Of a DNA stretch of 64,000 nucleotides, positions 1-64,000 are shown in pieces. The position numbers were made by a program, and so were the translations under genes. How positions within the stretch are numbered: the first letter of the stretch is position 1; every line of letters starts with the position of its first letter. The notes below the pieces were generated by a model. The model worked only from the letters and a program-made list of their open reading frames with translations. It had not been told where the DNA came from and made no database searches. This DNA comes from Victivallaceae bacterium (GTDB lineage Bacteria; Verrucomicrobiota; Lentisphaeria; Victivallales; Victivallaceae), in the NCBI GenBank assembly GCA_031549115.1, contig JAVBQJ010000071.1:7451-71450 (forward strand), in the 5' to 3' direction.

Positions 1-873
1 AACTGGACGCACATCTGCTGGTGCACCAGCTTCTGGTTCGACGACAACGGCTGGGTGGCGGCGCTGCAGATACTGATCGGGCTGCGTTATCCGGAGCTCG
101 ACCGGAAATACCAGTGCGTTCAGTGGGGGACGACGCTGGCGCGCGAACTGCTGACGGCGTTCAACCGTACCTTCGATCCGGCGCGCCTGGAAGAGCCGGA
201 AAATGTGAACGATCCGGAGAAGCAATTCGCCGGCAAGCTGTCGCTGCCGCATTGGGGCATGCCCCCGGTATGCGCCTTCCTGGCGGCATATGTGGTGGAA
301 AAAGACCCGGTTTACCGTGAACCGGTCAAGCGTTACGCCGATTATGTGCTGAAGCGGGCGGGGGATTTCAATTCGAGCGAGCTGTCGTATGCGTTGATCG
401 GAATGCCGTTGGCGGCGGAGTTGTTTCCGGAGGAACCGGTGTTCGCGGAGCTCTGCGACAAGCTGGCGGCAAATCTGGTCGGCAAAGCCGCGTCGTCGGG
501 GACCGGCAATCTGCCGGCGGAGCATTATGAAACGCCGAACGGCGCTCATCTGGTGGACACGATTTACACCGCGAACTGGGCGCTGCTGGGCTTTGTCAAC
601 CTGGCGGGGTGGTCAAAGCGGCCGGAGCATTGGCAGGCGGCGCACGAATTGGCGCAGCTGCTGACGGATATTCAGGACACCAGTGGCGAACCGGCGTACC
701 GGGGCTGCTGGCGCGGGATGTTCGACCTGAAGGCGGGCACATGGGGCGGCGGCAACTGCTACGAAGGCGGCGCCGGCAGCATTTATACCGGCTGGACGAA
801 CGCGCCGATCGCAATCGGCCTGCTGTTGGCCGCGGAAAACAAGAGTTTTGCGGATTTGATCAAACAAGCCTGA
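1..873 (+). CDS. C-terminal part of a larger protein (5' end outside window); possibly an (alpha/alpha)6-barrel glycoside-hydrolase-like protein
   Basis: Frame 1 is open from base 1 with no stop before the listed ORF 55..873 (NWTHICWCTSFWFDDNGWVAALQ...). It precedes the N-acylglucosamine 2-epimerase family gene at 886..2061 at a short distance. Product call is weak. Confidence 0.5.
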   Translation, partial: NWTHICWCTSFWFDDNGWVAALQILIGLRYPELDRKYQCVQWGTTLARELLTAFNRTFDPARLEEPENVNDPEKQFAGKLSLPHWGMPPVCAFLAAYVVEKDPVYREPVKRYADYVLKRAGDFNSSELSYALIGMPLAAELFPEEPVFAELCDKLAANLVGKAASSGTGNLPAEHYETPNGAHLVDTIYTANWALLGFVNLAGWSKRPEHWQAAHELAQLLTDIQDTSGEPAYRGCWRGMFDLKAGTWGGGNCYEGGAGSIYTGWTNAPIAIGLLLAAENKSFADLIKQA

Positions 874-885
874 GGAGATAAACGA

Positions 886-2061
886 ATGAACTGGCAACCT
901 TATATCGAGCGTTATGAAAACGAGTTGCTGAACCGGGTGATTCCGTTCTGGGAAGAGCATTGCGTCGACCGGGAATACGGCGGTTACTTCACCATGCTGG
1001 ACCGCGACGGTTCGGTGTACGACACCAGCAAGTATATGTGGATGCAGTGGCGCGTGGTTTATATGTTCGCGACGCTGTACAAAAGCGAATACGGCAAGGG
1101 GCGCGACAACTGGCTGGCGATCGCCCGGCAGGGCTTCGACTTCCTGACCAAACACGGGCGGCTGGAAGACGGCAGCTATTATTTCCAGTTGAACCGCAAG
1201 GGCGAACCGGCGATGGCGCCGTACAGCATCTATTCGGACTGCTTTGCGGCAATGGGGGCGTCGGCGTTGTACGCGGCGACCGGCGAGGAGCGTTACCGCA
1301 AAGAGGCGGAATCGGCGATGGCGAGTTATATTTCGCGCATTCCGAATCCCAAGGGCAAATACGAAAAGTGCCTGCCCGGCAAGGGCGCGCGGCTGGCGCT
1401 CGGCAATTACATGATTCTGGCGAATCTCGGCAACGTGCTCGGCGCCGACCTGAAAACGGCGCAGTACGAAACGGAAACCCGGCAGGCGATCGACACGGTG
1501 ATGAGCCGTTTCTATAATCCGGAGCTGTCGGTGCTGTTCGAGAATATCAATCCGGACGGCAGCTTCGATCTGGAGAGCTGCGAAGGCCGCTTCGTCAATC
1601 CGGGACACGGCCTCGAATCGATGTGGTTCGTGCTTCAGTATGCCGAAAAGCACAATGACCGGGCGCTGATCCGGCAGGCGGCGAAGTACGTCGACGACCT
1701 GTTTCAGTTCGGTTTGGACAAGAAGTACGGCGGCATTTTCTACTTCATGGACGCGCTGGGCAAACCGCATTTGGAGCTGCAGCACGACATGAAGCTGTGG
1801 TGGGTGCACAACGAAGCGACGCTGGCGGCGCTTTTCGCCTACCGCCTGACCGGCGAAGAGAAGTTCCTCGCATACTTCAAAGCGATGGACGAGTACAGCT
1901 TCAAGCACTTCCGCGATCCGGAGCACCCGGAGTGGTTCGCCTACTTGAACCGGCAGGGCGAACCCACGCATCTGCTCAAGGGCGGCAAATGGAAGACTTT
2001 CTTCCACCTGCCCCGCTGCTTGCTCTTTGCCGCGCAACAGATGAAGGCGATGCCGAAGTAA
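886..2061 (+). CDS. N-acylglucosamine 2-epimerase (AGE) superfamily protein (GlcNAc 2-epimerase / cellobiose 2-epimerase / mannose isomerase-like)
   Basis: 391 aa, the typical length for this family. AGE-like (alpha/alpha)6 sequence features are present (WEEHCVDREYGGYF, WMQWR, GHGLESMWF, WWVHNEA). A GGAG ribosome-binding site precedes the ATG. A terminator follows the stop. Confidence 0.8.
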   Translation: MNWQPYIERYENELLNRVIPFWEEHCVDREYGGYFTMLDRDGSVYDTSKYMWMQWRVVYMFATLYKSEYGKGRDNWLAIARQGFDFLTKHGRLEDGSYYFQLNRKGEPAMAPYSIYSDCFAAMGASALYAATGEERYRKEAESAMASYISRIPNPKGKYEKCLPGKGARLALGNYMILANLGNVLGADLKTAQYETETRQAIDTVMSRFYNPELSVLFENINPDGSFDLESCEGRFVNPGHGLESMWFVLQYAEKHNDRALIRQAAKYVDDLFQFGLDKKYGGIFYFMDALGKPHLELQHDMKLWWVHNEATLAALFAYRLTGEEKFLAYFKAMDEYSFKHFRDPEHPEWFAYLNRQGEPTHLLKGGKWKTFFHLPRCLLFAAQQMKAMPK

Positions 2062-2082
2062 AGCGGCCGGCCGAATCGGTTC

Positions 2083-2129
2083 CGGGCAGAGGGGACGAAG
2101 TTTCGTTCTCGCCGCCCGGAATTTTTTTG
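2083..2129 (+). terminator. Rho-independent terminator after the epimerase gene
   Basis: GC-rich hairpin ccgggcagaggggacgaagtttcgttctcgccgcccgg followed by aattttttt. Confidence 0.6.
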
Positions 2130-2175
2130 CGGCAGGAAAAAGTGATATGGATTTTACTTTTTTTCGTCGGAGCTA

Positions 2176-2203
2176 TTGACTTTTCGCTTTTTTGGCCTAT
2201 AAT
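2176..2203 (+). promoter_or_regulatory. Sigma70-like promoter of pseudopilin cassette 1 (TTGACT, 16-nt spacer, TATAAT)
   Basis: Consensus -35 TTGACT at 2176..2181 and perfect -10 TATAAT at 2198..2203. The same arrangement recurs upstream of the paralogous cassette at 6281..6308. Confidence 0.6.
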
Positions 2204-2236
2204 TGTAAGTAGTTTGTTTTTCGTTTTTTTTACGGT

Positions 2237-2256
2237 TATTTGAGTACGATATCAAA
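2237..2256 (+). promoter_or_regulatory. 20-bp palindromic operator-like site ATTTGAgtacgatatCAAAT in the 5' leader
   Basis: Inverted half-sites ATTTGA/TCAAAT. The identical 20-mer is at 6346..6365 at the same position relative to the paralogous promoter. Confidence 0.55.
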
Positions 2257-2283
2257 TTTTGCAAAAGAGAAGGGACGGCGAAA

Positions 2284-2952
2284 ATGAAAAGAAGGAATCG
2301 ATTTACGCTCATAGAGCTCCTGGTGGTGATTGCGATTATTGCCATTCTTGCCAGTATGTTGCTGCCGGCGCTGAGCAAAGCGCGCGCTGCGGCGCAGAAC
2401 ATCAAATGTGTGGGCAGCATCAAGCAGCTGGCACTGGCGCAAACGTTGTATGCCGGCGACAACAATGACTATTTCTTTCCGGCCTATGACGACGACGATA
2501 AGATATGGTGGATGGACTGGGCGTTGTTGCCGTATGTTTCGTGGGACTTTGTCTTCAAGGGCTGCCCCAATATGTCGCCGTTCAATGAGGGTTATATCTC
2601 CTACGGGTATAACTTCCTGCTGCTTTTCGGATCTTCCGGCAACCGGAGCACCCCCTGTAAAGTCACCGCGGTGGAGAATCCCTCGGAGACCATAATATTG
2701 CAGGACGCCAATCGCGATCTGCCCAACGGAAACTATATCGGCATCGCCCCCTGGGCGGCGGATCTGCAGAAAATGGGCGGCACCTATGCCTCCATCGCGC
2801 ACGACGGCGGAGCGAAATTGAATTGCGCCTGGGTGGACGGCCATGCGTCGACCGAACAAAACAGCAAACTCTGGACTGGCCAAGCCCCCACCGGAAACAC
2901 TTGGTACTATGAGCGCCGGAAAGGTAAAAACCTGGACAGCGGCGAATGGTAA
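2284..2952 (+). CDS. DUF1559 family prepilin-type N-terminal cleavage/methylation domain protein (type II secretion pseudopilin-like)
   Basis: N-terminus [33 protein letters not shown] (prepilin peptidase motif plus hydrophobic helix). C-terminal ...VDGHASTE motif typical of DUF1559. Ribosome-binding site gaaggga precedes the ATG. Confidence 0.85.
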
Positions 2953-3019
2953 GTCGGGTTGCAAAGCCGGAGCAATAAAGCGATTTTTTTTTTGGACAGT
3001 CGGAGCAAGAGGAGTATCT

Positions 3020-5971
3020 ATGGTTTGGGGTAAGGGGAGATGGAGTGCAATTGCTTTATTGACAATGGTTTTGTCGTTTTTTGGCAATGCTGCTGATAAT
3101 CTGGGCTGGCAGGATCAATTCGACGTCATCGACGCCGATCGCTGGTGCATTGTGCCGGCTTCGGCGGAGATTGTGCCGACGGATAATCTGAGCGCCGCCA
3201 ACCGGGCGTTGAAAATCACGCCGCCGTACAGCCAGCATTACATGGCGACGGGCGATAAGTTTTCCGACGGCGTGTGCGAGATTCGTTTCAAAGCGAAGAG
3301 CACGAACGCCGGCGAATTCATGTACTATATCGGTTTTCATAATTACGAACCGTGGATCAAAGCGTTGTGCTGGGTTGTCATCCACAACGACACGGTGATG
3401 TTTCAGGTCAAAGCGCCGGACGGCACCAACCGCTCGGAAAAGCTGGCGGATCTGACCGACGGCTGGCATACGTTGAAATTGCAGTACGCGCCGGGCGCGA
3501 TCACTGCGGATTGGGACGGGGAGGCGACAATAACGTACGACGATCCGGCGCTGTACTCGCCCGAAGCGATGCCCTTTTTTATCAGTGCCAACACCGAAAG
3601 AATTGATTTTGTCCCGCAGGAGGGTCCCCCGGATACCGCCGAATTGATGGTCGATTACCTGAAAGTTTCCGGCGGCAAGCCGGAGCCGGTCATGACGGCC
3701 CGGGAACTGACCGGGCCGGAAGCCCAATTGGTCGGCGCCGATCCCGTGGTGAAGGCGGTACTGCCGGGCGGCGGCTACGCGATCGCGCTGGATGGCGGCA
3801 TGCACTGGAAATCGATCGTCGTGGACGGGACCGAAATGCTGGACCCGGACTTCTTCGCTCCGGTCTTCGGCGCCCGGGTCGACGGCAAAAACATTTATTC
3901 CCACCAGTTTGAAACCACCGGAGTGGAGCGCTCCGGCGACGCTTTCACGGTGCATTCGCTCCATGCCGCCACTGCGACCGCCGCGACGCTGACCGGCAAG
4001 GTCGAGGCGGGGCGGTTCCTGCTGGGACTGCAATTGGGCAACGGCGCCGGGGAGGAACGCCGGCTGCAGCCGATCTTCCCGATCGTCGGCAGCTTCGCCG
4101 TAAACGGCGACTTCGCCGGGACGGAATACTTCTTCCCGTGGCGCAGCGGGATAATGGGTGACAACACCGCCAGCTTTTTCACCGAATACGGCGGTCTGGG
4201 CTGGATGCAGCTGATGTTCGTCCGGCATCCGGGCGTGGAACGCGGGGTGTATTTTTACCCCGAGGACGCCGGCGGGAGCTTCAAAGGCATGTCGATGAGC
4301 AAGAGGCTGGCCGGGGTCAACCCCGAGGTCTATCACTCCGAGACGGTGCACCCCGAAGAATTCGCGCTGGAGGATATACTCGAAGACCGCACCGGCATGG
4401 TGATGAACTATTACTATCGGACGAACCATGTCGCCCCCGGCGGCACGGTGCAGTTGCCGGACACCGTTTTCAGCGGTTGGAACGGCGGCTGGAAGGAGCC
4501 GATGCGCATCTATGCCGACTGGATGAAGTCGCACATGAGCCCGGTGGAGACGCCGCGTCACTTCCGTGACAGCTTCGCCTGGCAGAACTGGCATCCGCCG
4601 ACCTATTACGACAAGGAGGAGAAGCGGTATATCGGACATGAGCGTCTGGCCGGCGGCGAGGATGCGCTGCAGGCGGCCTTCTGGGATGACTATGTCGAAT
4701 ATCCGCCCAATGCGGTGGTTACCGTTTTGCAGCGGTTTCAGCCCGGCGACTTCGAGGTGAACCGTTCCCGCGGCGGCGTGGAAGCGTTTGCGGCTGAAAT
4801 CGCCAAAATCCGGGCTATCGGAACCCGTTTCTCGATCTACATCGACCACCGCTTCTGCTGGCGTGAAACCAAAACAGCGCAAAAGCACGGTGAAGCGTGG
4901 GCGGTCCGGGATCCGCAAGGCAAACCGTATGGCTACTCCAATGATAACGACCTGTATATGATGTGTTTCTACGATCAGGACAAGTGGGTCGAATATATGG
5001 CGGACACCTGTCATCGGCTGATTCGCGATACCGGCATGGACGCGATTTACCTGGACGAACTCGGTATTGCGTTCCCGTGCTACAGCAAAAGTCACGATCA
5101 TTACCGGAACGGGATGTACCCCACCGATCCGGTGGGGCTGGGCAAGTCGATGACCGTGGTCCGCAATCGCATGAAGGAGGCCAATCCGGAAGCGGCCTTG
5201 ATGACCGAACATGCCGGAAGCGACTACCTGACCCAGTTCTACGACGGCTCCTGGAATCAGACCTTTTACGAAGGGGCATTCCCATTTACCGAAAAATATT
5301 ATGACGATCTGAAGCTGTGCTATTTCCGTTTCCTGTTCCCGCATTTCAAGCTGTCGGAGTGGGGCGGCAGCCGCGATCATATCCGCCGCAGCTTCTTCAA
5401 CGGCATGGGCTGGGACATGGGGGGAGGGCCCGAAACCGACTTATCCCGTACCCTGGCGCGGGTGCTGAAGGAGAACGGCGACGCGATTGCCACCCTCTAT
5501 CCGGAACCGATCGTCCCGACCGGCAACCCCGGTCTCTTGGCGAACCGTTTCGACGCGCCCGGAAAAGTGGTTTATACGTATTACAATAACTCCGAGGCGC
5601 CGCTGACCGCCGGAGTCACCGAAGCCGCGCCGTTTGCCGGGCACTATGTCGAGCTGCGCCACGATGTCATGCTGGATTCCCCGGCCGTCGCCGTTCCCGC
5701 CGGCGAAGTCGCCGCGGTCGCTCTTTACCCGGAATTGCTGAAGTTGGAAGCCGACGGCAACAGCCGCCGGATCACCGCACCGGCGGCGCCGAATCAGGAG
5801 CTCGTGATCTGCGAAGGGGTTGACGATTCGCACTTCCTGCCGCCGCGCGGCACCTGGACACGGATCGACTTCACTACTGGAGAAGCCGCGTATGCGCCGC
5901 GCGACACCAACGTCAAGTTGATCGTCAAGCTGCTCCGCGACGGTTACCTCGTCGACGAATTGGTGCGTTAA
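3020..5971 (+). CDS. Large secreted protein (983 aa): N-terminal lectin/LamG-like (DUF1080-like) beta-sandwich plus central/C-terminal TIM-barrel-like putative glycosidase domain; cassette copy 1
   Basis: The ORF track gives 2843..5971, but that start overlaps the upstream gene. The internal ATG at 3020 has ribosome-binding site ggagcaagaggag and a signal peptide (WSAIALLTMVLSFFGNA). About 65% identity to the paralog at 7159. Motifs IYLDELGIAFPCY and MTEHAGSDY suggest acidic catalytic residues. Family unknown to me. Confidence 0.75.
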   Translation: MVWGKGRWSAIALLTMVLSFFGNAADNLGWQDQFDVIDADRWCIVPASAEIVPTDNLSAANRALKITPPYSQHYMATGDKFSDGVCEIRFKAKSTNAGEFMYYIGFHNYEPWIKALCWVVIHNDTVMFQVKAPDGTNRSEKLADLTDGWHTLKLQYAPGAITADWDGEATITYDDPALYSPEAMPFFISANTERIDFVPQEGPPDTAELMVDYLKVSGGKPEPVMTARELTGPEAQLVGADPVVKAVLPGGGYAIALDGGMHWKSIVVDGTEMLDPDFFAPVFGARVDGKNIYSHQFETTGVERSGDAFTVHSLHAATATAATLTGKVEAGRFLLGLQLGNGAGEERRLQPIFPIVGSFAVNGDFAGTEYFFPWRSGIMGDNTASFFTEYGGLGWMQLMFVRHPGVERGVYFYPEDAGGSFKGMSMSKRLAGVNPEVYHSETVHPEEFALEDILEDRTGMVMNYYYRTNHVAPGGTVQLPDTVFSGWNGGWKEPMRIYADWMKSHMSPVETPRHFRDSFAWQNWHPPTYYDKEEKRYIGHERLAGGEDALQAAFWDDYVEYPPNAVVTVLQRFQPGDFEVNRSRGGVEAFAAEIAKIRAIGTRFSIYIDHRFCWRETKTAQKHGEAWAVRDPQGKPYGYSNDNDLYMMCFYDQDKWVEYMADTCHRLIRDTGMDAIYLDELGIAFPCYSKSHDHYRNGMYPTDPVGLGKSMTVVRNRMKEANPEAALMTEHAGSDYLTQFYDGSWNQTFYEGAFPFTEKYYDDLKLCYFRFLFPHFKLSEWGGSRDHIRRSFFNGMGWDMGGGPETDLSRTLARVLKENGDAIATLYPEPIVPTGNPGLLANRFDAPGKVVYTYYNNSEAPLTAGVTEAAPFAGHYVELRHDVMLDSPAVAVPAGEVAAVALYPELLKLEADGNSRRITAPAAPNQELVICEGVDDSHFLPPRGTWTRIDFTTGEAAYAPRDTNVKLIVKLLRDGYLVDELVR

Positions 5972-5974
5972 AAG

Positions 5975-6290
5975 GCGGTTGTCGAGGAGAAAATGGGGAG
6001 GGCTTCTTGCCCTCCACGCCACCCCGGCAGGGTGCCCCGCGTTACGCTCGCTGACGCGAGCTTACTTTTCGCCCTTGCGCTTCGCGCTGCGTTTACTGCC
6101 GACAATATATGTCCGGTCCCCCGGCTACCCCCTTCAGGACCTACGCCTGTTGTCGGGTTTACCGCCTCCGGCAGGGGACTCCGCATTTCGACATGGTGCA
6201 ATGATTTGCGGTTTGCCGGGATGGAACCGCAAACCGGGAGCGGAATGTCATATAGATTTTGCTTTTTTTCTCCGGCGCTATTGACTTTTT
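5975..6290. repeat. GC-rich hairpin-dense intergenic element related to the repeat at 23949-24480 and 50207-50700
   Basis: Shares the module ccacgccaccccggcagggtgcc with 11860-11890 and, as a reverse complement, with 24440-24460. Several stem-loops are present (gggagggcttcttgccctcc; cggtttgccgggatggaaccgcaaaccg). The six-frame ORFs here (5968..6402 -, 5979..6284 +) have no ribosome-binding site and proline/arginine-rich composition, and are probably spurious. Confidence 0.5.
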
Positions 6291-6308
6291 GTTTTTTTTG
6301 TCTATAAT
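6281..6308 (+). promoter_or_regulatory. Sigma70-like promoter of pseudopilin cassette 2 (TTGACT, 16-nt spacer, TATAAT)
   Basis: Same -35/-10 and spacing as 2176..2203. Confidence 0.6.
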
Positions 6309-6345
6309 TATAAGCAGCTTGTTTCTTCTTTTTTTTTAGAAAAAT

Positions 6346-6365
6346 ATTTGAGTACGATATCAAAT
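6346..6365 (+). promoter_or_regulatory. Second copy of the 20-bp palindrome ATTTGAgtacgatatCAAAT
   Basis: Identical to 2237..2256 and similarly placed downstream of the -10. Confidence 0.55.
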
Positions 6366-6432
6366 TTAAGAAATAGTAACGATTGACGGAAAATACGGAC
6401 AAGAGCCAACATCAAACGAAAGGGATGATGAA

Positions 6433-7128
6433 ATGAAAAAAGGGAGTCGTTTTACACTCATAGAGCTTCTGGTGGTGATTGCGATCATCGCTATTCTCGC
6501 CAGCATGCTGCTGCCGGCGTTGAGCAAGGCGCGCGCCTCCGCGCAGAGCATCAAATGCCTGGGCAATAACAAGCAGATGGCGCTGGGGGCGTTGATGTAT
6601 GCCACCGACAACAATGAGTGGGTGCTGACCGGAGACCGTTCGAAAATGTTGGACGGCAAGGCATGGCCGGAGCAGCTGCGCCGGTACCTGGGCAGCCAGA
6701 AAATATTCGAATGCCCGTCGTACAGCAACGACCGCTATTCCGATACCGGATGGACATTCGACGACGGCGAATTGTACCAGGGTGCATACGGCATGAATGC
6801 CCGGATGGGGGCGGAGGACAATAATCCGCATACGGAAATTCACAAGCTGCCGGGGCCGACCGGCAATACCTTTCCGGTTTTCCTGGAAATCAACGGACCG
6901 TGCGGCCTGGCGTTGATTCACCTGTCCCGCGGCGAATCGGCGGCCAACCTGTGGGGCAAATATACCGACCGGCACAAAAACGGCGGCAACATCGTCTATT
7001 CGGACGGCAGCGCCAGATGGACCAGCTACGATGAATATTCTTCGTTGGTGGATAAGTCGAAAACCGCCGCCGGCGGCAAGATTCCGGGAGACTGGGGTGA
7101 CGCACTGGCGTTCATGCTCGGATACTGA
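6433..7128 (+). CDS. DUF1559 family prepilin-like protein (paralog of 2284..2952)
   Basis: N-terminus [38 protein letters not shown]-terminal ...YSDGSARW motif. Ribosome-binding site aagggatga precedes the ATG. Confidence 0.85.
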
Positions 7129-7158
7129 CCCGGATACGAAAAAAGGATTTGCACAAGA

Positions 7159-10100
7159 ATGAGTAAGTTACGTTTCTGGTACGGACTCCTGGTTTTGCTC
7201 ATCGGAGCCGGTGTGTATGCCGCTTCCGAAAGTCAGAGCTGGCAGGAGAATTTCGACTCCATCGACACGAAGCGCTGGAAGGTGATTCCGGCTTCGGCGG
7301 AGATCGTACCGACCGATCAATTGAGCGCCGCCAACCGGGCGCTGAAGCTGAATCCGGCGTTGGGGCAGCACTATATGACCACGTCGGACAAGTTCATCGA
7401 CGGCAGTTGTGAAATCCGCTTCAAGGCGAAGCGGCCGTCGTCGGGCGAACTGTTCTATTATATCGGCTTCCACGCCTATGAGCCGTGGGTGAAGGCGTTG
7501 TGCTGGATCATGATTCAGGGCGATACCGTCAGCTTCGGCGTCAAAACCCCGGACGGCGTGAGCCGGTCGGAAAAGCTGGCGGACCTGACCGACGGCTGGC
7601 ATACGCTCAAATTGCATTACTCATCCGATGCGATCTCTGCCGAATGGGATGGCGAGAAGACGCTGACCTACGACGACCCGGCGCTGTATTCCAGCGAGCC
7701 GATGCCGTTTTTCATCGGCGCGTATACCGTCGAAGGGACCAAAGATCCCGCCGAACTGATGGTCGATTATCTGAAAGTCACCGGCGGCAAGCCGGCGGCG
7801 ATAATGGCCCCGCGGACATTGACCGATGCCGAAAAAATGGTGATCGGCGTCGATTCCGTGGTGGCGGCGCAGTTGCCAGGCGAACGCTATGCGATCGCGC
7901 TGGACGGTGGCATGCACTGGCAATCGATTGACGCGGACGGTACCGAAATGCTGGCGCCGGACTTCTTCGCGCCGGTGTTCGGAGCGCGGATCGATGGGAA
8001 AAATGTCTTTTCGCACCAGTTCGAAGTCACCGGAGTGAAGCGCTCCGGCGACGCCTTCGCGGTCGAGCTCCTGTACCCGGAATCCGCGACTGCTGCGACG
8101 GTTTCGGGCGCGGTGAAGGACGGCCGCTTCCGGCTGGATCTGCAATTGCGCAATGACGACAAGCAGGAGCATCGGCTGCAGCCGGTGTTCCCGGTGGTCG
8201 GCAGCCTGGCGGTCGGCGGCGACTTCGCCGGAACCGAATACTTCTTTCCGTGGCGCGGCGGCGTCCTGGGGGACAATACCGCGTATTTTTCGACCGAGTA
8301 CGGCGGGCTGGGGTGGACGCAGTTGATGTTCGTGCTGGATCCCGCCTCCGGCCGCGGGCTGTACTTTTATCCGGAGGACGCCTCCGGCCGCTTCAAAGGC
8401 ATGTCGATGATCAAACAATTGATCGATACCAATGTCGACGTGTACCATACCGAATCGGTGATCGCCGAAGAGGTGCCGACGCTGGATATGCTGGAAAACC
8501 GTACCGGGTTGGTGATGAACTATTACTACCGGACCGAAACGGTCGCGCCTGGTGTCGCGGTGGAGGTGCCGGAAACTGTGTTCGGCAGCTGGCGGGGCGA
8601 CTGGAAAGAGCCGATGCGGCTCTATGCCGACTGGATGAAGTCGCAGATGCAGCCGGTGGAGGTGCCGCGCCAGTTCCGCGACAGCTTCACCTGGGGCAAC
8701 TGGCATCCGCCGGCCTATTACGACAAGCAGGCGCAGCGTTACGTCGGCCGCGAACGGCTGGCCGGCGGCGAAGACGCGCTGCAATGGGCCTTCTGGGATG
8801 ACTATGTCGAATATCCGGCCGATGCGAAAATCCCGTCGCTGCAGCGCTACCAGCTCGGCGACTTCGAGGTGAACCGCTCCCGTGGCGGGATGGAAACTTT
8901 CGCGGCCGAAATTGCCCGGATCCGTGAGGTCGGAACCCGCTTCTCGGTCTACATCGACCACCGTTTCTGCTGGCGCGAAACCAAGACCGCGCAGAAGTAC
9001 GCCGACGCGTGGGCGGTCAAGGACCCGAACGGCAAGCCGTACGGTTATACCTCCGATGAAGACTTGTACATGATGTGCTTCTACGATGCGGACAAGTGGG
9101 TGAACTATATGGCCGAAACCTGCCATGGGCTGATTCGCGACACCGGCATGGATACGATTTACCTGGACGAGCTCGGCATCGCGTTTCCCTGCTACAACAA
9201 GCTGCACAGCCATTATCAGGCGGGGGAGTATCCGACCGATCCGGTCGGCCTGGGGAAGGCGATGACGCTGGTACGCAATCGCATGAAAGAGGCCAATCCG
9301 GAAGCGGCGCTGATGACCGAACACGCCGGCAGCGACTATCTGACCCAGTTCTACGACGGTTCGTGGGACCAGACCTTTTACATGCATGCGTTCCCGTTCA
9401 CCGAGAAGTATTATGACGACCAGAAGATCTGCTACTTCCGTTTCATGTTCCCCAACTTCAAGTTGTCGGAATGGGGCGAGAGCCGTGATCACATCCGGCG
9501 CAGCTTCTTCAACGGCATGGGGTGGGACATGGGGGTGACGGACACCGATCTGTCCCGCACTCTGGCGCGGGTGCTGAAGGAGAACGGCGACGCGATTGCC
9601 ACCCTCCATCCGGAACCGATCGTCCCGACCGGCAACCCCGGTCTCTTGGCGAACCGTTTCGACGCCCCCGGAAAAGTGGTTTACACCTACTATAATAACT
9701 CCGAGGCGCCGCTGACCGCCGGAGTCTCCGAAGCCGCGCCGTTTGCCGGGCACTATGTCGAGCTGCGCCACGATGTCATGCTGGATTCCCCGGCCGTCGC
9801 CGTTCCCGCCGGTGAAGTCGCCGCGGTCGCTCTTTATCCGGAATTGCTGAAGCTGGAAGCCGACGGCAACAGCCGCCGGATCACCGCACCGGCGGCGCCG
9901 AATCAGGAGCTCGTAATCTGCGAAGGCGTTGACGATTCGCATTTTCTGCCGCCGCGCGGCACCTGGACGCGGATCGACTTCGCCTCCGGAGAAGCCGCGT
10001 ATGCGCCGCGCGACACCAACGCCAAGTTGATCGTCAAGCTGCTCCGCGACGGCTATCTCGTCGACGAAGTGGGGGGTGGACGGCAAAGACTCGGCGGGCC

Positions 10101-10317
10101 CGGCCGCACTCCCATCCGGTTGGGAGTGCGGACGGGCCCTTGCATTTTACCCGATATGGTGTTATCTTTTTATTTCATAAGCAATGAAACACCAAGGATA
10201 CGGGAGATCTTTTCATGGAGTTTACTCTTTGGAGTGAGGCGGGCGCGGCAATCGGTTCGGTGGCGGCGAACGGCACGGTGGGGCGCGATGTGCTCGACCG
10301 CGCCGGGGCGGTGTTGA
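7159..10317 (+). CDS. Large secreted lectin-like/TIM-barrel protein, cassette copy 2; annotated ORF carries an ~80-aa C-terminal read-through extension (probable lost stop)
   Basis: Signal peptide LLVLLIGAGVYAASE. Collinear with 3020..5971 up to ...LLRDGYLVDE at 10070. Copy 1 then has a stop, but copy 2 continues through a G-run (gtggggggtgg) and a terminator-like hairpin (10097..10139), and overlaps the next gene. The functional end is probably near 10070-10080. Confidence 0.7.
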   Translation: MSKLRFWYGLLVLLIGAGVYAASESQSWQENFDSIDTKRWKVIPASAEIVPTDQLSAANRALKLNPALGQHYMTTSDKFIDGSCEIRFKAKRPSSGELFYYIGFHAYEPWVKALCWIMIQGDTVSFGVKTPDGVSRSEKLADLTDGWHTLKLHYSSDAISAEWDGEKTLTYDDPALYSSEPMPFFIGAYTVEGTKDPAELMVDYLKVTGGKPAAIMAPRTLTDAEKMVIGVDSVVAAQLPGERYAIALDGGMHWQSIDADGTEMLAPDFFAPVFGARIDGKNVFSHQFEVTGVKRSGDAFAVELLYPESATAATVSGAVKDGRFRLDLQLRNDDKQEHRLQPVFPVVGSLAVGGDFAGTEYFFPWRGGVLGDNTAYFSTEYGGLGWTQLMFVLDPASGRGLYFYPEDASGRFKGMSMIKQLIDTNVDVYHTESVIAEEVPTLDMLENRTGLVMNYYYRTETVAPGVAVEVPETVFGSWRGDWKEPMRLYADWMKSQMQPVEVPRQFRDSFTWGNWHPPAYYDKQAQRYVGRERLAGGEDALQWAFWDDYVEYPADAKIPSLQRYQLGDFEVNRSRGGMETFAAEIARIREVGTRFSVYIDHRFCWRETKTAQKYADAWAVKDPNGKPYGYTSDEDLYMMCFYDADKWVNYMAETCHGLIRDTGMDTIYLDELGIAFPCYNKLHSHYQAGEYPTDPVGLGKAMTLVRNRMKEANPEAALMTEHAGSDYLTQFYDGSWDQTFYMHAFPFTEKYYDDQKICYFRFMFPNFKLSEWGESRDHIRRSFFNGMGWDMGVTDTDLSRTLARVLKENGDAIATLHPEPIVPTGNPGLLANRFDAPGKVVYTYYNNSEAPLTAGVSEAAPFAGHYVELRHDVMLDSPAVAVPAGEVAAVALYPELLKLEADGNSRRITAPAAPNQELVICEGVDDSHFLPPRGTWTRIDFASGEAAYAPRDTNAKLIVKLLRDGYLVDEVGGGRQRLGGPGRTPIRLGVRTGPCILPDMVLSFYFISNETPRIREIFSWSLLFGVRRARQSVRWRRTARWGAMCSTAPGRC
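10097..10139 (+). terminator. Terminator-like hairpin downstream of the conserved end of cassette gene 2
   Basis: gggcccggccgcactccca-tccggt-tgggagtgcggacgggccc (about a 17-bp stem) followed by ttgcatttta. Confidence 0.5.
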
Positions 10318-11831
10318 CGATCAAAGGTTTTGTCCCCTATATCGACGCGGCCGGCTATTGGCACAGCGATCTGGAACGGTTGGCGCCAATGGAGCTGCCG
10401 TGGGTGATCGAGTTCACTTGCGGCGCCAACCGCAGTTTCCCATTCTGGTGTCTGTATAACCAGTCCTATCGCAACTGCGCGGCGGTCGGGTTGACCGATT
10501 GCTTCGACGACTGCCGGGTGCGGGCGAAAATGAATCAGGAAGCCGGTGGCTACGAGCTTTCGTTTGCGCTGTCGGTGGCGCCGGAAACTGAAGCGTTCCG
10601 GGTCTGGGTCGACGCACGGCCGGTTCCGTTTCCGCAGGCGGTGGCCGGGTTTCGGCACGAACTGCTGCCGGCGGCGCCGAAGTACCCCGAAGGGGCGTGG
10701 AATCCGGTTTATTGCACCTGGTACGCGGTGCATACGGTGTTGTCGGAGGCGTATCTGGAGGAGAATGCCCGGATTGCCCGGAAGCTAGGCTTCGGTACCT
10801 TTATCGTCGACGACGGCTGGTGTCTGGACGACAGCAAGCGGGTGACGCCGGCGACCCTGCCGACCTGGTACGAATGGATCGGCGACTGGAAGCTGTCGGA
10901 GAAGAAATTGCCGCAGATGAAGCGGACCATCGCCAGAGCGCAGGCCGACGGCTGGAATTATATGTTCTGGGTGGCGCCGTTTTTTGTCGGCGACCGCAGC
11001 GAACTGGCGCGGCGGGTATCCGATTATCTGACCGATTCGCACGAAGGACAGCGCTTGCTCGATCCGCAGGATCCGGAGATGGCGCAGTTCACGATGGAGA
11101 GCATCCTGAAGGTTTTCCGCGACCTCGAGCTCGACGGGTTGAAAATCGACTTCATCGACATCATCCAGCCGGATGAAAAGCGGCCGCGCAGCCGGGCGGC
11201 GTTCCGCTATGCCGAAGAGCTGGTGCGGCGGATCCGGGAGGTCAAGCCGGAGGCGCTGATCGAATTCCGGCAGAATTACGGCACGCCGGTGATGGCGGGG
11301 CTGGCGACGGCGTTCCGCGCCGGCGACGTGCCGTTCGATTATGTCGAAAACTTCGAACGCTGCGTGCAACTGCGGCTGCTGTTGGGCGACGGCGTGCCGG
11401 TGCATGCCGATCCGGTGTATTTCCGCAACGACGAAACTCCGGTGAACGTGGCGCGGCACATGATGGCGGCGATGGCGGGAGTGCCGATGCTGTCGATGGA
11501 TCTGCGGGAATTGACGGCGGAGCAGTTGACGATCATCGGTAATTATCTGGCGCTCTACCGGAAGCAACAGACGGTGTTGAATTTCGGACATTGGGAGTTC
11601 CGGTTCAGCTTCGGGCATACCCCGTGGGCGCGCTGTAGTCATGAAAGTGGCACGGTGGTATTCGTCTGGGAGCGGGAGTTTCTGGCGCCGGCGCTCGAGG
11701 GCGTGACCGGGTCGGTGACGGTGCTGAACCTGAGCGACGCAGCGCTGTCCATGCCCGGAATGACCGGCTTCGACGCCGCCGGGAAAGCTACCGGTGATGT
11801 CGCCCCCGCCGGCGGGCGCCTGGAGAACTGA
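10215..11831 (+). CDS. Alpha-galactosidase-like glycoside hydrolase (clan GH-D, GH36/GH27-like)
   Basis: Motifs FIVDDGWCLDD and GLKIDFID resemble the DDGW and KxD catalytic regions of GH27/GH36 enzymes. Ribosome-binding site gggagatctttTCATG. 538 aa. Family-level call only. Confidence 0.6.
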   Translation: MEFTLWSEAGAAIGSVAANGTVGRDVLDRAGAVLTIKGFVPYIDAAGYWHSDLERLAPMELPWVIEFTCGANRSFPFWCLYNQSYRNCAAVGLTDCFDDCRVRAKMNQEAGGYELSFALSVAPETEAFRVWVDARPVPFPQAVAGFRHELLPAAPKYPEGAWNPVYCTWYAVHTVLSEAYLEENARIARKLGFGTFIVDDGWCLDDSKRVTPATLPTWYEWIGDWKLSEKKLPQMKRTIARAQADGWNYMFWVAPFFVGDRSELARRVSDYLTDSHEGQRLLDPQDPEMAQFTMESILKVFRDLELDGLKIDFIDIIQPDEKRPRSRAAFRYAEELVRRIREVKPEALIEFRQNYGTPVMAGLATAFRAGDVPFDYVENFERCVQLRLLLGDGVPVHADPVYFRNDETPVNVARHMMAAMAGVPMLSMDLRELTAEQLTIIGNYLALYRKQQTVLNFGHWEFRFSFGHTPWARCSHESGTVVFVWEREFLAPALEGVTGSVTVLNLSDAALSMPGMTGFDAAGKATGDVAPAGGRLEN

Positions 11832-12130
11832 CGGGGGGTGGCGGGGTGGCAAAGACGGGGGGGCCCCCCCGCCCCCACGCCCCCCGGCAGGGTCACCGAC
11901 CCTGCACCTCTGCTCCAGATGCTTTCGGCATCTTCCGCGACCATTTTTTCAGGGAGGAGCGCTTGTTGCCGCGTCAGGCCGGCCAGACCACCCCAAAAGC
12001 CGCCCTCTCTGCCGGCGACACACGTCCGGTCCCTCCGGGGGAAACCCGTCGTTTTGTCCGTTGTCGTCCGTGTCAGTCCGTTGCCGTCCGTTGTTGTGCG
12101 CACACCCGCCGCACCAGCGGCGAATAAAAA
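11832..12130. repeat. GC-rich intergenic element with a G7C7 palindrome, a cagggtcaccgaccctg hairpin and a decamer microsatellite
   Basis: gggggggcccccccg palindrome. Shares ccccccggcagggtcaccgaccctgcacctctgc modules with 5990-6030 and 24430-24460. Four tandem gtccgttg(t/c)c units at 12055..12097. The ORF start at 11794 is an artefactual extension through this element. Confidence 0.5.
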
Positions 12131-12153
12131 ACAAAAAAGCGCAGAGGAAAATC

Positions 12154-12654
12154 ATGAAACGGCTTTTTAACTGGGGAATGATGATTTTGCTGGCGGCATT
12201 GCTGATCGCACCGTACTTCAAGTATGAGCGATTCGGCGAACACACCGACGCCGTCACCGCGACCACCACAGGCGTGGCCGGTGTGTGGAATGGCATGGAC
12301 GGATTGTTGCTGCTCTGTCCGTTGGTCATTGTCCTGTCTTTCAAACTGATCTGGCAATTTCAGGCGTATGTGGAAAGCGTCACGCAAGCGCGGGTCAAAC
12401 CCCGTTATCTCTGGATGCTGCTTCTGGCATTGGGAATGATTCTCCTGAGCCTCCGGCCCTGGACGACCGAGACTTCGAACGTGGAAGCGGTGAACGACGT
12501 CATGATGACGGTCACAGTGCGGCACTCCTACGGGATTCGGAACATCGCCTACTACACACTTTCCGTTTTTGGGCTTTGCTGGATGATGCACTTGCTCCGG
12601 CTGACCCGCACGCTGCTGGTATACCAGGCCGAAAAGCAGAAGAAAAGCGAATAA
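12154..12654 (+). CDS. Small hypothetical membrane protein (about 4 transmembrane helices)
   Basis: ATG at 12154 preceded by gcagaggaaaatc. Hydrophobic segments MMILLAALLIAPYF, LLLLCPLVIVLSF, LWMLLLALGMILLSL, LSVFGLCWMMHLL. Confidence 0.55.
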   Translation: MKRLFNWGMMILLAALLIAPYFKYERFGEHTDAVTATTTGVAGVWNGMDGLLLLCPLVIVLSFKLIWQFQAYVESVTQARVKPRYLWMLLLALGMILLSLRPWTTETSNVEAVNDVMMTVTVRHSYGIRNIAYYTLSVFGLCWMMHLLRLTRTLLVYQAEKQKKSE

Positions 12655-12698
12655 TATTCGCGCATTCGTTTCCTCGTCTCAGAAAAACGCAAAAATCA

Positions 12699-12739
12699 AA
12701 CAGTTTAATATTGACAACTGTTTGTGGTGTGCTATATTC
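12699..12739 (+). promoter_or_regulatory. Promoter (TTGACA, 17-nt spacer, TATATT) overlapped by palindrome AACAGTTtaatattgacAACTGTT; likely MarR autoregulatory operator
   Basis: -35 at 12711..12716 and -10 at 12734..12739. Perfect 7-bp inverted repeat 12699..12722 spans the -35. Confidence 0.55.
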
Positions 12740-12770
12740 TCTCTTGCGAAGCGGCGAAAGGAGCTTGACG

Positions 12771-13244
12771 ATGGAACATGATGTTATGACGTTCATGAAT
12801 TTGTACGAAGTTTTCGGATACATTCAGGGACAGGCATGGAGTTTGCTCCCGAAAGAGGGCAACCGTGAGATCGACGCGTTGAACAATCGCCAGATCAAGG
12901 CGATGATGCTTATCTACATGCGCGATGCCGCACGAAAGGAGCCGCTGACACTGAGCGGACTGGCGGGGTTTTTGAACCTGAAAAAAGCGGCGGCTTCGCT
13001 TCTGGTCTCCGATCTGGCGCAGAAGCAGCTGGTCGACCGGACGATCGACCCGATCAATCGCCGCTTTATTCGGATCACGCTGGCCGCCAAGGGGCGGAAA
13101 ATCGGCAATGCCGTTTCCGCGCAGGCGGCGGCGCATGCCGCCGGACTGCTCGACTGCCTGACGCCGGAAGAACGTTCGGCTTTCGTGGTGGGCGCGGATA
13201 AAATCTACAATCGTTATGCGGAAGCCGCGGGAGGTGCCGAATGA
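12771..13244 (+). CDS. MarR family transcriptional regulator
   Basis: 157 aa. Winged-helix region LSGLAGFLNLKKAAASLLVSDLAQKQLVDRTIDPINRRFIRITLAAKGRK. Ribosome-binding site aaggagcttgacgATG. First gene of the efflux operon. The ORF track start at 12285 runs through the promoter and is unlikely. Confidence 0.8.
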   Translation: MEHDVMTFMNLYEVFGYIQGQAWSLLPKEGNREIDALNNRQIKAMMLIYMRDAARKEPLTLSGLAGFLNLKKAAASLLVSDLAQKQLVDRTIDPINRRFIRITLAAKGRKIGNAVSAQAAAHAAGLLDCLTPEERSAFVVGADKIYNRYAEAAGGAE

Positions 13245-14281
13245 AAAAGATACTGTTGCTCCTGCTCCCGCTGCTGCTGCTCGCCGGCGCCGCCTGGTTT
13301 TTCCGCGCCGAAATCGAAGCATGGGTTGCGCCATCTGAACAGGAACTCGTTCTCTTCGGCAATGTCGATGACCGGCAGCTCAATTTGTCGTTCATGATTT
13401 CGGAACGGATCGCCGAGCTGATCCCGGAGGAGGGCAGCACGGTCAAAAAGGGGGATCTGCTCGGTTCCCTCGAAACGGTCCGCCTCACGAATGATATCGC
13501 CGCCACCCGGGCCGATATTGCCGCCCGCAAAGCCGCGGTGGCTGCCGCGCAAGCGGCCTGCGAGAAAGCCATGAACGGTTTCCGGCAGGAAGACATCGCC
13601 ATGGCGCGCGCCGGCAGTGCCGCCGTGGAGGCGAAAATAAAGGCGGCGGAATCCGATTACAAGCGGCAGAAAACCTTGCTCGACCGCAGCGCTGTGTCGG
13701 CGCAAACCGCCGAGGTGGCCGAAGCCGAATATCTGTTCCTCAAGGGCGGTCTCCAGGCGGTTCAAAGCTATCTGGCAAAGCTGCTGGCCGGAGAGCGCGC
13801 CGAGGATATCGCGGCGGCCAAGGCCAAGCTGGAGCAGGCGAAAGCCGAATTGGCCGGCGCCGAGGCCGAATTGGCGATCCGGGAGCAGCGCCTCACCGAC
13901 GCCAGCTTGTACGCGCCCCGGGACGGGATCATCCGCAACCGGCTGTTGGAGCCCGGCGAACTGACTTCGCCGGCGACCGCGGTACTGACCATGGCGGTGA
14001 TTTCGCCCAAGTGGATCCGCTGCTACCTGAAAGAGTCGTGGCTCACCAAGGTGAAAGCCGGTGACAAAGCGGTGATCCGGTTCGATGGCGCCGCCACCGA
14101 TTTCGACGGCTGGGTCGGTTTCGTTTCCCCCTCGGCGGAGTTCACGCCGAAGAACATCGAAACTGCGGAATTGCGGACTTCGCTGGTCTATGAGATCCGG
14201 GTGTTTGTCAACGATCCGGAGAATCTGCTGAAGCTCGGCGCCCCGGCAACCGTCGTCTTTCCCGGCGTCATGGTAAAATGA
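13241..14281 (+). CDS. HlyD-family membrane fusion / periplasmic adaptor protein
   Basis: N-terminal membrane anchor, then long coiled-coil regions (AKLEQAKAELAGAEAELAIREQRL). C-terminal beta-domain. ATGA overlap with marR. Confidence 0.8.
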   Translation: MKKILLLLLPLLLLAGAAWFFRAEIEAWVAPSEQELVLFGNVDDRQLNLSFMISERIAELIPEEGSTVKKGDLLGSLETVRLTNDIAATRADIAARKAAVAAAQAACEKAMNGFRQEDIAMARAGSAAVEAKIKAAESDYKRQKTLLDRSAVSAQTAEVAEAEYLFLKGGLQAVQSYLAKLLAGERAEDIAAAKAKLEQAKAELAGAEAELAIREQRLTDASLYAPRDGIIRNRLLEPGELTSPATAVLTMAVISPKWIRCYLKESWLTKVKAGDKAVIRFDGAATDFDGWVGFVSPSAEFTPKNIETAELRTSLVYEIRVFVNDPENLLKLGAPATVVFPGVMVK

Positions 14282-15825
14282 AAATCATCCGCTGCGACAA
14301 CATCGTCAAACGTTTCCGGTTGGGCGGGCAGCCGTTCGAGGCGCTCGCCGGGCTTGGATTCGAATTGAACGCCGGGCAGATCATCGGTCTGCTCGGACCC
14401 GACGGCGCGGGCAAGACGACGCTGCTGCGTATTCTCGCCGGCCTGCTGCGTCCGGACGGCGGCACCGCCTCGGTGTTGGGCTTCGACACCGTCCGGGAAG
14501 CGGCGAAAATTCAGCGCGTCATCGGTTATATGCCGCAGAAATTCGGCCTCTATGCGAACCTGAGCGTGATGGAAAACCTGAAGCTGTACGCCGACTTGCA
14601 CGCGGTGACGCCGGAGCAGCAAAAACAGCGTTTCCCCGCGTTATTGGAAATGACCGACCTGGCGCGCTTCTCCGGCCGGTATTTCGGCAAGCTTTCGGGC
14701 GGAATGAAGCAGAAGCTGGCATTGGCCTGCGCGCTGGTGTCGGAGCCGGATCTGCTGCTGCTCGACGAGCCGACGGTCGGCGTGGATGTGCTTTCGCGCC
14801 GGGAGCTCTGGGCGATCCTGCGGCGAATCGCCGATTCCCGGAATACCTCCGTACTGGTCAGCACCTCCTATCTGGACGAGGCCGATTTTTGCGACCGGCT
14901 GCTGGTGCTGTTTCAGGGAAAAATCATCGCCGAGGGCGCGCCGGACGACATCCGGCAAAAGGCGGCGGGCGCGGTAGCAAAGCCCACCTTCGAGCAGGGA
15001 TTCCAGATGCTGATTTCCGGCTCCGTGCCGCCGCCGCTGGCCCGGAAGGCGCCGCCGGACACCCAGGCAGCAGTGATGATTCACACCCGGGAGCTGGTCA
15101 AACAATTCGGCGATTTCACCGCCGTCGACCATATCTCCTTTGATGTCCGCAAGGGCGAGATATTCGGGCTGCTCGGCGCCAACGGCGCGGGGAAAACGAC
15201 TACGTTCCGGATGCTTTGCGGCCTCGACGCGGCGACTTCGGGGACGGTCGAAATCGCCGGCATCGACTTGCACCGCGCCTCCGGGGAGGCGCGCAACCGG
15301 ATCGGCTTCGTCGCACAGAAGTTCTCGCTTTACGGCGATCTCTCCGTCCGGGAAAATCTCGTGTTTTTCGGTGGCGCCTACGGCCTGTGGGGGGCGGAAT
15401 TGAAAGCGCGTCTGGCCTGGGCGTTGGATGAATTTTCGCTGCACCAGTATGCAAACAGCCAGACCGACAACCTGCCGTTGGGTATCAAACAGCGATTGAG
15501 CATGGCGTGCGCTTTGCTTCACGAGCCGGAAATCCTGTTTCTCGACGAAGCGACCTCGGGGGCCGACCCGATCACCCGGCGCGAATTCTGGCAACGGATC
15601 ATGGATCTGGCCGACCGGGGCGTCGCGGTCATCATCACTACCCATTTCCTCGACGAGGCCGAATATTGCGACCGGATGATCATCATGCAGGACGGGAAGG
15701 CCGTCGCCGGCGGTTCGGCGCCGGAGATCCGCCGCGCCGGAACTCCGGCCGGAGCGGACGAGGTCACGCTGGAGGAGGCTTTCGTCAACATCATCCGCTC
15801 CTCCCGGCAGGAGGTGCGCCGATGA
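14278..15825 (+). CDS. ABC transporter ATP-binding protein with two fused ATPase domains
   Basis: Two Walker A motifs (GPDGAGKTT; GANGAGKTT). Two ABC signatures (LSGGMKQKLALA; LPLGIKQRLSMA). Two Walker B motifs (LLLLDEPT; ILFLDEAT). Confidence 0.9.
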   Translation: MKIIRCDNIVKRFRLGGQPFEALAGLGFELNAGQIIGLLGPDGAGKTTLLRILAGLLRPDGGTASVLGFDTVREAAKIQRVIGYMPQKFGLYANLSVMENLKLYADLHAVTPEQQKQRFPALLEMTDLARFSGRYFGKLSGGMKQKLALACALVSEPDLLLLDEPTVGVDVLSRRELWAILRRIADSRNTSVLVSTSYLDEADFCDRLLVLFQGKIIAEGAPDDIRQKAAGAVAKPTFEQGFQMLISGSVPPPLARKAPPDTQAAVMIHTRELVKQFGDFTAVDHISFDVRKGEIFGLLGANGAGKTTTFRMLCGLDAATSGTVEIAGIDLHRASGEARNRIGFVAQKFSLYGDLSVRENLVFFGGAYGLWGAELKARLAWALDEFSLHQYANSQTDNLPLGIKQRLSMACALLHEPEILFLDEATSGADPITRREFWQRIMDLADRGVAVIITTHFLDEAEYCDRMIIMQDGKAVAGGSAPEIRRAGTPAGADEVTLEEAFVNIIRSSRQEVRR

Positions 15826-16922
15826 ATATCAAACGCCTGTGTTCGCTGGCGGCCAAAGAGCGCAAACAGATGCTGCGGGATTCCTCCAATATCGCGATCG
15901 GCATCATCCTGCCGGTGATGCTGCTGTGGATTTTCGGCTACGGCATGTCGATGGACGTCCGCAACATCCGGCTGGCCATCGTGCTGCAGGAACCCTCCGA
16001 AATCGGAACCGCCATCGTCGCGCGTTACCGGAATTCCGAATATTTCCGCGTGCAGCAGTTCCATGGTTCGGAGGAGGGCGTCGAGGCGGTGAAGCGGCAC
16101 GCCGCCGATGCGTGCCTGTTTCTGCCGTCCAATCTGTCGCGGAAGCTGCAATCGGGCGATCTCACGATCCTGATCGGGGTGAATGCCTCCAATGCTTCGG
16201 AGGCGCGGATGTATGAGAATTATATCCAACAGGTGCTGGCGGCGGCGTTGGCCGATGCCGGCGGCGGGCAATTCCCCGGCGTCCGGATCGTCAACCGGAT
16301 GTGGTTCAACGACGCCAACGAAAGCAGCTACTATATGATCCCCGGCGTGATCGTCGTGATTATGGCGCTGATCGGCTGTATGCTGACTTCGCTGCAGATG
16401 GCGAAGGAGTACGAGCACGGCAACATGGAGAGCATGTTCGTGACCCCGATGACCAGCGGCGAGATTCTGCTGGCGAAAATGGCCAACAACTATCTCCTCG
16501 GGATGATCGGGCTGGGCATTTCGCTCGTGTTCGCGCGCTATCTCTTCGGTGTGCCGATCCGGGGCAGTTTGCTGATTCTGCTGCTGGGGTCGTCGGTTTT
16601 CCTGCTGCTGCAAATGGCGGTGGGGTTGTTGATTTCCAGTGTAACCAAGAGTCAGTTCCTGGCCAGCCAGATCGCGATGATCGTCTCGTTCATGCCGGTG
16701 TTTCTGCTGTCGGGTTTTCTGTATGAGATTCCGAATATGCCGGTGTTTCTGCAATATTTCACCTATTTGATTCCGGCGCGTTATTTCGTCGACTTCCTGC
16801 AGACGATTTTCCTGGTCGGAAACGTCTGGAGCAACATCGTCAGGAACCTGGCGGTGATGGGCGGCATCACCGTTGTGCTGCTGCTGCTGGCCAAGCTGAA
16901 AAACCCGAAGCTGTTGACGTGA
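15822..16922 (+). CDS. ABC-2 type transporter permease
   Basis: ATG at 15822 overlaps the upstream stop (ATGA). Six-transmembrane ABC-2 topology. The ORF track start at 15507 lies inside the ATPase gene. Confidence 0.8.
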   Translation: MNIKRLCSLAAKERKQMLRDSSNIAIGIILPVMLLWIFGYGMSMDVRNIRLAIVLQEPSEIGTAIVARYRNSEYFRVQQFHGSEEGVEAVKRHAADACLFLPSNLSRKLQSGDLTILIGVNASNASEARMYENYIQQVLAAALADAGGGQFPGVRIVNRMWFNDANESSYYMIPGVIVVIMALIGCMLTSLQMAKEYEHGNMESMFVTPMTSGEILLAKMANNYLLGMIGLGISLVFARYLFGVPIRGSLLILLLGSSVFLLLQMAVGLLISSVTKSQFLASQIAMIVSFMPVFLLSGFLYEIPNMPVFLQYFTYLIPARYFVDFLQTIFLVGNVWSNIVRNLAVMGGITVVLLLLAKLKNPKLLT

Positions 16923-16932
16923 GGGAAGTAAA

Positions 16933-18042
16933 ATGAAAAAAATCCGCCGCTTTCTGGCGCTGTTGAAAAAAGAGTTCATCCAGCTGCTGAAGAATCCGAA
17001 GACCCGGATTTCCGTGTTCCTGCCGCCGGTGCTCCAGCTTTTTTTGCTGGGGTATGCGGCGACCATGGACCTGAAAGACGTGCCGCTGGGCGTGCTCGAC
17101 CACGCCAGAACCCAGGAGTCGCGAAATTTGATCGCCAAATTCGCCGGCAACAACGTTTTTCACTTGCAGCCGCCGCTGGCTTCGGAACTGGATATGCAAA
17201 AGCGGATCGACGAGCGCGAAATCAAATTGGCGTTGATCATCCCGGAGGACTTCTCCCGCGACTTGAACCGCCGGCAATCTCCCGCCGTCCAGGTCATCGC
17301 CGACGGCCGCAACTCCTCCTCGGCGGGAATCGCACTCGGGTACGCCAACAGCGTGATCACGCAGTTCAACCGCCAGTATTACCCGGAAACCGCTTCGCGG
17401 GTGCAAATTCTGACGCGGGGCTGGTTCAACCCGAACTACAGCGCGCAATACTTCATGATCCCGTCGCTGCTGGCCATCCTGACGCTGCTGGCGCTGACGC
17501 TGCTGGTGGCGCTGTCGTTCGCCCGGGAGCGCGAAGCCGGAACCATGGACCAACTGCTGCTGACGCCGTATTCCCCCATCGAGCTATTGAGTGCGAAGGG
17601 GTTGGCGTCAGTATTCATCGGCATGGCGCAGTTGACCTTTTGCATGGTGTTCGTTCGCTATTGGTTCCGGATTCCTTACGTCAGCGACTATTGGCTGCTG
17701 TATGTGTTGTTCCTGACCTTCCTGATGGCGGCGGTCGGAATCGGGCTGGCGATCTCGGTTTTCTGCTCCAGTCTCCAGCAGGCGATGATCTGGACCTTCA
17801 TCGTCGCCATTCCCTGCGCCATGCTCTCCGGCATGGCCACGCCCATCGGCAGCATGCCGGATATCATTCAAAAAGCCACGCTGCTCAATCCCGTCCGCTG
17901 GAGCATCGAAGCGCTGCACCGGCTCTTCCTCGAGGGGGCGTCATTCACGGATATCCTGCCGGTCTACCTGATTCTGGGCGGCATCGGGGCAACGACCTTC
18001 GCTTTTGCCTGCGCCGCGCTCATCTGGCAACGGCGGCATTGA
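16933..18042 (+). CDS. ABC-2 type transporter permease (second)
   Basis: Paralogous organisation to the previous gene. Ribosome-binding site gagggaagtaaaATG. Confidence 0.8.
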   Translation: MKKIRRFLALLKKEFIQLLKNPKTRISVFLPPVLQLFLLGYAATMDLKDVPLGVLDHARTQESRNLIAKFAGNNVFHLQPPLASELDMQKRIDEREIKLALIIPEDFSRDLNRRQSPAVQVIADGRNSSSAGIALGYANSVITQFNRQYYPETASRVQILTRGWFNPNYSAQYFMIPSLLAILTLLALTLLVALSFAREREAGTMDQLLLTPYSPIELLSAKGLASVFIGMAQLTFCMVFVRYWFRIPYVSDYWLLYVLFLTFLMAAVGIGLAISVFCSSLQQAMIWTFIVAIPCAMLSGMATPIGSMPDIIQKATLLNPVRWSIEALHRLFLEGASFTDILPVYLILGGIGATTFAFACAALIWQRRH

Positions 18043-18047
18043 AAAAA

Positions 18048-18950
18048 CTATTTGGTTTTGCCGCGCCATTGCGCCGGGCTGGCGCCGTAGTAACGCCGGA
18101 AAGCGCGGGACAGCGCGAAGCCGCAGCTGAAGCCGGTTTTGCGGGCGATGGTATCGAGTTTGCAATCGGAATATTGCAGCATCCGCGCGGCGGTGTTCAT
18201 CCGGATCTCCTGCAGCATGGCGCCTGGGGATTTGCCGTAAATGCGGCGCACGGCGAGAAAGAGATTGGGGACCGACATGCCGGCCCTGCGGGCGAATTCC
18301 CGGAGATTCCAGGGGCGGTCCGGGTTTTCTTCGACCTCCTTGAACAGCATGCGGATACGGATCTGCTGCTCCGGGTCGCGGCCGAAGTTGGACAATTCCC
18401 GGTGAAGATACATCACCGCGGCGCGACACAGCAAATGCTGCATCACCGCGTCGCCGCTGCCGTGGATCGCGGTTTCGCTGTACAAGAGCTCCAATACCGA
18501 TCCGATATTTTCCGCCCATTCGGCCGGGCGCACGAGGCAATCCTGCGGCAGCCGTTTCTTCCAGCAGGCCGCGGCCGGGATCAGGTGAAACCACAGTATC
18601 GCCGCCGCCTCTTCGGCATGGTAGCAGTGCGGTGTTTCCGCTTGCAAGTAGATGACATTTCCCGCTCCAACCGTGTTGACCCCGGCGATGCCGCTGTCGC
18701 AGATCAATGCTCCCCGGGTCACATATAAAATGACATGGTACGGGAAATTGAAACGGTTGATCCGGTATCCGTCCGTCAGCTCGCTGATGCCGGCGACGTC
18801 GATCTCCCGGTCCGGCCACAGCCGGTCCGTCTCCTCTCCGAAAAAGATGAAACGTTCCCGGCACCCTACCGGAATGCATTGTACCTCGCGGGCATTTTTC
18901 ATGGTGACTTCCATATCCTTTATGATAACTGAAAAATCCCCGGTTGTCAA
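18048..18950 (-). CDS. AraC family transcriptional regulator (cupin-like sensor plus C-terminal AraC helix-turn-helix)
   Basis: C-terminal helix-turn-helix region LREFARRAGMSVPNLFLAVRRIYGKSPGAMLQEIRMNTAARML...LDTIARKTGFSCGFALSRAFRRYYGASP. Start is uncertain (alternatives at 18911 or 18902). Confidence 0.75.
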   Translation of the reverse strand: MTTGDFSVIIKDMEVTMKNAREVQCIPVGCRERFIFFGEETDRLWPDREIDVAGISELTDGYRINRFNFPYHVILYVTRGALICDSGIAGVNTVGAGNVIYLQAETPHCYHAEEAAAILWFHLIPAAACWKKRLPQDCLVRPAEWAENIGSVLELLYSETAIHGSGDAVMQHLLCRAAVMYLHRELSNFGRDPEQQIRIRMLFKEVEENPDRPWNLREFARRAGMSVPNLFLAVRRIYGKSPGAMLQEIRMNTAARMLQYSDCKLDTIARKTGFSCGFALSRAFRRYYGASPAQWRGKTK

Positions 18951-18978
18951 ATCGAAAGTTATGCTTTTCTCGATTTGA
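18947..18978. promoter_or_regulatory. Inverted repeat TCAAATCGA-N14-TCGATTTGA in the AraC/pseudopilin divergent region
   Basis: Perfect 9-bp arms. Half-sites TCAAAT/ATTTGA are the same hexamers as in the 20-bp palindrome upstream of the other two pseudopilin genes. Confidence 0.45.
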
Positions 18979-19101
18979 ACACATGGAATATCGATATTTT
19001 ATAATTTCGGTTATGCTATTTAGAAAATACGCTATTTGTGAAAACGTATTTCCGCACTATACTTATAAGCAACAACTCACACACTGAAAGGAGTCGATGT
19101 C

Positions 19102-19818
19102 ATGAACCGGAAAAATGGGAAAGCTTCCGATTCTCGGAACCGCGGCCGGAGTTTTACTTTGATAGAACTCCTGGTCGTGATCGCGATCATTGCGATTCTC
19201 GCCAGCATGCTGCTGCCGGCCCTGTCCAAGGCGCGGGCGGCGGCGCAGAATATCAAATGTGTCAACAACTTCAAGCAGATCGGCCTGGCGGCGGCGATGT
19301 ACCAGGGCGACAACAAAGACACGCTGGCGACCGGAAGGAATGGATTCTATGGCGGCACCGGCGAATGGGCCGGGCGTTTTCAGGGTTGGTGGCTGGATCT
19401 GGCGGTGACCGGATATCTGCCGGACGATTACGCCTATGACTGGTTCAGTGCCATCAACACGTTGGGCCACAAAGCCCTGGCTTGCCCGGTCATGGTCAAC
19501 AGCGGCGAGCGCTACAACTACGGCATCAACGAACTGCTGACCGGAGAATACTGCGGGTCGTTCCTGTATGGACGTACAAACTACGGAATGGCGACCGGCT
19601 TCGAAAATCCGTCGGGGCGCGCTTATCTGCTGGAGCCGACCGCCCGCGGCGACGGCATGTACATTTATACCACATTGGACACCGGCCGGGCGGTGGAGCG
19701 CGACCGTCACGGCAACTCCAGCAATGTGCTCTTCCTCGACGGCCATGCGGAGAGCATCCGTAAGGACGCGTTGAAAGATAGCCGCATCGAATTCCCCTGG
19801 AACGAAGCCACCGAATAA
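19102..19818 (+). CDS. DUF1559 family prepilin-like protein
   Basis: [41 protein letters not shown]-terminal [14 protein letters not shown] (the DUF1559 LFxDGHV motif). Ribosome-binding site gaaaggagtcgatgtcATG. Confidence 0.85.
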
Positions 19819-19822
19819 CCGG

Positions 19823-21760
19823 ATGAATTGCCTGATTATGGAAGAGCATACTTTGATCCCGCGCCCGGAATATCCGCGTCCGCGTTTCGTCCGCCACCTG
19901 CCGTGGCAAAATCTCAATGGCCGCTGGCGCTTCGCCTTCGATCCCGGCAAAAGCGCCGCCGCCCGGGGGCTGGCCCGGAATCCCGAGCTTTACGACCGGG
20001 AAATTCTGGTGCCGTTCTGCCCGGAGAGCCGGTGTTCCACCATCGAATGCACCGACTTCATCGAAGCCTGCGCCTATTGCCGCGAATTCGAGATTCCGGC
20101 CTCCTGGGCGGAATACCGGATTCTGTTACACTTCGACGCGGTGGATTACCGCTGCCGGGTCTATGTGGACGGCGTCGAAGTCGGCGGCCATGCCGGCGGC
20201 GGCACCGGTTTCGAGTTCGAACTGGATATCGTTCCGGGCAAACACCTGCTGGCGGTGCTGGTCGCCGATGAGGTGCGTTCGGGGCGGCAGGGGGCGGGCA
20301 AACAATGCGCCTCCTATGCTTCCTTCGGATGCGACTACACCCGGGTCACCGGCATCTGGCGCACGGTCTGGCTCGAAACGGTCGCCGACGGCGCGCTCAG
20401 AAGCTGCGGGATTGTCCCCAATATCGATACCGGATGCGTGCTGCTGACGCCGGAATATTACCGCGCCCGTTCCACCGACCGGCTGCAGGCGGCGGTGCTG
20501 GACGGTGGCGTGGTCGTCGCCGAGGCGGAGTACGCGGTGGCGGCGGGAATGCCGCTGTCCATGGCAATTCCGGCTCCGGTGAAGTTGTGGAGTCCGGAGT
20601 CGCCGTTCCGCTATGAACTGCGGCTGCGAATCGAGCGTGACGGCGCCGTCGTCGACGAGGTGTCCGGCTATTTCGGCATGCGCAAAATCCATTGCGAAAA
20701 CGGCGTGTTCCATCTCAACAACCGGCCGTTTTTCGCCCGGCTGGTGCTGGATCAGGGGTATGATCCGGAGGGCCTCTGGACGGCGCCCTCCGATGCGGCT
20801 TTCGAGGATATGATCCGGAAAGCCAAAGCGCTCGGCTTCAACGGCGCCCGGCTGCACCAGAAGTTGTTCGAAGACCGCTATCTGGATTGGGCCGACCGGC
20901 TCGGCTTCGTGGTCTGGAGTGAATATCCGAGCTGGGGGCTGGATTTGCACGCCGCCGAAGCGCGGGAAAACTTTCTGCGCGAATGGCGCGAGGCGGTGGC
21001 GGAGCGGGTGAATCATCCGTCGGTGATCGCGTGGGTGCCGTTCAACGAAACCTTTCTCTTTCCCACTCCCGAGGGCAAGATGCGGGCGTTTCCGGATCCG
21101 GAGGCGCTGGCGGCATACCGGAACTTCATCACCGAAGTCTACGATCTGACCCGGCAGCTGGATCCGAGTCGCCCGGTGTGCGACGCGAGCGGCTGGTATC
21201 ATGTCAAAACCGACTTGTGGGCGGTGCACCTGTACCGCCCCGACGCGGCCGCGCTGCGTACCGCCTTGCGGGATGACGCCCCCTTTGTGATGGTGCCGGA
21301 ATACGAAGCGCCGTACGGCGGCCAGCCGTTTTTCGTCGACGAATGGGGCGGCTTCCGCTTCGTCGCCGATCCGGCGCGGCAATCGGCCTCCAATGCCTGG
21401 GGGTACGGCACCGATCCGGAGACGCGGGAGGAGCTGCTCGCCAAAATCGCCGAACAGCTTGATGTCCTGTTGGAAACGCCGGGACTTCAGGGCTATTGTT
21501 ATACCCAGTTGACCGATATTGAGCAGGAGGAAAACGGACTCCTGACTCCCGAACGCGAACCGAAGGCGCCGTTTGCCGACTTTTACCGGCTGTTCAGCCG
21601 GCAACCGAAAGATTTTTGCTATGAAACGAATGCCGCTTCTGATTTTCATGATTCTGATTTTGCATGCCGCCATCGGCGGGACCGAGCCGATGATTCCGCG
21701 TCTGGACTGGGAGCCGCGCTCCGATTGGGTGAGCGTCAAAACGCCGAAAACCTGGCATAA
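19823..21760 (+). CDS. Glycoside hydrolase family 2-like protein (beta-galactosidase/beta-mannosidase/beta-glucuronidase family)
   Basis: N-terminal sugar-binding jelly-roll. Motifs NGARLHQKLF and IAWVPFNE resemble the GH2 TIM-barrel acid/base region. No signal peptide. The last ~50 aa look non-homologous and overlap the next gene by 140 bp, so the true C-terminus is uncertain. Confidence 0.7.
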   Translation: MNCLIMEEHTLIPRPEYPRPRFVRHLPWQNLNGRWRFAFDPGKSAAARGLARNPELYDREILVPFCPESRCSTIECTDFIEACAYCREFEIPASWAEYRILLHFDAVDYRCRVYVDGVEVGGHAGGGTGFEFELDIVPGKHLLAVLVADEVRSGRQGAGKQCASYASFGCDYTRVTGIWRTVWLETVADGALRSCGIVPNIDTGCVLLTPEYYRARSTDRLQAAVLDGGVVVAEAEYAVAAGMPLSMAIPAPVKLWSPESPFRYELRLRIERDGAVVDEVSGYFGMRKIHCENGVFHLNNRPFFARLVLDQGYDPEGLWTAPSDAAFEDMIRKAKALGFNGARLHQKLFEDRYLDWADRLGFVVWSEYPSWGLDLHAAEARENFLREWREAVAERVNHPSVIAWVPFNETFLFPTPEGKMRAFPDPEALAAYRNFITEVYDLTRQLDPSRPVCDASGWYHVKTDLWAVHLYRPDAAALRTALRDDAPFVMVPEYEAPYGGQPFFVDEWGGFRFVADPARQSASNAWGYGTDPETREELLAKIAEQLDVLLETPGLQGYCYTQLTDIEQEENGLLTPEREPKAPFADFYRLFSRQPKDFCYETNAASDFHDSDFACRHRRDRADDSASGLGAALRLGERQNAENLA

Positions 21761-23948
21761 CCTGATCGCCGCCGGTGACGGTGTTGCCGACGATACCGCC
21801 GGCTTGCAGATGACGATCGCCATGGCGGCGCCGCAGGGGGGCACCGTTTACCTGCCGCCGGGGCGCTACCGGATTACCGATACGCTGCTGGTCGGGACGC
21901 TCCAGGAAAGCTCTGCCACGCGCCCGGAAGGTTTTTCGCTGATCGGCCACGGCCGCGATACCGTAATCGTCTGGGACGGTCCCGACGATGTGCCGATGGT
22001 GCGGTTGCTCGGAATCAGTGTGTCGCGGATCGTCGGAGTGACCTTCGACGCCGGCAACCGGGCGTCGAGCGTGCTGGAAATGGGGGGACCCGGTTTTCAG
22101 GCGCACAATCTGTTCCGGCATTGCGCGTTTTTGAACGCGAAGTTCGCCGGGATCGATACCGGGCGCAAGCGTATGAACACGGCGTGCACCGAGCAACGGA
22201 TCGACAACTGCCTGTTCGTCAATTGCGGGCGCGGCGTCAGCCTCGGCGACTTCAACGATTACGACTGCGTGATCGAGGGGAGCGAATTCCGCGACTGCGA
22301 TTACGGCGTGTGGACGTTCAAAGGGAACTTCTATTGCCGCGACAGCCACTTCGAACGCAGCCGCGAGGCGGACTTCCGGATCGAATCGGAACACACCAGC
22401 ACCATCCGGCGCTGCACCTCGACGGGCTCCAACCGCTTTCTGATCCAGCGTTCGCCACACTGTGGTACGGTAATTCAGGATTGCCGGGTGGCCGATTGGA
22501 AAGCCGCCGACGGCGCGATCCTGCAGAATATCGTCCCGGCGATGATTTTCGACAGTGTTTTCTCCGGCGCCGGACCGGTGATCCGCTTCATTCACACCGA
22601 CAGCGAGTCGTTGGTCGGCTGCAATAAAGGGGAGAATTCCAAGTACTTCAAGTTGATTTCCAGCGGCAACCGGATTGAAAACGCGCGTCCGTATCAGGCG
22701 GAGGCGGAGGTGCGGGTCTACGATATCCCGGTGACCGGTGATATGCCGGATTCCGGCCTCTCTGCGGCCACTTCGTTCCTGAAGACCCGCGCGGTTCACG
22801 GCGTCTGGAGTCCGGAAGCGCGCACCGCGGCAATTCCGGGAAAAATCTTCGACGTCAAGCGCGATTTCGGCGCCAAAGGCGGCGAGTACGACGACACCGA
22901 GGCGTTCCGCCAGGCGATCGCCGTCGCGAAAGCACACGGCAACGGTGCATTCGTCTACATGCCGCCGGGGCATTACACGGTGCGCGAAACCCTGAAGCTG
23001 GACGGCGACAACTATTACTTCGGCGGCAGCGGCGTCCGGTCGATCCTGTCGTGGTACGGTGCGGAAAACGGCACGCTGCTGCATGTGGATGCGCCGAAGC
23101 GGCTGGGGCTGGAGGGCTTCGAAACCATGCGGCTGGGCGGTCGCAAGGACGGCATCGACATCCTCCATACCGGAGGCGGCTCGGAGGAGTCGTTCACGAC
23201 CTACGACACGGTCCGGGTGTTCGGTTTCCTGACGCCGCAGCCGCTGGTGCGGGGGCTGCGTTTCCGCAATCTCGGCGCCAACGACCGGGTGGTGTCGAAA
23301 GGAACCTTCGGCAATTTGCACTTCATCGATTCGCAGGCGGCGGAAATCCTGTTCAACAACCATTACGAAGGCGTGATATTGGTCGAGGGCAAAAATCCGG
23401 AACGCACCGGTCTATTGGCATTTCAGTTCGCGCTGCTGGAGCTGTGCGATCCGTGTCTGTGGATCAAGGACAACAATTCGCTGGTGATGACCGACTTTTA
23501 CAATGAGCAGAGTACGTCGCTGTACCGCTTCGAGGGCAATGGCTCGCCGGAGCGCGGGCGGATTTCGCTCGGCTCGATCAAGGTGGAAGCGGTGCCGCGT
23601 TACGTCGAGGGATTCCAGGGCGAGATCACGCTCGGGACACCGCAGTATTACCAAAACAGCCTTCATGGACGCAGCCGCTTCGACAACGACGAAGCCTCCG
23701 ACGTCGATTACCTGGAGTTGGGCGGCTATTACTTCGTCCACAGTCTGGATTGGAACCGCCACCCCGGATTCCGGGCGCGCTTCCTCGGGACGGGAGGCGG
23801 GCCCGACAAAGATACCACGGCAGAGGAATTTCTGCGGCGCTATACGGATTCCATCGATCCCGAAGCATTGGAGCAGGCGGCGCGTTTCTTCCACGACATG
23901 CGCCGGGTCGGGGAATTGGATCTGCGTCTGAATTTCCCCGGTATCTGA
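21621..23948 (+). CDS. Secreted tandem right-handed beta-helix protein (two pectate-lyase-superfamily domains; GH55-like)
   Basis: Signal peptide MKRMPLLIFMILILHAAIGG. Two occurrences of the GDGxxDDTxA motif (AAGDGVADDTAGLQ; DFGAKGGEYDDTEAFRQAI), each followed by beta-helix-like repeats. A two-beta-helix architecture is characteristic of GH55 exo-beta-1,3-glucanases. The ORF track start at 21573 is upstream of the signal peptide. Confidence 0.65.
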   Translation: MKRMPLLIFMILILHAAIGGTEPMIPRLDWEPRSDWVSVKTPKTWHNLIAAGDGVADDTAGLQMTIAMAAPQGGTVYLPPGRYRITDTLLVGTLQESSATRPEGFSLIGHGRDTVIVWDGPDDVPMVRLLGISVSRIVGVTFDAGNRASSVLEMGGPGFQAHNLFRHCAFLNAKFAGIDTGRKRMNTACTEQRIDNCLFVNCGRGVSLGDFNDYDCVIEGSEFRDCDYGVWTFKGNFYCRDSHFERSREADFRIESEHTSTIRRCTSTGSNRFLIQRSPHCGTVIQDCRVADWKAADGAILQNIVPAMIFDSVFSGAGPVIRFIHTDSESLVGCNKGENSKYFKLISSGNRIENARPYQAEAEVRVYDIPVTGDMPDSGLSAATSFLKTRAVHGVWSPEARTAAIPGKIFDVKRDFGAKGGEYDDTEAFRQAIAVAKAHGNGAFVYMPPGHYTVRETLKLDGDNYYFGGSGVRSILSWYGAENGTLLHVDAPKRLGLEGFETMRLGGRKDGIDILHTGGGSEESFTTYDTVRVFGFLTPQPLVRGLRFRNLGANDRVVSKGTFGNLHFIDSQAAEILFNNHYEGVILVEGKNPERTGLLAFQFALLELCDPCLWIKDNNSLVMTDFYNEQSTSLYRFEGNGSPERGRISLGSIKVEAVPRYVEGFQGEITLGTPQYYQNSLHGRSRFDNDEASDVDYLELGGYYFVHSLDWNRHPGFRARFLGTGGGPDKDTTAEEFLRRYTDSIDPEALEQAARFFHDMRRVGELDLRLNFPGI

Positions 23949-24480
23949 GGAGTGGAGGGGGGAATGTGGTGATTATGCTAGTGGATGCGGGACCAAGTCC
24001 CGACAACCGCGGGGGCCTGGCCCCCATTCCCCCGGATCGCTCGGCCGCTCGGCTTCACGTATTTGCCGCCAATTGGCGGCAAATACTCTGTTCGCTGTTC
24101 ACTCCCTGCCGGTCGTTCGGGCGCGACCCCCTCAGCGCGCGAAAGCGCGCCGTTCGCCGGGGGAGGCTCCGTGCCGTGCTCCTTGGCGTCTGCTTCGCGC
24201 CGCCAATTCCTAACGGCACGGTCGCGCCTGACCGGCGCTCCCCCGTGCGCGATCGCAGGTTGATGGTTGGCGTCAGGCGTGTGAATCATGTCGAGTCCAC
24301 ATCCACGGCACACCGGCCGTTGGGGGCGCGCCACGGACAGCGGTATGGCACGCCATATCGCCGCGTCCTTTGCGTCTTTTGCGTCATTTTCCATGCGCAC
24401 GCTAGCCCAACCGGCATTCGCAGCAGAGGTGCAGGGTCCTGTGACCCTGCCGGGGGGCATGGGGCCGAGGAGCCCCCACA
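23949..24480 (+). repeat. About 500-bp GC-rich dispersed repeat, copy 1 (MITE/REP-like); contains a 28-bp perfect palindrome
   Basis: About 95% identical as a reverse complement to 50207..50700. The ORFs inside (24288..24551 + here and 50175..50408 - there) encode the same MSSPHPRHTGRW... peptide. Ends carry aatgtggggg/ccccacatt motifs. Palindrome GTATTTGCCGCCAATTGGCGGCAAATAC at 24059..24086. Confidence 0.7.
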
Positions 24481-25650
24481 TTAAACGTAGGAGCTTTCCA
24501 CCTCGATATGTGCCCGGAGACGCGGATCGGCGCGATGCAGTTCCGCCATGATGCGGCGTTGGATTTCCCGGTGTTCGAGGGGATAATCGCGCGGCACCAC
24601 GACATCGAATGCCACGCGGATTTCCCGTTCCGACCGGCTGGCGATCCGGAAATCGTGGATTTGCAGAAACGGGTCGATTTTGCCGACGATATCCTCTGCG
24701 AGGCCGGTCAGCCGCCGTGTTTCCGGATCGCTCGGGTCGATCGGGTCATAGTGCAGCGTCAGGTGCATATGCAGCTCCTGGCCGATCGATTTTTCTGCCC
24801 GGTCGAGCACATTGTGCAGCGAAAACGGGTCGTTGCGGTAATCGGCCACCGCGTGGGCGCTGGCGATATAGCGGTTTGGTCCGTAGTTGTTGATGATGAT
24901 ATCGTGGACGCCGAGAATTTCCGGCACCGCCAGCAAACGCTGGCGCAGCTTCTGCACCAGTTCGGCATCGGGACGCGTTCCCAGCAGCGGGCTGACCGTG
25001 TCCCGGATGATTTTCACGCCGCCGTAGATCACGAAACCGCCGACCAGGAATCCGAACCAGCCATCCAGGGGGAAGGGGGTCAACGGCGCCAGCGCCAACG
25101 ATAAAATCGTCAGCGACGTCACCAGCACATCGGACAAGCTGTCGAATGCCGCCGCCCGCACCGCCTCGGAGTCGATCAAACGGCCGATATAGCGGTTGTA
25201 GCCGTACATCCACAGCTTCAGCGCCAGCGAGGCGATCAGGATTGTCAAGGCAAGCCAACTGAAGAAGACCGGTTGCGGATCCCGGACCCGCTCCAGCGAA
25301 CTGCGCAGGAACTGCAACCCGACCGCGACGATCAGAAATGCCACCGCCAGTCCGGCGATGTATTCCATCCGTCCGTGACCGAACGGATGATCCTCGTCCG
25401 GCGGCCGTTCCGACATCCGGAAGCCCGCCAGCGTGACAATGGAGCTGGCTGCGTCGGAAAGGTTGTTGAAGGCATCCGCGGCAACGGCGATGCTGTTGGC
25501 TGTCAGCGCAATAAACAGCTTGACCGCGAAGAGAGCGAAGTTGCAGACGATGCCGAGTGCTCCGGCCAGAGTCCCGTACGCACCGCGGACCTTGGCGTCC
25601 TGCGTCCGGGTGTGGTCGCGAATAAAGAGCCGGACCAATAAGCGAATCAT
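24481..25650 (-). CDS. Cation diffusion facilitator (CDF) family metal efflux transporter
   Basis: Six transmembrane helices with signature SIAVAADAFNNLSDAASSIVTL and HGHGRMEY motif. C-terminal cytoplasmic domain. ATG at 25650 with ribosome-binding site GGAGG. The ORF track start at 25932 is an unlikely extension. Confidence 0.85.
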   Translation of the reverse strand: MIRLLVRLFIRDHTRTQDAKVRGAYGTLAGALGIVCNFALFAVKLFIALTANSIAVAADAFNNLSDAASSIVTLAGFRMSERPPDEDHPFGHGRMEYIAGLAVAFLIVAVGLQFLRSSLERVRDPQPVFFSWLALTILIASLALKLWMYGYNRYIGRLIDSEAVRAAAFDSLSDVLVTSLTILSLALAPLTPFPLDGWFGFLVGGFVIYGGVKIIRDTVSPLLGTRPDAELVQKLRQRLLAVPEILGVHDIIINNYGPNRYIASAHAVADYRNDPFSLHNVLDRAEKSIGQELHMHLTLHYDPIDPSDPETRRLTGLAEDIVGKIDPFLQIHDFRIASRSEREIRVAFDVVVPRDYPLEHREIQRRIMAELHRADPRLRAHIEVESSYV

Positions 25651-25678
25651 TTTTCGCCTCCGTAAATTATGGCAGCGC

Positions 25679-28186
25679 TCAGAAGCCGAATTCCGGCTGA
25701 ACGATGCCGAGATCATCCAACGAATCCCGCTCGGCGGATTGCGGTTCCCGCTCCGGCGGCGGTGGGGGGGGAACTTCCACAGCAGGGCGCAGCGGTCGTT
25801 TCCGTGCCGGACGCCGGGCGTCCGGCGTCTCTTCCAACACGAAATCCCCGGTCTTTGCCGTGTCCGGAGCAACCGCTTCCGGCTGCGGCTCTTCCACGGC
25901 TTCGGTTGTTTCGATGCTCTCCACAACTTCAACGGTTTCCGTTACTTCGACAACCTCTGCAACTTCGACGGTTTCCGTTATTTCGATGCTCTCCACGACT
26001 TCGACGGTCTCCGCAATTTCAACGGTTTCCACGATCTCGACGGTTTCCGTTACCTCGATGGTCTCCACGACTTCGACGATTCCGGGCGCCGTTTCCGGCA
26101 CTTCCACGCTACCGCTGTCGACATCGTCGTCATCGGTGCCGTTCGACTCGCGCGGCGCCGCATCGGCGGCGAGCAGGACTGCCATTTCCTCCGGCTCCAG
26201 ATAGCGCTGCCAGGTCAATTTTTCCAGCGATTTGCCGTTGAAAAGCATCAGGCCTCGGGCTTTGGCGGAACGGACCGCCAGCGTCAGCACGTTGAACTCC
26301 TGCTTTTCCTTGCTGCGTTTGTCCGCGACGACGGCTTCGTAAACCGCGTCCGGGCGCGGCGTGAACAAATCCACCCGGCAGTTTTCCGGGCACAGATTGT
26401 AAACGCGGTCGGTGATGAATTTGTCGATTTTGCAGCGCTTGCCGTAAAACTTCCCGGTTTTGTTTTCCCGGTATACCACCCCGAACTCGATGGCCGGATC
26501 GTATTTCCGGAAGTCGTACAGCTTGCCGATGAAGATCTTTTCCGGGCGCGGAATGATCTTATATGCGCCGTTGCGCTCGAGGCACAACAGCTTGTCGAAT
26601 TCATTGACCAGTACGCTGTCGTCGCTCTTGACACCGGTGCCGATGTAGCCGTTTTTCCGGTCCCAACCGACTTTGATGTTGTTGAGCGCGGCTTCGCGCG
26701 GGTCGATCTTTTCCAGATTTTCGATTTCGGTGCGGCGCGGGAAACGGGGGCCGTACTTTGCCAGCAGCGCTTCGAGGTACTTGATTGCGTAGGATTTCAG
26801 ATGCTTGAGGTTCTTTTCGACCGTGTCCATCTGGGCCAGGATATCGGCGATCTCCTCCTGGTTCTTGCGGATGTCGAACAGCGAAATCCGCCGGATCTGC
26901 AACGCCAGCAGCTTCTCGATGTCTTCGGGGGTGATGTCGCGGCGCAGCATGTGCCGGAACGGCGCCAGTCCCTCCAACACCGCCAATTGCACCGCGTCGG
27001 CGGTCACGCACTCCTCGATCTTTTTGTAAATCCGGTTCTCGATGAAAATCTGCGCCAGCGTTTTGGAGTGGAACAATTCGCTCAGCCGTTCGTATTCCAA
27101 CTCCAGTTCGCGCTGCAGATAATACAGCAGCTTTTCGGTGTTGCGCCGGATCACGCTGTCGACATTCATCTCCACCGGGTGGCCTTCGCAGATCACCATC
27201 ATGTTGACCGAGATCGACTTCGAGCAATCAGTATAGGTATAAAGCGCCTGCAGCGCCTTTTCCGGGTCGTAACCGCGGGTCGGCACGATTTCGATCTCGA
27301 CCTTTTCGGCGGTATAATCGTTGATCGTCGCGATCTTGATCTTGCCCTTTTCCACCGCGCGCTCGATCGACGCGATCAGGCTTTCGGTGGTGGTGGAGGC
27401 CGGAATTTCATGGATCAGGAGTTTGCGCCCGTCGATGTCGATTTTCGCCCGCAGAATGACCTTGCCGTTGCCTTTCGCGTATTCGCGCACGTCCATCAGC
27501 CCGCCTTGCAGGAAGTCGGGGTAAAGCTCGAAGTCTTCGCCGCGCAGCACCGCGATCTGGGCCTGCAGGAGTTCATTGAAGTTGTGCGGCAAAATCCGCG
27601 TGCTCATCCCGACCGCGATGCCTTCGGTGCCGAGCATCAATAGCGACGGGATTTTCACCGGCAGCACCACCGGCTCCTGGTTGCGGCCGTCGTAGGAATC
27701 GACCAATTCGGTGATGCTGTTGTTGAACAGCACCTCTTTGCCCAGCGGCGACAGCCGGCACTCGATGTAACGCGGCGCCGACGCGCAGTCGCCGGTGTAG
27801 ATATTGCCGAAGTTCCCCTGCCGGTCGATGAAATATTCCTTGTTGGCCAAAACCACCAGCGCATCGCCGATGGAGGCGTCGCCGTGCGGGTGAAACTGCA
27901 TGGTGTGGCCGATCACGTTGGCGACCTTGTGGAATTTGCCGTCGTCGAGGCGCATCAGGCTCCACAGGATGCGCCGCTGCACCGGTTTGAGGCCGTCGTC
28001 GACATCCGGGATGGCGCGGTCTTTGATCACGTAGCTCGCGTATTCCAGGAAGTTGCGGTCGATCATCCGCGACAGATATTGATTGGTATTCTGGTCCCGC
28101 TGCGCTTCGACCGCTCCCGAATCCAACGCTTCCGGCTCGCTGTCGCTGCCGGCGGCCTCATACTTGATTTCTTCGTCCGTGGTCAT
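25679..28186 (-). CDS. Type IIA DNA topoisomerase subunit A (GyrA/ParC family; ParC-like, no GyrA-box seen) with acidic tandem-repeat C-terminal tail
   Basis: N-terminal breakage-reunion domain: AIPDVDDGLKPVQRRILW...HPHGD...IAVGMST. C-terminal ~60 aa is a hexapeptide repeat (VETIEV/TETVEI...). ATGA overlap with the upstream subunit B gene. Confidence 0.85.
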   Translation of the reverse strand: MTTDEEIKYEAAGSDSEPEALDSGAVEAQRDQNTNQYLSRMIDRNFLEYASYVIKDRAIPDVDDGLKPVQRRILWSLMRLDDGKFHKVANVIGHTMQFHPHGDASIGDALVVLANKEYFIDRQGNFGNIYTGDCASAPRYIECRLSPLGKEVLFNNSITELVDSYDGRNQEPVVLPVKIPSLLMLGTEGIAVGMSTRILPHNFNELLQAQIAVLRGEDFELYPDFLQGGLMDVREYAKGNGKVILRAKIDIDGRKLLIHEIPASTTTESLIASIERAVEKGKIKIATINDYTAEKVEIEIVPTRGYDPEKALQALYTYTDCSKSISVNMMVICEGHPVEMNVDSVIRRNTEKLLYYLQRELELEYERLSELFHSKTLAQIFIENRIYKKIEECVTADAVQLAVLEGLAPFRHMLRRDITPEDIEKLLALQIRRISLFDIRKNQEEIADILAQMDTVEKNLKHLKSYAIKYLEALLAKYGPRFPRRTEIENLEKIDPREAALNNIKVGWDRKNGYIGTGVKSDDSVLVNEFDKLLCLERNGAYKIIPRPEKIFIGKLYDFRKYDPAIEFGVVYRENKTGKFYGKRCKIDKFITDRVYNLCPENCRVDLFTPRPDAVYEAVVADKRSKEKQEFNVLTLAVRSAKARGLMLFNGKSLEKLTWQRYLEPEEMAVLLAADAAPRESNGTDDDDVDSGSVEVPETAPGIVEVVETIEVTETVEIVETVEIAETVEVVESIEITETVEVAEVVEVTETVEVVESIETTEAVEEPQPEAVAPDTAKTGDFVLEETPDARRPARKRPLRPAVEVPPPPPPEREPQSAERDSLDDLGIVQPEFGF
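25870..26110. repeat. Intragenic 18-bp tandem repeat (about 10 units) encoding the acidic [VI]ET[VI]E[VI] tail of topoisomerase subunit A
   Basis: Units such as ttccgttacttcgacaac / ctctgcaacttcgacggt / ttccgttatttcgatgct are visible on the + strand. Translated on the minus strand they give VETIEVTETVEIVETVEIAETVEVVESIEITETVEV... Confidence 0.7.
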
Positions 28187-29994
28187 AGCGTCGCATCCAG
28201 ATTTTTCATGATATGTTCACGTCGCGCCGGCGTATTTTCTCCCATATAGAAATTCAACAGCTCGGGGACGTTTCGCATCGTATCCACCGTCACCTGCAGC
28301 AGACGGATGTTTTCGCCGATGAACACGCCGAACTCGTCCGGCGAAATTTCCCCCAACCCTTTGAAGCGGGTGATCTCCGGCATCGAGCGGCCCTTGCCCA
28401 GCCGCTGAATCGCCGCGTCGCGTTCGACCAGGTTGTAACAGTAGATCGTTTCCTGCTTGTTGCGCACCCGGAAGATCGGGGTTTCCAGAATATACAAGTG
28501 CCCCGACGTCACCACCTGGTGATGCAGCTCCAGAAAGAACGTGATCATCAGGTTGCGGATATGCGAGCCGTCGACGTCGGCGTCGGTGGCCAGGACCACC
28601 TTGTCGTAGCGCAGCTCCTCGGGGTCGTTGTCGATTCCGAGCGCCTGGGTGATGTAGTACAGCTCCTCGTTGCGGTACACTTTCTCCTCGGCTTCGTTGT
28701 GGCAGTTCAGGGGTTTGCCCTTCAACGAAAAGATCGCCTGGGTGTAAACGTCGCGGCAGCTGACCATGGAACCGGTCGCCGACTGCCCCTCGGTGATGAA
28801 AATCATGGTTTCGCGGCCGTTGGCGCGGCGGTCGCCCTTGTGATATTTGCAGTCCTTGAGCTTCGGAATTTTGAGCGACATCTTTTTGGCGCTCTCCTTG
28901 TTCTGCTTTTTGACCTGCTGGATCTGTTTGCGCAGCTGTTCGTTGCGGGATATCTTGTCCATCACGATATCGGCGGCGTCGCGGTTTTTGTGCAGATAAT
29001 CGCAGATCGCATCCTTGACCGCGGCGACGATCGGACCCCGGACTTCGGAGTTGCCGAGTTTGTTTTTGGTCTGCGACTCGAATACCGGATCCTGCAATTT
29101 GATCGCGATGGCGCCGGTCAGGCCGTCGCGGACGTCGCTGGCCTGAAAACTCTTGCCGGAAAATTCATTGATCGCTTTCAGCACCCCTTCGCGGAATGCC
29201 GACAGGTGCGTCCCGCCGTCGCTGGTGTACTGGCCGTTGACGAAGGAATAGTACGTTTCGCCGTAATCGTCATGGTGCGACAGCGCGAATTCGTAGGGCC
29301 CGACTTTGAATGCCATCACATCGTACAGCTGCGAATCGCCCATTTCGGTGTCGAGCAGGTCTTTGAGCCCGTTTTTGGAAAAAAAGCGCTGGTCGTTGAG
29401 GTACAAGGACAACCCGCTGTTCAAGTACGCATACATCCACAGCCGTTTTTCGATGTATTCCAGCCGGTATTCGAAGTCGACGAACTGTTCCTCGTCCGGC
29501 GTGAAGCGGACGGTGGTGCCGTTTTTCTCGTCGGTGTCGCCGTCGTTTTCGCCGGTCAGTATGCCGCGCTCGAAACGCGCCTCCTTGAACTTGCCGTCGC
29601 GGACCGAGCGGGCGATGAATTCGCGCGACAGCGCGTTCACCGCCTTGGTGCCGACGCCGTTGAGGCCGATTGAAAACTGGAACGCGGCGTCGTTGTATTT
29701 GCCGCCGGTGTTCATTTCGGAGACGCATTGCACCAGCTTGCCCAGGGGAATGCCGCGGCCGTAGTCACGGACCGACAATTGCTTTCCCTCCAGACGGATG
29801 TCGATGCGCTTGCCGGAGCCCATGATGTATTCGTCGACGGCGTTGTCGATCACCTCTTTCAGGAGGATGTAAATGCCGTCGTCGGGGTGCGAGCCGTCGC
29901 CGCGCCGGCCGATATACATTCCGGGACGCAGACGGATGTGCTCCAGCGAGCTCAGAGTTTTGATGTTGTCTTCATTGTAAACGGGTTGTTCCAT
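28183..29994 (-). CDS. Type IIA DNA topoisomerase subunit B (GyrB/ParE family)
   Basis: GHKL ATPase motifs (EVIDNAVDE, DYGRGIP, GLNGVGTKAVNALS). Toprim region (EGQSATGS, DADVDGSHI). Confidence 0.9.
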   Translation of the reverse strand: MEQPVYNEDNIKTLSSLEHIRLRPGMYIGRRGDGSHPDDGIYILLKEVIDNAVDEYIMGSGKRIDIRLEGKQLSVRDYGRGIPLGKLVQCVSEMNTGGKYNDAAFQFSIGLNGVGTKAVNALSREFIARSVRDGKFKEARFERGILTGENDGDTDEKNGTTVRFTPDEEQFVDFEYRLEYIEKRLWMYAYLNSGLSLYLNDQRFFSKNGLKDLLDTEMGDSQLYDVMAFKVGPYEFALSHHDDYGETYYSFVNGQYTSDGGTHLSAFREGVLKAINEFSGKSFQASDVRDGLTGAIAIKLQDPVFESQTKNKLGNSEVRGPIVAAVKDAICDYLHKNRDAADIVMDKISRNEQLRKQIQQVKKQNKESAKKMSLKIPKLKDCKYHKGDRRANGRETMIFITEGQSATGSMVSCRDVYTQAIFSLKGKPLNCHNEAEEKVYRNEELYYITQALGIDNDPEELRYDKVVLATDADVDGSHIRNLMITFFLELHHQVVTSGHLYILETPIFRVRNKQETIYCYNLVERDAAIQRLGKGRSMPEITRFKGLGEISPDEFGVFIGENIRLLQVTVDTMRNVPELLNFYMGENTPARREHIMKNLDATL

Positions 29995-30114
29995 GCCTGC
30001 CCTTCTTTACTTTATCCAATAAATGTAACCCCGAATCGGTGATTTTTCAAGGGAAAAGCCAAATTTTTACTTGGCCCGGAAGCGGGAAAGTCCCTGAAAA
30101 ACTGTTTTTTGCTC

Positions 30115-30142
30115 TTGAAAAAGACGGAAACGATGCTATTTT
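30115..30142 (+). promoter_or_regulatory. Putative rpsB promoter (TTGAAA, 16-nt spacer, TATTTT)
   Basis: Only reasonable sigma70-like match in the 245-bp divergent region upstream of rpsB. Weak. Confidence 0.35.
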
Positions 30143-30240
30143 AGGAGATGGTGTTTCCCGTAAACACACAATAATTTAACCCGAAGGCGGTTTCCGCGTT
30201 ATGGAAAAGCCGCCGCAACGAACAGGAGCGCAAGCGAATC

Positions 30241-31131
30241 ATGGCGAAAATTACGATCAACGATCTGTTGGAAGCCGGTTGTCATTTCGGACACCAGACC
30301 AAGCGTTGGAACCCGAAGATGAAGCACTTTGTCTATGGTGCGAAGAACGGCATCTCGATCATCGACCTGACCAAGACCATGGTCCAGATCGCCGAAGCCT
30401 GCAACTTTTTGCAGAACGTGGTGATGAAGGGCGGAGACATCCTGTTCGTCGGCACCAAGCGCCAGGCGCAGCAGATCACCCGCGAGCTGGCCGAGCGCAC
30501 CAATATGTTCTATGTTTCCGAGCGCTGGATGGGCGGTACTTTGACCAACAACATCACTATCCGCAAGAGCATCGCCAAGATGTACGACATCGACAAAACG
30601 ATGGATTCCGATGCTTCCAAGGGGCTGAAGAAGAAAGAATTGTCGATGATGGCGCGTAACGCGCAGCGTCTGCACCGCGACCTCGACGGCATTGCGTCGA
30701 TGAAGCGCCTGCCGGCGGCTCTGGTGGTGATCGACGTCTGTCACGACGACATCGCGGTCCGCGAAGCCAAGAAGCTGAATATTCCGATCGTCGCGATCTG
30801 CGATACCAACGGCGACCCGGAACCGATCGATTACCCGGTGGCGGCCAACGACGACGCGGTGAAGTCGATCAAGGTGATCACCGATTTGTTCAGCGACGCG
30901 ATTCTCATCGCCAAGGAAGTGTACCAGAAGCAGGTCGTCGAGGCGGAACAGGCGAAAGCCGCGGAAGCCAAGCTGAAGGCCGAAGAGGCGCAGGACGCCG
31001 AAGACGCCGCCCCGAAGGGGCAGGGCCCCCGTAAACCGCGTCCGCGCAAGCAGGACAACAAGCCGGCTGCCGATGATGTGATGGGGCAGGCAATGGCGGC
31101 GCAGGAAGTTGTGGCGCCCGCCGCGGAATAA
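30241..31131 (+). CDS. rpsB: 30S ribosomal protein S2 (with C-terminal Lys/Ala/Glu-rich extension)
   Basis: MAKITINDLLEAGCHFGHQTKRWNPKM...GTLTNN...PAALVVIDV is canonical S2. Ribosome-binding site aggagcgcaagcgaatcATG. Confidence 0.95.
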   Translation: MAKITINDLLEAGCHFGHQTKRWNPKMKHFVYGAKNGISIIDLTKTMVQIAEACNFLQNVVMKGGDILFVGTKRQAQQITRELAERTNMFYVSERWMGGTLTNNITIRKSIAKMYDIDKTMDSDASKGLKKKELSMMARNAQRLHRDLDGIASMKRLPAALVVIDVCHDDIAVREAKKLNIPIVAICDTNGDPEPIDYPVAANDDAVKSIKVITDLFSDAILIAKEVYQKQVVEAEQAKAAEAKLKAEEAQDAEDAAPKGQGPRKPRPRKQDNKPAADDVMGQAMAAQEVVAPAAE

Positions 31132-31160
31132 GCAATTTGCATAATTTTGAGGTGAAGAAA

Positions 31161-31967
31161 ATGATCAGTGCGGATCAAGTGAAGCAGCTCCGGGACAAGA
31201 CCGGTGCCGGGATGATGGATTGCAAGCGGGCTTTGACCGAAGCCAATGGCGATATGGAACAGGCGATCGAAGTGCTGCGCAAGAGCGGCGTTGCCAAAGC
31301 GGAAAAGAAATCCGCCCGTACCACCAACGAAGGCAAAGTTGCCTGTGTGGTTGCCGGCGACGGCGCGGCGATTGTCGAAATCCTGTGTGAAACCGACTTC
31401 GCGGCGAAGAGCGACCGTTTTCTCGCTTTCGTCGATGAAGTGGTCAACACCACCGCGAAGTTCGACGCCGACGGCGACGCGACCGCGATGCTGCAGGAAA
31501 AAATGGCCGACGAACTGGTCAACAAGATCGCGATCATCGGCGAAAACATGCAGTTGCGCCGTGCCGCCCGCTGGGCCAGGACCGGCAAGATCGCCAGCTA
31601 CATTCATGGCGGCGGCCGTATCGGCGTGATGGTCGAAGTCGAGGGCGAAAACCCGGACGACGATTTCATGAGCGATCTGTGCATGCACATCGCGGCGTTC
31701 AAGCCGGACTATATTTGTTCGGCCTGCATTCCGGCGGAAAAGATCGCCAAGGAAAAAGAAATCGCGGCGGCCGCCGATCCGAAGCTGGCGGGCAAGCCGG
31801 CGGAAATGATCGAAAAAATCCTCGCCGGCAAGATCAACAAGTGGTTCAGCGAAGTGACGCTGTTGCAGCAGCCGTGGATCCGTGACGACAAAAGCTGCCT
31901 GGCCAAGCTCCGGCCGAACTTGAAGGTCAAACGCTTCGTTCGCTGGGAAGTCGGCGAAGAAATCTAA
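31161..31967 (+). CDS. tsf: Elongation factor Ts
   Basis: MISADQVKQLRDKTGAGMMDCKRAL (UBA-like N-terminus of EF-Ts). Ribosome-binding site gaggtgaag. Directly downstream of rpsB. The ORF track start at 31137 is 8 codons upstream. Confidence 0.9.
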   Translation: MISADQVKQLRDKTGAGMMDCKRALTEANGDMEQAIEVLRKSGVAKAEKKSARTTNEGKVACVVAGDGAAIVEILCETDFAAKSDRFLAFVDEVVNTTAKFDADGDATAMLQEKMADELVNKIAIIGENMQLRRAARWARTGKIASYIHGGGRIGVMVEVEGENPDDDFMSDLCMHIAAFKPDYICSACIPAEKIAKEKEIAAAADPKLAGKPAEMIEKILAGKINKWFSEVTLLQQPWIRDDKSCLAKLRPNLKVKRFVRWEVGEEI

Positions 31968-31995
31968 GATTCGGAAGCACAGTTTCAGAATCCAA

Positions 31996-32040
31996 CGCCG
32001 GTCGGAACGGGAACAACCGTCTGACCGGCGTGTTTTTTTA
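31996..32040 (+). terminator. Rho-independent terminator of the rpsB-tsf operon
   Basis: cgccggtcggaacgggaacaaccgtctgaccggcg hairpin followed by tgttttttt. Confidence 0.7.
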
Positions 32041-32054
32041 TCGTCATGAGATAA

Positions 32055-32300
32055 CAAAAAAATAGAGCCGCCATTCATGGCGGCGGTCTGCTCTCCGTCA
32101 TACGGAGGCGCGGTCCAGCAGGCGAATACTGCTGGTCGATGCGAAGCGAAAACGAGGGGCTTGTCCCCGAGGGGGAAGAGCAAGCTCACGAATGTGAGCG
32201 TAGCGAGAGCGGAAGCCACCCAAGGTAGCGATGGTGTAGGGAGAGCGAAGCGATTCCCGGAGCATAGAGCGGACGAGGCATCGCATCGGCGATGAGGACA
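32055..32300 (+). repeat. About 230-bp hairpin-rich repeat, family B copy 1 (candidate REP element or small ncRNA)
   Basis: aaaaaaaTAGAGCCGCcattcatGGCGGCGGTCTGCtCTCCGTCATACGGAGGCGCGGTCCAGC... Shares this ~70-bp head and downstream modules (gccacccaaggtagcgatggtgtag) with 42213..42443 and, inverted, with 34020..34262. Confidence 0.6.
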
Positions 32301-32309
32301 TAACGGTAG

Positions 32310-32963
32310 ATGAGGGAAAGAATGGCGGGAAAACGGCGTACTGCTTATTTCGGGGGCACCTTCGATCCGGTGCACGAGGGGCATATCGGGTTGGCGCAGG
32401 CGGTGGTGAAGCACGGCTTTTCCGACCGGGTGTGGTTCGCTCCGGCTTTCGTGCCGCCGCACAAGCGCCGGCGCCGGATCACCGCGTACGTCCACCGGCT
32501 GAATATGTTGACGCTGGCGCTGCGGGGGCTGGATGCCCTGGAGGCGACGGATTTCGAAGCCCGGATTGCGCTGAACCCGTCGTACAGCTGCGAGGTGATG
32601 CGGCGGCTGCGGGCGGCTTATCCGGAGGAGCACTGGCAGCTCCTGATCGGTGCCGACAGCCTGCTGGAACTTCACGGCTGGTTTCAGGCGAAAACGCTGG
32701 TAAATGAATGTGAAATCCTGACGGCGCCGCGTCCCGGAGTCGTTGTGACGCAGGAGTTTCTGATAAAAAACTGGGGTGTGGAAAACGGGGGGCGCTTGTA
32801 CCGCTCTTTGCTGCCGCTGCCGGAATTCGACGCCTCGTCGACGAAAATAAGAGAAAAAGTTGCCAACCGGGTTGTACTTCCGGAAATTCAGTCGTATATT
32901 GAGATGTGCGGACTTTATGAGGGAGTAACCGGAGGAGAGGAAAATTGGAAAACAAAGCATTGA
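32310..32963 (+). CDS. nadD: Nicotinate-nucleotide adenylyltransferase
   Basis: YFGGTFDPVHEGH (HxGH nucleotidyltransferase motif). C-terminal ...SSTKIRE (the SxTxxR region). Start may instead be the ATG at 32322. Confidence 0.85.
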   Translation: MRERMAGKRRTAYFGGTFDPVHEGHIGLAQAVVKHGFSDRVWFAPAFVPPHKRRRRITAYVHRLNMLTLALRGLDALEATDFEARIALNPSYSCEVMRRLRAAYPEEHWQLLIGADSLLELHGWFQAKTLVNECEILTAPRPGVVVTQEFLIKNWGVENGGRLYRSLLPLPEFDASSTKIREKVANRVVLPEIQSYIEMCGLYEGVTGGEENWKTKH

Positions 32964-33337
32964 AAATCGCGGAGCTTGCTGCGCGTGCGATCAACGACAA
33001 ATTCGGGCAGGACATCATGGTTCTGGAGGTGGGAAGCCTGACCAGCATTGCCGATTATTTCGTGCTGTGCACCGCCAATTCCGGGCCGCATCTGCGGGCG
33101 CTGACCTCCGAAGTGGAGGACCGGTTGCGGAAGGAAATGAAGGTCCGGCCGCAGCGCATCGACGGTGACGTCGAAAGCGCGTGGATCACGATGGATTACG
33201 CCAGTGTCCTGGTGCACGTGATGACGCCGGAAACCCGGCAGAAATATCAATTGGAAAGCTTGTGGAGCGACGCGCCGCATATCGACGCCATTCGTTCGGC
33301 GATCGACAATATGCCGCTCCCGGTACCGGCGCAATAA
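32945..33337 (+). CDS. rsfS: Ribosomal silencing factor RsfS (Iojap family)
   Basis: ALKIAELAARAINDKFGQDIMVLEVGSLTSIADYFVLCTANS...WITMDYASVLVHVM. Overlaps the nadD 3' end, the typical nadD-rsfS arrangement. Confidence 0.85.
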   Translation: MENKALKIAELAARAINDKFGQDIMVLEVGSLTSIADYFVLCTANSGPHLRALTSEVEDRLRKEMKVRPQRIDGDVESAWITMDYASVLVHVMTPETRQKYQLESLWSDAPHIDAIRSAIDNMPLPVPAQ

Positions 33338-33345
33338 GAGGTGGC

Positions 33346-33996
33346 ATGTATAGATTCCCGTCACATCAGGATTGGAATGAATTCCAATGGGAGGCGGAAA
33401 TCCGCAAGGATGAGTTGCGCATTTCGCGTTACTTCTCCGCTCTCGCTTCGTGCCTGGATTTGCCCGGCGAAGAAGATTCCATTTACAAGCGTCTGATGGC
33501 GCAGCCGGAGCTGGTGCCGACCGGTGTCGACGCCAAACTGGCGGACATGCGGGATATTTTCGAGGATTCCCAGGACGAAGACGACGAAGAGTGGGAAAAT
33601 ACCGGCGACTGGCGCCGCAAACCGGGCACCGAAGCCTGCCGCCGGGTGGAATACCTCGCGTCCGAATGGAATGCGCTGGTCGCCGGCGCGGTCACGGGGC
33701 CGCATCTGGCGGAAGCCGTCGGCATCACCTGTCTTTTTGGCCGGTTGCTGTCGCGGGTCTACAATCTGACCGAGGGAGATGCTTCGACTCCGGTGGCGCT
33801 GCGCGTCAGTTTGTTGAAGCGCGTCCTCGCCGACGTCAACGACTTGCTCGGCGCGCTGTCCGGCTGGAGCAAGCGCAAAAATATTCCGTCCGACCGGATC
33901 GCTTGGCTGCTCGATCAGCTGCAGCACTTCCGGGAAGCCGCGGTGGACTCGCTGTCGAGCTTCCGCGCCAATCCGGGCGAGTGGGCCGAAGAATAA
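33346..33996 (+). CDS. Hypothetical acidic protein (216 aa), last gene of the nadD-rsfS operon
   Basis: ATG at 33346 with ribosome-binding site agaggtggcATG. No recognisable motif. Contains the acidic stretch DSQDEDDEEWEN. The ORF track start at 33181 overlaps rsfS. Confidence 0.5.
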   Translation: MYRFPSHQDWNEFQWEAEIRKDELRISRYFSALASCLDLPGEEDSIYKRLMAQPELVPTGVDAKLADMRDIFEDSQDEDDEEWENTGDWRRKPGTEACRRVEYLASEWNALVAGAVTGPHLAEAVGITCLFGRLLSRVYNLTEGDASTPVALRVSLLKRVLADVNDLLGALSGWSKRKNIPSDRIAWLLDQLQHFREAAVDSLSSFRANPGEWAEE

Positions 33997-34019
33997 GCTA
34001 TTCGGTAATAGATTCACCG

Positions 34020-34262
34020 CTGGGGCGGTGCCTCGTTCGCTCTCTGTGTAGATCGGATTGTCGCTCACGCTTCCACTCCGATCTACACCATCGCTACCTC
34101 GGGCGGATCCGGACCGCCTCCCGGCGGTCCTTACTTAGGATTTCGCCCCTTTCGAGGCGCTGCGCGCCTGGGGGCGACCAGCGCAATTCGCGCGCTGGAC
34201 CGCGCCTCCGTATGACGGAGTGCAGACCGCCGCTGCGCGGCTCTATTTGATTTTTTTTTATT
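34020..34262 (-). repeat. Family B repeat, inverted copy
   Basis: The reverse complement reads aaaaaaatcaaaTAGAGCCGCgcagcGGCGGTCTGCACTCCGTCATACGGAGGCGCGGTCCAGC...ccgggaggcggtccggatccgcccgaggtagcgatggtgtagatcgga...tccgatctacac. The stem tagatcgga/tccgatcta replaces tagatttgaccg/cggtcaaatcta of copy 3 (compensatory changes). Confidence 0.6.
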
Positions 34263-34285
34263 TTTATGAAGAAATTGCGTTGACT

Positions 34286-37987
<3,702 letters not shown>

Positions 37988-38113
37988 AATGGTATATACT
38001 ATAGCAGAATTTTTGCCTTTTGCCCACATCGGAACTTGTTAAATGGCGATATCGGGTGTATTTTCCAACCAAACAATTTTTTCAGCAAAACGAATTTCAG
38101 GGACCGGAAAAAT

Positions 38114-39010
38114 ATGAATAGACCTTTGATCGTGGGAATCGGTGAACTTCTGTGGGATATGCTGCCGGACGGGCCTATGCCCGGAGGCGCTCCTGCTAAC
38201 TTCGCCTATCACGCCGACCGGCAGGGCGCGGACGGCGTGGTGGTCAGCGCGGTCGGCGACGATTCCGACGGCAAAGCGATCCTGGAGGCCGTGCGCGGCT
38301 TCGGGATGGCGACCGATTTCATTCAGATCACCAATGAAGCCCCGACCGGGAAATGTCTTGTCACCCTGGTCGACGACCAGCCGGAATATGAGATTGTGCA
38401 GCCCTCGGCGTGGGATTTCATCCACTGGACGCCGGAACTGGAGCTGTTGTCGCAGCGGTCGAACGCGGTCTGTTTCGGGACGCTCGGCCAGCGCGGCACG
38501 GTTTCGGGCGAAACCATCCGCAAGTTCCTGGCGGCGCTGCCGCCGAAGTGCCCGCGGGTGCTCGATTTGAACCTGCGGCAGCAGTTTTACAGCAAGGAAT
38601 TGATTCATGAATCGCTGAAGCTGGCGAATATTCTCAAGCTCAACGAAGCCGAAATGACCGTTTGCCGCAAGCTGCTCGGATTGTCCGGCGCGGCGGCCGA
38701 GGGAGCCTACACGCTGATCGAGCGTTACCGCTTGAGCGCGGTGATTCTGACCAAGGGGGCGAAAGGCAGCAGTTATTACGACAAGGAAACCTGCTTCGAT
38801 CTGCCGAATCGCGACGGGACGGCGGACACGGTGGACACGGTCGGCTGCGGCGACGCGTTTACGGCGGCGTTTCTGACCGCGCGTATTCTCGGCTGCGATG
38901 CTTTCGACGCGGTGTCGCATGCGGCCGAGGTCGCCGGGTATGTCGCCTGCTGTCCGGGGGCGACGCCGGAAATTCCCGAAGAACTGCGGATCACGGAGGA
39001 TGCGGAATGA
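38114..39010 (+). CDS. PfkB family carbohydrate kinase (fructokinase / ketohexokinase-like)
   Basis: N-terminal GELLWDMLPDG...GGAPANFA. C-terminal DTVGCGDAF (PfkB signature 2). ATG at 38114. The ORF track start at 37895 extends into the hrpA promoter region. Confidence 0.8.
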   Translation: MNRPLIVGIGELLWDMLPDGPMPGGAPANFAYHADRQGADGVVVSAVGDDSDGKAILEAVRGFGMATDFIQITNEAPTGKCLVTLVDDQPEYEIVQPSAWDFIHWTPELELLSQRSNAVCFGTLGQRGTVSGETIRKFLAALPPKCPRVLDLNLRQQFYSKELIHESLKLANILKLNEAEMTVCRKLLGLSGAAAEGAYTLIERYRLSAVILTKGAKGSSYYDKETCFDLPNRDGTADTVDTVGCGDAFTAAFLTARILGCDAFDAVSHAAEVAGYVACCPGATPEIPEELRITEDAE

Positions 39011-40962
39011 GCGAAGCGCCTTTTTATTTAACCACCCCGATTTATTATGTCAACGACAAGCCGCATATCGGTCACGCATATACCACGATTCTCGCGGATG
39101 TGCTGGCGCGTTATCACCGTTCGCTCGGCGAACCGACCTTCTTTCTGACCGGGACCGACGAACACGGGCAGAAGGTGCAAAAGGCGGCGACGGAGCGGGG
39201 CATCACGCCGCAGGAGCAGTGCGATACCACGGTGGTGCGCTTCCAGGAGCTGTGGGAGCGGCTGGAGATCACCAACGACCGCTTCATCCGTACCACGGAG
39301 CCGTCTCACAAAAAGGTGGTGCAGGAGGTCCTGCAGGATCTCTATGACCGCGACCTGATTTACAAGGCCGAATACATCGGTCACTACTGCATCGGCTGCG
39401 AACGCTTTTTCACCGCCAAGGATCTGGTCGACGGCAAGTGCCCCGAATGCAACCGTGATGTCGCCGAGATTCTGGAGTCGAATTACTTTTTTCGGATGAG
39501 CCGGTACCAGGATTGGCTGATCGACTACATTCAGACGCATCCGGAATTCATCCAGCCCGCGTTCCGCGCCAACGAAACGCTCGGATTTTTGCGGCAGCCG
39601 CTGGGGGATCTGTGCATCAGCCGGCCGAAATCGCGGCTGAGCTGGGGGATCGAACTGCCGTTCGCCACCGATTATGTCTGTTACGTGTGGTTCGACGCGC
39701 TGATCAACTATATCTCCGGGATCGGTTACCGGCAGGACGACGAACTCTTCCGCAAGTGGTGGCCGGCGAATTATCATCTGATCGGCAAGGATATTCTGAC
39801 CACGCACACGGTGTACTGGCCGACGATGCTTCAGGCGATGAATCTGCCGCTGCCCAAAACGATTTTTGCGCACGGCTGGTGGTTGACCGGCCGGGACAAG
39901 ATGTCCAAGTCGCTCGGCAACGTGATCAATCCGATGGATATGATCGCGAAGTGCGGCGTCGACGCTTTCCGCTATTACCTGATGGCGGAGATGTCGCCGG
40001 GGAGCGATGCCAGTTTCACCGAAGCGGGATTTGTCAGCCGCTACAATTGCGATCTGGCCAACGACCTCGGCAACCTGACCAGCCGGGTGGTGAAAATGGT
40101 GCTGCGCAACGCCGGCGGCGTGATTCCGCGGCCGGGCGAGTTGAATGACGACGACCGGGAATTGCTGGACGCGGTCCGGGCCGCGACGCGGGAGATGCCC
40201 GAGGCGATTCATGCGATGAAGATCGACCAGGGCCTCGACAGCGCGCTGAACGCGGTGCGGGCGGGCAACCGTTATCTCGAGAAGACCGCGCCGTGGACCC
40301 TGGCGAAGCAGGGCAATACCGAGCGGCTGCATACGGTGCTGTATTGCACGGCGGAAACGCTGCGCCGGATTTCGGTGCTGTTGCAGCCGGTGATGCCGCG
40401 CAAGATGGCGGAGCTGCGCCGGATCCTCGGTTTGCCGGAGGCGGAATGCGAAACCAGCCGGATCGCCGATCTGGCCGATGAAAGCAACGTGCTGAGCGGT
40501 CTGGCCATGCAGGATTCCGAGGGGCTGTTCCCGCGGGTGCTGATCGAAGTGGAAGATACTCCGGCGGCGGCCGAAGCGCCGAAACCGGCGGCAAAGACGC
40601 CGGCTTCGCAGAAGAGCGAAGCGGCCCCCGAAGGGGTGCAGCTGATCAACTTCGCCGATTTCAGCCGGGTTCAGTTGAAGACCGCGAAGGTGCTGGAGGC
40701 CGAAAAGGTCGAGGGCGCCGACAAGCTGCTGAAGTTGCAGATCGACGTCGGCGGCGAGCGGCGCCAGCTGGTGGCCGGGGTGGCATTGTACTATACGCCG
40801 GAGCAGATGGTGGGAAAGACGATCGTGATCGTCAGCAACCTCGAGCCGGCGAAAATCCGTAAAATCGAATCGCAGGGCATGCTGCTGGCCGCCAAGGTCG
40901 GCAATGAACTGCGCCTGATCACGACCGACGGCGAAATCGCCTCTGGGGCCGGGGTCGGCTGA
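39007..40962 (+). CDS. metG: Methionyl-tRNA synthetase with C-terminal tRNA-binding (EMAP/Trbp111-like) domain
   Basis: YLTTPIYYVNDKPHIGHAYT (HIGH motif). Zinc knuckle CPECNRD. KMSKS motif. C-terminal FSRVQLKTAKVLEAEKVEGADKLLKLQIDVGGERRQLVAG. ATGA overlap with the kinase stop. The ORF track start at 38662 is inside the kinase gene. Confidence 0.9.
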   Translation: MSEAPFYLTTPIYYVNDKPHIGHAYTTILADVLARYHRSLGEPTFFLTGTDEHGQKVQKAATERGITPQEQCDTTVVRFQELWERLEITNDRFIRTTEPSHKKVVQEVLQDLYDRDLIYKAEYIGHYCIGCERFFTAKDLVDGKCPECNRDVAEILESNYFFRMSRYQDWLIDYIQTHPEFIQPAFRANETLGFLRQPLGDLCISRPKSRLSWGIELPFATDYVCYVWFDALINYISGIGYRQDDELFRKWWPANYHLIGKDILTTHTVYWPTMLQAMNLPLPKTIFAHGWWLTGRDKMSKSLGNVINPMDMIAKCGVDAFRYYLMAEMSPGSDASFTEAGFVSRYNCDLANDLGNLTSRVVKMVLRNAGGVIPRPGELNDDDRELLDAVRAATREMPEAIHAMKIDQGLDSALNAVRAGNRYLEKTAPWTLAKQGNTERLHTVLYCTAETLRRISVLLQPVMPRKMAELRRILGLPEAECETSRIADLADESNVLSGLAMQDSEGLFPRVLIEVEDTPAAAEAPKPAAKTPASQKSEAAPEGVQLINFADFSRVQLKTAKVLEAEKVEGADKLLKLQIDVGGERRQLVAGVALYYTPEQMVGKTIVIVSNLEPAKIRKIESQGMLLAAKVGNELRLITTDGEIASGAGVG

Positions 40963-40976
40963 CACGGAGTGGTTCG

Positions 40977-42194
40977 GTGAACAGCTGGCGGCGGAATCTG
41001 TTCTGGGTCTGGGCGTCGCTGTTTCTGGCCATGGCCGGATTCGGCTTCGCTTATCCGGTACTGCCGTTCTTCCTGGTGGACGGCTATGGCGTGACCGATC
41101 CGGGGACGCGGGATTTTTTCGTCGCGATGTTCGCCTTTGCCGGTAACTTCGGCTTCCTGTTGTTTTCGCCGTTGTGGGGGCGCCTGGCCGACCATTATGG
41201 GCGAAAGATGATGATGACCCGCGCCAATGCCTGCTCGGCGGTGCTGCTGCCGCTGATTGCGGTCATGCCGGGGCCGTGGTGGCTGGTGAGTTTGCGTTTC
41301 TGCATCGGTGCCTTTGCCGGGGTGGCGTCGGCGGCGCTGACGCTGGTGGCGTGTTCGACGCCGGAAAAGCATCGCGGCATGGCGATGGGGGCGATCAGCT
41401 CGGCGATCTTCTCCGGCAATCTGGCCGGGACGGTGGCGGGCGGCTTCTGCGCCAGCGCGTTTGGCTATAGCGCCACATTCGGCTGCTGCGGCGCCATCAT
41501 GCTGGTGGCGGCTTTTATCTCTCTGACGCTGGTCGAAGAGCGCAATCGTCCGGTACGGCCGGCGGCGCCGGTCCAACTGCTGCCGCGGTGGCACATTCCG
41601 CGCCTGGGCAAAATCTGGTATTTGATGCTGTTGATGCTGGCGATGGGGTACGTGCAGCAGGTGGACGGGCCGTTCCTGCCGATCCTGGTGGATCTGGTGC
41701 TGCAGTCGGATTCGTCCGAGGCGTTGCGCTGGAGCGGGATACTCGGCGGCGCCTGTGCGGCGGCGGGGATTGCGGGGGGCTTCCTGATCGGGATGTGCGC
41801 CGATCGCTTCGCGGGGGACAAGGTGGGATTGGTGATCTGCATCGCGGGGGCGGTGTTCATGCTGCCGCAGGCGTTCTGCGGGTCATTGGGGTGGCTTTTC
41901 GGGGAACGGATGCTGATGACCTTTTTCGTCAGCGGCTTGAGTCCGATCACGCAGAGCTGGCTGTCGTTGACGACGCGGGCGGAGGATCGCGGTTCCTACT
42001 TCGGTTATGCGACCAGCTTCCGGGCGTTGGGGTGGCTGGCGGGGGGTGTCGGCGGGATGGCGGTGACGTATTGGTGCGGGACGCGGGCGGTGTTCGCGTC
42101 GGCGGCACTGAGCCTGCTGCTGATGGCCGCATTGCTCCACTGGGTGCAGAAAAAACTGCCATTCCCACTATTGCGCAAAAAAATAAAAAATTGA
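40977..42194 (+). CDS. MFS transporter
   Basis: Twelve predicted transmembrane segments. MFS signature-like GRLADHYGRK between TM2 and TM3. Confidence 0.8.
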   Translation: MNSWRRNLFWVWASLFLAMAGFGFAYPVLPFFLVDGYGVTDPGTRDFFVAMFAFAGNFGFLLFSPLWGRLADHYGRKMMMTRANACSAVLLPLIAVMPGPWWLVSLRFCIGAFAGVASAALTLVACSTPEKHRGMAMGAISSAIFSGNLAGTVAGGFCASAFGYSATFGCCGAIMLVAAFISLTLVEERNRPVRPAAPVQLLPRWHIPRLGKIWYLMLLMLAMGYVQQVDGPFLPILVDLVLQSDSSEALRWSGILGGACAAAGIAGGFLIGMCADRFAGDKVGLVICIAGAVFMLPQAFCGSLGWLFGERMLMTFFVSGLSPITQSWLSLTTRAEDRGSYFGYATSFRALGWLAGGVGGMAVTYWCGTRAVFASAALSLLLMAALLHWVQKKLPFPLLRKKIKN

Positions 42195-42212
42195 AAATAA
42201 AAAGAAGAAAAT

Positions 42213-42443
42213 AAAAAAAATAGAGCCGCGAAGCGGCGGTTTTGCACTCCGTCATACGGAGGCGCGGTCCAGCGGCGAATACGCTGGTCGATCCCAGAAG
42301 GGATCGAAATCCAGGGAAGGATCGCCGGGAGGCGATCCGGAGCCACCCGAGGAAGCGATGGTATAGATTTGACCGGACGCGTGAGCAACGGTCAAATCTA
42401 TACACGGAGCGTACGAGGCGCCGCACCGGCGGCGAATAATCCC
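42213..42443 (+). repeat. Family B repeat, copy 3
   Basis: aaaaaaaaTAGAGCCGCgaagcGGCGGTtTTGCACTCCGTCATACGGAGGCGCGGTCCAGCggcgaatacgctggtcgat...gccacccgaggaagcgatggtatagatttgaccg...cggtcaaatctatacacggagcgtacgaggcgccgc. Lies between the convergent MFS and DUF4838-like genes. Confidence 0.6.
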
Positions 42444-44717
42444 CTATCGCTTCTTCAACACGATCCGCTCGATCCAGACGGCATTCCCGTCATCCGGCTT
42501 GCCGAACGGGTACGCCGGACCGGTGAATTTGACGCTGACCCACAATTCGCAGACATCGTCGCCAACGGCGTCGGCGACGACGGCATTGAGCGGAAATTGC
42601 ACCGTCCAATCACGGGTGAAGTAGACATAGGCGCTCGGCTGCGGCCGGATGTCGGCGACCTTGTACCAGTGATAACCGGGCCCCGGAACTTCGGCGGCGG
42701 CGATGGAGCGGCCGCCGGAGGTTTGCTCGGTCAGCGGCACATACATCGCACCGGCAAGCGGCAGTTCGTTGTCGCGCGGAACCTTGACCGCGCAACCGGC
42801 TTCGGCGTCGGCGTCACTGACGACACGGAGGCCGCCGTACAATTGCGATTGGTCGGCAGGCAGGTCGATATAATCCTGCCCGGCGAACTTCGAAGGCGCC
42901 CGGAAGGGGGTATATTCCATTCCGGAAACCAATTCATATTCGACATTGGCCTGCTGCTGGTAGTGCGCCTGTTTGGCCGGGTCGACGATGGTGCGGATGG
43001 CCTGCGTCCAGGTGTCATGCGCCCGTTTGGCGATGATGTCGCGCTGCAGCGGGCAACTTTCCGGCGTCCCGCCCGTCAGTTCGACGTATCCGGCGATCAA
43101 CCGGCGCAGGTTCAGCGAACAGATGCGGTCGAGATTCAGCCGAGCGCGGCGAACGCGCTCGAACAGCACCGGGTCACCGGCGACCGCGGCCTCGGCGTCG
43201 TCGAAGAGCTGCTGCGACCGGAGCGCGACCGGATAATCGACATGGGTGAACGCCGACGGACCGGCGAACCAGCCGATGTTGCTCCCGTGACGATTGACCG
43301 ACTCCCGGAGCAGTTGCCGATACGCGTCGATCATCGGCGCCGCGGCGCCGTAATACCCTTGCAGAAACGTCCGGTAAAGCGCGTCGAAGTCGGCGTCGGG
43401 GTTTTCCATCAATTTGGCTTCGAGCCACACATTCAACGCGTGCATGTCGGCGCACTCCGGGGATTCATGCTCGAAGAAAAGATACTGAACTTGGTTGTCC
43501 TGGTAGGTACGGATATTTTCCGCCAGCGTGAATTCGTGCGGGAAGGGGCCGGTCGGAAGCATGTAAGTGATCGAATAATCCCAGATTCCGAGCTGCGCGG
43601 CGTGCTCGGACCAGCCGCACAAAAGCTCGAGAAACGCACGATTTTCCGGGGCGGAAAACGACTGCGCCTGGTTGGTCGCGGTGTCGCACAGCCGAATGAT
43701 GACATTGTCGGCGGCCCGGAGGGAAGCGGGGACTTTTTCGGTGTGATAATATGCGAGTGTGCTCAACATCAATTCCGGGCGGAATGCTTTCAAGCGCGCC
43801 GCCATATCGTTGACGCATTCGAGCAATGGGCCCGCTTCGGAATCCTCGCGCAGCACGATGGCCTGGCAGTCGGCACACTGGCACGGATTGCGGGCATCGT
43901 TGGCGGAGAGGTCGTAAATCAACGGCGGCGGGGTGCCGCCGGCCTCTGCCTGCGCTTCATCGGCGCGGATGAACTCCTGCAGACGGCGGAACATTTCGTC
44001 GCGCATCGCCGGATTGACAAGACACAACTGCGAGGTCGGTCCCGGCGTGCGCACGCCATTGCGCAACGCATAATATTCCGGGTGTTCGGCGAAATATTTC
44101 TCCTGCGGGAAATACGGATCGAACGTATGCACGAAGTACGGTGCGCCGTAGGTGACGCTGCCGCCGAACTCCGCACCGATGGCCTGGTCGCCGTCGCGGT
44201 TGAGACGGTTCCGGGCGGCGAAACGGCCACCGTCCGGGATCATATTGTTCCAGCTGCGATAGATGTCGCGCTGCCGGAAGTACGGCTGCCCGGCGAGCTC
44301 CAGCCCGGGCAGGGTGAAACCGGCCGGATGCGCCGGTACGCTCTCCTCCTGCTGCGTCCACCAATGTATGCCGAGCACATCCTCAAGGAAGTGATAAACC
44401 GCATACAGACTGCCGCGGGAGCCGCCGCCGACGAGCAGGATATTACTCCCGGAACTGCGGACGATCCAGCTTTCTTCGGGCATCCCGGCCACATCGATTC
44501 CGGCATTGCGCGCGGCATCGCCGTTGCCAATGAAGAAAACAGCCTCTTCTCCGGTGGCGGTTTTCAGCGTATCGCCGACCGACGCTTTCAGATAATGCTC
44601 CAGCTCCCGGGCTGCGGTCTGCTCGACCGCGGTCGGTTGTTCCGGAAGCACAATCTCCCACGCCATCGCAGCGCTGCCGAGCAGCATGAGGCCCAATATT
44701 CCAGATACGATCCGCAT
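42444..44717 (-). CDS. Secreted putative glycoside hydrolase, DUF4838-like (tentative)
   Basis: Signal peptide MRIVSGILGLMLLGSAAMA. N-terminus WEIVLPEQPTAVEQTAARELEHYL resembles the conserved start of DUF4838 proteins (recalled from memory). 757 aa. Immediately downstream of a DUF1559 gene, 10-bp gap. Confidence 0.55.
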   Translation of the reverse strand: MRIVSGILGLMLLGSAAMAWEIVLPEQPTAVEQTAARELEHYLKASVGDTLKTATGEEAVFFIGNGDAARNAGIDVAGMPEESWIVRSSGSNILLVGGGSRGSLYAVYHFLEDVLGIHWWTQQEESVPAHPAGFTLPGLELAGQPYFRQRDIYRSWNNMIPDGGRFAARNRLNRDGDQAIGAEFGGSVTYGAPYFVHTFDPYFPQEKYFAEHPEYYALRNGVRTPGPTSQLCLVNPAMRDEMFRRLQEFIRADEAQAEAGGTPPPLIYDLSANDARNPCQCADCQAIVLREDSEAGPLLECVNDMAARLKAFRPELMLSTLAYYHTEKVPASLRAADNVIIRLCDTATNQAQSFSAPENRAFLELLCGWSEHAAQLGIWDYSITYMLPTGPFPHEFTLAENIRTYQDNQVQYLFFEHESPECADMHALNVWLEAKLMENPDADFDALYRTFLQGYYGAAAPMIDAYRQLLRESVNRHGSNIGWFAGPSAFTHVDYPVALRSQQLFDDAEAAVAGDPVLFERVRRARLNLDRICSLNLRRLIAGYVELTGGTPESCPLQRDIIAKRAHDTWTQAIRTIVDPAKQAHYQQQANVEYELVSGMEYTPFRAPSKFAGQDYIDLPADQSQLYGGLRVVSDADAEAGCAVKVPRDNELPLAGAMYVPLTEQTSGGRSIAAAEVPGPGYHWYKVADIRPQPSAYVYFTRDWTVQFPLNAVVADAVGDDVCELWVSVKFTGPAYPFGKPDDGNAVWIERIVLKKR

Positions 44718-44727
44718 TTTTGTCCCT

Positions 44728-45483
44728 TCAGTTGGTGAAGCTCTGCGGCAACCGGTTCATGCCCTGATCGAAGTAGACCGCGGCCGTGATCCAGTTCCAG
44801 TCCGCATCCGGACGCCATTTGCCACTCTTGGGCAGCGTTTTCAACTCTTCGCCGGAGATGACGCCGACGTGGCCGTCAATAAACGCGATGTTGATTTTGT
44901 TGTTGTGTGCCGCATAAAAGCTCGGGTGGGTCCACCAGTAAATAATACCGCTGCCGCGGAAACCTCCGCCCATCGGTTGCAGCGCATCGGTTACCATCCA
45001 ATAGCCGGAAGGGTTTTCCGGGGCAGATGCGGCGATACTATGCATCTGGACGTTTCCTCCGGGACTTCCCTGGGTGAAGTTTTTATCAAGGGCATTGGTC
45101 GCATACTGGTCATAATATTTGTCCGGTTTGGCAGGGACGCTGACCTGGTTGGGGCAACGGACCAACGTACTGTCCATGTCTGCCGGCAGGTAATTCAATG
45201 TCAGACTGCCGGCGACCCAGGTGTTGATCTTGTTTTCCCACATGTCGTTGCCGTAAATCTGCATCCAGTAGTATTCGGGACCACCGATGTAGGTCAGAAT
45301 CTGATCATTGTTGTCGACGCTGTACAACATGAATCCCTGCATGATCTGCTTCTGGTTGTTGACGCATTTGATCGCCTGCGCCGCCGCCCGCGCTTTGGAC
45401 AGCGCCGGCAGCAGCATGCTGGCTAGGATTGCAATAATTGCAATCACGACGAGCAGTTCGATAAGTGTGAAAGTTTTTTTCAT
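44728..45483 (-). CDS. DUF1559 family prepilin-like protein
   Basis: [42 protein letters not shown]-terminal [14 protein letters not shown]. Confidence 0.85.
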
Positions 45484-45526
45484 GATTCCGCTCCTTTTAG
45501 TTACGGTTGTTATGATGACTTGTGTA

Positions 45527-46717
45527 TTATGGATTCAACGGCAGGGTGTCCTGCGCGGTGATGTGGCGATCCTGATCGGTGAAACGGATGTCGATGGCCT
45601 TCGGCGCCAGCGTGACGGCGGTACCGGTATAATGGGCCATGTCCTTGCCGGGGAGGGAGCCCACGACCACCGGACACGGCTGGCCGAGATGATCGCGTGC
45701 TTCGCCCGGGCGGGTGACGTACAGGTCATGCATGTGGCCGCTGAGCATCAGCTGCGGCCGGACCTGTTCCCGGAGCAGGCGGCACCATTCGGCGTAAATG
45801 TCTTGCTCGATATCGAAAGGCGCCGGGGCGACCTCCGAAAACGGCACGTGGGAAATCACCAGCCGGTATTGCACGCCGGGGGCCAGATATTCGCGGTCGG
45901 CATCGGCGATGACCCGTTTCAGAAATTCGGTTTCGCGCTGCCGGAAGGCGTGACAGGCGATGGTATTGCCGTATTCCGGGCTGGTGTCGGCCTTGTCTTC
46001 GCCGCAGTCGAGTACGATACCCCAGACCGGACCGACGCGAAAGGTGAAGTAGGAGTTGCCGTTTGATGTCGGCGTGTGCTCCGCCAGTTTTTCCGCATGA
46101 ACGCCGCGCATATCGTGATTGCCGCGCGAGAACACCGCCGGAATCTCCCCCTTGGTGATCTGCCCGGCAATCGCGTGAATCGTGGCGAAGTTGCGGATAT
46201 CGCCGCCGTCTTCGGGAGTGTCGCCATTGAGAATCAACAGATCCAGTTCGCCGGCAAGATACCCCGCCGCCGCGACCGGCGCTTCCACCCGGTTATGGGC
46301 ATCGGCGATATGGTAGATATGAACGGTATCCCCGGAGACCGGGCGGAAGTCGAAGCCGAGTTCCCGGACTTCGCCGGTTTTGGAAAAATACGGCAGCCGC
46401 TCTTCCACTTCGCGGTAGCGGATGGTGTAATGCCGGGCGGCGTCAAGCTCCTTCATCGGCACGGTCATCCGGTGGGTGGTGGTCTCGGAGCGCAGAATAC
46501 CGCAGGAGTCGTCGAAGTACTCTTTGCCGTTGACCTCGCACCACATCAGCGTCTCCTTATTCACCGGCACCAGAATCTGGTATTCGTCGCCGACAGCGTA
46601 CACAACCGGATAGGTGGCGAAGGTCTCCTGCGGCAACGCAGGAGCGGCAACGAGCGCGCCGGACACGCCAAACAGAAGGACGAACAGCAGTTGTATTTTT
46701 TTCATTTTCAGCTCCAT
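45527..46717 (-). CDS. Secreted metallophosphoesterase (calcineurin-like / purple acid phosphatase-like)
   Basis: Signal peptide. Metal-ligand motifs [19 protein letters not shown] (GNHD), and MLSGHMHD (GH..H). Confidence 0.75.
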
Positions 46718-46727
46718 GGGTTCCGGT

Positions 46728-47801
46728 TTATCGCAGCGAAAACGGTTTGGCCGGGGCGGCGCCGGTGGATTCGCGCACCACCAGATTGGCCTTCAGCAAT
46801 ACCTGGTTGGGGATGTGGTCCCAGTCGGGTTTCTCCAATTGATGCAGCAACAGCTGCCACGCCGCCTGCGCCGACTCCGCCTGCCGCATGTCGATGCTGG
46901 TGAGAGTGATATGATTGTATTCGGCGATCAGCATATTATCCGAACCGATCACCGAGATGTCCTTCGGCACCTGGGCTCCGAGCTCCTGCAGCCCACGCAG
47001 CAGGCCGAATGCGAGCAGGTCATTCTGGCATTGGATGGCGGTGACCCTGGGTTTGCACTCGAACAGGGTTCGCGCCGCCCGGTAGCCGTCCTCGATCATG
47101 CCCTCGCCGCGCCGGCTCCGGCACACGAACGCCGGATCCCAGTCGGTAACGCCGTACTCCCGCAGCGTCTGCAGGATGATCTGGTGCGACTGGTTGTTGG
47201 CGCTGTCATTGTCGCCGGATACGGTATGGGCGATATGGCGGTGTCCCTGCGACAGCAGCATCCGCAATCCGGCCTGCACCGCGGTGAGGTTATCGACCTG
47301 AACGGTAAACAGACCCGGGTGTGTTTCCATATCCTGCGGGGGGCCGATCACCACCAGCGGCCGTTGCGTCGCCAGCAGCCGTTCGATCGCCGGGGCCACC
47401 GTCTGAAAGCAGCTCAGGTACGCCGCCACAGCGGCATAATCATTCTGAACGATGTGTTCAAAGGTCTGGCGTTGCCCTTCGGCGTCCGCCGGCAACTCCA
47501 GCAGCACCACCTGGTAGCCGTCCGGGGTGCATTGCGCTTTGAAGGTCTCGATCAGCGAATACTGGTTGGTCACATCCAGCCGCGGCAATACCAGCGCCAC
47601 CTGTTTGCTGTGCCCCACCTTCAGCGACACCGCGGCCTGGTTCGGCATGTAACCCATGTCGGCAGCCAGCTTCTGGATGCGTTCCCGGGTTTCGGCTTTG
47701 ATCCGGGGCAGGTTGCGCAAAGCCATGCTCACGGTCGCATGACTCAGCTGCGCCTCTCGGGCAATGTCGTAAATCGTTACCGCCACTTTGACCGACCCCA
47801 T
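46728..47801 (-). CDS. LacI family transcriptional regulator
   Basis: N-terminal helix-turn-helix TIYDIAREAQLSHATVSMALRN, followed by a periplasmic-binding-protein-like sugar-binding domain. Leads the phosphoesterase/pseudopilin/DUF4838-like operon. Confidence 0.85.
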   Translation of the reverse strand: MGSVKVAVTIYDIAREAQLSHATVSMALRNLPRIKAETRERIQKLAADMGYMPNQAAVSLKVGHSKQVALVLPRLDVTNQYSLIETFKAQCTPDGYQVVLLELPADAEGQRQTFEHIVQNDYAAVAAYLSCFQTVAPAIERLLATQRPLVVIGPPQDMETHPGLFTVQVDNLTAVQAGLRMLLSQGHRHIAHTVSGDNDSANNQSHQIILQTLREYGVTDWDPAFVCRSRRGEGMIEDGYRAARTLFECKPRVTAIQCQNDLLAFGLLRGLQELGAQVPKDISVIGSDNMLIAEYNHITLTSIDMRQAESAQAAWQLLLHQLEKPDWDHIPNQVLLKANLVVRESTGAAPAKPFSLR

Positions 47802-47815
47802 GCTGTTTACAGAAA

Positions 47816-47963
47816 GTTAATCGAGTAAATTATGTTTGAGAATATTATAGCAAACAAAGCTCCCATTGTCAAGAGTAGTTATGAAAAAAAGTGCTTTTTT
47901 TATTGTTTTTTGATAAAATCCCGAATTTGTGGTTGTAAACCTGGTGTTAATCGAGTAAATTAT
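47816..47963. promoter_or_regulatory. Divergent LacI / GH36 control region with two direct copies of GTTAATCGAGTAAATTAT
   Basis: Copies at 47816..47833, immediately upstream of the lacI-family start, and at 47946..47963, immediately upstream of the GH36 start. Both are in AT-rich promoter-like sequence. Confidence 0.5.
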
Positions 47964-48007
47964 AATTGAAAACAGTAACACTTGAAAATGGGGAACAGAA
48001 TCGTATT

Positions 48008-50206
48008 ATGATAAAGCTTAACCGGCTTCCGCATTCGTTCGAGTTGGTGACCCGCCATACTTCGTATATGCTCGGCGTCTCCGCCGACGGCAAGCTGCAG
48101 CACTGGTTCTGGGGAGTCCGCCCGGAAGGAGCCGAACCCCGCCCCATTTCGCCGGATTTGAAGCTGGATTCCAATTTTTCCAGCCAGGACGATCAGACCG
48201 AGCAGCTCGAGGTGAAAAGTTACGGCGAAATCATTTATCACGGCGTCGGTTTGAAATTGAATTTTCGTCTCCCCGACGGCAGCGAAATTCGGGACTGTCG
48301 GTTGCGTTTCGAAAAGGCGGGGGTCGTTGCCGATGCCCGTCCCGCCCTTGCGCCCGCATCGCCGGTGCGTGACACGGCTTCGCGCGAAACCCTGGTGATT
48401 CACCTGGCCGATCCGGTATACCCGCTCCGGGTCCGGCTGTATTACCGGGTCACCGAAGAACTCGACATCATCGAACGCTGGATGGAAGTGGAGAATAGTT
48501 CCCGCGATGTTGTGATCGCGGTGGAAAAACTGAGTTTCGCGTCGGTGCCGTTCCCGTCGGGCACGACGGAACTGACCTCGCTTTCCGGGCGTTGGGGGCA
48601 TGAATTCAATGCCACCCGGGGTGCGTTGCCGGTGGGAACTACGCTGATCGAATCGCACGGCCTGACCACCAGTGCGGACGCCAACCCCGGATTTCTACTC
48701 AACCGGCCGCATCAGGCGTGGGAGGAGCATGGGACAGTTTACTTCGGCGCGCTGGCGTTCAGCGGTCATTACGAATTGGCGTTCGAGCGCCAATCCAGCG
48801 GGATGGTGCATTTGCATGCCGGCTACAATTCATTGGATTTCGAACTGCTTCTGGCCCCCGGCGAATGCCATGCCACCCCGCAGGCGATTCTCGGCTGCTG
48901 CCCGGACGGCTGGGGCGGCGCCAGCCGCCGGATGCACCGGCTGATCCGCGACCGCATCCAGCCCGCGCCGCCGCAACAGGAGTTCCTGCGTCCGGTGCTT
49001 TACAACAGCTGGGAGGCGACCATGTTCGATATCCGTGTTGCGGACCAGATGGCTCTGGCGGAAAAAGCGGCGGCAATCGGGATCGAGCTTTTTTGCATGG
49101 ATGACGGCTGGTTCGGAGCGCGGCGCGCCGACAACGCCGGATTGGGCGACTGGTTTCCGGCGCAGGAATTGTTCCCGGACGGTCTCAAGCCGCTGAGCGA
49201 CCATGTGCGCAAACTGGGGATGAAATTCGGTCTGTGGGTGGAGCCGGAGATGGTCAACCCCGACTCCGAGCTCTTTCGGGCGCATCCGGAGTGGGCGCTC
49301 CAGGTACCGGGACGGCCGTTGCGTGAATCGCGCAACCAGTTGATTCTGGATTTCGGGCGCGAAGAGGTGGTGGAGTATATCTACGGGCGGCTGGAAGCGC
49401 TGGTCGTCGAAGCCGGAGTGGATTTCTTCAAGTGGGATATGAACCGGCGGCCGAGCGAAAACGGCTCGGAGGCCGGCCGGGCGCTATGGCGGCGCCATGC
49501 GGAAAAGGTCTATGACATCATGGACCGGCTGCGGGCGCAATATCCGCATCTGGCGATTCAGAGCTGCTCCTCCGGCGGCGCCCGGATCGATGCCGGTATC
49601 CTCGGCCGCACCGATCAGGCGTGGACTTCAGACAATACCGATGCGATGGACCGGATGCAGATTCAGGAGGGTTACAGTCTCCTGTACCCGGCCCGCGCGA
49701 TGGAATGCTGGGTTACCGACGAGGTCAACCCCCAGACCGGGCGGATTTGGCCGGTGAGTCTGCGCTTCGATGTCGCTATGCGCGGCACGCTCGGCATCGG
49801 TACTGATTTGAATGAAATGACACCGGAAGAATTGGAACAGTTCCGTACCTACATCGCCTTTTATAAGCGCATTCGTCCGGTGGTGCAAGCCGGCGAGCTG
49901 CACCGGCTCGTCCGCAGTGAGGAAAACGGCGCCAGCATCATCGAATACGTGCTCCCGGACGCTTCCAGCGCCGTAGTCAGCATCGTCCGCGGCTGGTGCC
50001 GGATTTCCAACTTCCTGGCACCGTGCCCGCTATTCGGACTCGATCCTGCCGCCGATTACGAAATTTTCGACTGGCACGGCAAGCTGATCGACTGCCGCAG
50101 CGGCTACGAACTCGCGACCCGCGGCATCGAAGTCAATTCATTTTATGAATATCGCGCCCACACCGTTTCCGGTTTCAGCGCCACCTATCATTTGAAGCGG
50201 CGGTGA
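48008..50206 (+). CDS. Alpha-galactosidase, glycoside hydrolase family 36
   Basis: GH36 hallmarks CMDDGWFG, KWDMNR (nucleophile region), and PEWALQVPGRP. About 730 aa. The ORF track start at 47966 is a TTG; the ATG at 48008 is preferred. Confidence 0.8.
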   Translation: MIKLNRLPHSFELVTRHTSYMLGVSADGKLQHWFWGVRPEGAEPRPISPDLKLDSNFSSQDDQTEQLEVKSYGEIIYHGVGLKLNFRLPDGSEIRDCRLRFEKAGVVADARPALAPASPVRDTASRETLVIHLADPVYPLRVRLYYRVTEELDIIERWMEVENSSRDVVIAVEKLSFASVPFPSGTTELTSLSGRWGHEFNATRGALPVGTTLIESHGLTTSADANPGFLLNRPHQAWEEHGTVYFGALAFSGHYELAFERQSSGMVHLHAGYNSLDFELLLAPGECHATPQAILGCCPDGWGGASRRMHRLIRDRIQPAPPQQEFLRPVLYNSWEATMFDIRVADQMALAEKAAAIGIELFCMDDGWFGARRADNAGLGDWFPAQELFPDGLKPLSDHVRKLGMKFGLWVEPEMVNPDSELFRAHPEWALQVPGRPLRESRNQLILDFGREEVVEYIYGRLEALVVEAGVDFFKWDMNRRPSENGSEAGRALWRRHAEKVYDIMDRLRAQYPHLAIQSCSSGGARIDAGILGRTDQAWTSDNTDAMDRMQIQEGYSLLYPARAMECWVTDEVNPQTGRIWPVSLRFDVAMRGTLGIGTDLNEMTPEELEQFRTYIAFYKRIRPVVQAGELHRLVRSEENGASIIEYVLPDASSAVVSIVRGWCRISNFLAPCPLFGLDPAADYEIFDWHGKLIDCRSGYELATRGIEVNSFYEYRAHTVSGFSATYHLKRR

Positions 50207-50700
50207 GGGGGAGAATGAATGTGGGGAACTCCTCGTCCCCCACACCCCGCATCACAAGACCCTGCACCTCTGCTGCGAATGCCGGTTGGGCTAGTGTGCG
50301 CATGGAAAAGGACGCAAAGGACGCAAAGGACGCGGCGATATGGCGTGCCATACCGCTGTCCGTGGCGCGCCTCCAACGGCCGGTGTGCCGTGGATGTGGA
50401 CTCGACATAACTCACACGCCTAACGCCAACCATCAACCTGCGATCGCGCACGGGGGAGCGCCGGTCAGGCGCGACCGTGCCGTTAGGAATTGGCCGCATC
50501 GCGGCCAAGGAGCACGGCACGGAGCCTCCCCCGGCGAACGGCGCGTTTTCGCGCGCTGAGGGGGTCGCGCCCGAACGACCGGCAGGGAGTGAGCAGCGAA
50601 CAGAGTATTTGCCGCCAATTGGCGGCAAATACGTGAAGCCGAGCGGCTGAGCGATCCGGGGGAATGGGGGCCGGGCCCCCGCGGTTGCCGGGGTGCAATG
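50207..50700 (-). repeat. About 500-bp GC-rich dispersed repeat, copy 2 (inverted relative to 23949..24480)
   Basis: See copy 1. Palindrome GTATTTGCCGCCAATTGGCGGCAAATAC at 50605..50632. Starts immediately after the GH36 stop codon. Confidence 0.7.
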
Positions 50701-50773
50701 CGGCCCCGCGTACACCAACAAAAATCTCCACACCCGCCGGACCGGCGGCGCACAATCAACCGCCGTTGCGAAA

Positions 50774-51124
50774 TCACACACCTGCGGAATTATTGTCATC
50801 CTTCTTCCGCCTGCGAGCCTTTCTTCTCTCCTCACGTTGCTCCGTCTCGCGATTTCTTTCCCGCGAAGACTTGAGCCCGACGGCGGCGGTCCAGCCAAGA
50901 AACATTGCAAACAGGAACAGCAACAACAGTTCGAAGTGGACAGTGGTTCTGGCCAGGACATTTACGACCAACACCAAAACAACGAAGCCGAAAGCCACCA
51001 CACAAACGCACCCGCCCAGCATCTTTCCCGCCGATATTGACACATTGCTGTTTTGCCCCTGAAAAAAGGCAAACGACGCCAGCACACTGATAAGGAAGAA
51101 ACCCAGAAAAATCAACAATTCCAT
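50774..51124 (-). CDS. Small hypothetical membrane protein with basic C-terminal tail (distal gene of the flotillin operon)
   Basis: Three hydrophobic helices, then RERNRETEQREERRKARRRKKDD. Start at MELLIFLGFF (51124); the ORF begins at 51136. Confidence 0.5.
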   Translation of the reverse strand: MELLIFLGFFLISVLASFAFFQGQNSNVSISAGKMLGGCVCVVAFGFVVLVLVVNVLARTTVHFELLLLFLFAMFLGWTAAVGLKSSRERNRETEQREERRKARRRKKDDNNSAGV

Positions 51125-51136
51125 CCTGTCCCCCAA

Positions 51137-51189
51137 AAGACTTAAGGGGGAGACAGAGGGAACACCTTCTGCCTCCCCCCGCTAATTGC
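51137..51189 (-). terminator. Hairpin between flotillin and the downstream small gene (possible attenuator/terminator)
   Basis: Minus-strand reading ggggggaggcagaaggtgttccctctgtctccccc followed by ttaagtctttt. Confidence 0.4.
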
Positions 51190-52836
51190 TTACGCCTTCG
51201 GCGTCTCGGGCGCTTGCGGCTCTTCGGAGGCGTTGGACACCTTGCCGAGATAGCCCGGCAGGTCCAGACCGGCCATCGCGGCCACGTCATGCAGCGGCGG
51301 CAAGCTCTGCATCATGCCGGACAGAAAATTCGCAGTCGAGGTTTTGCCGTCCTGCCGGCCGCCGTCCCAGACGGTGAACTTGTCGATCTTGATATTCTTG
51401 ATCGCTTCGGTTTGCAAACCGACGATTTCCTGCAATTTTTCGATCAGCAGCATCCGGCCGGCGGCTTCGCTGTCCTGGCCGCAGGCTTCGATGATCTTCT
51501 GGTAACCGTCGCCCTTGGCTTTCAGGATTTCGAAGTTACCGCGCGCTTCGGCGGAGAGCTTGGCATAAATCGCATCGGCGGCACCGTTGGCTTCGCGGCG
51601 CAGACGTTCGGCTTCGGCTTCGGCCTGGATTTCGATCTGCTGCTTATGGATTTCCGCCGGTACGATCACTTCGGCGCGCTGTTTTTCCATTTCCATGCCG
51701 GCGCGGGTTTCCTGTACCGCTTTTTCGGCTTCGAACTGCGCCTGCTCGATCTTGGCGGCGGCAACCCGGCGCACGGTTTCGGCACGGCGGTAGGCTTCGG
51801 CTTCGGCTTCGGCACGGGTCGCGTTGGAGTTGGCGATTTCAATCGACGCGACGTTTTCACCCTGCGTAGCGACCGAGTCGGCCTGCTTCACCGCGATACG
51901 TTTTTTCTGCTCCGCCTCGGCTTCACCGGCCATCGCGGTGGCATTGGCGCCGGCAACCGCGATACGCTCCTGCTTCTTCGCCTCGGCTTCACCGGCTATC
52001 GCCAGCGCGTCGGCCTGCTTCACCGCGATACGCTTGTTGCGGTCGGCGTCGGCTTCCCCGGTGGCCGCCTGGGTTTCCGCCTGGGCGACCGCGATACGGC
52101 GCTCCTGGGCGGCACGGGCTTCGCCGGAAACCGCTTCGGCTTCGGCCTGCGACACCGCGATGCGCTCCTGCTTCTTCGCGTCGGCTTCCCCGGTACTGCC
52201 CTTACGCTCTTCTTCGGCGACGTCGATTTTCGCTTTGTTGATCGCTTCGCTGGCGGCGCGCTTGCCGATGGCGTCGATATAGCCGCTGCTGTCGGTGATG
52301 TCGGTGATGTTGACGTTCAACAGCTCCAGGCCGATCTTTTTCAATTCTTCGGCGACGTTGTTTTCCACCTGGCGCAGAAAAGTCTCGCGGTCGGCGTTGA
52401 TCTCTTCGATGGTCATCGACGCGATCACCAGACGCAACTGTCCGAGAATGATGTCCTTGGACAGATTGGCGATCGCTTCGGGGCTCTGGCCGAACAGACG
52501 CTCGGCGGCGTTCCCCATGATCTCCGGCTTGGTGCTGACGCCGACGGTGAATACACTCGGGACGTTGATGCGGATATTCTGCTTGCACAACGCCTTGTCG
52601 AGGTTGACTTCCAACTGCAACGGGCGCAGGGAAATATAGCCGTAATCCTGAAATACCGGCATCACGAACTTGGCGCCGCCGTGGATACAGTGCGCCGCCT
52701 GGTTGCTTTTGGTGCGCCCGTAAATGACCATGATCCGGTCCGACGGACATTTGCGGTAACGCGACGCGAACATGATAAAAAGAACCAATAAGACGACTAC
52801 CGCCATCACAATGTAAAGTGCAATTTGTCCACCCAT
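51190..52836 (-). CDS. Flotillin-like SPFH/band-7 protein (FloA/YqiK family)
   Basis: N-terminal transmembrane helix, SPFH domain, then a long Ala/Glu-rich coiled-coil with repeats (AEAEA...RIAVAQAE...RIAVKQAD), diagnostic of flotillins. Confidence 0.85.
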   Translation of the reverse strand: MGGQIALYIVMAVVVLLVLFIMFASRYRKCPSDRIMVIYGRTKSNQAAHCIHGGAKFVMPVFQDYGYISLRPLQLEVNLDKALCKQNIRINVPSVFTVGVSTKPEIMGNAAERLFGQSPEAIANLSKDIILGQLRLVIASMTIEEINADRETFLRQVENNVAEELKKIGLELLNVNITDITDSSGYIDAIGKRAASEAINKAKIDVAEEERKGSTGEADAKKQERIAVSQAEAEAVSGEARAAQERRIAVAQAETQAATGEADADRNKRIAVKQADALAIAGEAEAKKQERIAVAGANATAMAGEAEAEQKKRIAVKQADSVATQGENVASIEIANSNATRAEAEAEAYRRAETVRRVAAAKIEQAQFEAEKAVQETRAGMEMEKQRAEVIVPAEIHKQQIEIQAEAEAERLRREANGAADAIYAKLSAEARGNFEILKAKGDGYQKIIEACGQDSEAAGRMLLIEKLQEIVGLQTEAIKNIKIDKFTVWDGGRQDGKTSTANFLSGMMQSLPPLHDVAAMAGLDLPGYLGKVSNASEEPQAPETPKA

Positions 52837-52881
52837 GAAAAATACCTCCTTAAAATTCCGCAGTATATATATTCTGTATTA

Positions 52882-53463
52882 TTATATTTTTTCCACGACA
52901 TAGCAATCGTGTCCGACCGCCTCGACCACCTTCACCGGGGTCCCGGACGAAAGCGCCGCGTCGGCAATCGCTTTGACCTGCCGGGTACATCCGGCGAACC
53001 GGACAGTAACCATCCCGCCGGGCATCCGCCCTGCCGGAATGCCGAGATAGACACTTCCGGTCTGGCCGATAAAGTCGGCGGTTTCCAGGTTTCCGGATTG
53101 CTGCATACGGATGAACAGCCAGACAATCAGCGTCGTCAGCACCATCATCACCAGTCCGCAGAAAACCGCGATCACCAATCCGCCGATCCCCATGCCGCCC
53201 CAGAAAAATCCGGCCCAACCGAAGAAAGCCAGAAACGCGACGATGCTGCGCAACGAGAAGAAGCTGACGAAAGAAAGTTCACCCGGACCGCCGAGGTCCA
53301 CGTCCGACGGATCAAACGTCGAGTCCGCGTCCTCCGCGCCTCCAATGCCGATCAGCATCAGAATCACTTGCAGCACGAATACCGCGCTGCCGCCCAACGC
53401 CAGGTAGAAATAAAACTCCCGGCTGTCCGACAGAAACCGATTGAACTGTTCAATCCATTCCAC
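52882..53463 (-). CDS. NfeD-like membrane protein (YqiJ family) upstream of flotillin
   Basis: Membrane helices followed by a C-terminal OB-fold-like soluble domain (GQTGSVYLGIPAGRMPGGMVTVRFAGCTRQVKA...VKVVEAVGHDCYVVEKI). Classical NfeD-flotillin pairing. Confidence 0.75.
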   Translation of the reverse strand: MEWIEQFNRFLSDSREFYFYLALGGSAVFVLQVILMLIGIGGAEDADSTFDPSDVDLGGPGELSFVSFFSLRSIVAFLAFFGWAGFFWGGMGIGGLVIAVFCGLVMMVLTTLIVWLFIRMQQSGNLETADFIGQTGSVYLGIPAGRMPGGMVTVRFAGCTRQVKAIADAALSSGTPVKVVEAVGHDCYVVEKI

Positions 53464-53719
53464 TGTATTTACCTCCTTGGTTACAGTCCTGTCATAATAT
53501 TAAACGGATTCCCCAAAATGCAAATAAAAAAAAGCCCCGCAGGGAAATTATCGGCAAAAAATATAAATTGCCGCAGAGGCAGTTTCAAGGGAGGCGACTT
53601 TGCGTGGCGGAGACGAGGAGTCCCCCGCATTCTCTCCTCCGCTTACAAAAACAATTTCGCGACTGGAAAAAACCTCGATACGGGCTTATAGTTCTTCCAT
53701 GTCGAAAGGAAACCGGTCC

Positions 53720-56700
53720 ATGAAGCGAATCTGGTTGTTGATCTTTTTTCTGCCGCTGTTTTCGGAAGCCGCCGTCCGGGTCGCTGTGATCGGCGATCCG
53801 CAACTCACCGCGGAAATTACCGCGCTGCTCAGTGGCGACTCCGGAATCGAGTTGCTGGAGCGCGCGGATGCTTTCCTGCTGAAGAACGAGTTGCAATTGT
53901 TCACGGGCAATCCGGCCGAAATTCTGCAGGCCGACTTCCCGCACGCGGAGCTGATTGCCCTGGTCCGGCCGGAAGGACTTCTTATTTTCAACGCCCGGAA
54001 CGGCTTTGTCCTGCTTCATGCCGGGACGGCGGCAACGCCGGAAACGATCCCCGGTCAGGTGCGGGAATTGCTGCGGCAGGCGGACGCGAAGGCCGCCCGT
54101 ACCGACTCAGCTTTGCTGGCGCTCGGCGCCATCCGCAGTACCGGTCTGGCCACCCCGGACCGACGCCGGGCGGCAGCGCTCGTCACCCGGCTGCTGCGGC
54201 AACTGGCCAACAGCGACACAATCCAGCTCCTGGAACGCGATTGGCTCGGCGCGGTGCTGGATGAGCGCGAACTCAGCGGCCTGCGGTTTCCGCTGCCCGC
54301 CGCCGCCAGAGTGTTGGAGCTGGAATTCCTGCCCGGAGCGGAACCGGAAACCATCGATCTTATTCTGCTCCTGACCGATACAGCCGGCAATGAACTGTGG
54401 CGCCGGCGCCATTCCGCCATCGCTGACGCAACAGCGCCGGTCCAGGCATTGTGTTCGCAGCTTCACGCCGTACCGGGGGCCGAATTGTCCGACCCGGCGA
54501 TGGAAGCCAGTCGCCTCTGCGAAGAATACCACGCCCGGAAACGCCTGATGCAGCTTCCCGGCAACTATACCCCCCCGGCGTGGGAGGAGCTGCGCCCGCT
54601 GGTTCAGGCGATGCTTGCCCTGGAGCCGGACAATCTTGATTATCAACGCGAACTCATTCTTTACGAAGCCCGGAACATATACCGGTGGGACTTGACGCCG
54701 GAGGAAGTAATACGGACTTTCAATCGTTTTCTGGCCGATGTCCGGAAGTTCTATCAGGATCACCCGGATTATCTGCTCCGCGACGGCAAACCGTTGCTGG
54801 CGGAACTTCCCGGACTTTCACCGGCGCAATTGAACGACCCGATCATCTACGCCACTCCCAAGGCCGAACGGCAACAACTGTATCATGATTTGCGGCTGCT
54901 GCGGCAACAGGAAAATCAGCAATCCGCCGTTTGCCGGCGCGTCACCGAGGCCAATATCGAAACCGCGCTCGACTTCAGCTATTATCAAATGCAATTCCGG
55001 GATATCTCCTACCCGGACTCGTATTTCAGCGCCGACGAGATGATGCGGGAGAATTATGCCATGCAATTGAAGCTGTACCGCGTACTGCGAGACTTGCTGC
55101 GAAAATCACCGGAGATCGGGCCGCAAATCGACTGGCAGCCGATCTTTCCGGGCAACAACGCTCCCCTTGAAAATCCAATGGAACGCCGGGCCGCAGCCAG
55201 GGAGTTGCAGACAATCCTGAACGAGGACAGCGAAATTGCCGCCCTGGTCCGGGAAATCGACCTTCCGGTGGTGACGTCGCATTATCACGCGCTCGAAGCC
55301 GCGCGGGAGTTTCTCAACAGCGACCACTCCAGGGCCTCTTTGCTGCGTATCGTCTTTGCCCTATACGAAAAGCAGGAGCAACTCGGGTATGTCATCACCC
55401 CCAAAGGCCGGAATATATTCAACATCGGCTTCGCCGTCAATCTCGTGGCTCCCTCTCTGTATTGGCAATTGTCGAACTCCCCCCGCAACTATCTGCTGCA
55501 GAAGCGAGGCGCCGACGGTGACGAGCGCGCCGTGATTGCGGCACTGTACAGCGGCAGAATTTCCCGCATGCTCCCCGAGCTGATTCGATATGCACCGCAG
55601 TTGCAATCTCTGGCTTACCAGAAAACTTACGACGAGGATACCCACAGGATGTGGAACCGGGTGGCGGCATACCTCGCTCACAGCGCCAAAGAAGAACCGG
55701 AATCGGCTGCCGCCTGGAACGCGTTGAACTCCGCCTGGGATATCGAAGCCGTTCCCCTCCCGGGCGAATGCAAAGGTGCAACCGCGGCGGACGGGCGAAT
55801 CTATCTGTTGCTGGCCGCGGACACCCCCATCTACAACAGCCCGACCACGCTTGCGGCCTTCGAATACTCCGATCCGGCAACCCCGTTGCGGCAGCTGCCG
55901 GCCCTGTGGCTTGCCGGCGAAACATTTCGAACCGCGCGTGAACGCTATCCGTCGTTTTCCGCTTCCGGGAATTATCTGCTGGCCGGCGGCGACAGGGTAT
56001 TGGTTACATTCGACCGGAGTTCAGGAAGCTGGAATTATCTGTACGGGCTGCCCGGCAACTTCATCGTCAGCGCCCTCTTTCACAATGAACGAATCTACTA
56101 CCTGACCGGAGGCCTCGCCGCCACACTGGGAGGAGGAACACTCTGCGGCATGTATTCCTGCCGTCCGGACGGCAGCGACCGGCGGATTCACTTCTCCGGC
56201 GACCGCCTGTATCCGGAGCTGGAGCTGGATCGAATCCCTCAGGCCAAACTCTCCCGGTTGATCCCGCTGCCGGACGGGCGGCTGCTATTCGGCATCGCCA
56301 CTTACAACGCGCCACTGCAACTCTACACGTTCGATCCGGAAACGGAAACCTTTGCGAAGTTTTTGGAGTTGCCGGATGGATCGGATTTTTCGCTGCGCGA
56401 TCAGGGCGATTTCGTCCTCGGCACCATCGGCATTTTCGACAGCAGGCGTTATTTCCGGTTGGACAAACACACGCTGCAGCCGGAATGGCTGCCGCTGCCC
56501 TTGCCCGCCGATTCCGATTCGCCCGCGTGGCAGTTGGATGACCCATGGCAGTTGGGCGATAACTGGCTCATCAACGTCGGTTTCACGGGCATTCAGCTGC
56601 TCCGGACGGACGCGCCGGAGCAAACGCCGTTGCTGTTGCTGCCCGAACACGGCTTTTACGCGGCCGAGTCCCCGGCCGGTTGGGATATCGTGACCTCCGA

Positions 56701-56740
56701 GCGGATTTTCCGGGTGAAATTGCGTCCCGCCGGGAACTGA
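53720..56740 (+). CDS. Large secreted hypothetical protein (1006 aa), C-terminal part beta-propeller-like
   Basis: ATG at 53720 with signal peptide MKRIWLLIFFLPLFSEAA. No recognisable catalytic motif. Divergently transcribed from the NfeD/flotillin operon. Confidence 0.6.
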   Translation: MKRIWLLIFFLPLFSEAAVRVAVIGDPQLTAEITALLSGDSGIELLERADAFLLKNELQLFTGNPAEILQADFPHAELIALVRPEGLLIFNARNGFVLLHAGTAATPETIPGQVRELLRQADAKAARTDSALLALGAIRSTGLATPDRRRAAALVTRLLRQLANSDTIQLLERDWLGAVLDERELSGLRFPLPAAARVLELEFLPGAEPETIDLILLLTDTAGNELWRRRHSAIADATAPVQALCSQLHAVPGAELSDPAMEASRLCEEYHARKRLMQLPGNYTPPAWEELRPLVQAMLALEPDNLDYQRELILYEARNIYRWDLTPEEVIRTFNRFLADVRKFYQDHPDYLLRDGKPLLAELPGLSPAQLNDPIIYATPKAERQQLYHDLRLLRQQENQQSAVCRRVTEANIETALDFSYYQMQFRDISYPDSYFSADEMMRENYAMQLKLYRVLRDLLRKSPEIGPQIDWQPIFPGNNAPLENPMERRAAARELQTILNEDSEIAALVREIDLPVVTSHYHALEAAREFLNSDHSRASLLRIVFALYEKQEQLGYVITPKGRNIFNIGFAVNLVAPSLYWQLSNSPRNYLLQKRGADGDERAVIAALYSGRISRMLPELIRYAPQLQSLAYQKTYDEDTHRMWNRVAAYLAHSAKEEPESAAAWNALNSAWDIEAVPLPGECKGATAADGRIYLLLAADTPIYNSPTTLAAFEYSDPATPLRQLPALWLAGETFRTARERYPSFSASGNYLLAGGDRVLVTFDRSSGSWNYLYGLPGNFIVSALFHNERIYYLTGGLAATLGGGTLCGMYSCRPDGSDRRIHFSGDRLYPELELDRIPQAKLSRLIPLPDGRLLFGIATYNAPLQLYTFDPETETFAKFLELPDGSDFSLRDQGDFVLGTIGIFDSRRYFRLDKHTLQPEWLPLPLPADSDSPAWQLDDPWQLGDNWLINVGFTGIQLLRTDAPEQTPLLLLPEHGFYAAESPAGWDIVTSERIFRVKLRPAGN

Positions 56741-56803
56741 AATGGACAAAACGGCAAAACGGCGGTATAGTATTTCGGAACGCCAACAAGTAAATGTGGA
56801 ATC

Positions 56804-57394
56804 ATGACGGAACAATTGCCCGGTTGCCACCAGGTTGCTTACGGGAAGCGCCTGTGGATACTCTTCTGGAGTTACATCAAAATCACTTCGATCGTCGTCG
56901 GCGGCGGTTATGCGATCATCACCGCCGCCAACGAGATCTTCGTCCGCCGAAAACGCTGGATCTCCGAGGACGAAATGGTCGACATCATCGCGGTGGTGCA
57001 AACCGTCCCCGGCCTTTTGGCCTGTAATTCCGCCGTCTGCGTCGGGTTGCGAATCGCCGGCTTCGGCGGCGCGCTCGCCGCGCTCGCCGGTTCGATCATT
57101 CCGCCGATCACGATCATCATTTTGGTCGCCAGCGTACTCACCGGCCGCGATCTCTCCAACCCCTATGTTCAGGGCGCTTTCACCGGCGTGGTCGCCTGCA
57201 TCGTCGCCATGGTGCTGACGACGCTGGTGAAAATGGGCAAAAAGGTGCTATCCGGCGTCTTCGAATGGAGCGTCGCCATCCTCTGTTTCGCCGCCATGGC
57301 GGTCTGCGACCTGAATCCCGGCTGGATTGTGCTCGCCGCCATTCCGGTCGGCATCCTTTACGTCTGGAGCAAAAGCCGGAGGATGTCGCGATGA
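56804..57394 (+). CDS. Chromate transporter family (CHR) half-size protein, subunit 1
   Basis: KITSIVVGGGYAIITAANEIFV plus transmembrane helices. Paired with a second half-size CHR gene. Confidence 0.8.
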   Translation: MTEQLPGCHQVAYGKRLWILFWSYIKITSIVVGGGYAIITAANEIFVRRKRWISEDEMVDIIAVVQTVPGLLACNSAVCVGLRIAGFGGALAALAGSIIPPITIIILVASVLTGRDLSNPYVQGAFTGVVACIVAMVLTTLVKMGKKVLSGVFEWSVAILCFAAMAVCDLNPGWIVLAAIPVGILYVWSKSRRMSR

Positions 57395-57987
57395 GTCTGT
57401 GGCTGCTGATCCTGGTATTCCTCAAATTCGGCTTTCTGTGCATCGGCGGCGGCTATATGCTGGTGCCGTTCCTGACCACGGAACTGGTCGATACGCGCGG
57501 CGTGCTCACCGCCGAACAATTCGCCAACCTGTTTTCCATCGCCCAGGTCACCCCGGGGCCGATCGGCATCAACGCCGCCACCTATGTCGGCTACACCCAG
57601 CAGGGCGTCGCGGGCGCCATCCTCGCCAGCATCGCATTAACTCTGCCGCCGTTCGTGATGACCGTCATCGCGGTCTACACGCTCAAACGCTACGAAAACC
57701 ATACCCTGATCCGGGGCTTCCTCGCCGGAGCCCGCCCCGCCACCGTCGGCCTGATCGCCGGGGCGCTGCTCATTTTCGTCGAAATGAGTATTGCCAAAGG
57801 GCACATCCCGCTGGATTATCCGTATTTGCTGCTGACGCAGGCGGATGCGAAGTTCACTTTCCCGGCACTGTCCTGGGGCGCACTGGCCATCGCCGTTGTC
57901 ATGTACGTATTGCAGCGGCGGACCAAACTCTCCATGACCTGGCTGATTTTACTGTCCGCCCTGCTGGGCGCCTTCCTGTGCCGCTGA
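57391..57987 (+). CDS. Chromate transporter family (CHR) half-size protein, subunit 2
   Basis: ATG at 57391 overlaps the upstream stop (ATGA). FGFLCIGGGYMLVPFLTTELVDTRGVLTAEQFANLFSIAQVTPGPIGINAATYVGY. Confidence 0.8.
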   Translation: MSLWLLILVFLKFGFLCIGGGYMLVPFLTTELVDTRGVLTAEQFANLFSIAQVTPGPIGINAATYVGYTQQGVAGAILASIALTLPPFVMTVIAVYTLKRYENHTLIRGFLAGARPATVGLIAGALLIFVEMSIAKGHIPLDYPYLLLTQADAKFTFPALSWGALAIAVVMYVLQRRTKLSMTWLILLSALLGAFLCR

Positions 57988-58857
57988 CGCCGCCTCCCGG
58001 CGGAAGCTGCTCGGCGTGTCGCCGCGGTATTTCTTGTAAAGACGGGAAAAGTAATACGGGTCCTCGATGCCGACCGCCAGCGAAATCTCCCCGATCGAAC
58101 GCTCCGGGTGCCGCCGCATCAGCTCCTCCGCCCGCGACAGGCGCCGCTCGATCAGCAGCTGCGAGAAGCTGGTATCGTAGCGGGATTTGAGTTCATGCGA
58201 CAATGACGACACGCTGCGCCCGAGTTTACGCGCCAGCAGCGGCAGTTTGATCTGTTCGGTCAGGTGGCTTTCGATATAGCGCTCGACCTCGCGCTTCAGC
58301 CGGTCGCCGCGCAGGGTCGCCAGCTCCCGCGCGGTCAGGTAATCCAGCAGCATGGTAAACAATCCGAGCACGCCGGCCAACTTCTCCGGGCCGTAAAAGG
58401 GCAGATTGAAAAACGCTTCGGTCAACTGCGCGGCACAGGCGTCATTCGGGCAGCGTCCCGGAACATTCTCCGGCATCGCTTCGGTGGTGCGGAATTGTCC
58501 GACCATCAGGAAACCGGCGACTTCGCCGTCGATATACACCGGCGCGATCGCCTCGCCGAGGCCGGCGTGACAGGTATAGGCCATCATCTTCCGCGCCTGC
58601 AACGCCTCCAGCTGCTTGCTCGCGTCCATCGCCGTACAGCGCCGCAATTCGCCCAACTCCTCCTGGACGATCCGGCAGTAGTCGCTGTTGCGCATCTTCA
58701 AGCCGCGCCGGATCACCTTGCCCGCCGCGTCATAAAAGGTCACCCGCAGATCCATCACTTCGGCGAAGTTGTCCAGAAGTTCCTGCACCTTATCGCTTAA
58801 AATCAAATTCAGACTGGGCTGTTCCGCCATCCGCACCCCCGTTTTACGATGTCGCAC
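57949..58857 (-). CDS. AraC family transcriptional regulator with N-terminal PocR-like sensory domain
   Basis: C-terminal AraC helix-turn-helix (LARKLGRSVSSLSHELKSRYDTSFSQLLIERRLSRAEELM...IGEISLAVGIEDPYYFSRLYKKYRGDTPSSFRR). Divergent from the sugar-metabolism operon. Confidence 0.8.
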   Translation of the reverse strand: MRHRKTGVRMAEQPSLNLILSDKVQELLDNFAEVMDLRVTFYDAAGKVIRRGLKMRNSDYCRIVQEELGELRRCTAMDASKQLEALQARKMMAYTCHAGLGEAIAPVYIDGEVAGFLMVGQFRTTEAMPENVPGRCPNDACAAQLTEAFFNLPFYGPEKLAGVLGLFTMLLDYLTARELATLRGDRLKREVERYIESHLTEQIKLPLLARKLGRSVSSLSHELKSRYDTSFSQLLIERRLSRAEELMRRHPERSIGEISLAVGIEDPYYFSRLYKKYRGDTPSSFRREAASAAQEGAQQGGQ

Positions 58858-58936
58858 CTTGTACTATTATAGCACTGAAAAGCAGAAAAATCCATCATAT
58901 TGTAAAAAATTCCATGTTTTTTTGCGTTTTTGGCTT

Positions 58937-58949
58937 TACATTATGTAAC
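58937..58949. promoter_or_regulatory. Perfect palindrome TTACATTATGTAA upstream of the epimerase/nagB operon
   Basis: Located about 30 bp upstream of the 58980 start, in the AraC divergent region. Confidence 0.4.
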
Positions 58950-58979
58950 GCAACAATTTGTCGAACAGGAGGACGGTTC

Positions 58980-59912
58980 ATGAGAGTACTGGTTACAGGC
59001 GGCGCCGGGTTCATCGGCAGCCATTTAGTCGAATATTTTCAAGGCAAAGCCGAAGTGCGCGTGCTCGACAATCTGCGCAGCGGCTACCGCAAAAACCTCG
59101 ACGGCTTCGACGTCGAATTCATCGAGGGCGACATTCGCGACCGTGAAACCGTGCGCCGGGCGATGCAGGGCGTCGACTACGTCTTTCACTTCGCCGCGAT
59201 GATCAGCGTGCCGGAATCGATGTCAAAGATCGCCGAATGCGTCGATCTGAACGTCAACGGCCTGTTGGTGGTGCTCGAGGAAGCCGCCGCCGCCGGAGTC
59301 AAGAAGCTGTGTTTCAGCACCTCCGCGGCGATCTACGGCACCAATCCGGTAGTGCCGAAGGTCGAGTCCATGTACCCCGAACCGCTGTCGCCTTACGCGA
59401 TCACCAAACTCGACGGCGAATACTACTGCAATCTTTTCACCCAGACCGGACGGCTGCAAACCGCCTGTTTGCGCTACTTCAACGTCTTCGGCCCGCGCCA
59501 GGACCCGAAGAGCGCCAACGCCGCGGCGGTGCCGATTTTCACGGCTAAGGCGGTCGCCAACGAACCGATCACCATCTACGGCGACGGCGAACAGACCCGC
59601 GATTTCATCTATGTCAAGGACATCGTCGCGGCCAATGTGTTCATGGCGACCCATGACTTCACCGGCGTGTACAACATCGCCTACGGCGGCCGGATCACCA
59701 TCAACGACCTGGTGAAGCTGATCAAAAAAGTGACCGGTTCGCACTCCGAAGTGCAATATCTGCCCGAACGCGCGGGCGACGTCAAGCATTCGATGGCGGC
59801 AGTGGATAAATTGAAGGCGACCGGCTTCGTGCCGCAATTCGATTTCGATTCCGGCATGACCGCCACCGTGAAATTTTTCCAGGAACAGGCCGCCAAAACG
59901 GCCGCAAAATAA
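58980..59912 (+). CDS. NAD-dependent epimerase/dehydratase (UDP-sugar 4-epimerase-like, extended SDR)
   Basis: MRVLVTGGAGFIGSHL (Rossmann GxxGxxG). S...YxxxK catalytic residues (YAITK). Ribosome-binding site caggaggacggttcATG. Confidence 0.85.
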   Translation: MRVLVTGGAGFIGSHLVEYFQGKAEVRVLDNLRSGYRKNLDGFDVEFIEGDIRDRETVRRAMQGVDYVFHFAAMISVPESMSKIAECVDLNVNGLLVVLEEAAAAGVKKLCFSTSAAIYGTNPVVPKVESMYPEPLSPYAITKLDGEYYCNLFTQTGRLQTACLRYFNVFGPRQDPKSANAAAVPIFTAKAVANEPITIYGDGEQTRDFIYVKDIVAANVFMATHDFTGVYNIAYGGRITINDLVKLIKKVTGSHSEVQYLPERAGDVKHSMAAVDKLKATGFVPQFDFDSGMTATVKFFQEQAAKTAAK

Positions 59913-59924
59913 GGATTTGAGAAA

Positions 59925-60713
59925 ATGGATGTCATCATTCGCCCGACGACCGAATCGGCCGTCAAACTGACCGCCCGCATCATGGCGGACGACCTGCGCA
60001 AGACCCCGGACATGGTTTTCGGCCTGGCCACCGGCCGGACGATGGAAGCCGTCTACGCCGAACTCGCCCGGCTGCACCGCGAAGAAGGGCTGGATTTCTC
60101 GCTGGCGAAGAGCTTCAACCTGGACGAATACCTGGGCCTTGCGGCCGACGACGTCAACTCCTATCGTTATTACATGAACAAGCATCTGTTCAATAACATC
60201 AATATCGACAAGCGCAATACCCATCTGCCCAACGGGGTAGCAAAGTGCGCCGAAGCCGAAGGCAAGCGCTATGACGAAGCGATCAAAAATGCCGGTGGCG
60301 TGACGCTGCAGCTGCTCGGCATCGGCCGCGACGGCCACATCGGCTTCAACGAGCCGGGCAGTTCGCTGATGAGCCGGACCCGCGCGGTGTCGCTGACCCC
60401 GGAAACCTACGAGCAGAACTCCCCGTTGTTCGCCCGCCGCGAAGACATGCCGATGCGCGCCTACACCATGGGCGTCGGCACCATTCTCGATTCCAAGCGC
60501 CTGGTGATGCTGGTGACCGGCGATGAAAAGGCGGAAATCCTCGCGCAGGCGGTCGAAGGCGCGCTGACCGCGATGATTTCGGGCAGCGCCATCCAGCTGC
60601 ATAACGACGTCGTGGTCATCGTCGACGAAGCCGCCGGACGGCTGCTCAAGCACAAATCGTACTACAACTTCAATTTTGCCCATGATCCGAAGTGGGCGGC
60701 TTATCAGAACTGA
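59925..60713 (+). CDS. nagB: Glucosamine-6-phosphate deaminase
   Basis: FGLATGRTMEAVY, SFNLDEYLGL, and LLGIGRDGHIGFNEPGSS are canonical NagB motifs. Confidence 0.9.
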   Translation: MDVIIRPTTESAVKLTARIMADDLRKTPDMVFGLATGRTMEAVYAELARLHREEGLDFSLAKSFNLDEYLGLAADDVNSYRYYMNKHLFNNINIDKRNTHLPNGVAKCAEAEGKRYDEAIKNAGGVTLQLLGIGRDGHIGFNEPGSSLMSRTRAVSLTPETYEQNSPLFARREDMPMRAYTMGVGTILDSKRLVMLVTGDEKAEILAQAVEGALTAMISGSAIQLHNDVVVIVDEAAGRLLKHKSYYNFNFAHDPKWAAYQN

Positions 60714-60728
60714 CAAGGGACCTTTGCC

Positions 60729-62111
60729 ATGTTGAATCCGAAATTTCGCCCGGAACTCGATCCGGACTTCGAAGCGGCGATCTTGTGGAACCGCGCCTAT
60801 CGCGAGCGCGTCGAAGCCTGCGACGGCGCCCTCGCGGTGGTGGTCGCGTTGAAGCGCGCCAACGGCTGCGTTTCAATCTATGAAACCGCGATCCTGCCCT
60901 ACACGGCGGAAAACCGTGCGGACAACCTCAAGTACATCGAGCGTATCGTCAAATTCCTGCTGTGGATGAAAGGCGGCTGGGAGCTGACAATTGCCGGATG
61001 CGATGCTCTGGCGCAGGATCTGCGCGCCATGTACTCCGCCGGCGGCGCCCGCAAATTCGACTTCGAAATGATGGGCGAACGGATTTACGGGCACCCCTTC
61101 ACGGTGCGTTCGGTTGCCTATGCCGACGCGCCGGAAGCCCATGAAATCGAAGTTCAGCTCGGCGGCAACTTCAACGGCTGCCGCATCGGCTTCGACCTCG
61201 GCGGCTCCGACCGCAAATGCGCCGCCGTGATCGACGGCAAATGCGTCCACACCGAAGAGGTGGTCTGGGATCCCTATTTCCAGAACGATCCGGAATACCA
61301 CCGCGCCGGCATCCGCGATTCGCTGAAGCGCGCCGCCGCGCATCTGCCGCGCGTCGACGGCATCGGCGGCTCCGCCGCCGGTGTCTACGTGGATAACCAG
61401 CCGCGCCTGGCGTCGCTGTTCCGCGGGATTTCGAACGAAGATTTCCAGAAGTACATTGTGCCCCTGTTCGATGAAATCGCCAAGGAATACAATGTGCCGT
61501 TCATCGTCGCCAACGACGGCGAAGTCACCGCGCTGGCCGGCGCTCTTTCGATGGAATCCACCGGCGTGCTCGGCATGTCCATGGGCACCAGCGAAGCCGG
61601 CGGCTACGTCAATGTCGCCGGCAACATCACCGACTGGCTGAACGAATTGGCGTTCTGCCCGGTGGATTACCGCGCCAACGGCCCGAAGGATGAATGGTCC
61701 GGCGACGTCGGCTGCGGCGCGCAATATTTTTCGCAGCAGGCGGTGGCCCGTCTGGCGCCATTGGCCGGTATCGACTTCCCGCAGGACCTGCCGTTCCCGA
61801 AGCGTCTGGAAGAGGTCCAGCGCCTGATGGAAGCCGGCGACGAACGCGCCGCGAAAATCTACCGCACCATCGGCGTTTACTTCGGTTACGCCGTGGCGCA
61901 CTATGCCGAGTTTTACCAGATCCAGAATCTGCTGATCCTCGGCCGCGTCACCTCCGGCGCCGGCGGCGAACTGATCATGCAGATCGGCCAGGAAGTCCTG
62001 GCCGCCGAATTCCCGGAACTCGCGGCCAGTATCCAATTCCGCGTCCCGGACGAGAAGTTCAAACGCCACGGCCAGGCGGTCATCGCCGCCAGTCTGCCGG
62101 TGGTTAAGTAA
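60729..62111 (+). CDS. ASKHA-superfamily sugar kinase-like protein (ROK/N-acetylglucosamine kinase-like) with ~150-aa N-terminal extension
   Basis: Phosphate-1 like motif IGFDLGGSDRK. Adenosine motif-like regions. Context next to nagB. Not a confident family assignment. Confidence 0.55.
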   Translation: MLNPKFRPELDPDFEAAILWNRAYRERVEACDGALAVVVALKRANGCVSIYETAILPYTAENRADNLKYIERIVKFLLWMKGGWELTIAGCDALAQDLRAMYSAGGARKFDFEMMGERIYGHPFTVRSVAYADAPEAHEIEVQLGGNFNGCRIGFDLGGSDRKCAAVIDGKCVHTEEVVWDPYFQNDPEYHRAGIRDSLKRAAAHLPRVDGIGGSAAGVYVDNQPRLASLFRGISNEDFQKYIVPLFDEIAKEYNVPFIVANDGEVTALAGALSMESTGVLGMSMGTSEAGGYVNVAGNITDWLNELAFCPVDYRANGPKDEWSGDVGCGAQYFSQQAVARLAPLAGIDFPQDLPFPKRLEEVQRLMEAGDERAAKIYRTIGVYFGYAVAHYAEFYQIQNLLILGRVTSGAGGELIMQIGQEVLAAEFPELAASIQFRVPDEKFKRHGQAVIAASLPVVK

Positions 62112-62155
62112 GTAATTCGGAAAATGTGGGGGACGAGGAGTCCCCCACATCGAGA

Positions 62156-62980
62156 TCACTTCCGGTACTTATCGATCAAGGACCGGAGGAGTTCGAGGCC
62201 GGCGATGATGTCGCGTTCCTGCTGGTCGCCGGAGATTTCGCGTTCCAGAATCAACTCGCCGGTGAAGTCGAGTTCGTAGAGCTTTCGGACGATCCGATCG
62301 AAATCGGCGCGGCCCTGTCCGAGCGCGACCTCGGTGCCGAGCGTATAACCGCCGGTTGGAAAGAGTCCGTCCTTTATATGCAGATTCCGGACATATTTTC
62401 CCACCACTTCCAACGCGTCGACCGGATTGCCGCGCCCGTACAGAATCAGGTTGGCGGTATCGAGGTTGACGCCCAGATTCGGCAAAGCCAGATCTTCGAT
62501 GGTGCGCAGCAGCGTCAGCGGGGTTTCCTGGCCCGACTCGAACCAGAAGCCGAGTCCCAGATTGAGACAGTGGAGCGCGACATCGTAAAGGGCGTTGAGC
62601 GTTTCGGCGTAATCACGGCAGCGCGGATTTTCGGGGATGAAGCCGGCATGGGTGATGATGGCGGGGGCGCCGATCTCACGGGCGAAGTCGGCGCCGCGCT
62701 TCAACTCTTCGACCCGACGGCTGCGCAGATCGGCCGGGACGAGCCCGCAGGTTGCCGGGCCGTCGGCGGAATTCCAGACGATTCGCCCCGAATAGCCGGC
62801 CCAGTAGGCAGCCAGGCGAATGTCGTGTCGCTCCATCCCCGTCCGTACCTTCCGGGCCAGTTCCGGCGTCAGCGCCGGAATATCCCAACATTGCAGTTGG
62901 GCGGTCTTCACGCCGTAGCGGGCGGCGGCTTCGAACGGCGCGCCGTCGCGCGTCAGCATCAGCAATACTCCAGGTTCCAT
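62156..62980 (-). CDS. Sugar phosphate isomerase/epimerase (xylose isomerase-like TIM barrel)
   Basis: 274 aa from the ATG at 62980 (MEPGVLLMLTRDG...). Motifs AAYWAGYSG, ITHAGF, and FESGQETP are typical of AP endonuclease 2 / xylose isomerase-like proteins. The ORF track start at 63289 is an unlikely extension. Confidence 0.7.
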   Translation of the reverse strand: MEPGVLLMLTRDGAPFEAAARYGVKTAQLQCWDIPALTPELARKVRTGMERHDIRLAAYWAGYSGRIVWNSADGPATCGLVPADLRSRRVEELKRGADFAREIGAPAIITHAGFIPENPRCRDYAETLNALYDVALHCLNLGLGFWFESGQETPLTLLRTIEDLALPNLGVNLDTANLILYGRGNPVDALEVVGKYVRNLHIKDGLFPTGGYTLGTEVALGQGRADFDRIVRKLYELDFTGELILEREISGDQQERDIIAGLELLRSLIDKYRK

Positions 62981-63057
62981 TTGTACTATGATCCTTTGCG
63001 TTGGTTTTTCCGGGCGTCCCTGACGGGGGACGCCCCACAGGAAGCGGCGCGTACCGC

Positions 63058-63885
63058 TTACCAGTTGCGGAGGCGGTCGGCGACCAGCTTCTGCGCTTCC
63101 GGCGCGGAAAGCTTGCCGCTGTAGTCCAGGGTTTCCAGGTTGACCAGATACTCCGCCTTGTGCCGCGGTTCGACGATTTCCCAGAATCCTTTCAGATCCA
63201 GATCGCCGTCGCCGATCATCGCGTCGGCGAAGTATTTGCCGCAGCGTTTGCGTTCGGAGTTCGGAAACTCCGTATCCCGGATATACCAATCCTTCAAATG
63301 AAAGTGAACGATGTCGTCCTTCAGCAGCCGGTAGGCCGCCACCGGATCGCCGGCGGTGGCGATATTGCCGTGGTCGAAGGTCACTTTCAGGCCCGGCACC
63401 TCCCGCAGTACCGCCAACGCTTCTTCGCCGGTGGTGATCGGGCTTTGGGCGAAGCCGGTGCTTTCCAGTGTGACCGTGAGCGGGTAGCTCCGGGCCATCG
63501 CCACCGCCCGGGCAAAGTATTCCGTCCAGCGTTTCCGGCTGTCAGTCATATCCGTCTGATCGCGGAACGCGAACGGCGGAATCATCAGGATCGGCGCTTC
63601 CAGCGCCGCGGCTTCGTCCAAGGTTTCCTTGAGTTCGTCGAGCCAGTCCGGCGCCCCGTCGATGAACTTCGTTTTCAACATCGTATGGCCCGCCACCCGC
63701 AGCCCGGCGTCGAGCGTGGCCCGGCGCAGTTCGGTCGCACTGCTGCCATGCAGCCCGATCCAGTCGATCGCTTCCATGCCGCACTGTACCGCGACGGCCG
63801 CGATTTCACGCGGCGGCGCGGAATCGAGCATAAGCGACATCATACAGAGTCTCATATCACGTCCTTCTATGATAGGTTTTGTCAA
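63058..63885 (-). CDS. Sugar phosphate isomerase/epimerase (xylose isomerase-like TIM barrel), second
   Basis: 275 aa, distant paralog of the previous gene. Motif HFHLKDW. Confidence 0.7.
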   Translation of the reverse strand: MTKPIIEGRDMRLCMMSLMLDSAPPREIAAVAVQCGMEAIDWIGLHGSSATELRRATLDAGLRVAGHTMLKTKFIDGAPDWLDELKETLDEAAALEAPILMIPPFAFRDQTDMTDSRKRWTEYFARAVAMARSYPLTVTLESTGFAQSPITTGEEALAVLREVPGLKVTFDHGNIATAGDPVAAYRLLKDDIVHFHLKDWYIRDTEFPNSERKRCGKYFADAMIGDGDLDLKGFWEIVEPRHKAEYLVNLETLDYSGKLSAPEAQKLVADRLRNW

Positions 63886-64000
63886 GTAGCTTTCGCAACT
63901 TTTCTTGTATTTTCTGTAAAATCTTTCCTTTTCAAAGCAAACTCTCCCTTACCCATGCGTCCATGAGGTTCGAAGCAATCTGTCTTTGCAAAATCGTTTT

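Follow-up and report, generated by a model that had tools for sequence, protein, structure and literature searches.

A putative LacI-type operator in the leaders of two pseudopilin–DUF6259 cassettes of a Victivallaceae bacterium

Pseudopilin-led hydrolase cassettes are very numerous in the Victivallales, which degrade glycans in the gut and in sediments. Two such cassettes lie in tandem in the window analysed here, the whole stretch of 64 kb, and the same 20 bp inverted repeat is present in the leader of each. The question raised by this locus is whether the repeat is an operator, an element of the leader RNA or a sequence left identical by recent copying and, if it is an operator, which regulator would bind it. 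A literature search covering DUF1559/pseudopilin cassettes and the LacI of Victivallis gave no relevant result, and no paper was found on transcriptional control in the Victivallales. The answer favoured below, a LacI-family operator, is a textbook type of switch, and its host belongs to a little-studied gut bacterial group.

An inverted repeat in two leaders

The sequence ATTTGAGTACGATATCAAAT is present as two exact copies in the 64 kb window, at 2238–2257 and 6346–6365, neither assigned to a strand. No third copy was found in the window with up to three mismatches, and none is expected from shuffled sequence. The first-pass annotation gave the position of the second copy correctly and placed the first at 2237–2256, 1 nt away from its true location. 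It also described the sequence as a 20 bp palindrome. This is an inverted repeat, however the symmetry is not perfect, with 14 of the 20 positions being symmetric. The arms are 6 bp (ATTTGA/TCAAAT) and are separated by an 8 nt spacer with a symmetric CG at its centre; thus the element has an even length of 20, a central CG, and TG/CA at ±6/5 from the centre.

The centre of copy 1 is 36 bp 5' of the ATG at 2284 and that of copy 2 is 77 bp 5' of the ATG at 6433. From the -10 box to the palindrome the distances are 34 nt and 37 nt, respectively. If transcription starts about 7 nt past the -10 box, the palindromes would be at roughly +30 to +50, with copy 1 at about +29 to +48.

Exact 20-mer scans of the GTDB representative genomes and of the JGI metagenomes, neither of which contains the source genome, returned chance matches only, within coding DNA of unrelated low-GC organisms. 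A general association of the palindrome with DUF1559/pseudopilin genes is not supported, as the pseudopilin genes at 19102 and 45483 in the window are without the motif, and so are several related pseudopilin cassettes in other genomes.

The shared promoter block

A promoter of the form TTGACT-16-TATAAT was proposed before each cassette by the first-pass annotation, and its hexamers are present in both cases, at 2176–2203, where the 16 nt spacer is T-rich, and at 6281–6308. Both are σ70-type sequences on the plus strand with 11 of 12 consensus matches, and the transcription start is predicted near 2210 for cassette 1 and near 6315 for cassette 2. Upstream of cassette 1, an intrinsic-terminator-like hairpin and T-run at 2080–2128 (plus strand; inverted repeat 2080–2099/2102–2121 followed by TTTTTTT) closes the preceding epimerase gene, and the cassette therefore needs a promoter of its own.

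Alignment of the two leaders reveals a continuous common block of approximately 115 nt, about 2148–2260 and 6253–6368, that is 83% identical. On the plus strand this opens with a T-rich, UP-element-like stretch 5' of the -35 box (2148–2175, containing CGGAGCTA, and 6253–6280), and it goes on through the promoter and a T-rich leader to the palindrome. The homology breaks off abruptly 5' of the block and 3 nt past the palindrome, and leader 2 is approximately 41 nt longer than leader 1. The flanks of the palindrome had been reported as otherwise diverged, which is true beyond the abrupt edges of the block and not within it. The longest identical run in the block is 23 nt and contains the palindrome. 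By our estimate a run of this length in a block that is 83% identical has a chance probability of roughly 0.1–0.2, which is mildly unusual within this genome alone.

A pyrimidine-rich or U-rich leader segment follows the promoter or operator in several lineages. It is located at 2212–2231 and 6317–6337 in the window and, among relatives, at 3574–3611 in contig L018, 3574–3600 in L005 and 7066–7085 in L016. Examples are GTTTGTTTTTCGTTTTTTTT and, in L018 and L016, TTTCCCGTTTCTG. This segment might enhance translation or belong to the promoter architecture.

Genes of the two cassettes

The first cassette has a pseudopilin-like gene with a prepilin N-methylation motif (2284–2952) and a gene for a 983 aa DUF6259 protein with a signal peptide (3020–5971), a putative glycoside hydrolase. 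The second has a pseudopilin-like gene at 6433–7128 and a gene for a paralogous DUF6259 protein of 1052 aa at 7159–10317. All four are on the plus strand. The nearest relatives of the window DUF6259 proteins are from Victivallis vadensis and uncultured Victivallis sp., at about 45–54% identity, with protein 2 being 52–54% identical to the Victivallis DUF6259 proteins of pseudopilin-DUF6259-GH38-MFS cassettes. These matches place the window in a Victivallis-like member of the Lentisphaerota. No sequence relative of the DUF6259 protein was found in the PDB.

The two DUF6259 genes are 80% identical in DNA and 75% in protein, and identical runs of 21–85 nt are found within the coding duplicates. 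Over the last ~500 nt (5489–5963 against 9600–10072) the identity is 94–96%, with 67–84% in the remainder. This climb to about 95% suggests recent gene conversion between the tandem paralogues. Copy 2 has a C-terminal extension of approximately 80 aa (10072–10317) without a counterpart in copy 1. The extension overlaps the start of the next ORF, which is melibiase-like (10215–11831); the overlap may reflect read-through, a frameshift or a wrong start call for the gene that follows.

A simple tandem duplication was rejected as the full account of the two cassettes, because their pseudopilins differ in type. The best full-length match of pseudopilin 1 is the pseudopilin (ppA) that heads an operon with the LacI-family gene LacI_a in the Victivallis contig L018 (42%). 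For pseudopilin 2 it is the pseudopilin (ppB) of a cassette in L018 that is linked to a second LacI-family gene, LacI_b (43%). Pseudopilins 1 and 2 are alike in the N-terminal part only, and even there the likeness of their coding DNA is barely above that to the window pseudopilin genes at 19102 and 45483. What the two cassettes specifically share thus comes down to the promoter block and the DUF6259 gene. These comparisons indicate that the cassettes are mosaics, in which the promoter block would be a separately shared module.

Related sites in Victivallis-like loci

Related contigs were fetched through orthologues of DUF6259 and then through orthologues of LacI_a. In those fetched through DUF6259, a LacI-family gene adjoins the cassettes. 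Contigs L018, L019, L020 and L003 represent one species, so that the independent motif-carrying lineages number four, including the window.

In L018, L019 and L020 (uncultured Victivallis sp.), ATTTGAGTACGATATCAAAT is present at 3612–3631, identical to the window sites at 20 of 20 positions, 5' of a pseudopilin(ppA)-LamG/DUF6259-GH95-LacI_a operon. This site is here called O2. A consensus-like site, O1 (AGGTGATAACGTTATCAATT), is found at 3554–3573, directly after the -10 box of the same promoter. O1 and O2 are 58 bp apart, centre to centre, and O2 is the weaker, with three mismatches to the core. In L005, ATTTGATAACGTTATCAAAT at 3554–3573 is a perfect palindrome just past the promoter of GH95-LacI_a. 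It is identical to the window 20-mer at 17 of 20 positions, with the arms, spacing and central CG alike. Four variant sites are found in L016/L017. One precedes the LacI_a orthologue, and each of the three transcription units that follow has one at its promoter, the last of these units being pseudopilin-LamG/DUF6259-GH95-GH38. In each of these lineages, therefore, the motif recurs beside an orthologous LacI_a gene.

The close variants in L005 and L016 contain the core TTGATAACGTTATCAA, from which the window sites differ at 3 of 16 positions. With up to three mismatches, this core was observed four times in L016, against 0.11 expected, twice in L018 (0.02 expected) and twice in the window (0.07 expected). 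All of these matches are in promoter regions, with coding DNA having four-mismatch matches only. The central CG, at positions 10–11, is present in all nine of the sites collected. LacI_a-type sites were not found in L010, L011, L013, L014, L015, L021 or L022/L023. Among these, L021 has a LacI_a orthologue with no site nearby, and L013, L014 and L022 have more distant DUF6259 cassettes.

The window block and the ppA promoter of L018 are 84–85% identical over aligned columns, including CGGAGCTATTGACTTTTC and the whole palindrome; CGGAGCTA is likewise conserved in L018. A gap of approximately 21–23 nt in this alignment removes O1, and the nucleotides right beside the palindrome differ. Since TATTGACTTTT, a T-rich spacer and TATAAT recur at unrelated promoters of the related genomes, part of the identity between the window and L018 promoters reflects a clade-wide promoter consensus. 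The palindrome itself is exactly conserved while the orthologous proteins are only 42–54% identical, which argues for selection on it. Of the two roles suggested earlier, regulatory operator or 5'-UTR element, it is the operator that is supported by this conservation across lineages; the case for an RNA element is weak at best.

The type of regulator

The LacI_a proteins are 342–373 aa. In five orthologues, 46–100% identical overall, the recognition helix is always VSMTTIYN and the hinge always PDALAQAMVRGKS. The paralogue LacI_b, from the same Victivallis loci, has the helix VSIVTVYN. The operator linked to it, TTTATAACGTACTAAA, is found 5' of the LacI_b gene and differs from that of LacI_a precisely in having TT/AA in place of the outer TG/CA. 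A LacI_b-like site is also present in L005, in the promoter of ppB-DUF6259-GH38-MFS. A paired change in regulator and site is the expected pattern of LacI-family specificity. The window palindrome carries TG/CA and can on that basis be assigned to the LacI_a type.

Operators of the LacI/GalR family include those of PurR and RbsR and the cre sites of CcpA. Ravcheev et al. (2014; PMC4052901) describe the motifs of LacI-family regulators as palindromes of even length, 16–22 nt. They report a central CG for 1173 of the 1303 regulators, a location 30–140 bp 5' of the start codon for more than 75% of sites, and autoregulation for about three quarters of the local regulators; the text of that paper makes no mention of the Victivallales or the Lentisphaerota. 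The window sites resemble such local operators (PMC4052901) in their even length of 20 bp, central CG, outer TG/CA and location 30–140 bp before the start codon. The resemblance would extend to the control of glycoside hydrolase and sugar uptake genes and, in the related loci, to autoregulation of the regulator genes. Unlike the local operators of PMC4052901, the window sites have no regulator gene adjacent to them, are at about +30 to +50 rather than over the promoter, and precede operons headed by pseudopilin-like genes.

No LacI_a-type gene was found within the 64 kb window. The sole LacI-family gene there (46728–47801, minus strand) was rejected as the regulator, as its product is 19–25% identical to LacI_a, has a different HTH and has its own 18 nt repeat in the divergent promoter region. 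This repeat, GTTAATCGAGTAAATTAT, is found as two direct copies, at 47816–47833 and 47946–47963, between the LacI gene and a GH36 alpha-galactosidase-like gene (47966–50206). The repeat has a central CG and is imperfectly palindromic, five of seven positions being symmetric per half; it is a candidate operator for this LacI. The gene heads an operon with a phosphoesterase-family gene, the fourth pseudopilin gene and a DUF4838 gene.

Each palindrome is probably the operator of a dimeric LacI-family repressor, LacI_a, that would be encoded outside the window. Because the window is without such a LacI, the repressor is taken to be present elsewhere in the source genome and to act in trans.

Proposed mode of action

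Without its sugar effector, LacI_a would bind the 20 bp site early in the transcript, about +30 to +50 from a strong consensus promoter. The bound repressor would stop transcription of both pseudopilin-DUF6259 cassettes, acting as a roadblock or hindering promoter escape. An oligosaccharide or sugar from the target glycan would free the repressor. This glycan probably contains mannose or fucose, since the regulon in the relatives holds GH95 fucosidase-like, GH38 mannosidase-like, MFS and DUF6259 genes and the window neighbours of the cassettes encode an AGE-family epimerase and the melibiase-like protein.

Auxiliary or downstream operators are known in the LacI family from E. coli lac O2, gal OI and the roadblock cre sites of CcpA. 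The L018 promoter is similar, in that a consensus-like proximal site over the start is paired with a weaker distal site, and the window sites are the counterpart of the distal one, O2, with the proximal O1 missing. Unlike these auxiliary operators, the window copies have the distal site only. In addition, LacI_a has no obvious C-terminal tetramerisation extension, therefore DNA looping is not expected. A roadblock is a presumed mode of action. Since only the weaker O2 type is left in the window, repression may be weaker or partial.

The candidate regulator–operator pair consists of a TTGAKWACGWWMTCAA-like motif and a LacI with the helix VSMTTIYN, and the paralogous LacI_b pair differs from it at defined positions. 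The two pairs could offer a means of mapping glycan-utilisation regulons and of guessing at the substrates of the DUF6259 enzymes.

Alternative explanations for the palindrome

The palindrome might instead act as RNA, either as a 5'-leader hairpin that affects mRNA stability or translation or as the target of an RNA-binding protein; the U-rich leader might take part as well. In both window copies and in O2 of L018 transcription is predicted to start 5' of the site, the 6 bp stem with its 8 nt loop is present in every fold, the loop sequence is as conserved as the stem, and the U-tract of copy 1 can pair with the ribosome-binding region. The hairpin is nonetheless weak, at -3.1 kcal/mol, with z-scores of -0.5 and -1.3 for the local folds and of -0.3 and +0.1 for the whole leaders, and there is no Rfam match in the window. 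The copies being identical, there is no covariation. The central CG and the TG/CA are accounted for by LacI contacts and not by RNA pairing. Several variants in the related loci start 2–8 nt past the -10 box or overlap it. These cannot be fully transcribed, which argues that the site acts as DNA, and makes a role as RNA improbable.

The identity of the two palindromes could also be without function, having been left by recent copying of the promoter block between the cassettes through duplication or gene conversion. The entire block of ~115 nt is 83% identical, and the similarity of the DUF6259 genes (80%, rising to 95% over the last ~500 nt, with identical runs of 21–85 nt) points to ongoing gene conversion. 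Against this, the 20-mer is conserved at 20 of 20 positions in another lineage despite orthologous proteins that are 42–54% identical and leader flanks that differ, and two more lineages have variants at promoters that adjoin LacI_a genes, far more than chance predicts. A neutral remnant is on this evidence quite improbable.

Binding by another regulator, such as the AraC-family protein encoded at 18048–18950 or a member of some other family, is the least probable of the alternatives. In its favour, TCAAAT and ATTTGA also flank an inverted repeat with 9 bp arms in the region that divides the AraC gene from the third pseudopilin cassette, and the assignment of a regulator is never certain from computation alone. 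In that repeat, however, the half-sites are in the opposite order, the arms are 14 nt apart and overlap two divergent -35 boxes, and a central CG is absent. Both hexamers are common in the window, with 19 and 14 copies. The 20-mer motif is missing from the third and fourth pseudopilin genes, and in the relatives it accompanies a LacI gene and not an AraC gene. A recurrence of the half-sites at 18947–18978 had been noted in the first-pass annotation. The hexamers are indeed there, TCAAAT at 18947 and ATTTGA at 18973, yet this is not the same element, the order being reversed and the gap being 20 nt rather than 8. The suggestion that the AraC protein binds the palindrome is consequently not supported, as the repeat next to its gene differs and the motif is of the LacI type and accompanies a LacI gene in the relatives.

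The repeat at 18947–18978, TCAAATCGA-N14-TCGATTTGA, has perfect 9 bp arms. It separates the AraC-family gene from the divergently oriented third pseudopilin cassette, which is pseudopilin-GH2-pectate-lyase-like. One arm overlaps the minus-strand -35 box TTGACA (18950–18945), the other the plus-strand box TGAACA (18976). The repeat is probably an operator in its own right, serving this divergent AraC/pseudopilin-3 pair.

Possible exchange of promoter modules

Orthologues of the window DUF6259 genes sit in LacI_b-linked Victivallis cassettes, while in the window the promoter is of the ppA type and the operator of the LacI_a type. Regulatory rewiring through the transfer of a promoter module is therefore possible. 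Tentatively, the ~115 nt block of promoter plus operator might be a portable module, and swaps of such modules might rewire the regulon membership of pseudopilin-led glycan cassettes, although this is a doubtful extension of the operator assignment. In the window the module would have come to stand before a ppB-type pseudopilin plus DUF6259 cassette, the Victivallis counterparts of which adjoin LacI_b and, in L005, bear its type of operator. If it is true, the near-invariant N-terminal coding sequence of the prepilins could be a recombination anchor, and loss of O1 would tune the strength of repression.

In L013, another Victivallales-like contig, a near-identical promoter block, CTTGATTTTTATTTGTAATAsATTATAATATAAAT, is found at 765–810 and 9050–9100, before two different cassettes. 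The sharing of promoter modules among glycan cassettes may be common in the Victivallales-like clade.

Other inverted repeats were also seen. In L022, a relative with 44% GC, a long perfect inverted repeat, GTTTCCGGTAATCAAAC-N7-GTTTGATTACCGGAAAC, is present at 3350–3400 between adjacent pseudopilin genes, 5' of a DUF6259 gene. It is unrelated to the LacI_a motif and could be an operator or a terminator. In the window, an imperfect inverted repeat with 25 nt arms that are 72% complementary (12681–12740) overlaps a TTGACA-16-TATATT promoter 5' of a MarR-HlyD-ABC transporter operon and is a candidate MarR operator.

Follow-up and report, generated by a model that had tools for sequence, protein, structure and literature searches.

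Prepilin-like genes lie directly 5′ of carbohydrate-active-enzyme-like genes

The window, by which we mean the whole 64-kb stretch of DNA analysed here, was assigned to a Victivallales-like member of the Lentisphaerota. Scanning all six reading frames for the N-terminal motif of pilins revealed exactly four prepilin-like genes, a density of 4 in 64 kb, which we refer to as pilins A to D. All four have a large CAZyme-like gene 4–67 bp downstream on the same strand, which confirmed an earlier interpretation made without database searches (the sequence-only reading) that each sits 5′ of a large glycosidase-like gene. The association is unlikely to be due to chance: 4 of 4 pilin genes, compared with 11 of 38 other genes, counted as followed by or being large (p = 0.012). 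The features of the four units are as follows.

2176..2203, +: sigma-70-like promoter of module A (TTGACT, 16 nt, TATAAT), 11/12 consensus positions, homologous to the module B promoter
2237..2259, +: partly palindromic 23-nt motif, TATTTGAGTACGATATCAAATTT, putative operator
2284..2952, +: pilin-like gene A, 222 aa, prepilin-type N-terminus, C-terminal H-X11-DG, Arg at −1
3020..5971, +: DUF6259 glycosidase-like protein A, 983 aa, signal peptide, predicted to be exported, 75% identical to enzyme B
6038..6061, +: terminator-like hairpin between modules A and B
6281..6308, +: sigma-70-like promoter of module B, 11/12 consensus positions
6345..6367, +: second copy of the 23-nt operator-like motif, identical to that at 2237..2259
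6433..7128, +: pilin-like gene B, 231 aa, H-X9-DG motif, Arg at −1
7159..10317, +: DUF6259 glycosidase-like protein B, 1052 aa, predicted to be exported
10311..11831, +: Melibiase-like (GH27/36-type) gene, third in module B, no obvious signal peptide
18048..18950, −: AraC-family regulator, transcribed divergently to pilin C
18976..19005, +: promoter-like site 5′ of pilin C, 10/12 consensus positions
19102..19818, +: pilin-like gene C, 238 aa, H-X9-DG motif, Ser at −1
19823..21760, +: GH2 glycosidase, 645 aa, without signal peptide
21621..23948, +: beta-helix protein (PF12708/PF13229, GH55/GH28-like), predicted to be exported
47844..47872, −: sigma-70 promoter of the D unit, 12/12 consensus positions, extended −10
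46728..47801, −: LacI-family regulator that opens the D unit
45527..46717, −: metallophosphatase-like protein, predicted to be exported
44728..45483, −: pilin-like gene D, 251 aa, H-X9-DG motif, Thr at −1
42444..44717, −: DUF4838 (GH20/GH67N-like) protein, predicted to be exported
42225..42237, −: terminator-like hairpin closing the D unit

Pilin A is separated from DUF6259 enzyme A by 67 bp. Pilin C lies 4 bp from the GH2 gene, which is followed by the beta-helix gene (PF12708, ending at 23948), whose signal-peptide-bearing start overlaps the GH2 3′ end by 140 nt. Pilin D, the third gene of a lacI–metallophosphatase–pilin–DUF4838 unit, lies 10 bp from the DUF4838 gene (E = 3e-69). The two ~1000-aa DUF6259 paralogues have a glycosidase-type (beta/alpha)8 catalytic domain, and a sequence search of the PDB gave no match for the DUF6259 and DUF4838 proteins. 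Signal peptides, which the sequence-only reading gave to most partners, are evident on the two DUF6259 enzymes as well as on the beta-helix and DUF4838 proteins, but not on the GH2 enzyme (19823–21760), the immediate partner of pilin C. Promoter-like sites are located 5′ of the pilin gene or of the regulator and terminator-like hairpins after the units, and we saw no promoter-like site between pilin and enzyme genes in the window modules. The two copies of the 23-nt motif are identical, with an expected number of chance matches of 0. The 64-kb window contains no genes for pilus or type II secretion machinery.

A conserved pilin N-terminus with a non-canonical −1 residue

All four proteins match PF07963 N_methyl (20.8–32.6 bits) and TIGR02532 (22.3–22.5 bits; cut-off 16.3), and each has a hydrophobic alpha-1 segment with Phe at +1 and Glu at +5. 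An N-terminal stretch of about 24–27 residues is invariant across the four. The DNA behind it varies among the four genes at synonymous sites, so we attribute this identity to purifying selection and rule out gene conversion as its source. The sequence-only reading had assigned the genes to DUF1559. The DUF1559 profile itself (PF07596; 268 positions, gathering score 23.3 bits) did not match pilins A and B, matched pilin C with 27.5 bits at profile positions 2–32 only, and reached 19.5 bits with pilin D, which is below the cut-off and covers only ~30 N-terminal profile positions. Given these weak matches, the genes are better called prepilin-type or H-X9-DG proteins. Most homologues carry a precomputed PF07596 match; an exact sequence look-up gave no record for pilin C or P0007, and looking up clusters yielded no names. 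The C-terminal H-X9-DG motif can be read directly in pilins B, C and D and takes the form H-X11-DG in A; scores against TIGR04294 (cut-off 19) are borderline at 19.3, 18.5 and 16.0 for B, C and D, with no match for A. Among 82 homologues, conservation of the H, N and DG is 90% or higher. Matches to the GspG model TIGR01710 cover only positions 1–59 of its 134, and with 25.5–31.2 bits they do not reach the equivalog cut-off of 88.85. The family has 375,204 representatives at 50% identity (E ≤ 1e-3).

Canonical prepilin peptidases require Gly, or rarely Ala, at the −1 position. In pilins A, B, C and D this residue is R, R, S and T, respectively. Across the Lentisphaerota copies, F+1, E+5 and at least 20 following residues are invariant, whereas the −1 residue is highly variable (R, K, S, T, N, D, C, I, P and others), with Gly in 3 of 45 and Ala in 0 of 45. 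By comparison, the position is G or A in 47/47 Verrucomicrobiota and 7/7 Planctomycetota copies. The matches to the PF07963 and TIGR02532 profiles begin at Phe+1. Thus, the Lentisphaerota copies have lost the prepilin-peptidase Gly/Ala at −1 while keeping the helix, which makes processing and filament assembly doubtful. Such a systematic loss bears on the substrate rules of prepilin peptidases. The Lentisphaerota proteins are also shorter than those of Verrucomicrobiota, with a median length from Phe+1 of 235 aa versus about 254 aa.

Variable pilin heads beside related enzymes

The predicted structure has a pilin fold, in which a long alpha-1 helix packs on an antiparallel beta-sheet. Relatedness to pilins can be detected by sequence only in the alpha-1 helix; sequence and fold matches of the pilin-like proteins include GspG, PulG and EpsG, and a Foldseek search of the pilin model against the PDB returned no match. 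The Pfam name SBP_bac_10 suggests a periplasmic-binding-protein fold, which the predicted model does not support. The heads are rich in Trp (3.2% versus 1.6%) and in Trp, Tyr and Phe together (14% versus 9.5%), and Asn, Asp and Gly are also enriched. In tandem duplicates the heads have Ka/Ks values of 0.19–0.48, indicating purifying selection. Grouping the heads according to partner enzyme family yielded no such clusters, and heads beside DUF4838 enzymes of different genomes are unrelated to each other.

Modules A and B offer a natural experiment. They share promoter, operator-like motif and enzyme, the enzymes being 75% identical, but their pilin heads are non-homologous. That enzymes this similar accompany unrelated heads speaks against a pilin that simply recognizes the fold of its enzyme. 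In-place drift of the heads is unlikely considering the Ks of the flanks (0.55–1.1) and the Ka/Ks of the heads of other duplicates (0.19–0.48); head replacement, or gene conversion confined to the flanks, fits modules A and B better. By analogy, the difference resembles the shuffling of binding modules. The combination of a B-type pilin with a DUF6259 enzyme is found as an orthologous pair in three organisms (L088 and L094 besides the window), with identities of 38–52% for the enzyme and 43–45% for the pilin.

Pilin–enzyme pairing is enriched in Lentisphaerota

We surveyed pilin neighbourhoods in other genomes using our own gene caller and a rough rule for signal peptides. The loci were picked by similarity to the window pilins, and neighbouring genes, not whole genomes, served as background. 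In independent Lentisphaerota loci, 19 of 32 pilin genes versus 51 of 218 other genes are followed by a protein of 450 aa or more (odds ratio 4.8, p = 8e-5). Enrichment was stronger for large proteins predicted to be exported (15/32 versus 20/218; odds ratio 8.7, p = 9e-7). The median gap between pilin and partner is 22 bp. Genes at +1 in related Lentisphaerota loci encode DUF4838, heparinase II/III-like, GH78, GH123 and GH20 proteins, among others, as well as beta-helix, Laminin_G_3, CBM-like, sulfatase and esterase proteins. Roughly one in three Lentisphaerota pilin genes lacks a large partner downstream. The gene at −1 encodes a LacI/GntR-type or AraC regulator in 20 of 41 pilin cases, compared with 18 of 290 other genes (odds ratio 14). 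With a regulator directly 5′ of so many pilin genes, the unit comprises regulator, pilin and enzyme. The core idea of the sequence-only reading, a coupled module with the pilin fixed 5′ of enzymes, has statistical support beyond the window, and the regulator is a third part that this reading had not named.

The coupling is not a general property of DUF1559 proteins in PVC bacteria. Pairing was found in only 3 of 37 Verrucomicrobiota cases, and no coupling was seen in the Planctomycetota loci sampled, which rules out a PVC-wide association with enzymes; the link to regulators and CAZymes with predicted export is seen in Lentisphaerota and not in the sampled copies of the other two phyla. We did not find pilin–CAZyme pairing described in the literature searched, which left out most subscription journals, and the regulator–pilin–enzyme arrangement may mark a new way of organizing polysaccharide use. 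It gives the huge prepilin-like paralogue families of one phylum a concrete, testable context.

Interpretation of the cassettes

We tentatively propose, at somewhat less than an even chance, that these loci are sugar-inducible cassettes of Lentisphaerota in which a membrane-held pilin head binds glycan or holds the enzyme at the surface. Each cassette would be a self-contained unit for glycan degradation, typical of this phylum, in the order LacI/GntR-type or AraC regulator, pilin-like gene and one or more mostly exported CAZymes, and would be transcribed as one unit, the promoter lying 5′ of either the pilin gene or the regulator. The invariant N-terminal helix, as in type IV pilins and type II secretion system (T2SS) pseudopilins, would insert the pilin into the cytoplasmic membrane, leaving the variable, aromatic-rich, pilin-fold head exposed outside the cytoplasm. 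The head is most probably non-catalytic and may bind the target glycan or keep the co-expressed enzyme at the cell surface, a function comparable to that of a detachable carbohydrate-binding module or of the surface glycan-binding proteins of Bacteroidota. A shared type-IV-filament-like platform could carry the different heads. The missing −1 residue and the unrelated heads beside 75%-identical enzymes are obstacles to the roles put forward in the sequence-only reading, secretion or tethering through a pseudopilus. A cassette of this kind predicts which sugar induces which pilin, and the order contains a cultured relative, Victivallis. Should the heads prove to bind glycans, they would constitute a very large and unexplored reservoir of carbohydrate-binding domains.

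A more elaborate version of this proposal, which we regard as doubtful, is a pilin-based counterpart of the polysaccharide utilization locus: many sugar-inducible cassettes would each supply a hypervariable head of its own to one shared type-IV-filament or type II secretion machine, as a subunit for glycan recognition or enzyme docking that carries a non-canonical class III signal peptide. The lack of Gly at −1 would then imply either a prepilin peptidase of relaxed specificity or a new, unprocessed use of the pilin fold.

Two further explanations seem to us unlikely, and equally so. The pilins could be cognate secretion adaptors, substrate-specific pseudopilins that join the T2SS pseudopilus on induction and recruit or push the neighbouring enzyme through the outer-membrane secretin. 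The pilin/pseudopilin-type alpha-1 helix with its matches to GspG, PulG and EpsG, the Sec signal peptides on most partners, the T2SS E-type ATPase genes near such pilins in two related loci and the conserved pair of pilin B and DUF6259 enzyme are all consistent with such a role. It is harder to reconcile with the unrelated heads of pilins A and B and of the DUF4838-linked pilins of different genomes, with GspG scores of 25–31 bits against a cut-off of 88.85, and with the GH2 partner of pilin C, which lacks a signal peptide; moreover, without Gly/Ala at −1, canonical processing for pseudopilus assembly is doubtful.

Alternatively, having lost the −1 Gly, each pilin could be an uncleaved bitopic inner-membrane protein, never processed or polymerized, whose periplasmic head binds oligosaccharide products or scaffolds the periplasmic enzyme by an importer. 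Variability at −1 in Lentisphaerota, as opposed to the constant G/A of Verrucomicrobiota (47/47) and Planctomycetota (7/7), is in keeping with such a protein, as are the very short leaders; MFS and SSF transporters are present in or next to some cassettes, and the family name SBP_bac_10 is in the style of solute-binding proteins. However, the fold is pilin-like rather than that of a periplasmic-binding protein, and a plain membrane anchor hardly explains the invariance of F+1, E+5 and at least 20 more residues, which suggests continued use by a pilin-handling machinery.

Finally, it is very improbable that the adjacency has no functional basis and arose by operon duplication, with promoter and pilin 5′ segment copied along with whatever follows and the pilin serving an unrelated role. 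In its favour are the joint duplication or conversion of promoter, pilin N-terminus and enzyme in modules A and B, the enormous size of the family (375,204 representatives) and the third or so of copies that lack a large downstream partner. Against it, the enrichment is specific to large, apparently exported carbohydrate-active proteins and sugar regulators, involves many unrelated enzyme families, and is accompanied by purifying selection on the heads and by a pilin–enzyme pair kept in three organisms at 38–52% (enzyme) and 43–45% (pilin) identity.

Relation to known systems

Like T2SS pseudopilins (GspG/PulG/EpsG) and type IV pilins, the proteins begin with a leader that is short and basic, followed by F-T-L-I-E-L with Glu at +5, and their long, hydrophobic alpha-1 helix packs on a small head of beta-sheet. 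They differ from them at −1, where Gly/Ala is missing, and in the head, which is larger (~170 aa) and resembles no solved structure in sequence; their scores are far under the GspG and PilA family cut-offs. Unlike gspG–K or pil clusters, the genes are scattered singly, and very densely, at the head of enzyme operons. With the PVC DUF1559/H-X9-DG paralogues (PF07596, TIGR04294) they share the N-terminus, the C-terminal H-X9-DG and an equally massive expansion, although the window copies match only the first ~30 PF07596 positions and Lentisphaerota copies lack the Gly/Ala at −1 of their Verrucomicrobiota and Planctomycetota relatives. That family is functionally uncharacterized in the literature (PMC10632474, PMC4807772).

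Polysaccharide-binding pilins have precedents. CbPilA of Caldicellulosiruptor bescii is a polysaccharide-induced pilin that binds polysaccharide (bioRxiv 10.1101/614800), and pilin-like cellulose adhesion has been described in Ruminococcus and Fibrobacter (PMC4704652). The cassettes resemble the type IV pilins of Gram-positive fibre degraders in placing a polysaccharide-induced, non-catalytic pilin, here only predicted to be induced and to bind glycan, beside CAZyme loci. CbPilA-type systems have one major pilin and a complete pilus locus, whereas here there are many heads, one per enzyme cassette, and pilus machinery was not found near the window cassettes.

The arrangement also bears on how PVC bacteria capture and process polysaccharides without SusC/SusD. 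No SusC/SusD or TonB-dependent transporter genes were present among the scanned window genes or in the related loci inspected. As in the polysaccharide utilization loci of Bacteroidota, the cassettes appear substrate-specific and regulator-linked, and in them putatively exported, glycan-degrading enzymes would be joined by an extracytoplasmic accessory protein that is probably non-catalytic. In contrast to those loci, the accessory protein has a pilin fold and the regulators are of the cytoplasmic LacI, GntR and AraC types.

Pilin-like genes and their downstream partners

The sequence-only reading had placed four prepilin-like genes in the window (G+C approximately 60%), each directly upstream of a large, enzyme-like gene on the same strand. 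The topoisomerase IV subunit B encoded here shares ~70% identity with proteins named Lentisphaerae, Victivallaceae or Victivallales, and homologues of the pilin-like genes bear these taxon names too; we accordingly regard the source as a Victivallales-like member of Lentisphaerota. A six-frame motif scan recovered exactly four, at the claimed coordinates, and the downstream arrangement held for all of them.

Pilin-like genes A to D and the same-strand genes directly 3′ of each
2284-2952, + strand: pilin A; 67-bp gap to a DUF6259 protein (3020-5971)
6433-7128, + strand: pilin B; 30-bp gap to a second DUF6259 protein (7159-10317), then a Melibiase-like gene
19102-19818, + strand: pilin C; 4-bp gap to a GH2 protein, then a beta-helix (PF12708) protein
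44728-45483, − strand: pilin D; 10-bp gap to a DUF4838 protein

All four pilin genes match the prokaryotic N-terminal methylation motif (PF07963, TIGR02532), and near the C terminus they carry H-X9-DG (B, C and D) or H-X11-DG (A). The earlier DUF1559 label survives only in part: the prepilin-type N terminus is present, but the Pfam match is weak and limited to the first ~30 profile positions, which makes 'prepilin-type / H-X9-DG protein' the more cautious name. This family is known and annotated, although its function is not known (PMC10632474, PMC4807772). At the 50% identity level it counts 375,204 representatives for E ≤ 1e-3 and 58,402 for E ≤ 1e-30.

As had been proposed for most partners, the two DUF6259 proteins, the beta-helix protein and the DUF4838 protein have evident signal peptides, as does the metallophosphatase encoded 5′ of pilin D. 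We looked for signal peptides on the GH2 protein, the Melibiase-like protein and a pilin-less GH36 and found none evident. The signal peptide and domain start of the beta-helix gene precede the GH2 stop codon, giving a 140-nt overlap in another frame (21621-21760) that is either real or reflects a sequence error at the GH2 3′ end. The B enzyme ORF has an additional C-terminal tail of ~80 aa that is absent from the A enzyme (10073-10317), has a pLDDT of ~25 in the model and extends into the 5′ end of the Melibiase-like ORF; this tail may be a frameshift or read-through artefact.

The other genes of the window have housekeeping or transport roles (topoisomerase IV subunits A/B, rpsB, tsf, metG, hrpA, an ABC-2 exporter and a chromate transporter), and no pilus or secretion machinery was found in the 64 kb. 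A 1,046-aa protein with a signal-peptide-like N terminus and no Pfam match (53600-56740) lacks an upstream pilin gene. The stretch 57949-63124 encodes a PocR-AraC regulator and, in divergent orientation, a cluster for cytoplasmic sugar metabolism (NAD-epimerase, NagB-like isomerase and ROK-family protein) that includes no pilin gene.

Pairing is enriched in Lentisphaerota

In the window, a protein of at least 450 aa comes next after 4/4 pilin genes versus 11/38 other genes (p = 0.012). For an outside sample we used 80 loci encoding relatives, on one-genome-per-species contigs, together with loci that had precomputed annotation. Genes were called by a self-trained codon model that reproduced the gene map of the window, and the pairing survey relied on this home-made caller and a home-made signal-peptide rule. 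Among Lentisphaerota loci with the window excluded, 22 of 32 pilin genes had a co-directional gene within 150 bp 3′ (median gap 22 bp). A large protein came next in 19/32 cases versus 51/218 for other genes (odds ratio 4.8, p = 8e-5), in loci selected for similarity to the pilins of the window and against a background of neighbouring genes rather than whole genomes. Requiring an N-terminal hydrophobic segment on the large protein gave 15/32 versus 20/218 (odds ratio 8.7, p = 9e-7). The enrichment expected for DUF1559 neighbourhoods was thus found in Lentisphaerota but not in the other two phyla sampled, the same pairing being counted in 3/37 Verrucomicrobiota and 1/6 Planctomycetota cases.

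Lentisphaerota partners included DUF4838 (several), heparinase II/III-like, GH78, GH123, GH20, beta-helix, Laminin_G_3 and CBM4_9/CBM9-like proteins, a sulfatase, an esterase and a few unknowns. Four more loci with official gene calls gave a mixed picture. In one arrangement a 3-keto-disaccharide-hydrolase-like protein came next after the pilin; the others were pilin-x-GH42, AraC-pilin-x-GH95 and three pilin genes that were orphans. In L083, a related locus, an orphan pilin gene without a co-directional partner adjoins an IS240-type transposase (10001-12994), which suggests a cassette broken by rearrangement. Some cassettes have two tandem pilin genes 5′ of the enzyme (related loci L023, 10001-11614; L008, 9150-10801; L092, 9140-10645), with identities between their variable C-terminal heads of 65% in L023 and 53% in L008. 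Close to another related locus (L093, 19042-20669) is a BrxL (BREX defence) gene, which is unrelated to the pairing.

Sugar-type regulators often precede the pilin genes

In 15 of 41 Lentisphaerota cases the pilin is immediately preceded by a regulator of the LacI/GntR type, always co-directional, that has a sugar-binding domain, and in five more by an AraC regulator, mostly divergent. Other genes of the same loci have a regulator directly upstream in 18/290 cases (odds ratio 14, p = 5e-11); in Verrucomicrobiota the count for pilins is 1/41. Both forms occur in the window, with AraC divergent from pilin C and LacI heading the D unit (lacI-metallophosphatase-pilin D-DUF4838), at whose ends lie a promoter with 12/12 matches and a terminator-like hairpin. 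In both module A and module B, a promoter with 11/12 matches precedes a partly palindromic 23-nt motif (2237-2259 and 6345-6367) that is the same in the two modules and for which 0 chance matches are expected. We infer that the genes of a cassette are co-transcribed and that this motif acts as an operator. The proposal of a coupled module is upheld to the extent that gene order supports a putative coupled, sugar-regulated cassette. The full-text literature searched, of incomplete coverage, contained no description of the regulator-pilin-CAZyme arrangement.

Stable pilin-enzyme pairs and probable head exchange

The DUF6259 enzymes of modules A and B are 75% identical, with an overall Ks of ~0.65. 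Ks falls to 0.1-0.2 in the last ~165 codons (approximately 5470-5963 and 9580-10072) versus 0.6-1.1 elsewhere, which points to recent gene conversion across this tract. Nucleotide homology covers the promoter, the operator-like motif and the first 60 pilin codons (Ks 0.55), and resumes at approximately codon 24 of the enzyme; none was found across the pilin head, the spacer and the enzyme signal peptide. Because the flanks are homologous and tandem-duplicate heads in other loci have Ka/Ks of 0.19-0.48, divergence of the A and B heads by drift is unlikely; an exchange of heads, or conversion that left them out, fits better.

Two other organisms have full-length orthologues of pilin B (43-45% identity), each with LacI on its 5′ side, a DUF6259 enzyme (38-52% identity) on its 3′ side and an adjoining GH38 alpha-mannosidase. 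Pilin-enzyme pairs thus appear to be stably inherited, with heads that may also be swapped between modules of the same enzyme. Apart from this case, heads that accompany one enzyme family are unrelated from genome to genome.

A non-catalytic partner is the favoured role

Canonical prepilin peptidases require Gly, rarely Ala, at position −1. This position is G or A in every copy from Verrucomicrobiota (47/47) and Planctomycetota (7/7); Lentisphaerota copies have nearly any residue, with Gly in 3/45, and genes A to D have R, R, S and T. F+1, E+5 and the N-terminal helix are invariant in Lentisphaerota copies despite the variable −1. Either the peptidase of this lineage is relaxed or its pilin-like proteins are nowadays unprocessed. 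The −1 change, of which the literature searched (coverage again incomplete) contained no description, and the enzyme pairing occur in one and the same lineage.

We favour a pilin-like protein that would act outside the cytoplasm as a non-catalytic partner, binding glycan or docking the enzyme, because this accommodates the purifying selection on heads, the stable pairs, the module-like head exchange and the aromatic-rich composition. In the heads, Trp is ~2-fold more frequent than in neighbouring proteins, and aromatics and Asn/Asp/Gly are also enriched, a composition that is compatible with sugar binding but not specific to it. The proposed glycan-binding heads have a precedent in a pilin that is induced by xylan and binds both xylan and cellulose (bioRxiv 10.1101/614800; see also PMC4704652). 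An uncleaved, membrane-anchored protein would fit the −1 data, but the invariance of the F+1/E+5 helix disfavours it. The idea of a cognate adaptor for export of the neighbouring enzyme is weakened by unrelated heads accompanying near-identical enzymes and by a GH2 partner without a signal peptide. Pure hitch-hiking, with no functional coupling, is unlikely because the enrichment is specific and the pilin-enzyme pair is conserved.

The DUF6259 family is rare, with 16 homologues at E ≤ 1e-20 among 5.8 billion clustered proteins, all ~980-1280 aa. An AGE-family (N-acylglucosamine/mannose 2-epimerase-like) gene lies just 5′ of module A (886-2061), and this, together with GH38 beside the DUF6259 orthologues (related loci L088 and L094), hints that the enzyme substrate may be a mannoside or N-glycan.

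Follow-up and report, generated by a model that had tools for sequence, protein, structure and literature searches.

What kind of protein does a Victivallaceae bacterium encode at positions 3020-5971 of the 64,000-nucleotide stretch of DNA analysed here (the window), and can its catalytic region be assigned to an enzyme family that already has a name? The original prediction had described a secreted, uncharacterised protein of about 1000 residues with a putative TIM-barrel glycosidase domain, had considered the catalytic region impossible to place and had named a confident match to an established family as the finding that would speak against it.

The gene, its start and its predicted export signal

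The enclosing open reading frame on the plus strand spans 2843-5971, and as judged from sequence the true start is the ATG at 3020, because an AGGAG lies 8 nt upstream of it, an identical 983-aa protein is present in NCBI (P0001) and the start position is equivalent in all homologues compared. So delimited, the target gene occupies 3020-5971 of the plus strand, stop codon included, and encodes a DUF6259-family protein of 983 aa, as supported by the reading frame, Pfam and the homologues. An antisense open reading frame at 3056-5380 (774 aa) was rejected as a gene, since it is without a family match and represents a high-GC shadow of the plus-strand gene: when a family HMM was run against every reading frame in the window that has 100 codons or more, the plus-strand frame was the only one of the two to match. 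The N-terminus, MVWGKGRWSAIALLTMVLSFFGNA followed by AD, looks by eye like a Sec signal peptide in its succession of n, h and c regions, with cleavage predicted after GNA (aa 1-25, 3020-3094, plus strand), and an equivalent hydrophobic N-terminus is found in all eight full-length homologues. The size and the secretion originally proposed are thus borne out. Downstream of the gene, a terminator-like hairpin was recognized at 6046-6061 (plus strand) by consensus match.

Family placement

Over the barrel region, the target matched the Pfam family DUF6259 (PF19773) with 62.3 bits (E 5.5e-17), and a paralog in the window did so with 66 bits (E 4.1e-18), both above the gathering threshold of 28.7 bits. 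This is a confident match to an established family, and with it the catalytic region has a place after all, contrary to what had been claimed. Precomputed PF19773 assignments exist for all close relatives, and all full-length relatives carry the domain. Clustering at 50% identity gives the family at least 654 representatives; its Pfam model accounts for just about 300 core residues. Membership gives no mechanism, because DUF6259 is a family without described function. No literature was found on DUF6259, PF19773 or GHL6, nor any characterised DUF6259 member, and a profile search of a collection of 5.8 billion proteins returned only 27, none of them with a functional name. The nearest relatives of the target are from Lentisphaeria (51% identity), and the genome records with full-length family members are those of PVC bacteria that live in the gut, in freshwater or in marine habitats.

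Profile comparisons tie DUF6259 to GH36 alpha-galactosidases and galactosaminidases with E values of about 1e-8, and GH36 enzymes were both the best PDB matches at the sequence level in profile searches and the top Foldseek matches of the structural model. PDB searches with the single sequence gave nothing useful, an NCBIfam scan of the target gave no match, and neither paralog matched Pfam Melibiase, Glyco_hydro_36N or Glyco_hydro_36C at E<=1. The true GH36 gene of the window (47966-50206) scores E 2.5e-110 on the Pfam GH36 models. The target combines this remote homology to GH36 with the layout of N-terminal sandwich, (beta/alpha)8 barrel and C-terminal sandwich, and over its whole core it also resembles GH129 and GH101 enzymes in structure, with no likeness to these two families among the PDB profile matches listed and no Pfam match to them either. 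On sequence grounds, the target is a member of a known Pfam family and a distant cousin of the alpha-galactosidases, and its enzyme type is not new. The original view of an unknown family is to be dropped as far as the name is concerned, and stands as regards function and the suggestion that DUF6259 is possibly a new CAZy family.

Domain architecture

Two models were used. Model 1, an AF2 run with 8 sequences, had an unusable barrel (pLDDT 62) and served for the N-terminal domain only; model 2 was rated high-confidence. In model 1, aa ~28-220 (3101-3679, plus strand) are all-beta. A profile of this domain (A1) matched the laminin alpha1 LG domain with E 1e-4 and a GH16 glucanase with E 0.004, Foldseek matched it to the GH16 structure 3o5s (TMt 0.59) and to the jelly roll of botulinum toxin BoNT Hc, and in relatives the corresponding region matches Laminin_G_3, 3keto-disac_hyd or GH16. 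Profile, Foldseek and model 1 agree on a ConA-like lectin/glucanase (LamG) fold, and the domain is probably a carbohydrate-binding module. The LamG-like sandwich of the original prediction is thereby retained. Its proposed membership in the 3-keto-disaccharide hydrolase/DUF1080 family (PF06439, cutoff 26.8 bits) is not, as the target has no match and the paralog reaches 12 bits (E 0.22). Among more distant relatives, P0007 and P0008 carry a precomputed PF06439 match, which is weak for P0007.

The original prediction had called for a structure prediction and had located the region of interest at residues ~550-950. In model 2 a barrel with flanking sandwiches is seen, and the boundaries differ: a GH36-type N-terminal beta-(super)sandwich at aa ~243-488 (3746-4483, plus strand) separates the LamG-like domain from the predicted (beta/alpha)8 catalytic barrel at aa ~492-824 (4493-5491, plus strand). 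With hhalign, the sandwich aligns with the N domain of the GH36 protein encoded in the window itself; it contains the conserved residues D416, kept in 96% of relatives, and K422. Beta-sandwich domains at aa ~839-982 (5534-5965, plus strand), delimited by model 2 and conservation, form the C-terminus, where N842 and N856 are invariant among relatives.

Predicted active site

Model 2, Foldseek and conservation all uphold a glycosidase-like TIM barrel that contains invariant acidic residues. The three acidic motifs originally singled out, IYLDELGIAFPCY (aa 676 in the target, 667 in the paralog), AALMTEHAGSDYLTQFYDGSW (725 and 716) and YIDHRFCWRETKTAQK (607 and 598), are indeed present in both paralogs. 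Of their acidic residues, only D679 and E730 are invariant across the family. D609 (motif YIDHRFC) was rejected as a catalytic residue, being Asp in only 40 of 147 relatives; Glu replaces it in 48 of them and Asn in 17.

Asp679 (codon 5054-5056, plus strand; motif YLD) and Glu730 (codon 5207-5209, plus strand; motif MTEH) are the sole barrel carboxylates kept in all 151 relatives. Asp679, at the end of beta4, is the predicted nucleophile: it aligns with KWD in the GH36 protein of the window and, in a profile alignment, with D463 of FpGalNase, whose D463A variant is nearly inactive (PMC11762096). Glu730, at the end of beta5, follows strand 726-729 in model 2 and may act as general acid/base, a role suggested by the Asp/Glu pairs known from GH101 and GH129. 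By secondary structure and conservation, the two residues fit the GH129/GH101 pattern of Asp and Glu on successive strands. The acid/base Asp of GH36 enzymes sits after beta6 (AgaA D548, FpGalNase D532). In the target, where model 2 has beta6 at aa 743-746, secondary structure and conservation revealed no conserved carboxylate after this strand. None of the 151 relatives has the Lys of the GH36 K-x-D motif; its place is taken by Tyr (60%), Arg (38%) or Phe (2%). Many pocket-type residues are also conserved.

The nucleophile strand is flanked by Cys649, Cys687, His692 and His694 (4964-5101, plus strand), a putative metal site identified by conservation. The tetrad is CCHH in 137 of 151 relatives, and its exceptions co-vary (DDHH twice, SNHI, SNHE, PDRA and PDKP). 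The tetrad probably binds a metal ion with a part in shaping the active site. In the HMM alignment, the C...CxxxxHxH pattern is common to the target and FpGalNase, and one structure paper on FpGalNase makes no mention of metals (PMC11762096).

Comparison with known enzymes

FpGalNase, a GH36 galactosaminidase of Flavonifractor plautii (PDB 9awt, 9ayu, 8x1b), is 13% identical to the target and resembles it in its three-domain architecture, in the nucleophile Asp and in the C...CxxxxHxH pattern. These shared features, together with GH36 ranking first among both PDB sequence matches and Foldseek matches and with two genes nearby, one a canonical GH36 and one melibiase-like, favour the reading that the target is a divergent, FpGalNase-like member of CAZy GH36, for instance an alpha-galactosidase or alpha-galactosaminidase, in which case nothing would be new at the family level. 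We regard this as rather unlikely. FpGalNase has the motif K461-G-D463 and requires C513 and D532 (PMC11762096), whereas in the target a Tyr stands in place of the Lys (38% of the family have Arg), an invariant Glu730 occupies the beta5 position and no acid is conserved after beta6. FpGalNase also lacks an N-terminal LamG-like module, which the target has, and carries a C-terminal CBM instead. Canonical GH36 enzymes (AgaA, AgaSK, SpAga and the window's 47966-50206) share the architecture with TM-scores of only ~0.47-0.49; homology to them begins in the N-terminal sandwich, reaches as far as the nucleophile strand and is lost past beta4, and neither the KWD nor the C-x-x-G motif is kept.

The GH129 alpha-N-acetylgalactosaminidase NagBb (5wzn), a related 3,6-anhydro-D-galactosidase (5opq) and GH101 endo-alpha-GalNAcases are 10-11% identical to the target, with no sequence similarity detectable among the profile matches listed or in Pfam, and the putative metal ligands of the target are Cys2His2 as opposed to a Ca2+ site. 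GHL6, Cwp19/GHL10, GH66, GH114, GH151, GH168 and GH174 gave weak profile or structural matches centred on beta3-beta4, as expected for the alpha-galactosidase-like superfamily; the matches to Naumoff's GHL families and to GH66, GH114, GH151, GH168 and GH174 are sub-threshold or confined to the barrel, and none of these families has the full domain layout of the target.

Locus context and tandem duplication

The duplication and the linkage to pseudopilins in the original prediction were both confirmed. The paralog (7159-10317, plus strand; 1052 aa as called; Pfam and alignment) is 75-76% identical to the target protein. Its homology to the target stops near 10080, and the rest is a read-through tail, an 8-bp deletion having removed the stop codon. 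The 3' ~570 bp of the paralog are 92-96% identical to the target, as against 70-80% elsewhere.

Directly 5' of both enzyme copies lie pseudopilin-like genes with a prepilin N-terminal methylation motif, one of 222 aa at 2284-2952 (plus strand; Pfam N_methyl E 1.7e-7), which ends 67 bp upstream of the target gene, and one of 231 aa at 6433-7128 (plus strand; E 2.5e-4). A cassette of promoter, pseudopilin and enzyme gene is thus present twice in tandem. In the first, a sigma-70-like promoter was recognized by consensus match at 2176-2203 (plus strand; TTGACT-16-TATAAT, 11 of 12 matches), and about 130 bp around it, including the palindrome ATTTGAGTACGATATCAAAT, have a homologous counterpart ahead of the second, where a promoter-like site homologous to the first lies at 6281-6308 (plus strand). 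Among 23 loci compared, 16 contain a pseudopilin-like gene, in most directly adjoining the enzyme gene. The loci of relatives also encode LacI, GH95 and/or GH38 exo-glycosidases and sugar transporters. Close to the target itself lie a canonical GH36 gene and one of melibiase-like type. A search of the DUF1559 literature found nothing functional.

Proposed function

We consider it probable, with considerable room for doubt, that the target is a Sec-exported four-module DUF6259 enzyme on a distant, as yet uncharacterised branch of the TIM-barrel superfamily formed by retaining alpha-glycosidases (GH36, GH129, GH101, GH13, GH31). It is most likely a secreted retaining alpha-glycosidase of LacI-controlled PVC glycan-utilisation loci, beside GH95 or GH38 genes. 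The N-terminal ConA/LamG-like module would bind a glycan, and the core of N-terminal beta-sandwich, barrel and C-terminal beta domains would split an alpha-glycosidic bond by double displacement, with Asp679 as nucleophile, Glu730 as general acid/base and a metal ion in the neighbouring Cys2His2 tetrad shaping the site. The enzyme gene would be co-transcribed with the pseudopilin-like gene from the sigma-70-like promoter. Since the loci of relatives are LacI-regulated and contain GH95 and/or GH38 together with sugar transporters, the expected substrate is a fucose- and/or mannose-decorated glycan, which would be attacked outside the cytoplasm, upstream of the exo-enzymes. A sulfated fucan as leading guess was rejected: GH151, GH168 and GH174 gave weak matches, but no sulfatase is among the annotated neighbours.

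The same fold might instead carry out non-hydrolytic chemistry on oligosaccharides, as a transglycosylase, a glycoside phosphorylase or an enzyme like alpha-glucan lyase. This is unlikely, given that a signal peptide and a CBM-like module are typical of extracellular depolymerases, that the neighbours are exo-hydrolases and importers and that phosphorylases are normally cytoplasmic. Beta-linked or N-acetylhexosamine substrates, cleaved by a substrate-assisted or inverting, GH123-like or GH20-like mechanism, would account for a weak Pfam GH123_N match in the paralog (E 0.0019) and a GH123-like gene in one related locus; that match is short and below threshold, neither GH123 nor GH20 is among the top structural matches, and the invariant Asp aligns with the proven nucleophile of retaining alpha-enzymes, which makes such a mechanism very improbable. 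Hardest of all to believe is a scaffold or glycan-binding protein without catalytic activity that works with the pseudopilin and has retained a glycosidase fold, like the GH13-fold proteins CD98hc and rBAT, as the nucleophile Asp and barrel Glu kept in every relative and the many conserved pocket-type residues form a pattern usual for active enzymes.

The target is a reasonable candidate for finding a new enzyme activity, and the model, the predicted nucleophile and acid/base, the candidate metal site and the conserved partners GH95, GH38, LacI and transporters offer entry points for experiments. Its superfamily is already a source of useful enzymes, such as the blood-group-converting FpGalNase, and characterisation would probably add a specificity to it, and possibly a CAZy family. 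A bolder scenario strikes us as a long shot: DUF6259 would be a new GH family with a metal-dependent Cys2His2 site, a specificity other than that of GH36 or GH129 and an obligate pseudopilin partner, and the cassette a PVC-specific means of enzyme export, tethering or presentation on a T2SS-like pseudopilus. If true, this pseudopilus cassette would be a functional analogue of the SusC/D-linked enzymes of Bacteroidota. Genes for DUF1559 proteins and pseudopilins have undergone a large unexplained expansion in Planctomycetes and Lentisphaerae, on which the recurrent pairing of pseudopilin and enzyme may shed light.

Family assignment and remote homology of the duplicated putative enzyme

The target gene occupies 3020-5971 (+) within an ORF that the reading-frame listing places at 2843-5971 (+). 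We assign the true start to ATG 3020 because inspection of the sequence revealed AGGAG 8 nt upstream, because the NCBI protein P0001 (983 aa) is identical in sequence to the target protein and because all homologues start at the equivalent position, each with a hydrophobic leader. By inspection, MVWGKGRWSAIALLTMVLSFFGNA/AD at the N-terminus resembles a Sec signal peptide, in line with the secreted protein originally described. Target and second copy (7159-10317, +) share 75-76% identity, and the three motifs quoted in the original prediction are found in both paralogs; gene, duplication and linkage to pseudopilin genes are real. Antisense ORFs lie opposite both paralogs (3056-5380, -, 774 aa; 7621-10086, -, 821 aa). 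They gave no family match and were rejected as high-GC shadow ORFs. When the family HMM was run against all window frames of at least 100 codons, strong matches were confined to the two plus strand genes.

The original prediction had considered the catalytic domain unplaceable, a view that can no longer be maintained. Target and paralog score 62 and 66 bits with DUF6259 (PF19773), for which the gathering score is 28.7 bits. Sub-threshold Pfam echoes were GH66, GHL6 and GH123_N, with 3keto-disac_hyd at the N-terminus; an NCBIfam search of the protein and a single-sequence search of the PDB returned no match. A word-indexed protein search retrieved just 8 full-length relatives, and HMMER, run exhaustively against 1.84 billion cluster representatives, matched 654 of them at E<1e-3 (107 at E<1e-30) with a conserved core at aa ~280-980. 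A profile built from 59 family members, A2, matched two PDB entries at E 1e-8, namely 9awt, the GH36 galactosaminidase of Flavonifractor plautii (FpGalNase), and 8x1b, which was deposited as an alpha-galactosidase and goes under the name of the F. plautii enzyme in Foldseek. Weaker matches were Cwp19, AgaSK, a GH151 fucosidase, GH13, GH66, GH168 and GH114. The window also encodes a canonical GH36 enzyme of its own (47966-50206, Melibiase E 2.5e-110), which hhalign aligned with profile A2 over 392 columns (probability 94%, E 1.3e-7) from the N-terminal sandwich through beta4, pairing DAIYLDEL with the GH36 nucleophile motif VDFFKWDMN. DUF6259 is therefore demonstrably a distant relative of GH36. 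The family HMM and the missing beta6 acid exclude the target protein from GH36 itself, and it lacks the lysine of the KxD motif, although the Asp of that motif is kept; GH129 and GH101 are likewise rejected, no sequence similarity to either having been detected in Pfam or among the PDB profile matches listed. We regard the protein as representing a sister family, so far uncharacterised, in a well-known superfamily.

Predicted domain structure

An AlphaFold model built with an alignment of 8 sequences was unusable over the barrel (pLDDT 62). With 59 sequences, the model of aa 225-983 reached a pLDDT of 94.3 and a pTM of 0.93, and consists of a beta-sandwich (aa ~243-488), an eight-stranded (beta/alpha) barrel (aa ~492-824), as expected for the proposed TIM-barrel glycosidase-like domain, and C-terminal beta domains (aa ~839-982). 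The top Foldseek match in the PDB was FpGalNase (E 1e-24, TM 0.59/0.67, 13% identity), followed by other GH36 alpha-galactosidases and then by GH129 NagBb, a 3,6-anhydro-D-galactosidase, GH101 and GH31. Such scores at 10-14% identity mean that the modelled protein shares superfamily and three-domain plan with these enzymes, but not the family; its structure is GH129-like. An extra, all-beta N-terminal domain (aa ~28-220) matched a laminin LG domain (E 1e-4) and also a GH16 glucanase in profile searches; its Foldseek matches were GH16 and the jelly roll of botulinum-toxin Hc. Its fold is therefore ConA/LamG-like, as first proposed for the LamG part; the resemblance to DUF1080 (3keto-disac_hyd) remained a sub-threshold echo, short of membership by the Pfam threshold.

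Putative active site and a conserved Cys2His2 tetrad

Conservation was assessed with 157 family proteins aligned to the query, up to 151 of which span the barrel positions. Just two barrel carboxylates are kept in 151/151 relatives: Asp679, in YLD where beta4 ends, and Glu730, in MTEH where beta5 ends. Asn842 (150/150) is the single further residue at 100%. Y498, N856, Y607, D416, H692, H694, C687 and C649 are 92-99% conserved; position 735 is Asp or Glu in 97% and position 742 in 93%. The acidic motif YIDHRFC of the original prediction fared differently: D609 is not conserved across the family alignment, which rules it out as a catalytic residue.

In the HMM alignment Asp679 pairs with D463 of FpGalNase, which lies in a K461/D463 patch equivalent to that of AgaA, and the D463A variant had almost no activity (PMC11762096). 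GH36 enzymes carry Lys two residues before this Asp and an acid/base after beta6, whereas DUF6259 has Tyr (Arg in 38% of the family) at the former position and no conserved acid after beta6. Asp on beta4 with Glu on beta5 is the arrangement in GH13, GH101 and GH129, a pattern that Asp679 and Glu730 would fit by their strand positions in the model; titles of GH101 PDB entries among the Foldseek matches name D764N and E796Q mutants. From the invariance of both residues, the alignment with D463 and this beta4/beta5 pair, we propose an alpha-retaining double displacement in which the nucleophile would be Asp679 and the acid/base Glu730.

C649, C687, H692 and H694 (window 4964-5101) read CCHH in 137/151 relatives. 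The exceptions change jointly (DDHH twice, SNHI, SNHE, PDRA and PDKP), so the tetrad behaves as a ligand set and not as independent residues. In the AlphaFold model it lies in the beta3-alpha3 and beta4-alpha4 loops, flanking the nucleophile strand. FpGalNase has the same pattern, C...ECYNPAHNH, in the HMM alignment, and one structure paper on this enzyme makes no mention of metal (PMC11762096). The co-varying tetrad is a possible zinc or other metal site, which we treat as a lead rather than a result.

Organization of the cassettes

Pfam searches detected a prepilin N-methylation motif in the gene just upstream of each enzyme gene (2284-2952 and 6433-7128), confirming the reported pseudopilin linkage. 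Both pseudopilin genes have a promoter-like site close to consensus (TTGACT-16-TATAAT), ~80 bp before the start codon in the first cassette and ~125 bp in the second, and a terminator-like hairpin is located 3' of the target gene. The regions upstream of the cassettes (2130-2260 and 6235-6380, ~130 bp) are homologous and have in common, after the promoter-like site, the palindrome ATTTGAGTACGATATCAAAT, a candidate operator. The duplicated unit therefore comprises promoter, pseudopilin and enzyme. A MarR-like ORF (12285-13244) and an AraC-like ORF (18048-18950) were noted by eye near the cassettes.

The 3' ends of the paralogs (5404-5971 and 9516-10080, ~570 bp) share 92-96% DNA identity as against 70-80% elsewhere in the genes, suggesting that the C-terminal domains recently underwent gene conversion. 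Eight bp of the target gene, 'TGCGTTAA', are deleted in paralog 2, and the TAA stop is lost with them; the frame therefore stays open for ~75 low-complexity codons (10073-10317) and runs into the next gene, which begins at 10215. This tail may be a genuine extension of the C-terminus, or else an artefact of assembly or mutation.

Genomic context and distribution

Directly downstream of paralog 2, a melibiase-like protein of 538 aa (10215-11831; partial Melibiase match, E 5e-11, aa 167-315) possibly adds a second divergent GH36-like enzyme to the locus. Farther downstream (19102-23948), a third such cassette has a pseudopilin (N_methyl and DUF1559) directly followed by a GH2-like gene and by a gene for a beta-helix protein with pectate-lyase fold; pairing of pseudopilin and CAZyme thus appears to be general in this genome. 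Pfam searches placed an AGE-family epimerase upstream of the cassettes. A DUF4838 protein (42444-44717, -) with a weak match to the GH67 N-terminal domain is another putative uncharacterised glycosidase. ORFs at 30831-32960 (-), 39028-40965 (-) and 53600-56740 (+), with predicted products of 708, 644 and 1046 aa, had no Pfam match at E<=0.001.

A genome scan identified 18 loci, all in PVC bacteria: Lentisphaeria/Victivallales (39-51% identity), Puniceicoccaceae, Pirellulales and other Planctomycetes; the protein search added a relative from a Sedimentisphaerales MAG. A pseudopilin-like gene, mostly adjoining the enzyme gene, was present in 16/23 compared loci. Other partners were a LacI regulator (9), GH95 (9), GH38 (7), URO-D-like proteins (6) and an SSF transporter (5); they vary among loci and do not identify the substrate. 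Longer family members are fused to LamG repeats, a GDSL esterase or GH115. Promoter and duplication anatomy, neighbours, taxonomy, synteny and fusions together point to extracytoplasmic glycan degradation.

At planctomycete and some Lentisphaeria loci (L003 15210-21667, L014 15137-21383, L015 15506-21809, L001 5706-6980), enzyme and GH95 are followed by 1-3 URO-D-family genes, by an SSF transporter and by a conserved protein of ~700 aa for which Pfam gave no match. As URO-D-like proteins of anaerobes include corrinoid methyltransferases, one may speculate that these genes provide an O-demethylation route for methylated sugars.

We consider it improbable that DUF6259 represents a metal-dependent new GH family working with a dedicated pseudopilin partner. 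The enzyme type would come as no surprise to the specialist; DUF6259 is CAZyme 'dark matter' of a useful sort, for which the experimental route is clear.

Follow-up and report, generated by a model that had tools for sequence, protein, structure and literature searches.

The window, that is, the whole 64,000-nt stretch of DNA analysed here, carries a 0.5-kb GC-rich repeat in two copies of opposite orientation, located 26 kb apart, each between convergent genes. The pair is real and not a chance resemblance: an nhmmer comparison of copy 1 with copy 2 gives an E-value of 1e-123, and the inverted, ca. 95% identical pair described in an earlier note on this DNA was recovered with arms of 96–97% identity. 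We regard the repeat, with as much doubt as confidence, as a lineage-specific, non-coding, hairpin-built dispersed intergenic repeat of the REP/BIME, MITE-like or species-specific-repeat kind. It is placed in this broad kind, and not called a MITE or a BIME, because the features that define a MITE proved absent or equivocal and only the 3' module of the unit is REP-like. The host is a Victivallales (Lentisphaerota) bacterium. Its ParC shares 80% identity with a protein of GCA_031547325.1 and 70% with ParC of Victivallis sp. Marseille-Q1083; its prepilin/DUF1559 paralogs fit the PVC group, and the proteins encoded in the window are singletons at 90% identity in the protein collection.

The repeat pair and its genomic setting

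Copy 1 occupies positions 23958–24482 of the plus strand (525 nt) in the spacer between a beta-helix gene and a gene for a CDF transporter; its G+C content of 66.7% is about 7 points above the 59.9% of the window. Copy 2, on the minus strand, occupies positions ca. 50218–50742 in the spacer between a GH36 alpha-galactosidase gene and a small membrane ORF, the latter itself following a flotillin gene, likewise on the minus strand. The 5' edge of copy 2 carries an uncertainty of about 15 nt, and a hairpin at 50733–50750 may be part of the copy. Copy 2 reaches ca. 50742, possibly 50750, and not 50700 as given in the earlier note.

Each unit consists of a high-identity core with more diverged ends. 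The core lies at 23999–24443 (plus strand) in copy 1 and at 50253–50692 (minus strand) in copy 2, the two being 95–97% identical. A repeat search resolved it into two gap-free inverted arm pairs, 23999–24187 with 50504–50692 (97% identity) and 24199–24444 with 50252–50497 (96% identity), separated by a short rewritten stretch, and the homology was extended beyond the arms to the full units by MAFFT and nhmmer. The core alignment comprises 445 columns, of which 421 are identical, 19 mismatched and 5 gapped; a single hairpin tip holds 6 of the 19 mismatches plus a 5-nt indel, and the longest identical run between the copies is 72 nt. The outer 35–45 nt at either end are homologous, yet mostly 55–68% identical (56–68% over the ca. 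45 nt of the 5' end, 52–60% over the ca. 40 nt of the 3' end), and the transitions from core to end identity are sharp. On either side the similarity ends inside the spacer and does not run on into the flanking genes, and the flanks of the two full copies are unrelated. The units thus have discrete ends, in keeping with the interpretation in the earlier note, and a segmental duplication is rejected.

The 5' end of copy 1 is found 10 nt past the stop codon (23946–23948) of the beta-helix/pectate-lyase-fold gene (21573–23948), and its final two bases overlap the stop codon (24481–24483) of the convergent cation-efflux (CDF) gene, located at 24481–25650 on the minus strand. In the case of copy 2, the 5' end lies ca. 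30 nt past the stop codon of the small membrane ORF (50774–51136, minus strand), of which no record was found in Logan, and the 3' end lies 11 nt from the stop codon (50204–50206) of the convergent GH36 alpha-galactosidase gene. The earlier statement that both copies begin after the stop codon of a glycosidase gene does not hold, as it refers to the 5' end of copy 1 and the 3' end of copy 2, i.e., to different ends of the unit. What the two copies do have in common is a convergent (tail-to-tail) spacer filled by the unit, each copy being co-oriented with its upstream gene and its 3' hairpin abutting the stop codon of the convergent gene. The interval between the copies carries parC, parE, rpsB, tsf, a nadD-like gene, hrpA, metG, and sugar-utilisation genes.

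Logan, an independent assembly with k = 31, includes contigs of the same organism (SRR23967709). They reproduce the 3' junctions of the units base for base, on the CDF side of copy 1 and on the GH36 side of copy 2. One contig (L001) matches 45400–50287 exactly and ends 30 nt beyond 50257, the last base distinguishing copy 2 from copy 1; a de Bruijn graph would merge both paths there. Another contig (L024) matches 26019–24429 and stops 20 nt sooner than the two copies alone predict. This early end hints weakly at another copy sharing 24429–24458 and differing at 24459, though low coverage could account for it as well.

Hairpins, the 28-bp palindrome and the dispersed 3' module

The unit is a chain of local palindromes. 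In copy 1 the 5' hairpin, CGGGAC-CAA-GTCCCG, comes first and is followed by a second one, GGGGGCC-TGG-CCCCC, and then by the perfect 28-bp palindrome GTATTTGCCGCCAATTGGCGGCAAATAC (24059–24086). Between the palindrome and a long compound hairpin of 88 nt (24158–24245, plus strand) lies the hairpin GCGCGC-GAAA-GCGCGC, and the compound hairpin is succeeded by the pairing GCGGTATGGC/GCCATATCGC, by a T-rich triple motif, CCTTTGCGT CTTTTGCGT CATTTTCC, and by the last hairpins, GCAGGGTC-CTGT-GACCCTGC and a terminal G-rich one. The equivalent of the compound hairpin in copy 2 is 83 nt long (50451–50533, minus strand). Its tip (24184–24207 in copy 1) is the sole rewritten stretch of the core, reading TTGGCG..CGCCAA in copy 1 and TTGGCCGC-GAT-GCGGCCAA in copy 2, and the stem forms in both. 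The same is true of the other two most diverged stretches, the 5' hairpin and the 3' hairpin. The predicted folding energy of the whole unit is -274.5 kcal/mol (z -5.6 against shuffles), and its complement folds nearly as well (z -4.5), because the palindromes are symmetric at the DNA level. The presence of the perfect 28-bp palindrome in each copy is confirmed, that of copy 2 being located at 50605–50632; within the window its half-site is confined to these two places.

The last 30–70 nt of the unit form a REP-like hairpin module, of which the window has three further, separate occurrences. In copy 1 the module (24422–24482, plus strand) comprises AGCAGAGGT, then GCAGGGTC-CTGT-GACCCTGC, and then a degenerate G-rich hairpin ending in CCCCCACATT, and in copy 2 (50218–50274, minus strand) it contains the well-formed hairpin GGTGTGGGGGAC-GAGGA-GTTCCCCACATT. 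A solo module at 11860–11925 (minus strand), 29 nt downstream of the stop codon of the gene at 10215–11831, is 84% identical to copy 1 over 64 nt. A diverged one at 53570–53640 (plus strand) shows 69% identity over 75 nt and includes an exact GACGAGGAGTCCCC, the sequence being found at 53612 and again at 62132. The latter position falls within the third, a solo hairpin AATGTGGGGGAC-GAGGA-GTCCCCCACAT at 62123–62150 (plus strand; 28 nt, 11-bp stem, z -5.75), situated in the 44-nt spacer between a convergent ROK-family gene and a xylose-isomerase-like TIM-barrel gene. The module therefore has five instances in 64 kb, four of them within 30 nt of a stop codon, and this spread after stop codons is REP-like behaviour. 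The trait of REP/BIME elements, an imperfect, G+C-rich, dispersed intergenic palindrome of 20–40 nt, is displayed by the 3' hairpin module only and not by the 445-nt core.

The spacer at 11.85–12.13 kb may hold a degenerate member of the family with a different interior. The tentative unit (11850–12135, minus strand) would combine a 5' hairpin, CGCCGCYGGTSCGGCGGGTGTG (12101–12122), with the 3' module, and its interior of ca. 170 nt is unrelated. A hairpin CGCCGCTGGTGCGGCGGGTGTG, ca. 170 nt upstream of the 11.9-kb module and on the same strand, resembles the hairpin just 5' of copy 2.

Traces of mobility, distribution and recombination

The terminal inverted motifs aatgtgggg/ccccacatt proposed in the earlier note are complementary over only 7 nt (AATGTGG and CCACATT), and the 3' CCCCACATT, which forms the right-hand arm of a local hairpin, cannot be taken simply as half of a terminal inverted repeat. 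The hairpin carrying it also occurs alone elsewhere in the window, at 62.1 kb, and the left arm of the 3' hairpin opens with the same 7 nt as the 5' AATGTGG. In copy 2 the corresponding ends are GGTGTGG and CCACATT, with 5 Watson–Crick pairs. No target-site duplication was found around either copy, the flanking bases being GGGGGG and AAACGT for copy 1 and CGGCGG and CATTCT for copy 2. A G-rich motif, (G)nNNTGTGG, recurs near both ends of both copies; since its 3' occurrence trails the 11.9-kb solo module too, it is part of the unit itself and not of the target, and was rejected as a target-site duplication. Among the ca. 45 ORFs of the 64-kb window that were scanned there is no gene for a transposase, a RAYT/Y1 transposase, a reverse transcriptase, or an integrase.

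The MITE trait of being short, non-coding, and present in several copies at unrelated sites is seen in the repeat (525 nt, two full copies). The MITE/REP-like nature suggested earlier agrees with its general character (non-coding, GC-rich, hairpin-rich, tail-to-tail, with a shared REP-like module), but not with the absence of a target-site duplication, the marginal terminal complementarity, and the lack of a transposase gene in the window. A composite transposon, already discounted in the earlier note, is rejected: IS ends and a transposase are lacking, neither repeat has coding capacity, and the housekeeping genes parC, parE, rpsB, tsf, metG, and hrpA lie inside.

Searches for relatives of the element returned none. 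BLASTN in the distant mode against plasmids and phages, and exact-pattern scans of viral contigs, revealed no relative; a 20-mer from the centre of the palindrome matched 9 loci in 185,579 species-representative genomes, all of them chance palindrome matches of 20–21 nt. In the JGI metagenomes a 22-mer from the core gave 0 matches and the 3' module pattern gave 3 chance matches in low-GC contigs. A six-frame translation used as a protein query, aimed at spurious ORFs annotated on other copies, gave no match, and the exact 167-aa ORF of copy 1 is absent from the protein collection. No homolog was found in ca. 100 kb around the parC and flotillin orthologs of five related Victivallales genomes (loci L015–L023), which were reached via ParC and flotillin homologs. 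As these searches relied on exact words or on a small sample, the absence of relatives is only moderately informative, and as synteny at both loci is not conserved in the relatives, they provide no empty site for comparison.

A stretch of 445 bp at ca. 97% identity, with identical runs of up to 72 bp, is an adequate substrate for homologous recombination, and the pair is a plausible one. The large inversion envisaged in the earlier note thus has a suitable substrate, but the GC skew of the 24.5–50.2 kb interval has the same polarity as that of the left flank and so bears no trace of a current inversion between the copies; an inversion of the interval that shows in the skew was rejected. The cumulative G-C curve has its maximum at 50703, the 5' edge of copy 2, and the per-gene all-site skew flips its sign between the GH36 gene and the genes to the right of copy 2, whatever the gene strand. 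A sharp skew breakpoint at copy 2 was not reproduced by the third-codon-position skew, whose change-point fit is diffuse, with the best breaks at 46.7–58.9 kb. The skew switch near copy 2 is suggestive only, and may stem from the terminus, from a breakpoint of inversion located at a repeat copy, or from noise.

Alternative explanations and known systems

A protein-coding gene or pseudogene was rejected: copy 2 has a frameshift and a stop codon within the 167-aa minus-strand ORF that is the longest of copy 1, the codon positions share the 13 clean core substitutions evenly (5/4/4), and Pfam showed no match in any frame of the unit. That the unit acts as a structured RNA, either a ca. 0.5-kb paralogous ncRNA gene or a 3'-UTR element read through from the upstream gene, is unlikely; such an RNA would end or stabilise transcripts in the convergent spacers. 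The very stable predicted fold (z -5.6), the orientation of both copies like that of the upstream gene, the stems kept in the three diverged stretches despite their changed sequence, and the far better conservation of the core than of the ends are consistent with it. RNAalifold on the two copies gave 159 pairs with 0 broken, including one long-range double change from G-C to A-U (columns 95/491) and six changes involving G-U, and on the given strand T exceeds A and 13–23 G-U pairs are allowed against 8–16 on the complement, a weak lean towards that strand. However, the reverse strand folds almost equally well and gives an alternative fold with as many "consistent" pairs. When the 13 core substitutions are threaded on the minimum free energy fold of copy 1, 6 pairs are broken against a random expectation of 4.6 (P=0.93; 5 pairs, P=0.94, on the other strand), and the 2 double changes found between the only two sequences are equalled in 134 of 500 shuffles; these two controls take away the apparent support for an RNA. 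Rfam yielded no match at the gathering score, none at E<=1 for the window and, even at E<=10, nothing beyond chance level for the element; searches for tRNA and tmRNA were likewise negative, and of the known families, group I and II introns, RNase P, tmRNA, tRNA, OLE, GOLLD, ROOL, and HEARO were rejected. Neither a sigma-70-like promoter nor an intrinsic terminator was found at the unit, the sequences upstream of the two copies have nothing in common, and a homolog is absent from the loci of the relatives. Two copies at 97% identity provide no statistical power and hence no usable covariation, and an RNA function has no positive support. A separate three-copy repeat in the window (at 32.0, 34.1, and 42.3 kb) displays genuine covariation and is a better RNA candidate than the 0.5-kb pair.

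A one-off duplication of an intergenic segment, kept similar by gene conversion and having neither family, nor mobility, nor function, is quite unlikely. It would agree with the documentation of two full copies only, with the failure to find features of transposition, with the high identity of the core and low identity of the edges expected from conversion between old duplicates, and with the finding that ca. 77% of species-specific repeats have just two copies (PMC3372372). Against it are the independent occurrence of the 3' module at 11.9, 53.6, and 62.1 kb, the possible third unit at 11.85–12.13 kb, the break of contig L024 20 nt ahead of the two-copy prediction, and the location of both copies in convergent spacers, which points to selection for the places in which copies survive. 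An undescribed structured element of ca. 0.5 kb confined to a lineage of the Victivallales is doubtful. It could be a large ncRNA with a core under purifying selection, which would explain 97% identity in the core against ca. 60% at the ends, or a hairpin-dependent, single-stranded-DNA non-autonomous mobile element targeting REP-like hairpins at gene ends; if either form were true, the inverted copies would mark breakpoints of rearrangement, such as the skew switch near copy 2. It is very unlikely that the unit is an element of recombination, with the palindrome, read as 11-6-11, serving as a site for a tyrosine recombinase or another dimeric DNA-binding protein, or with the pair serving as an inversion switch or breakpoint. 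The identity of the perfect palindrome in both copies and its restriction to them in the window would suit this, as would the cumulative G-C peak at the edge of copy 2 and the change of the all-site skew sign there. Yet an 11-6-11 layout can be assigned to every palindrome of 28 bp, a site of complete symmetry lacks polarity, no recombinase gene is present in the window, the third-codon-position fit puts the skew switch anywhere in 46–58 kb, and the interval between the copies shows no reversed skew. A dif site in particular was rejected, since a palindrome present twice cannot be a unique dif; its arms are also unlike the dif consensus, and a scan for dif-like patterns found none near 50 kb. 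The least probable explanation is an artefact of assembly, with a single copy placed twice or the contig chimeric at copy 2. A metagenome-type contig with singleton proteins and the skew switch near copy 2 might raise such a suspicion, but 19 core mismatches and two indels separate the copies, their diverged ends and their flanks are different as well, their identical runs of at most 72 nt would let large-k assemblers resolve them, and the independent Logan contigs reproduce both 3' junctions.

The dispersed intergenic repeat, the preferred explanation, is favoured by the tail-to-tail placement of both copies and of the 62.1-kb solo hairpin. Speaking against it are the presence of only two full copies, the ends less conserved than the core, which is the reverse of a typical MITE, and the length of 525 nt, exceeding that of classical REP/BIME or ERIC units. 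According to this explanation, the unit would have been copied in the past to a second, and probably a further, site, either by a transposase acting in trans and encoded elsewhere in the genome, or by recombination-based duplication, and would have persisted in convergent spacers because insertion is presumably least harmful there. From the contrast between the core (96–97% identity) and the ends (55–68%) we infer that both copies are probably old and that their core has been homogenised by gene conversion between them; recent copying of the core alone seems less likely. Any effect on the cell would be exerted through DNA or RNA hairpins, which could obstruct or terminate convergent transcription, and the pair would offer 445 bp of homology for RecA-mediated exchange. 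If the dispersed-repeat explanation is true, a lineage-specific intergenic repeat family is added to the poorly studied phylum Lentisphaerota, and the repeat explains the fragmentation of short-read assemblies of the host at these sites. The element would matter more if the conservation of the core reflected a function, as of a large structured RNA, if the copies drove inversions of the 26-kb block with its topoisomerase IV, ribosomal, and tRNA-synthetase genes, or if a hairpin-recognising transposase partner existed.

REPs are G+C-rich imperfect palindromes present at several intergenic sites, mostly just past stop codons. The 3' hairpin AATGTGGGGGAC-GAGGA-GTCCCCCACAT is similar to them in being a 28-nt, G+C-rich, imperfect, intergenic palindrome located mostly after stop codons. 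In comparison with REP/BIME elements and with REPINs and their RAYT transposases (PMC2817692), however, the 445-nt core does not consist of REPs in alternating order and the window contains no RAYT gene. With bacterial MITEs, which are non-autonomous derivatives of IS elements, the repeat shares its short, non-coding, structured nature, its location at unrelated loci, and its breaking of short-read assemblies; unlike them, it has no clear terminal inverted repeat (7 nt, in part a local hairpin), no target-site duplication, and no known parental IS, and its ends are its least conserved part. A comparable class of long intergenic repeats are the CIR repeats of Caulobacter, reportedly described by Chen and Shapiro in 2003.

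More than half of prokaryotic species carry species-specific intergenic repeats, which mostly number two copies (PMC3372372). The present repeat resembles them in being longer than 100 bp, intergenic, confined to one lineage, and of the two-copy kind often found there, as well as in the proposed link to gene conversion or regulation (PMC3372372); the group is a descriptive category and not a mechanism. The intergenic repeat families of Pseudomonas fluorescens (R0, R2, IR1_g, and others) are 24–357 bp long, have a G+C content above the genome average, and form hairpins (Silby et al. 2009, PMC2718517). They have conserved inverted-repeat ends, a variable core, and tens to hundreds of copies, and some share inverted repeats with a resident IS (PMC2718517), whereas the present element, at 525 bp, has a conserved core, variable ends, two full copies, and no known IS partner. 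The P. fluorescens families also show a strong bias towards a tail-repeat-tail placement, explained as the "least worst" location (PMC2718517). Like them, the repeat described here is non-coding, raised in G+C content, hairpin-forming, placed tail to tail, lineage-specific, and a suspected substrate of intragenomic recombination (PMC2718517).

REP-like hairpins and a contig end within copy 1

The window carries a G+C-rich family of REP-like hairpins, AATGTGGGGGAC-GAGGA-GTCCCCCACAT and its variants, which are intergenic and in most cases no more than 30 nt from a stop codon. Each copy of the 0.5-kb repeat has a hairpin of this family as its 3' end, and the family also occurs at solo intergenic sites, 11860-11925, 53570-53640, and 62123-62150. 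In the independent k=31 assembly of the same organism (Logan SRR23967709), one contig, L024, corresponds to 26019-24429 of the window and stops inside copy 1 (23958-24482, plus strand), 20 nt before the end predicted from the differences between the two copies. Its early end implies either another copy in sample SRR23967709, having 24429-24458 in common and differing at 24459, or a coverage gap.

The surroundings of copy 2

Between copy 2 (ca. 50218-50742, minus strand) and the flotillin gene lies a small minus-strand ORF (50774-51136) of 116-120 amino acids, whose predicted product is a membrane protein with a strongly charged tail. It has no Pfam match, and three related genomes have no counterpart downstream of the flotillin gene; the ORF may be lineage-specific, or it may be no real gene. 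The polarity of strand composition flips within ca. 46,000-58,000, with cumulative G-C reaching its maximum at 50703; taken over all sites, the plus strand is G-rich to the left of the switch and C-rich to the right, regardless of gene orientation. A third-codon-position fit localises the switch poorly, as a diffuse change, and its coincidence with copy 2 holds at low resolution only. The switch could mark the replication terminus or an inversion breakpoint, or it could be noise.

A tandem duplication, and repeats within genes

A tandem duplication of ca. 4.1 kb (2130-5971 and 6235-10072, 70-94% identity) has a unit comprising a prepilin-type/DUF1559-like gene and a gene coding for a DUF6259 protein of 1040-1050 amino acids; the N-terminal prepilin segment is found again at 19133-19319 and 45292-45472. 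The ParC C-terminal extension, the part not covered by homologs, bears an in-frame tandem repeat of an 18-nt (6-aa) unit (25891-26081), and the flotillin (Band 7) gene contains five in-frame tandem repeats of 66 nt (22 aa) at 51878-52259.

A three-copy intergenic family

A second intergenic repeat family, unrelated to the 0.5-kb repeat, comprises three copies of ca. 240-260 nt, at 32052-32310 (plus strand), 33997-34262 (minus strand), and 42207-42445 (plus strand), 77-86% identical to one another and each immediately preceded by an A-rich tract (…AAAAATAGAGCCGC). Their consensus fold contains 65 pairs, with 93.5% of cells paired versus 30-46% in slid controls, and 10 compensatory double changes versus 0-2, a result matched by none of 500 shuffles. 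An Rfam search relaxed to E<=1 gave no match, and neither the loci compared from relatives nor viral contigs yielded a homolog. The family probably represents a novel structured RNA in multiple copies; as an RNA candidate it is far better than the 0.5-kb repeat.
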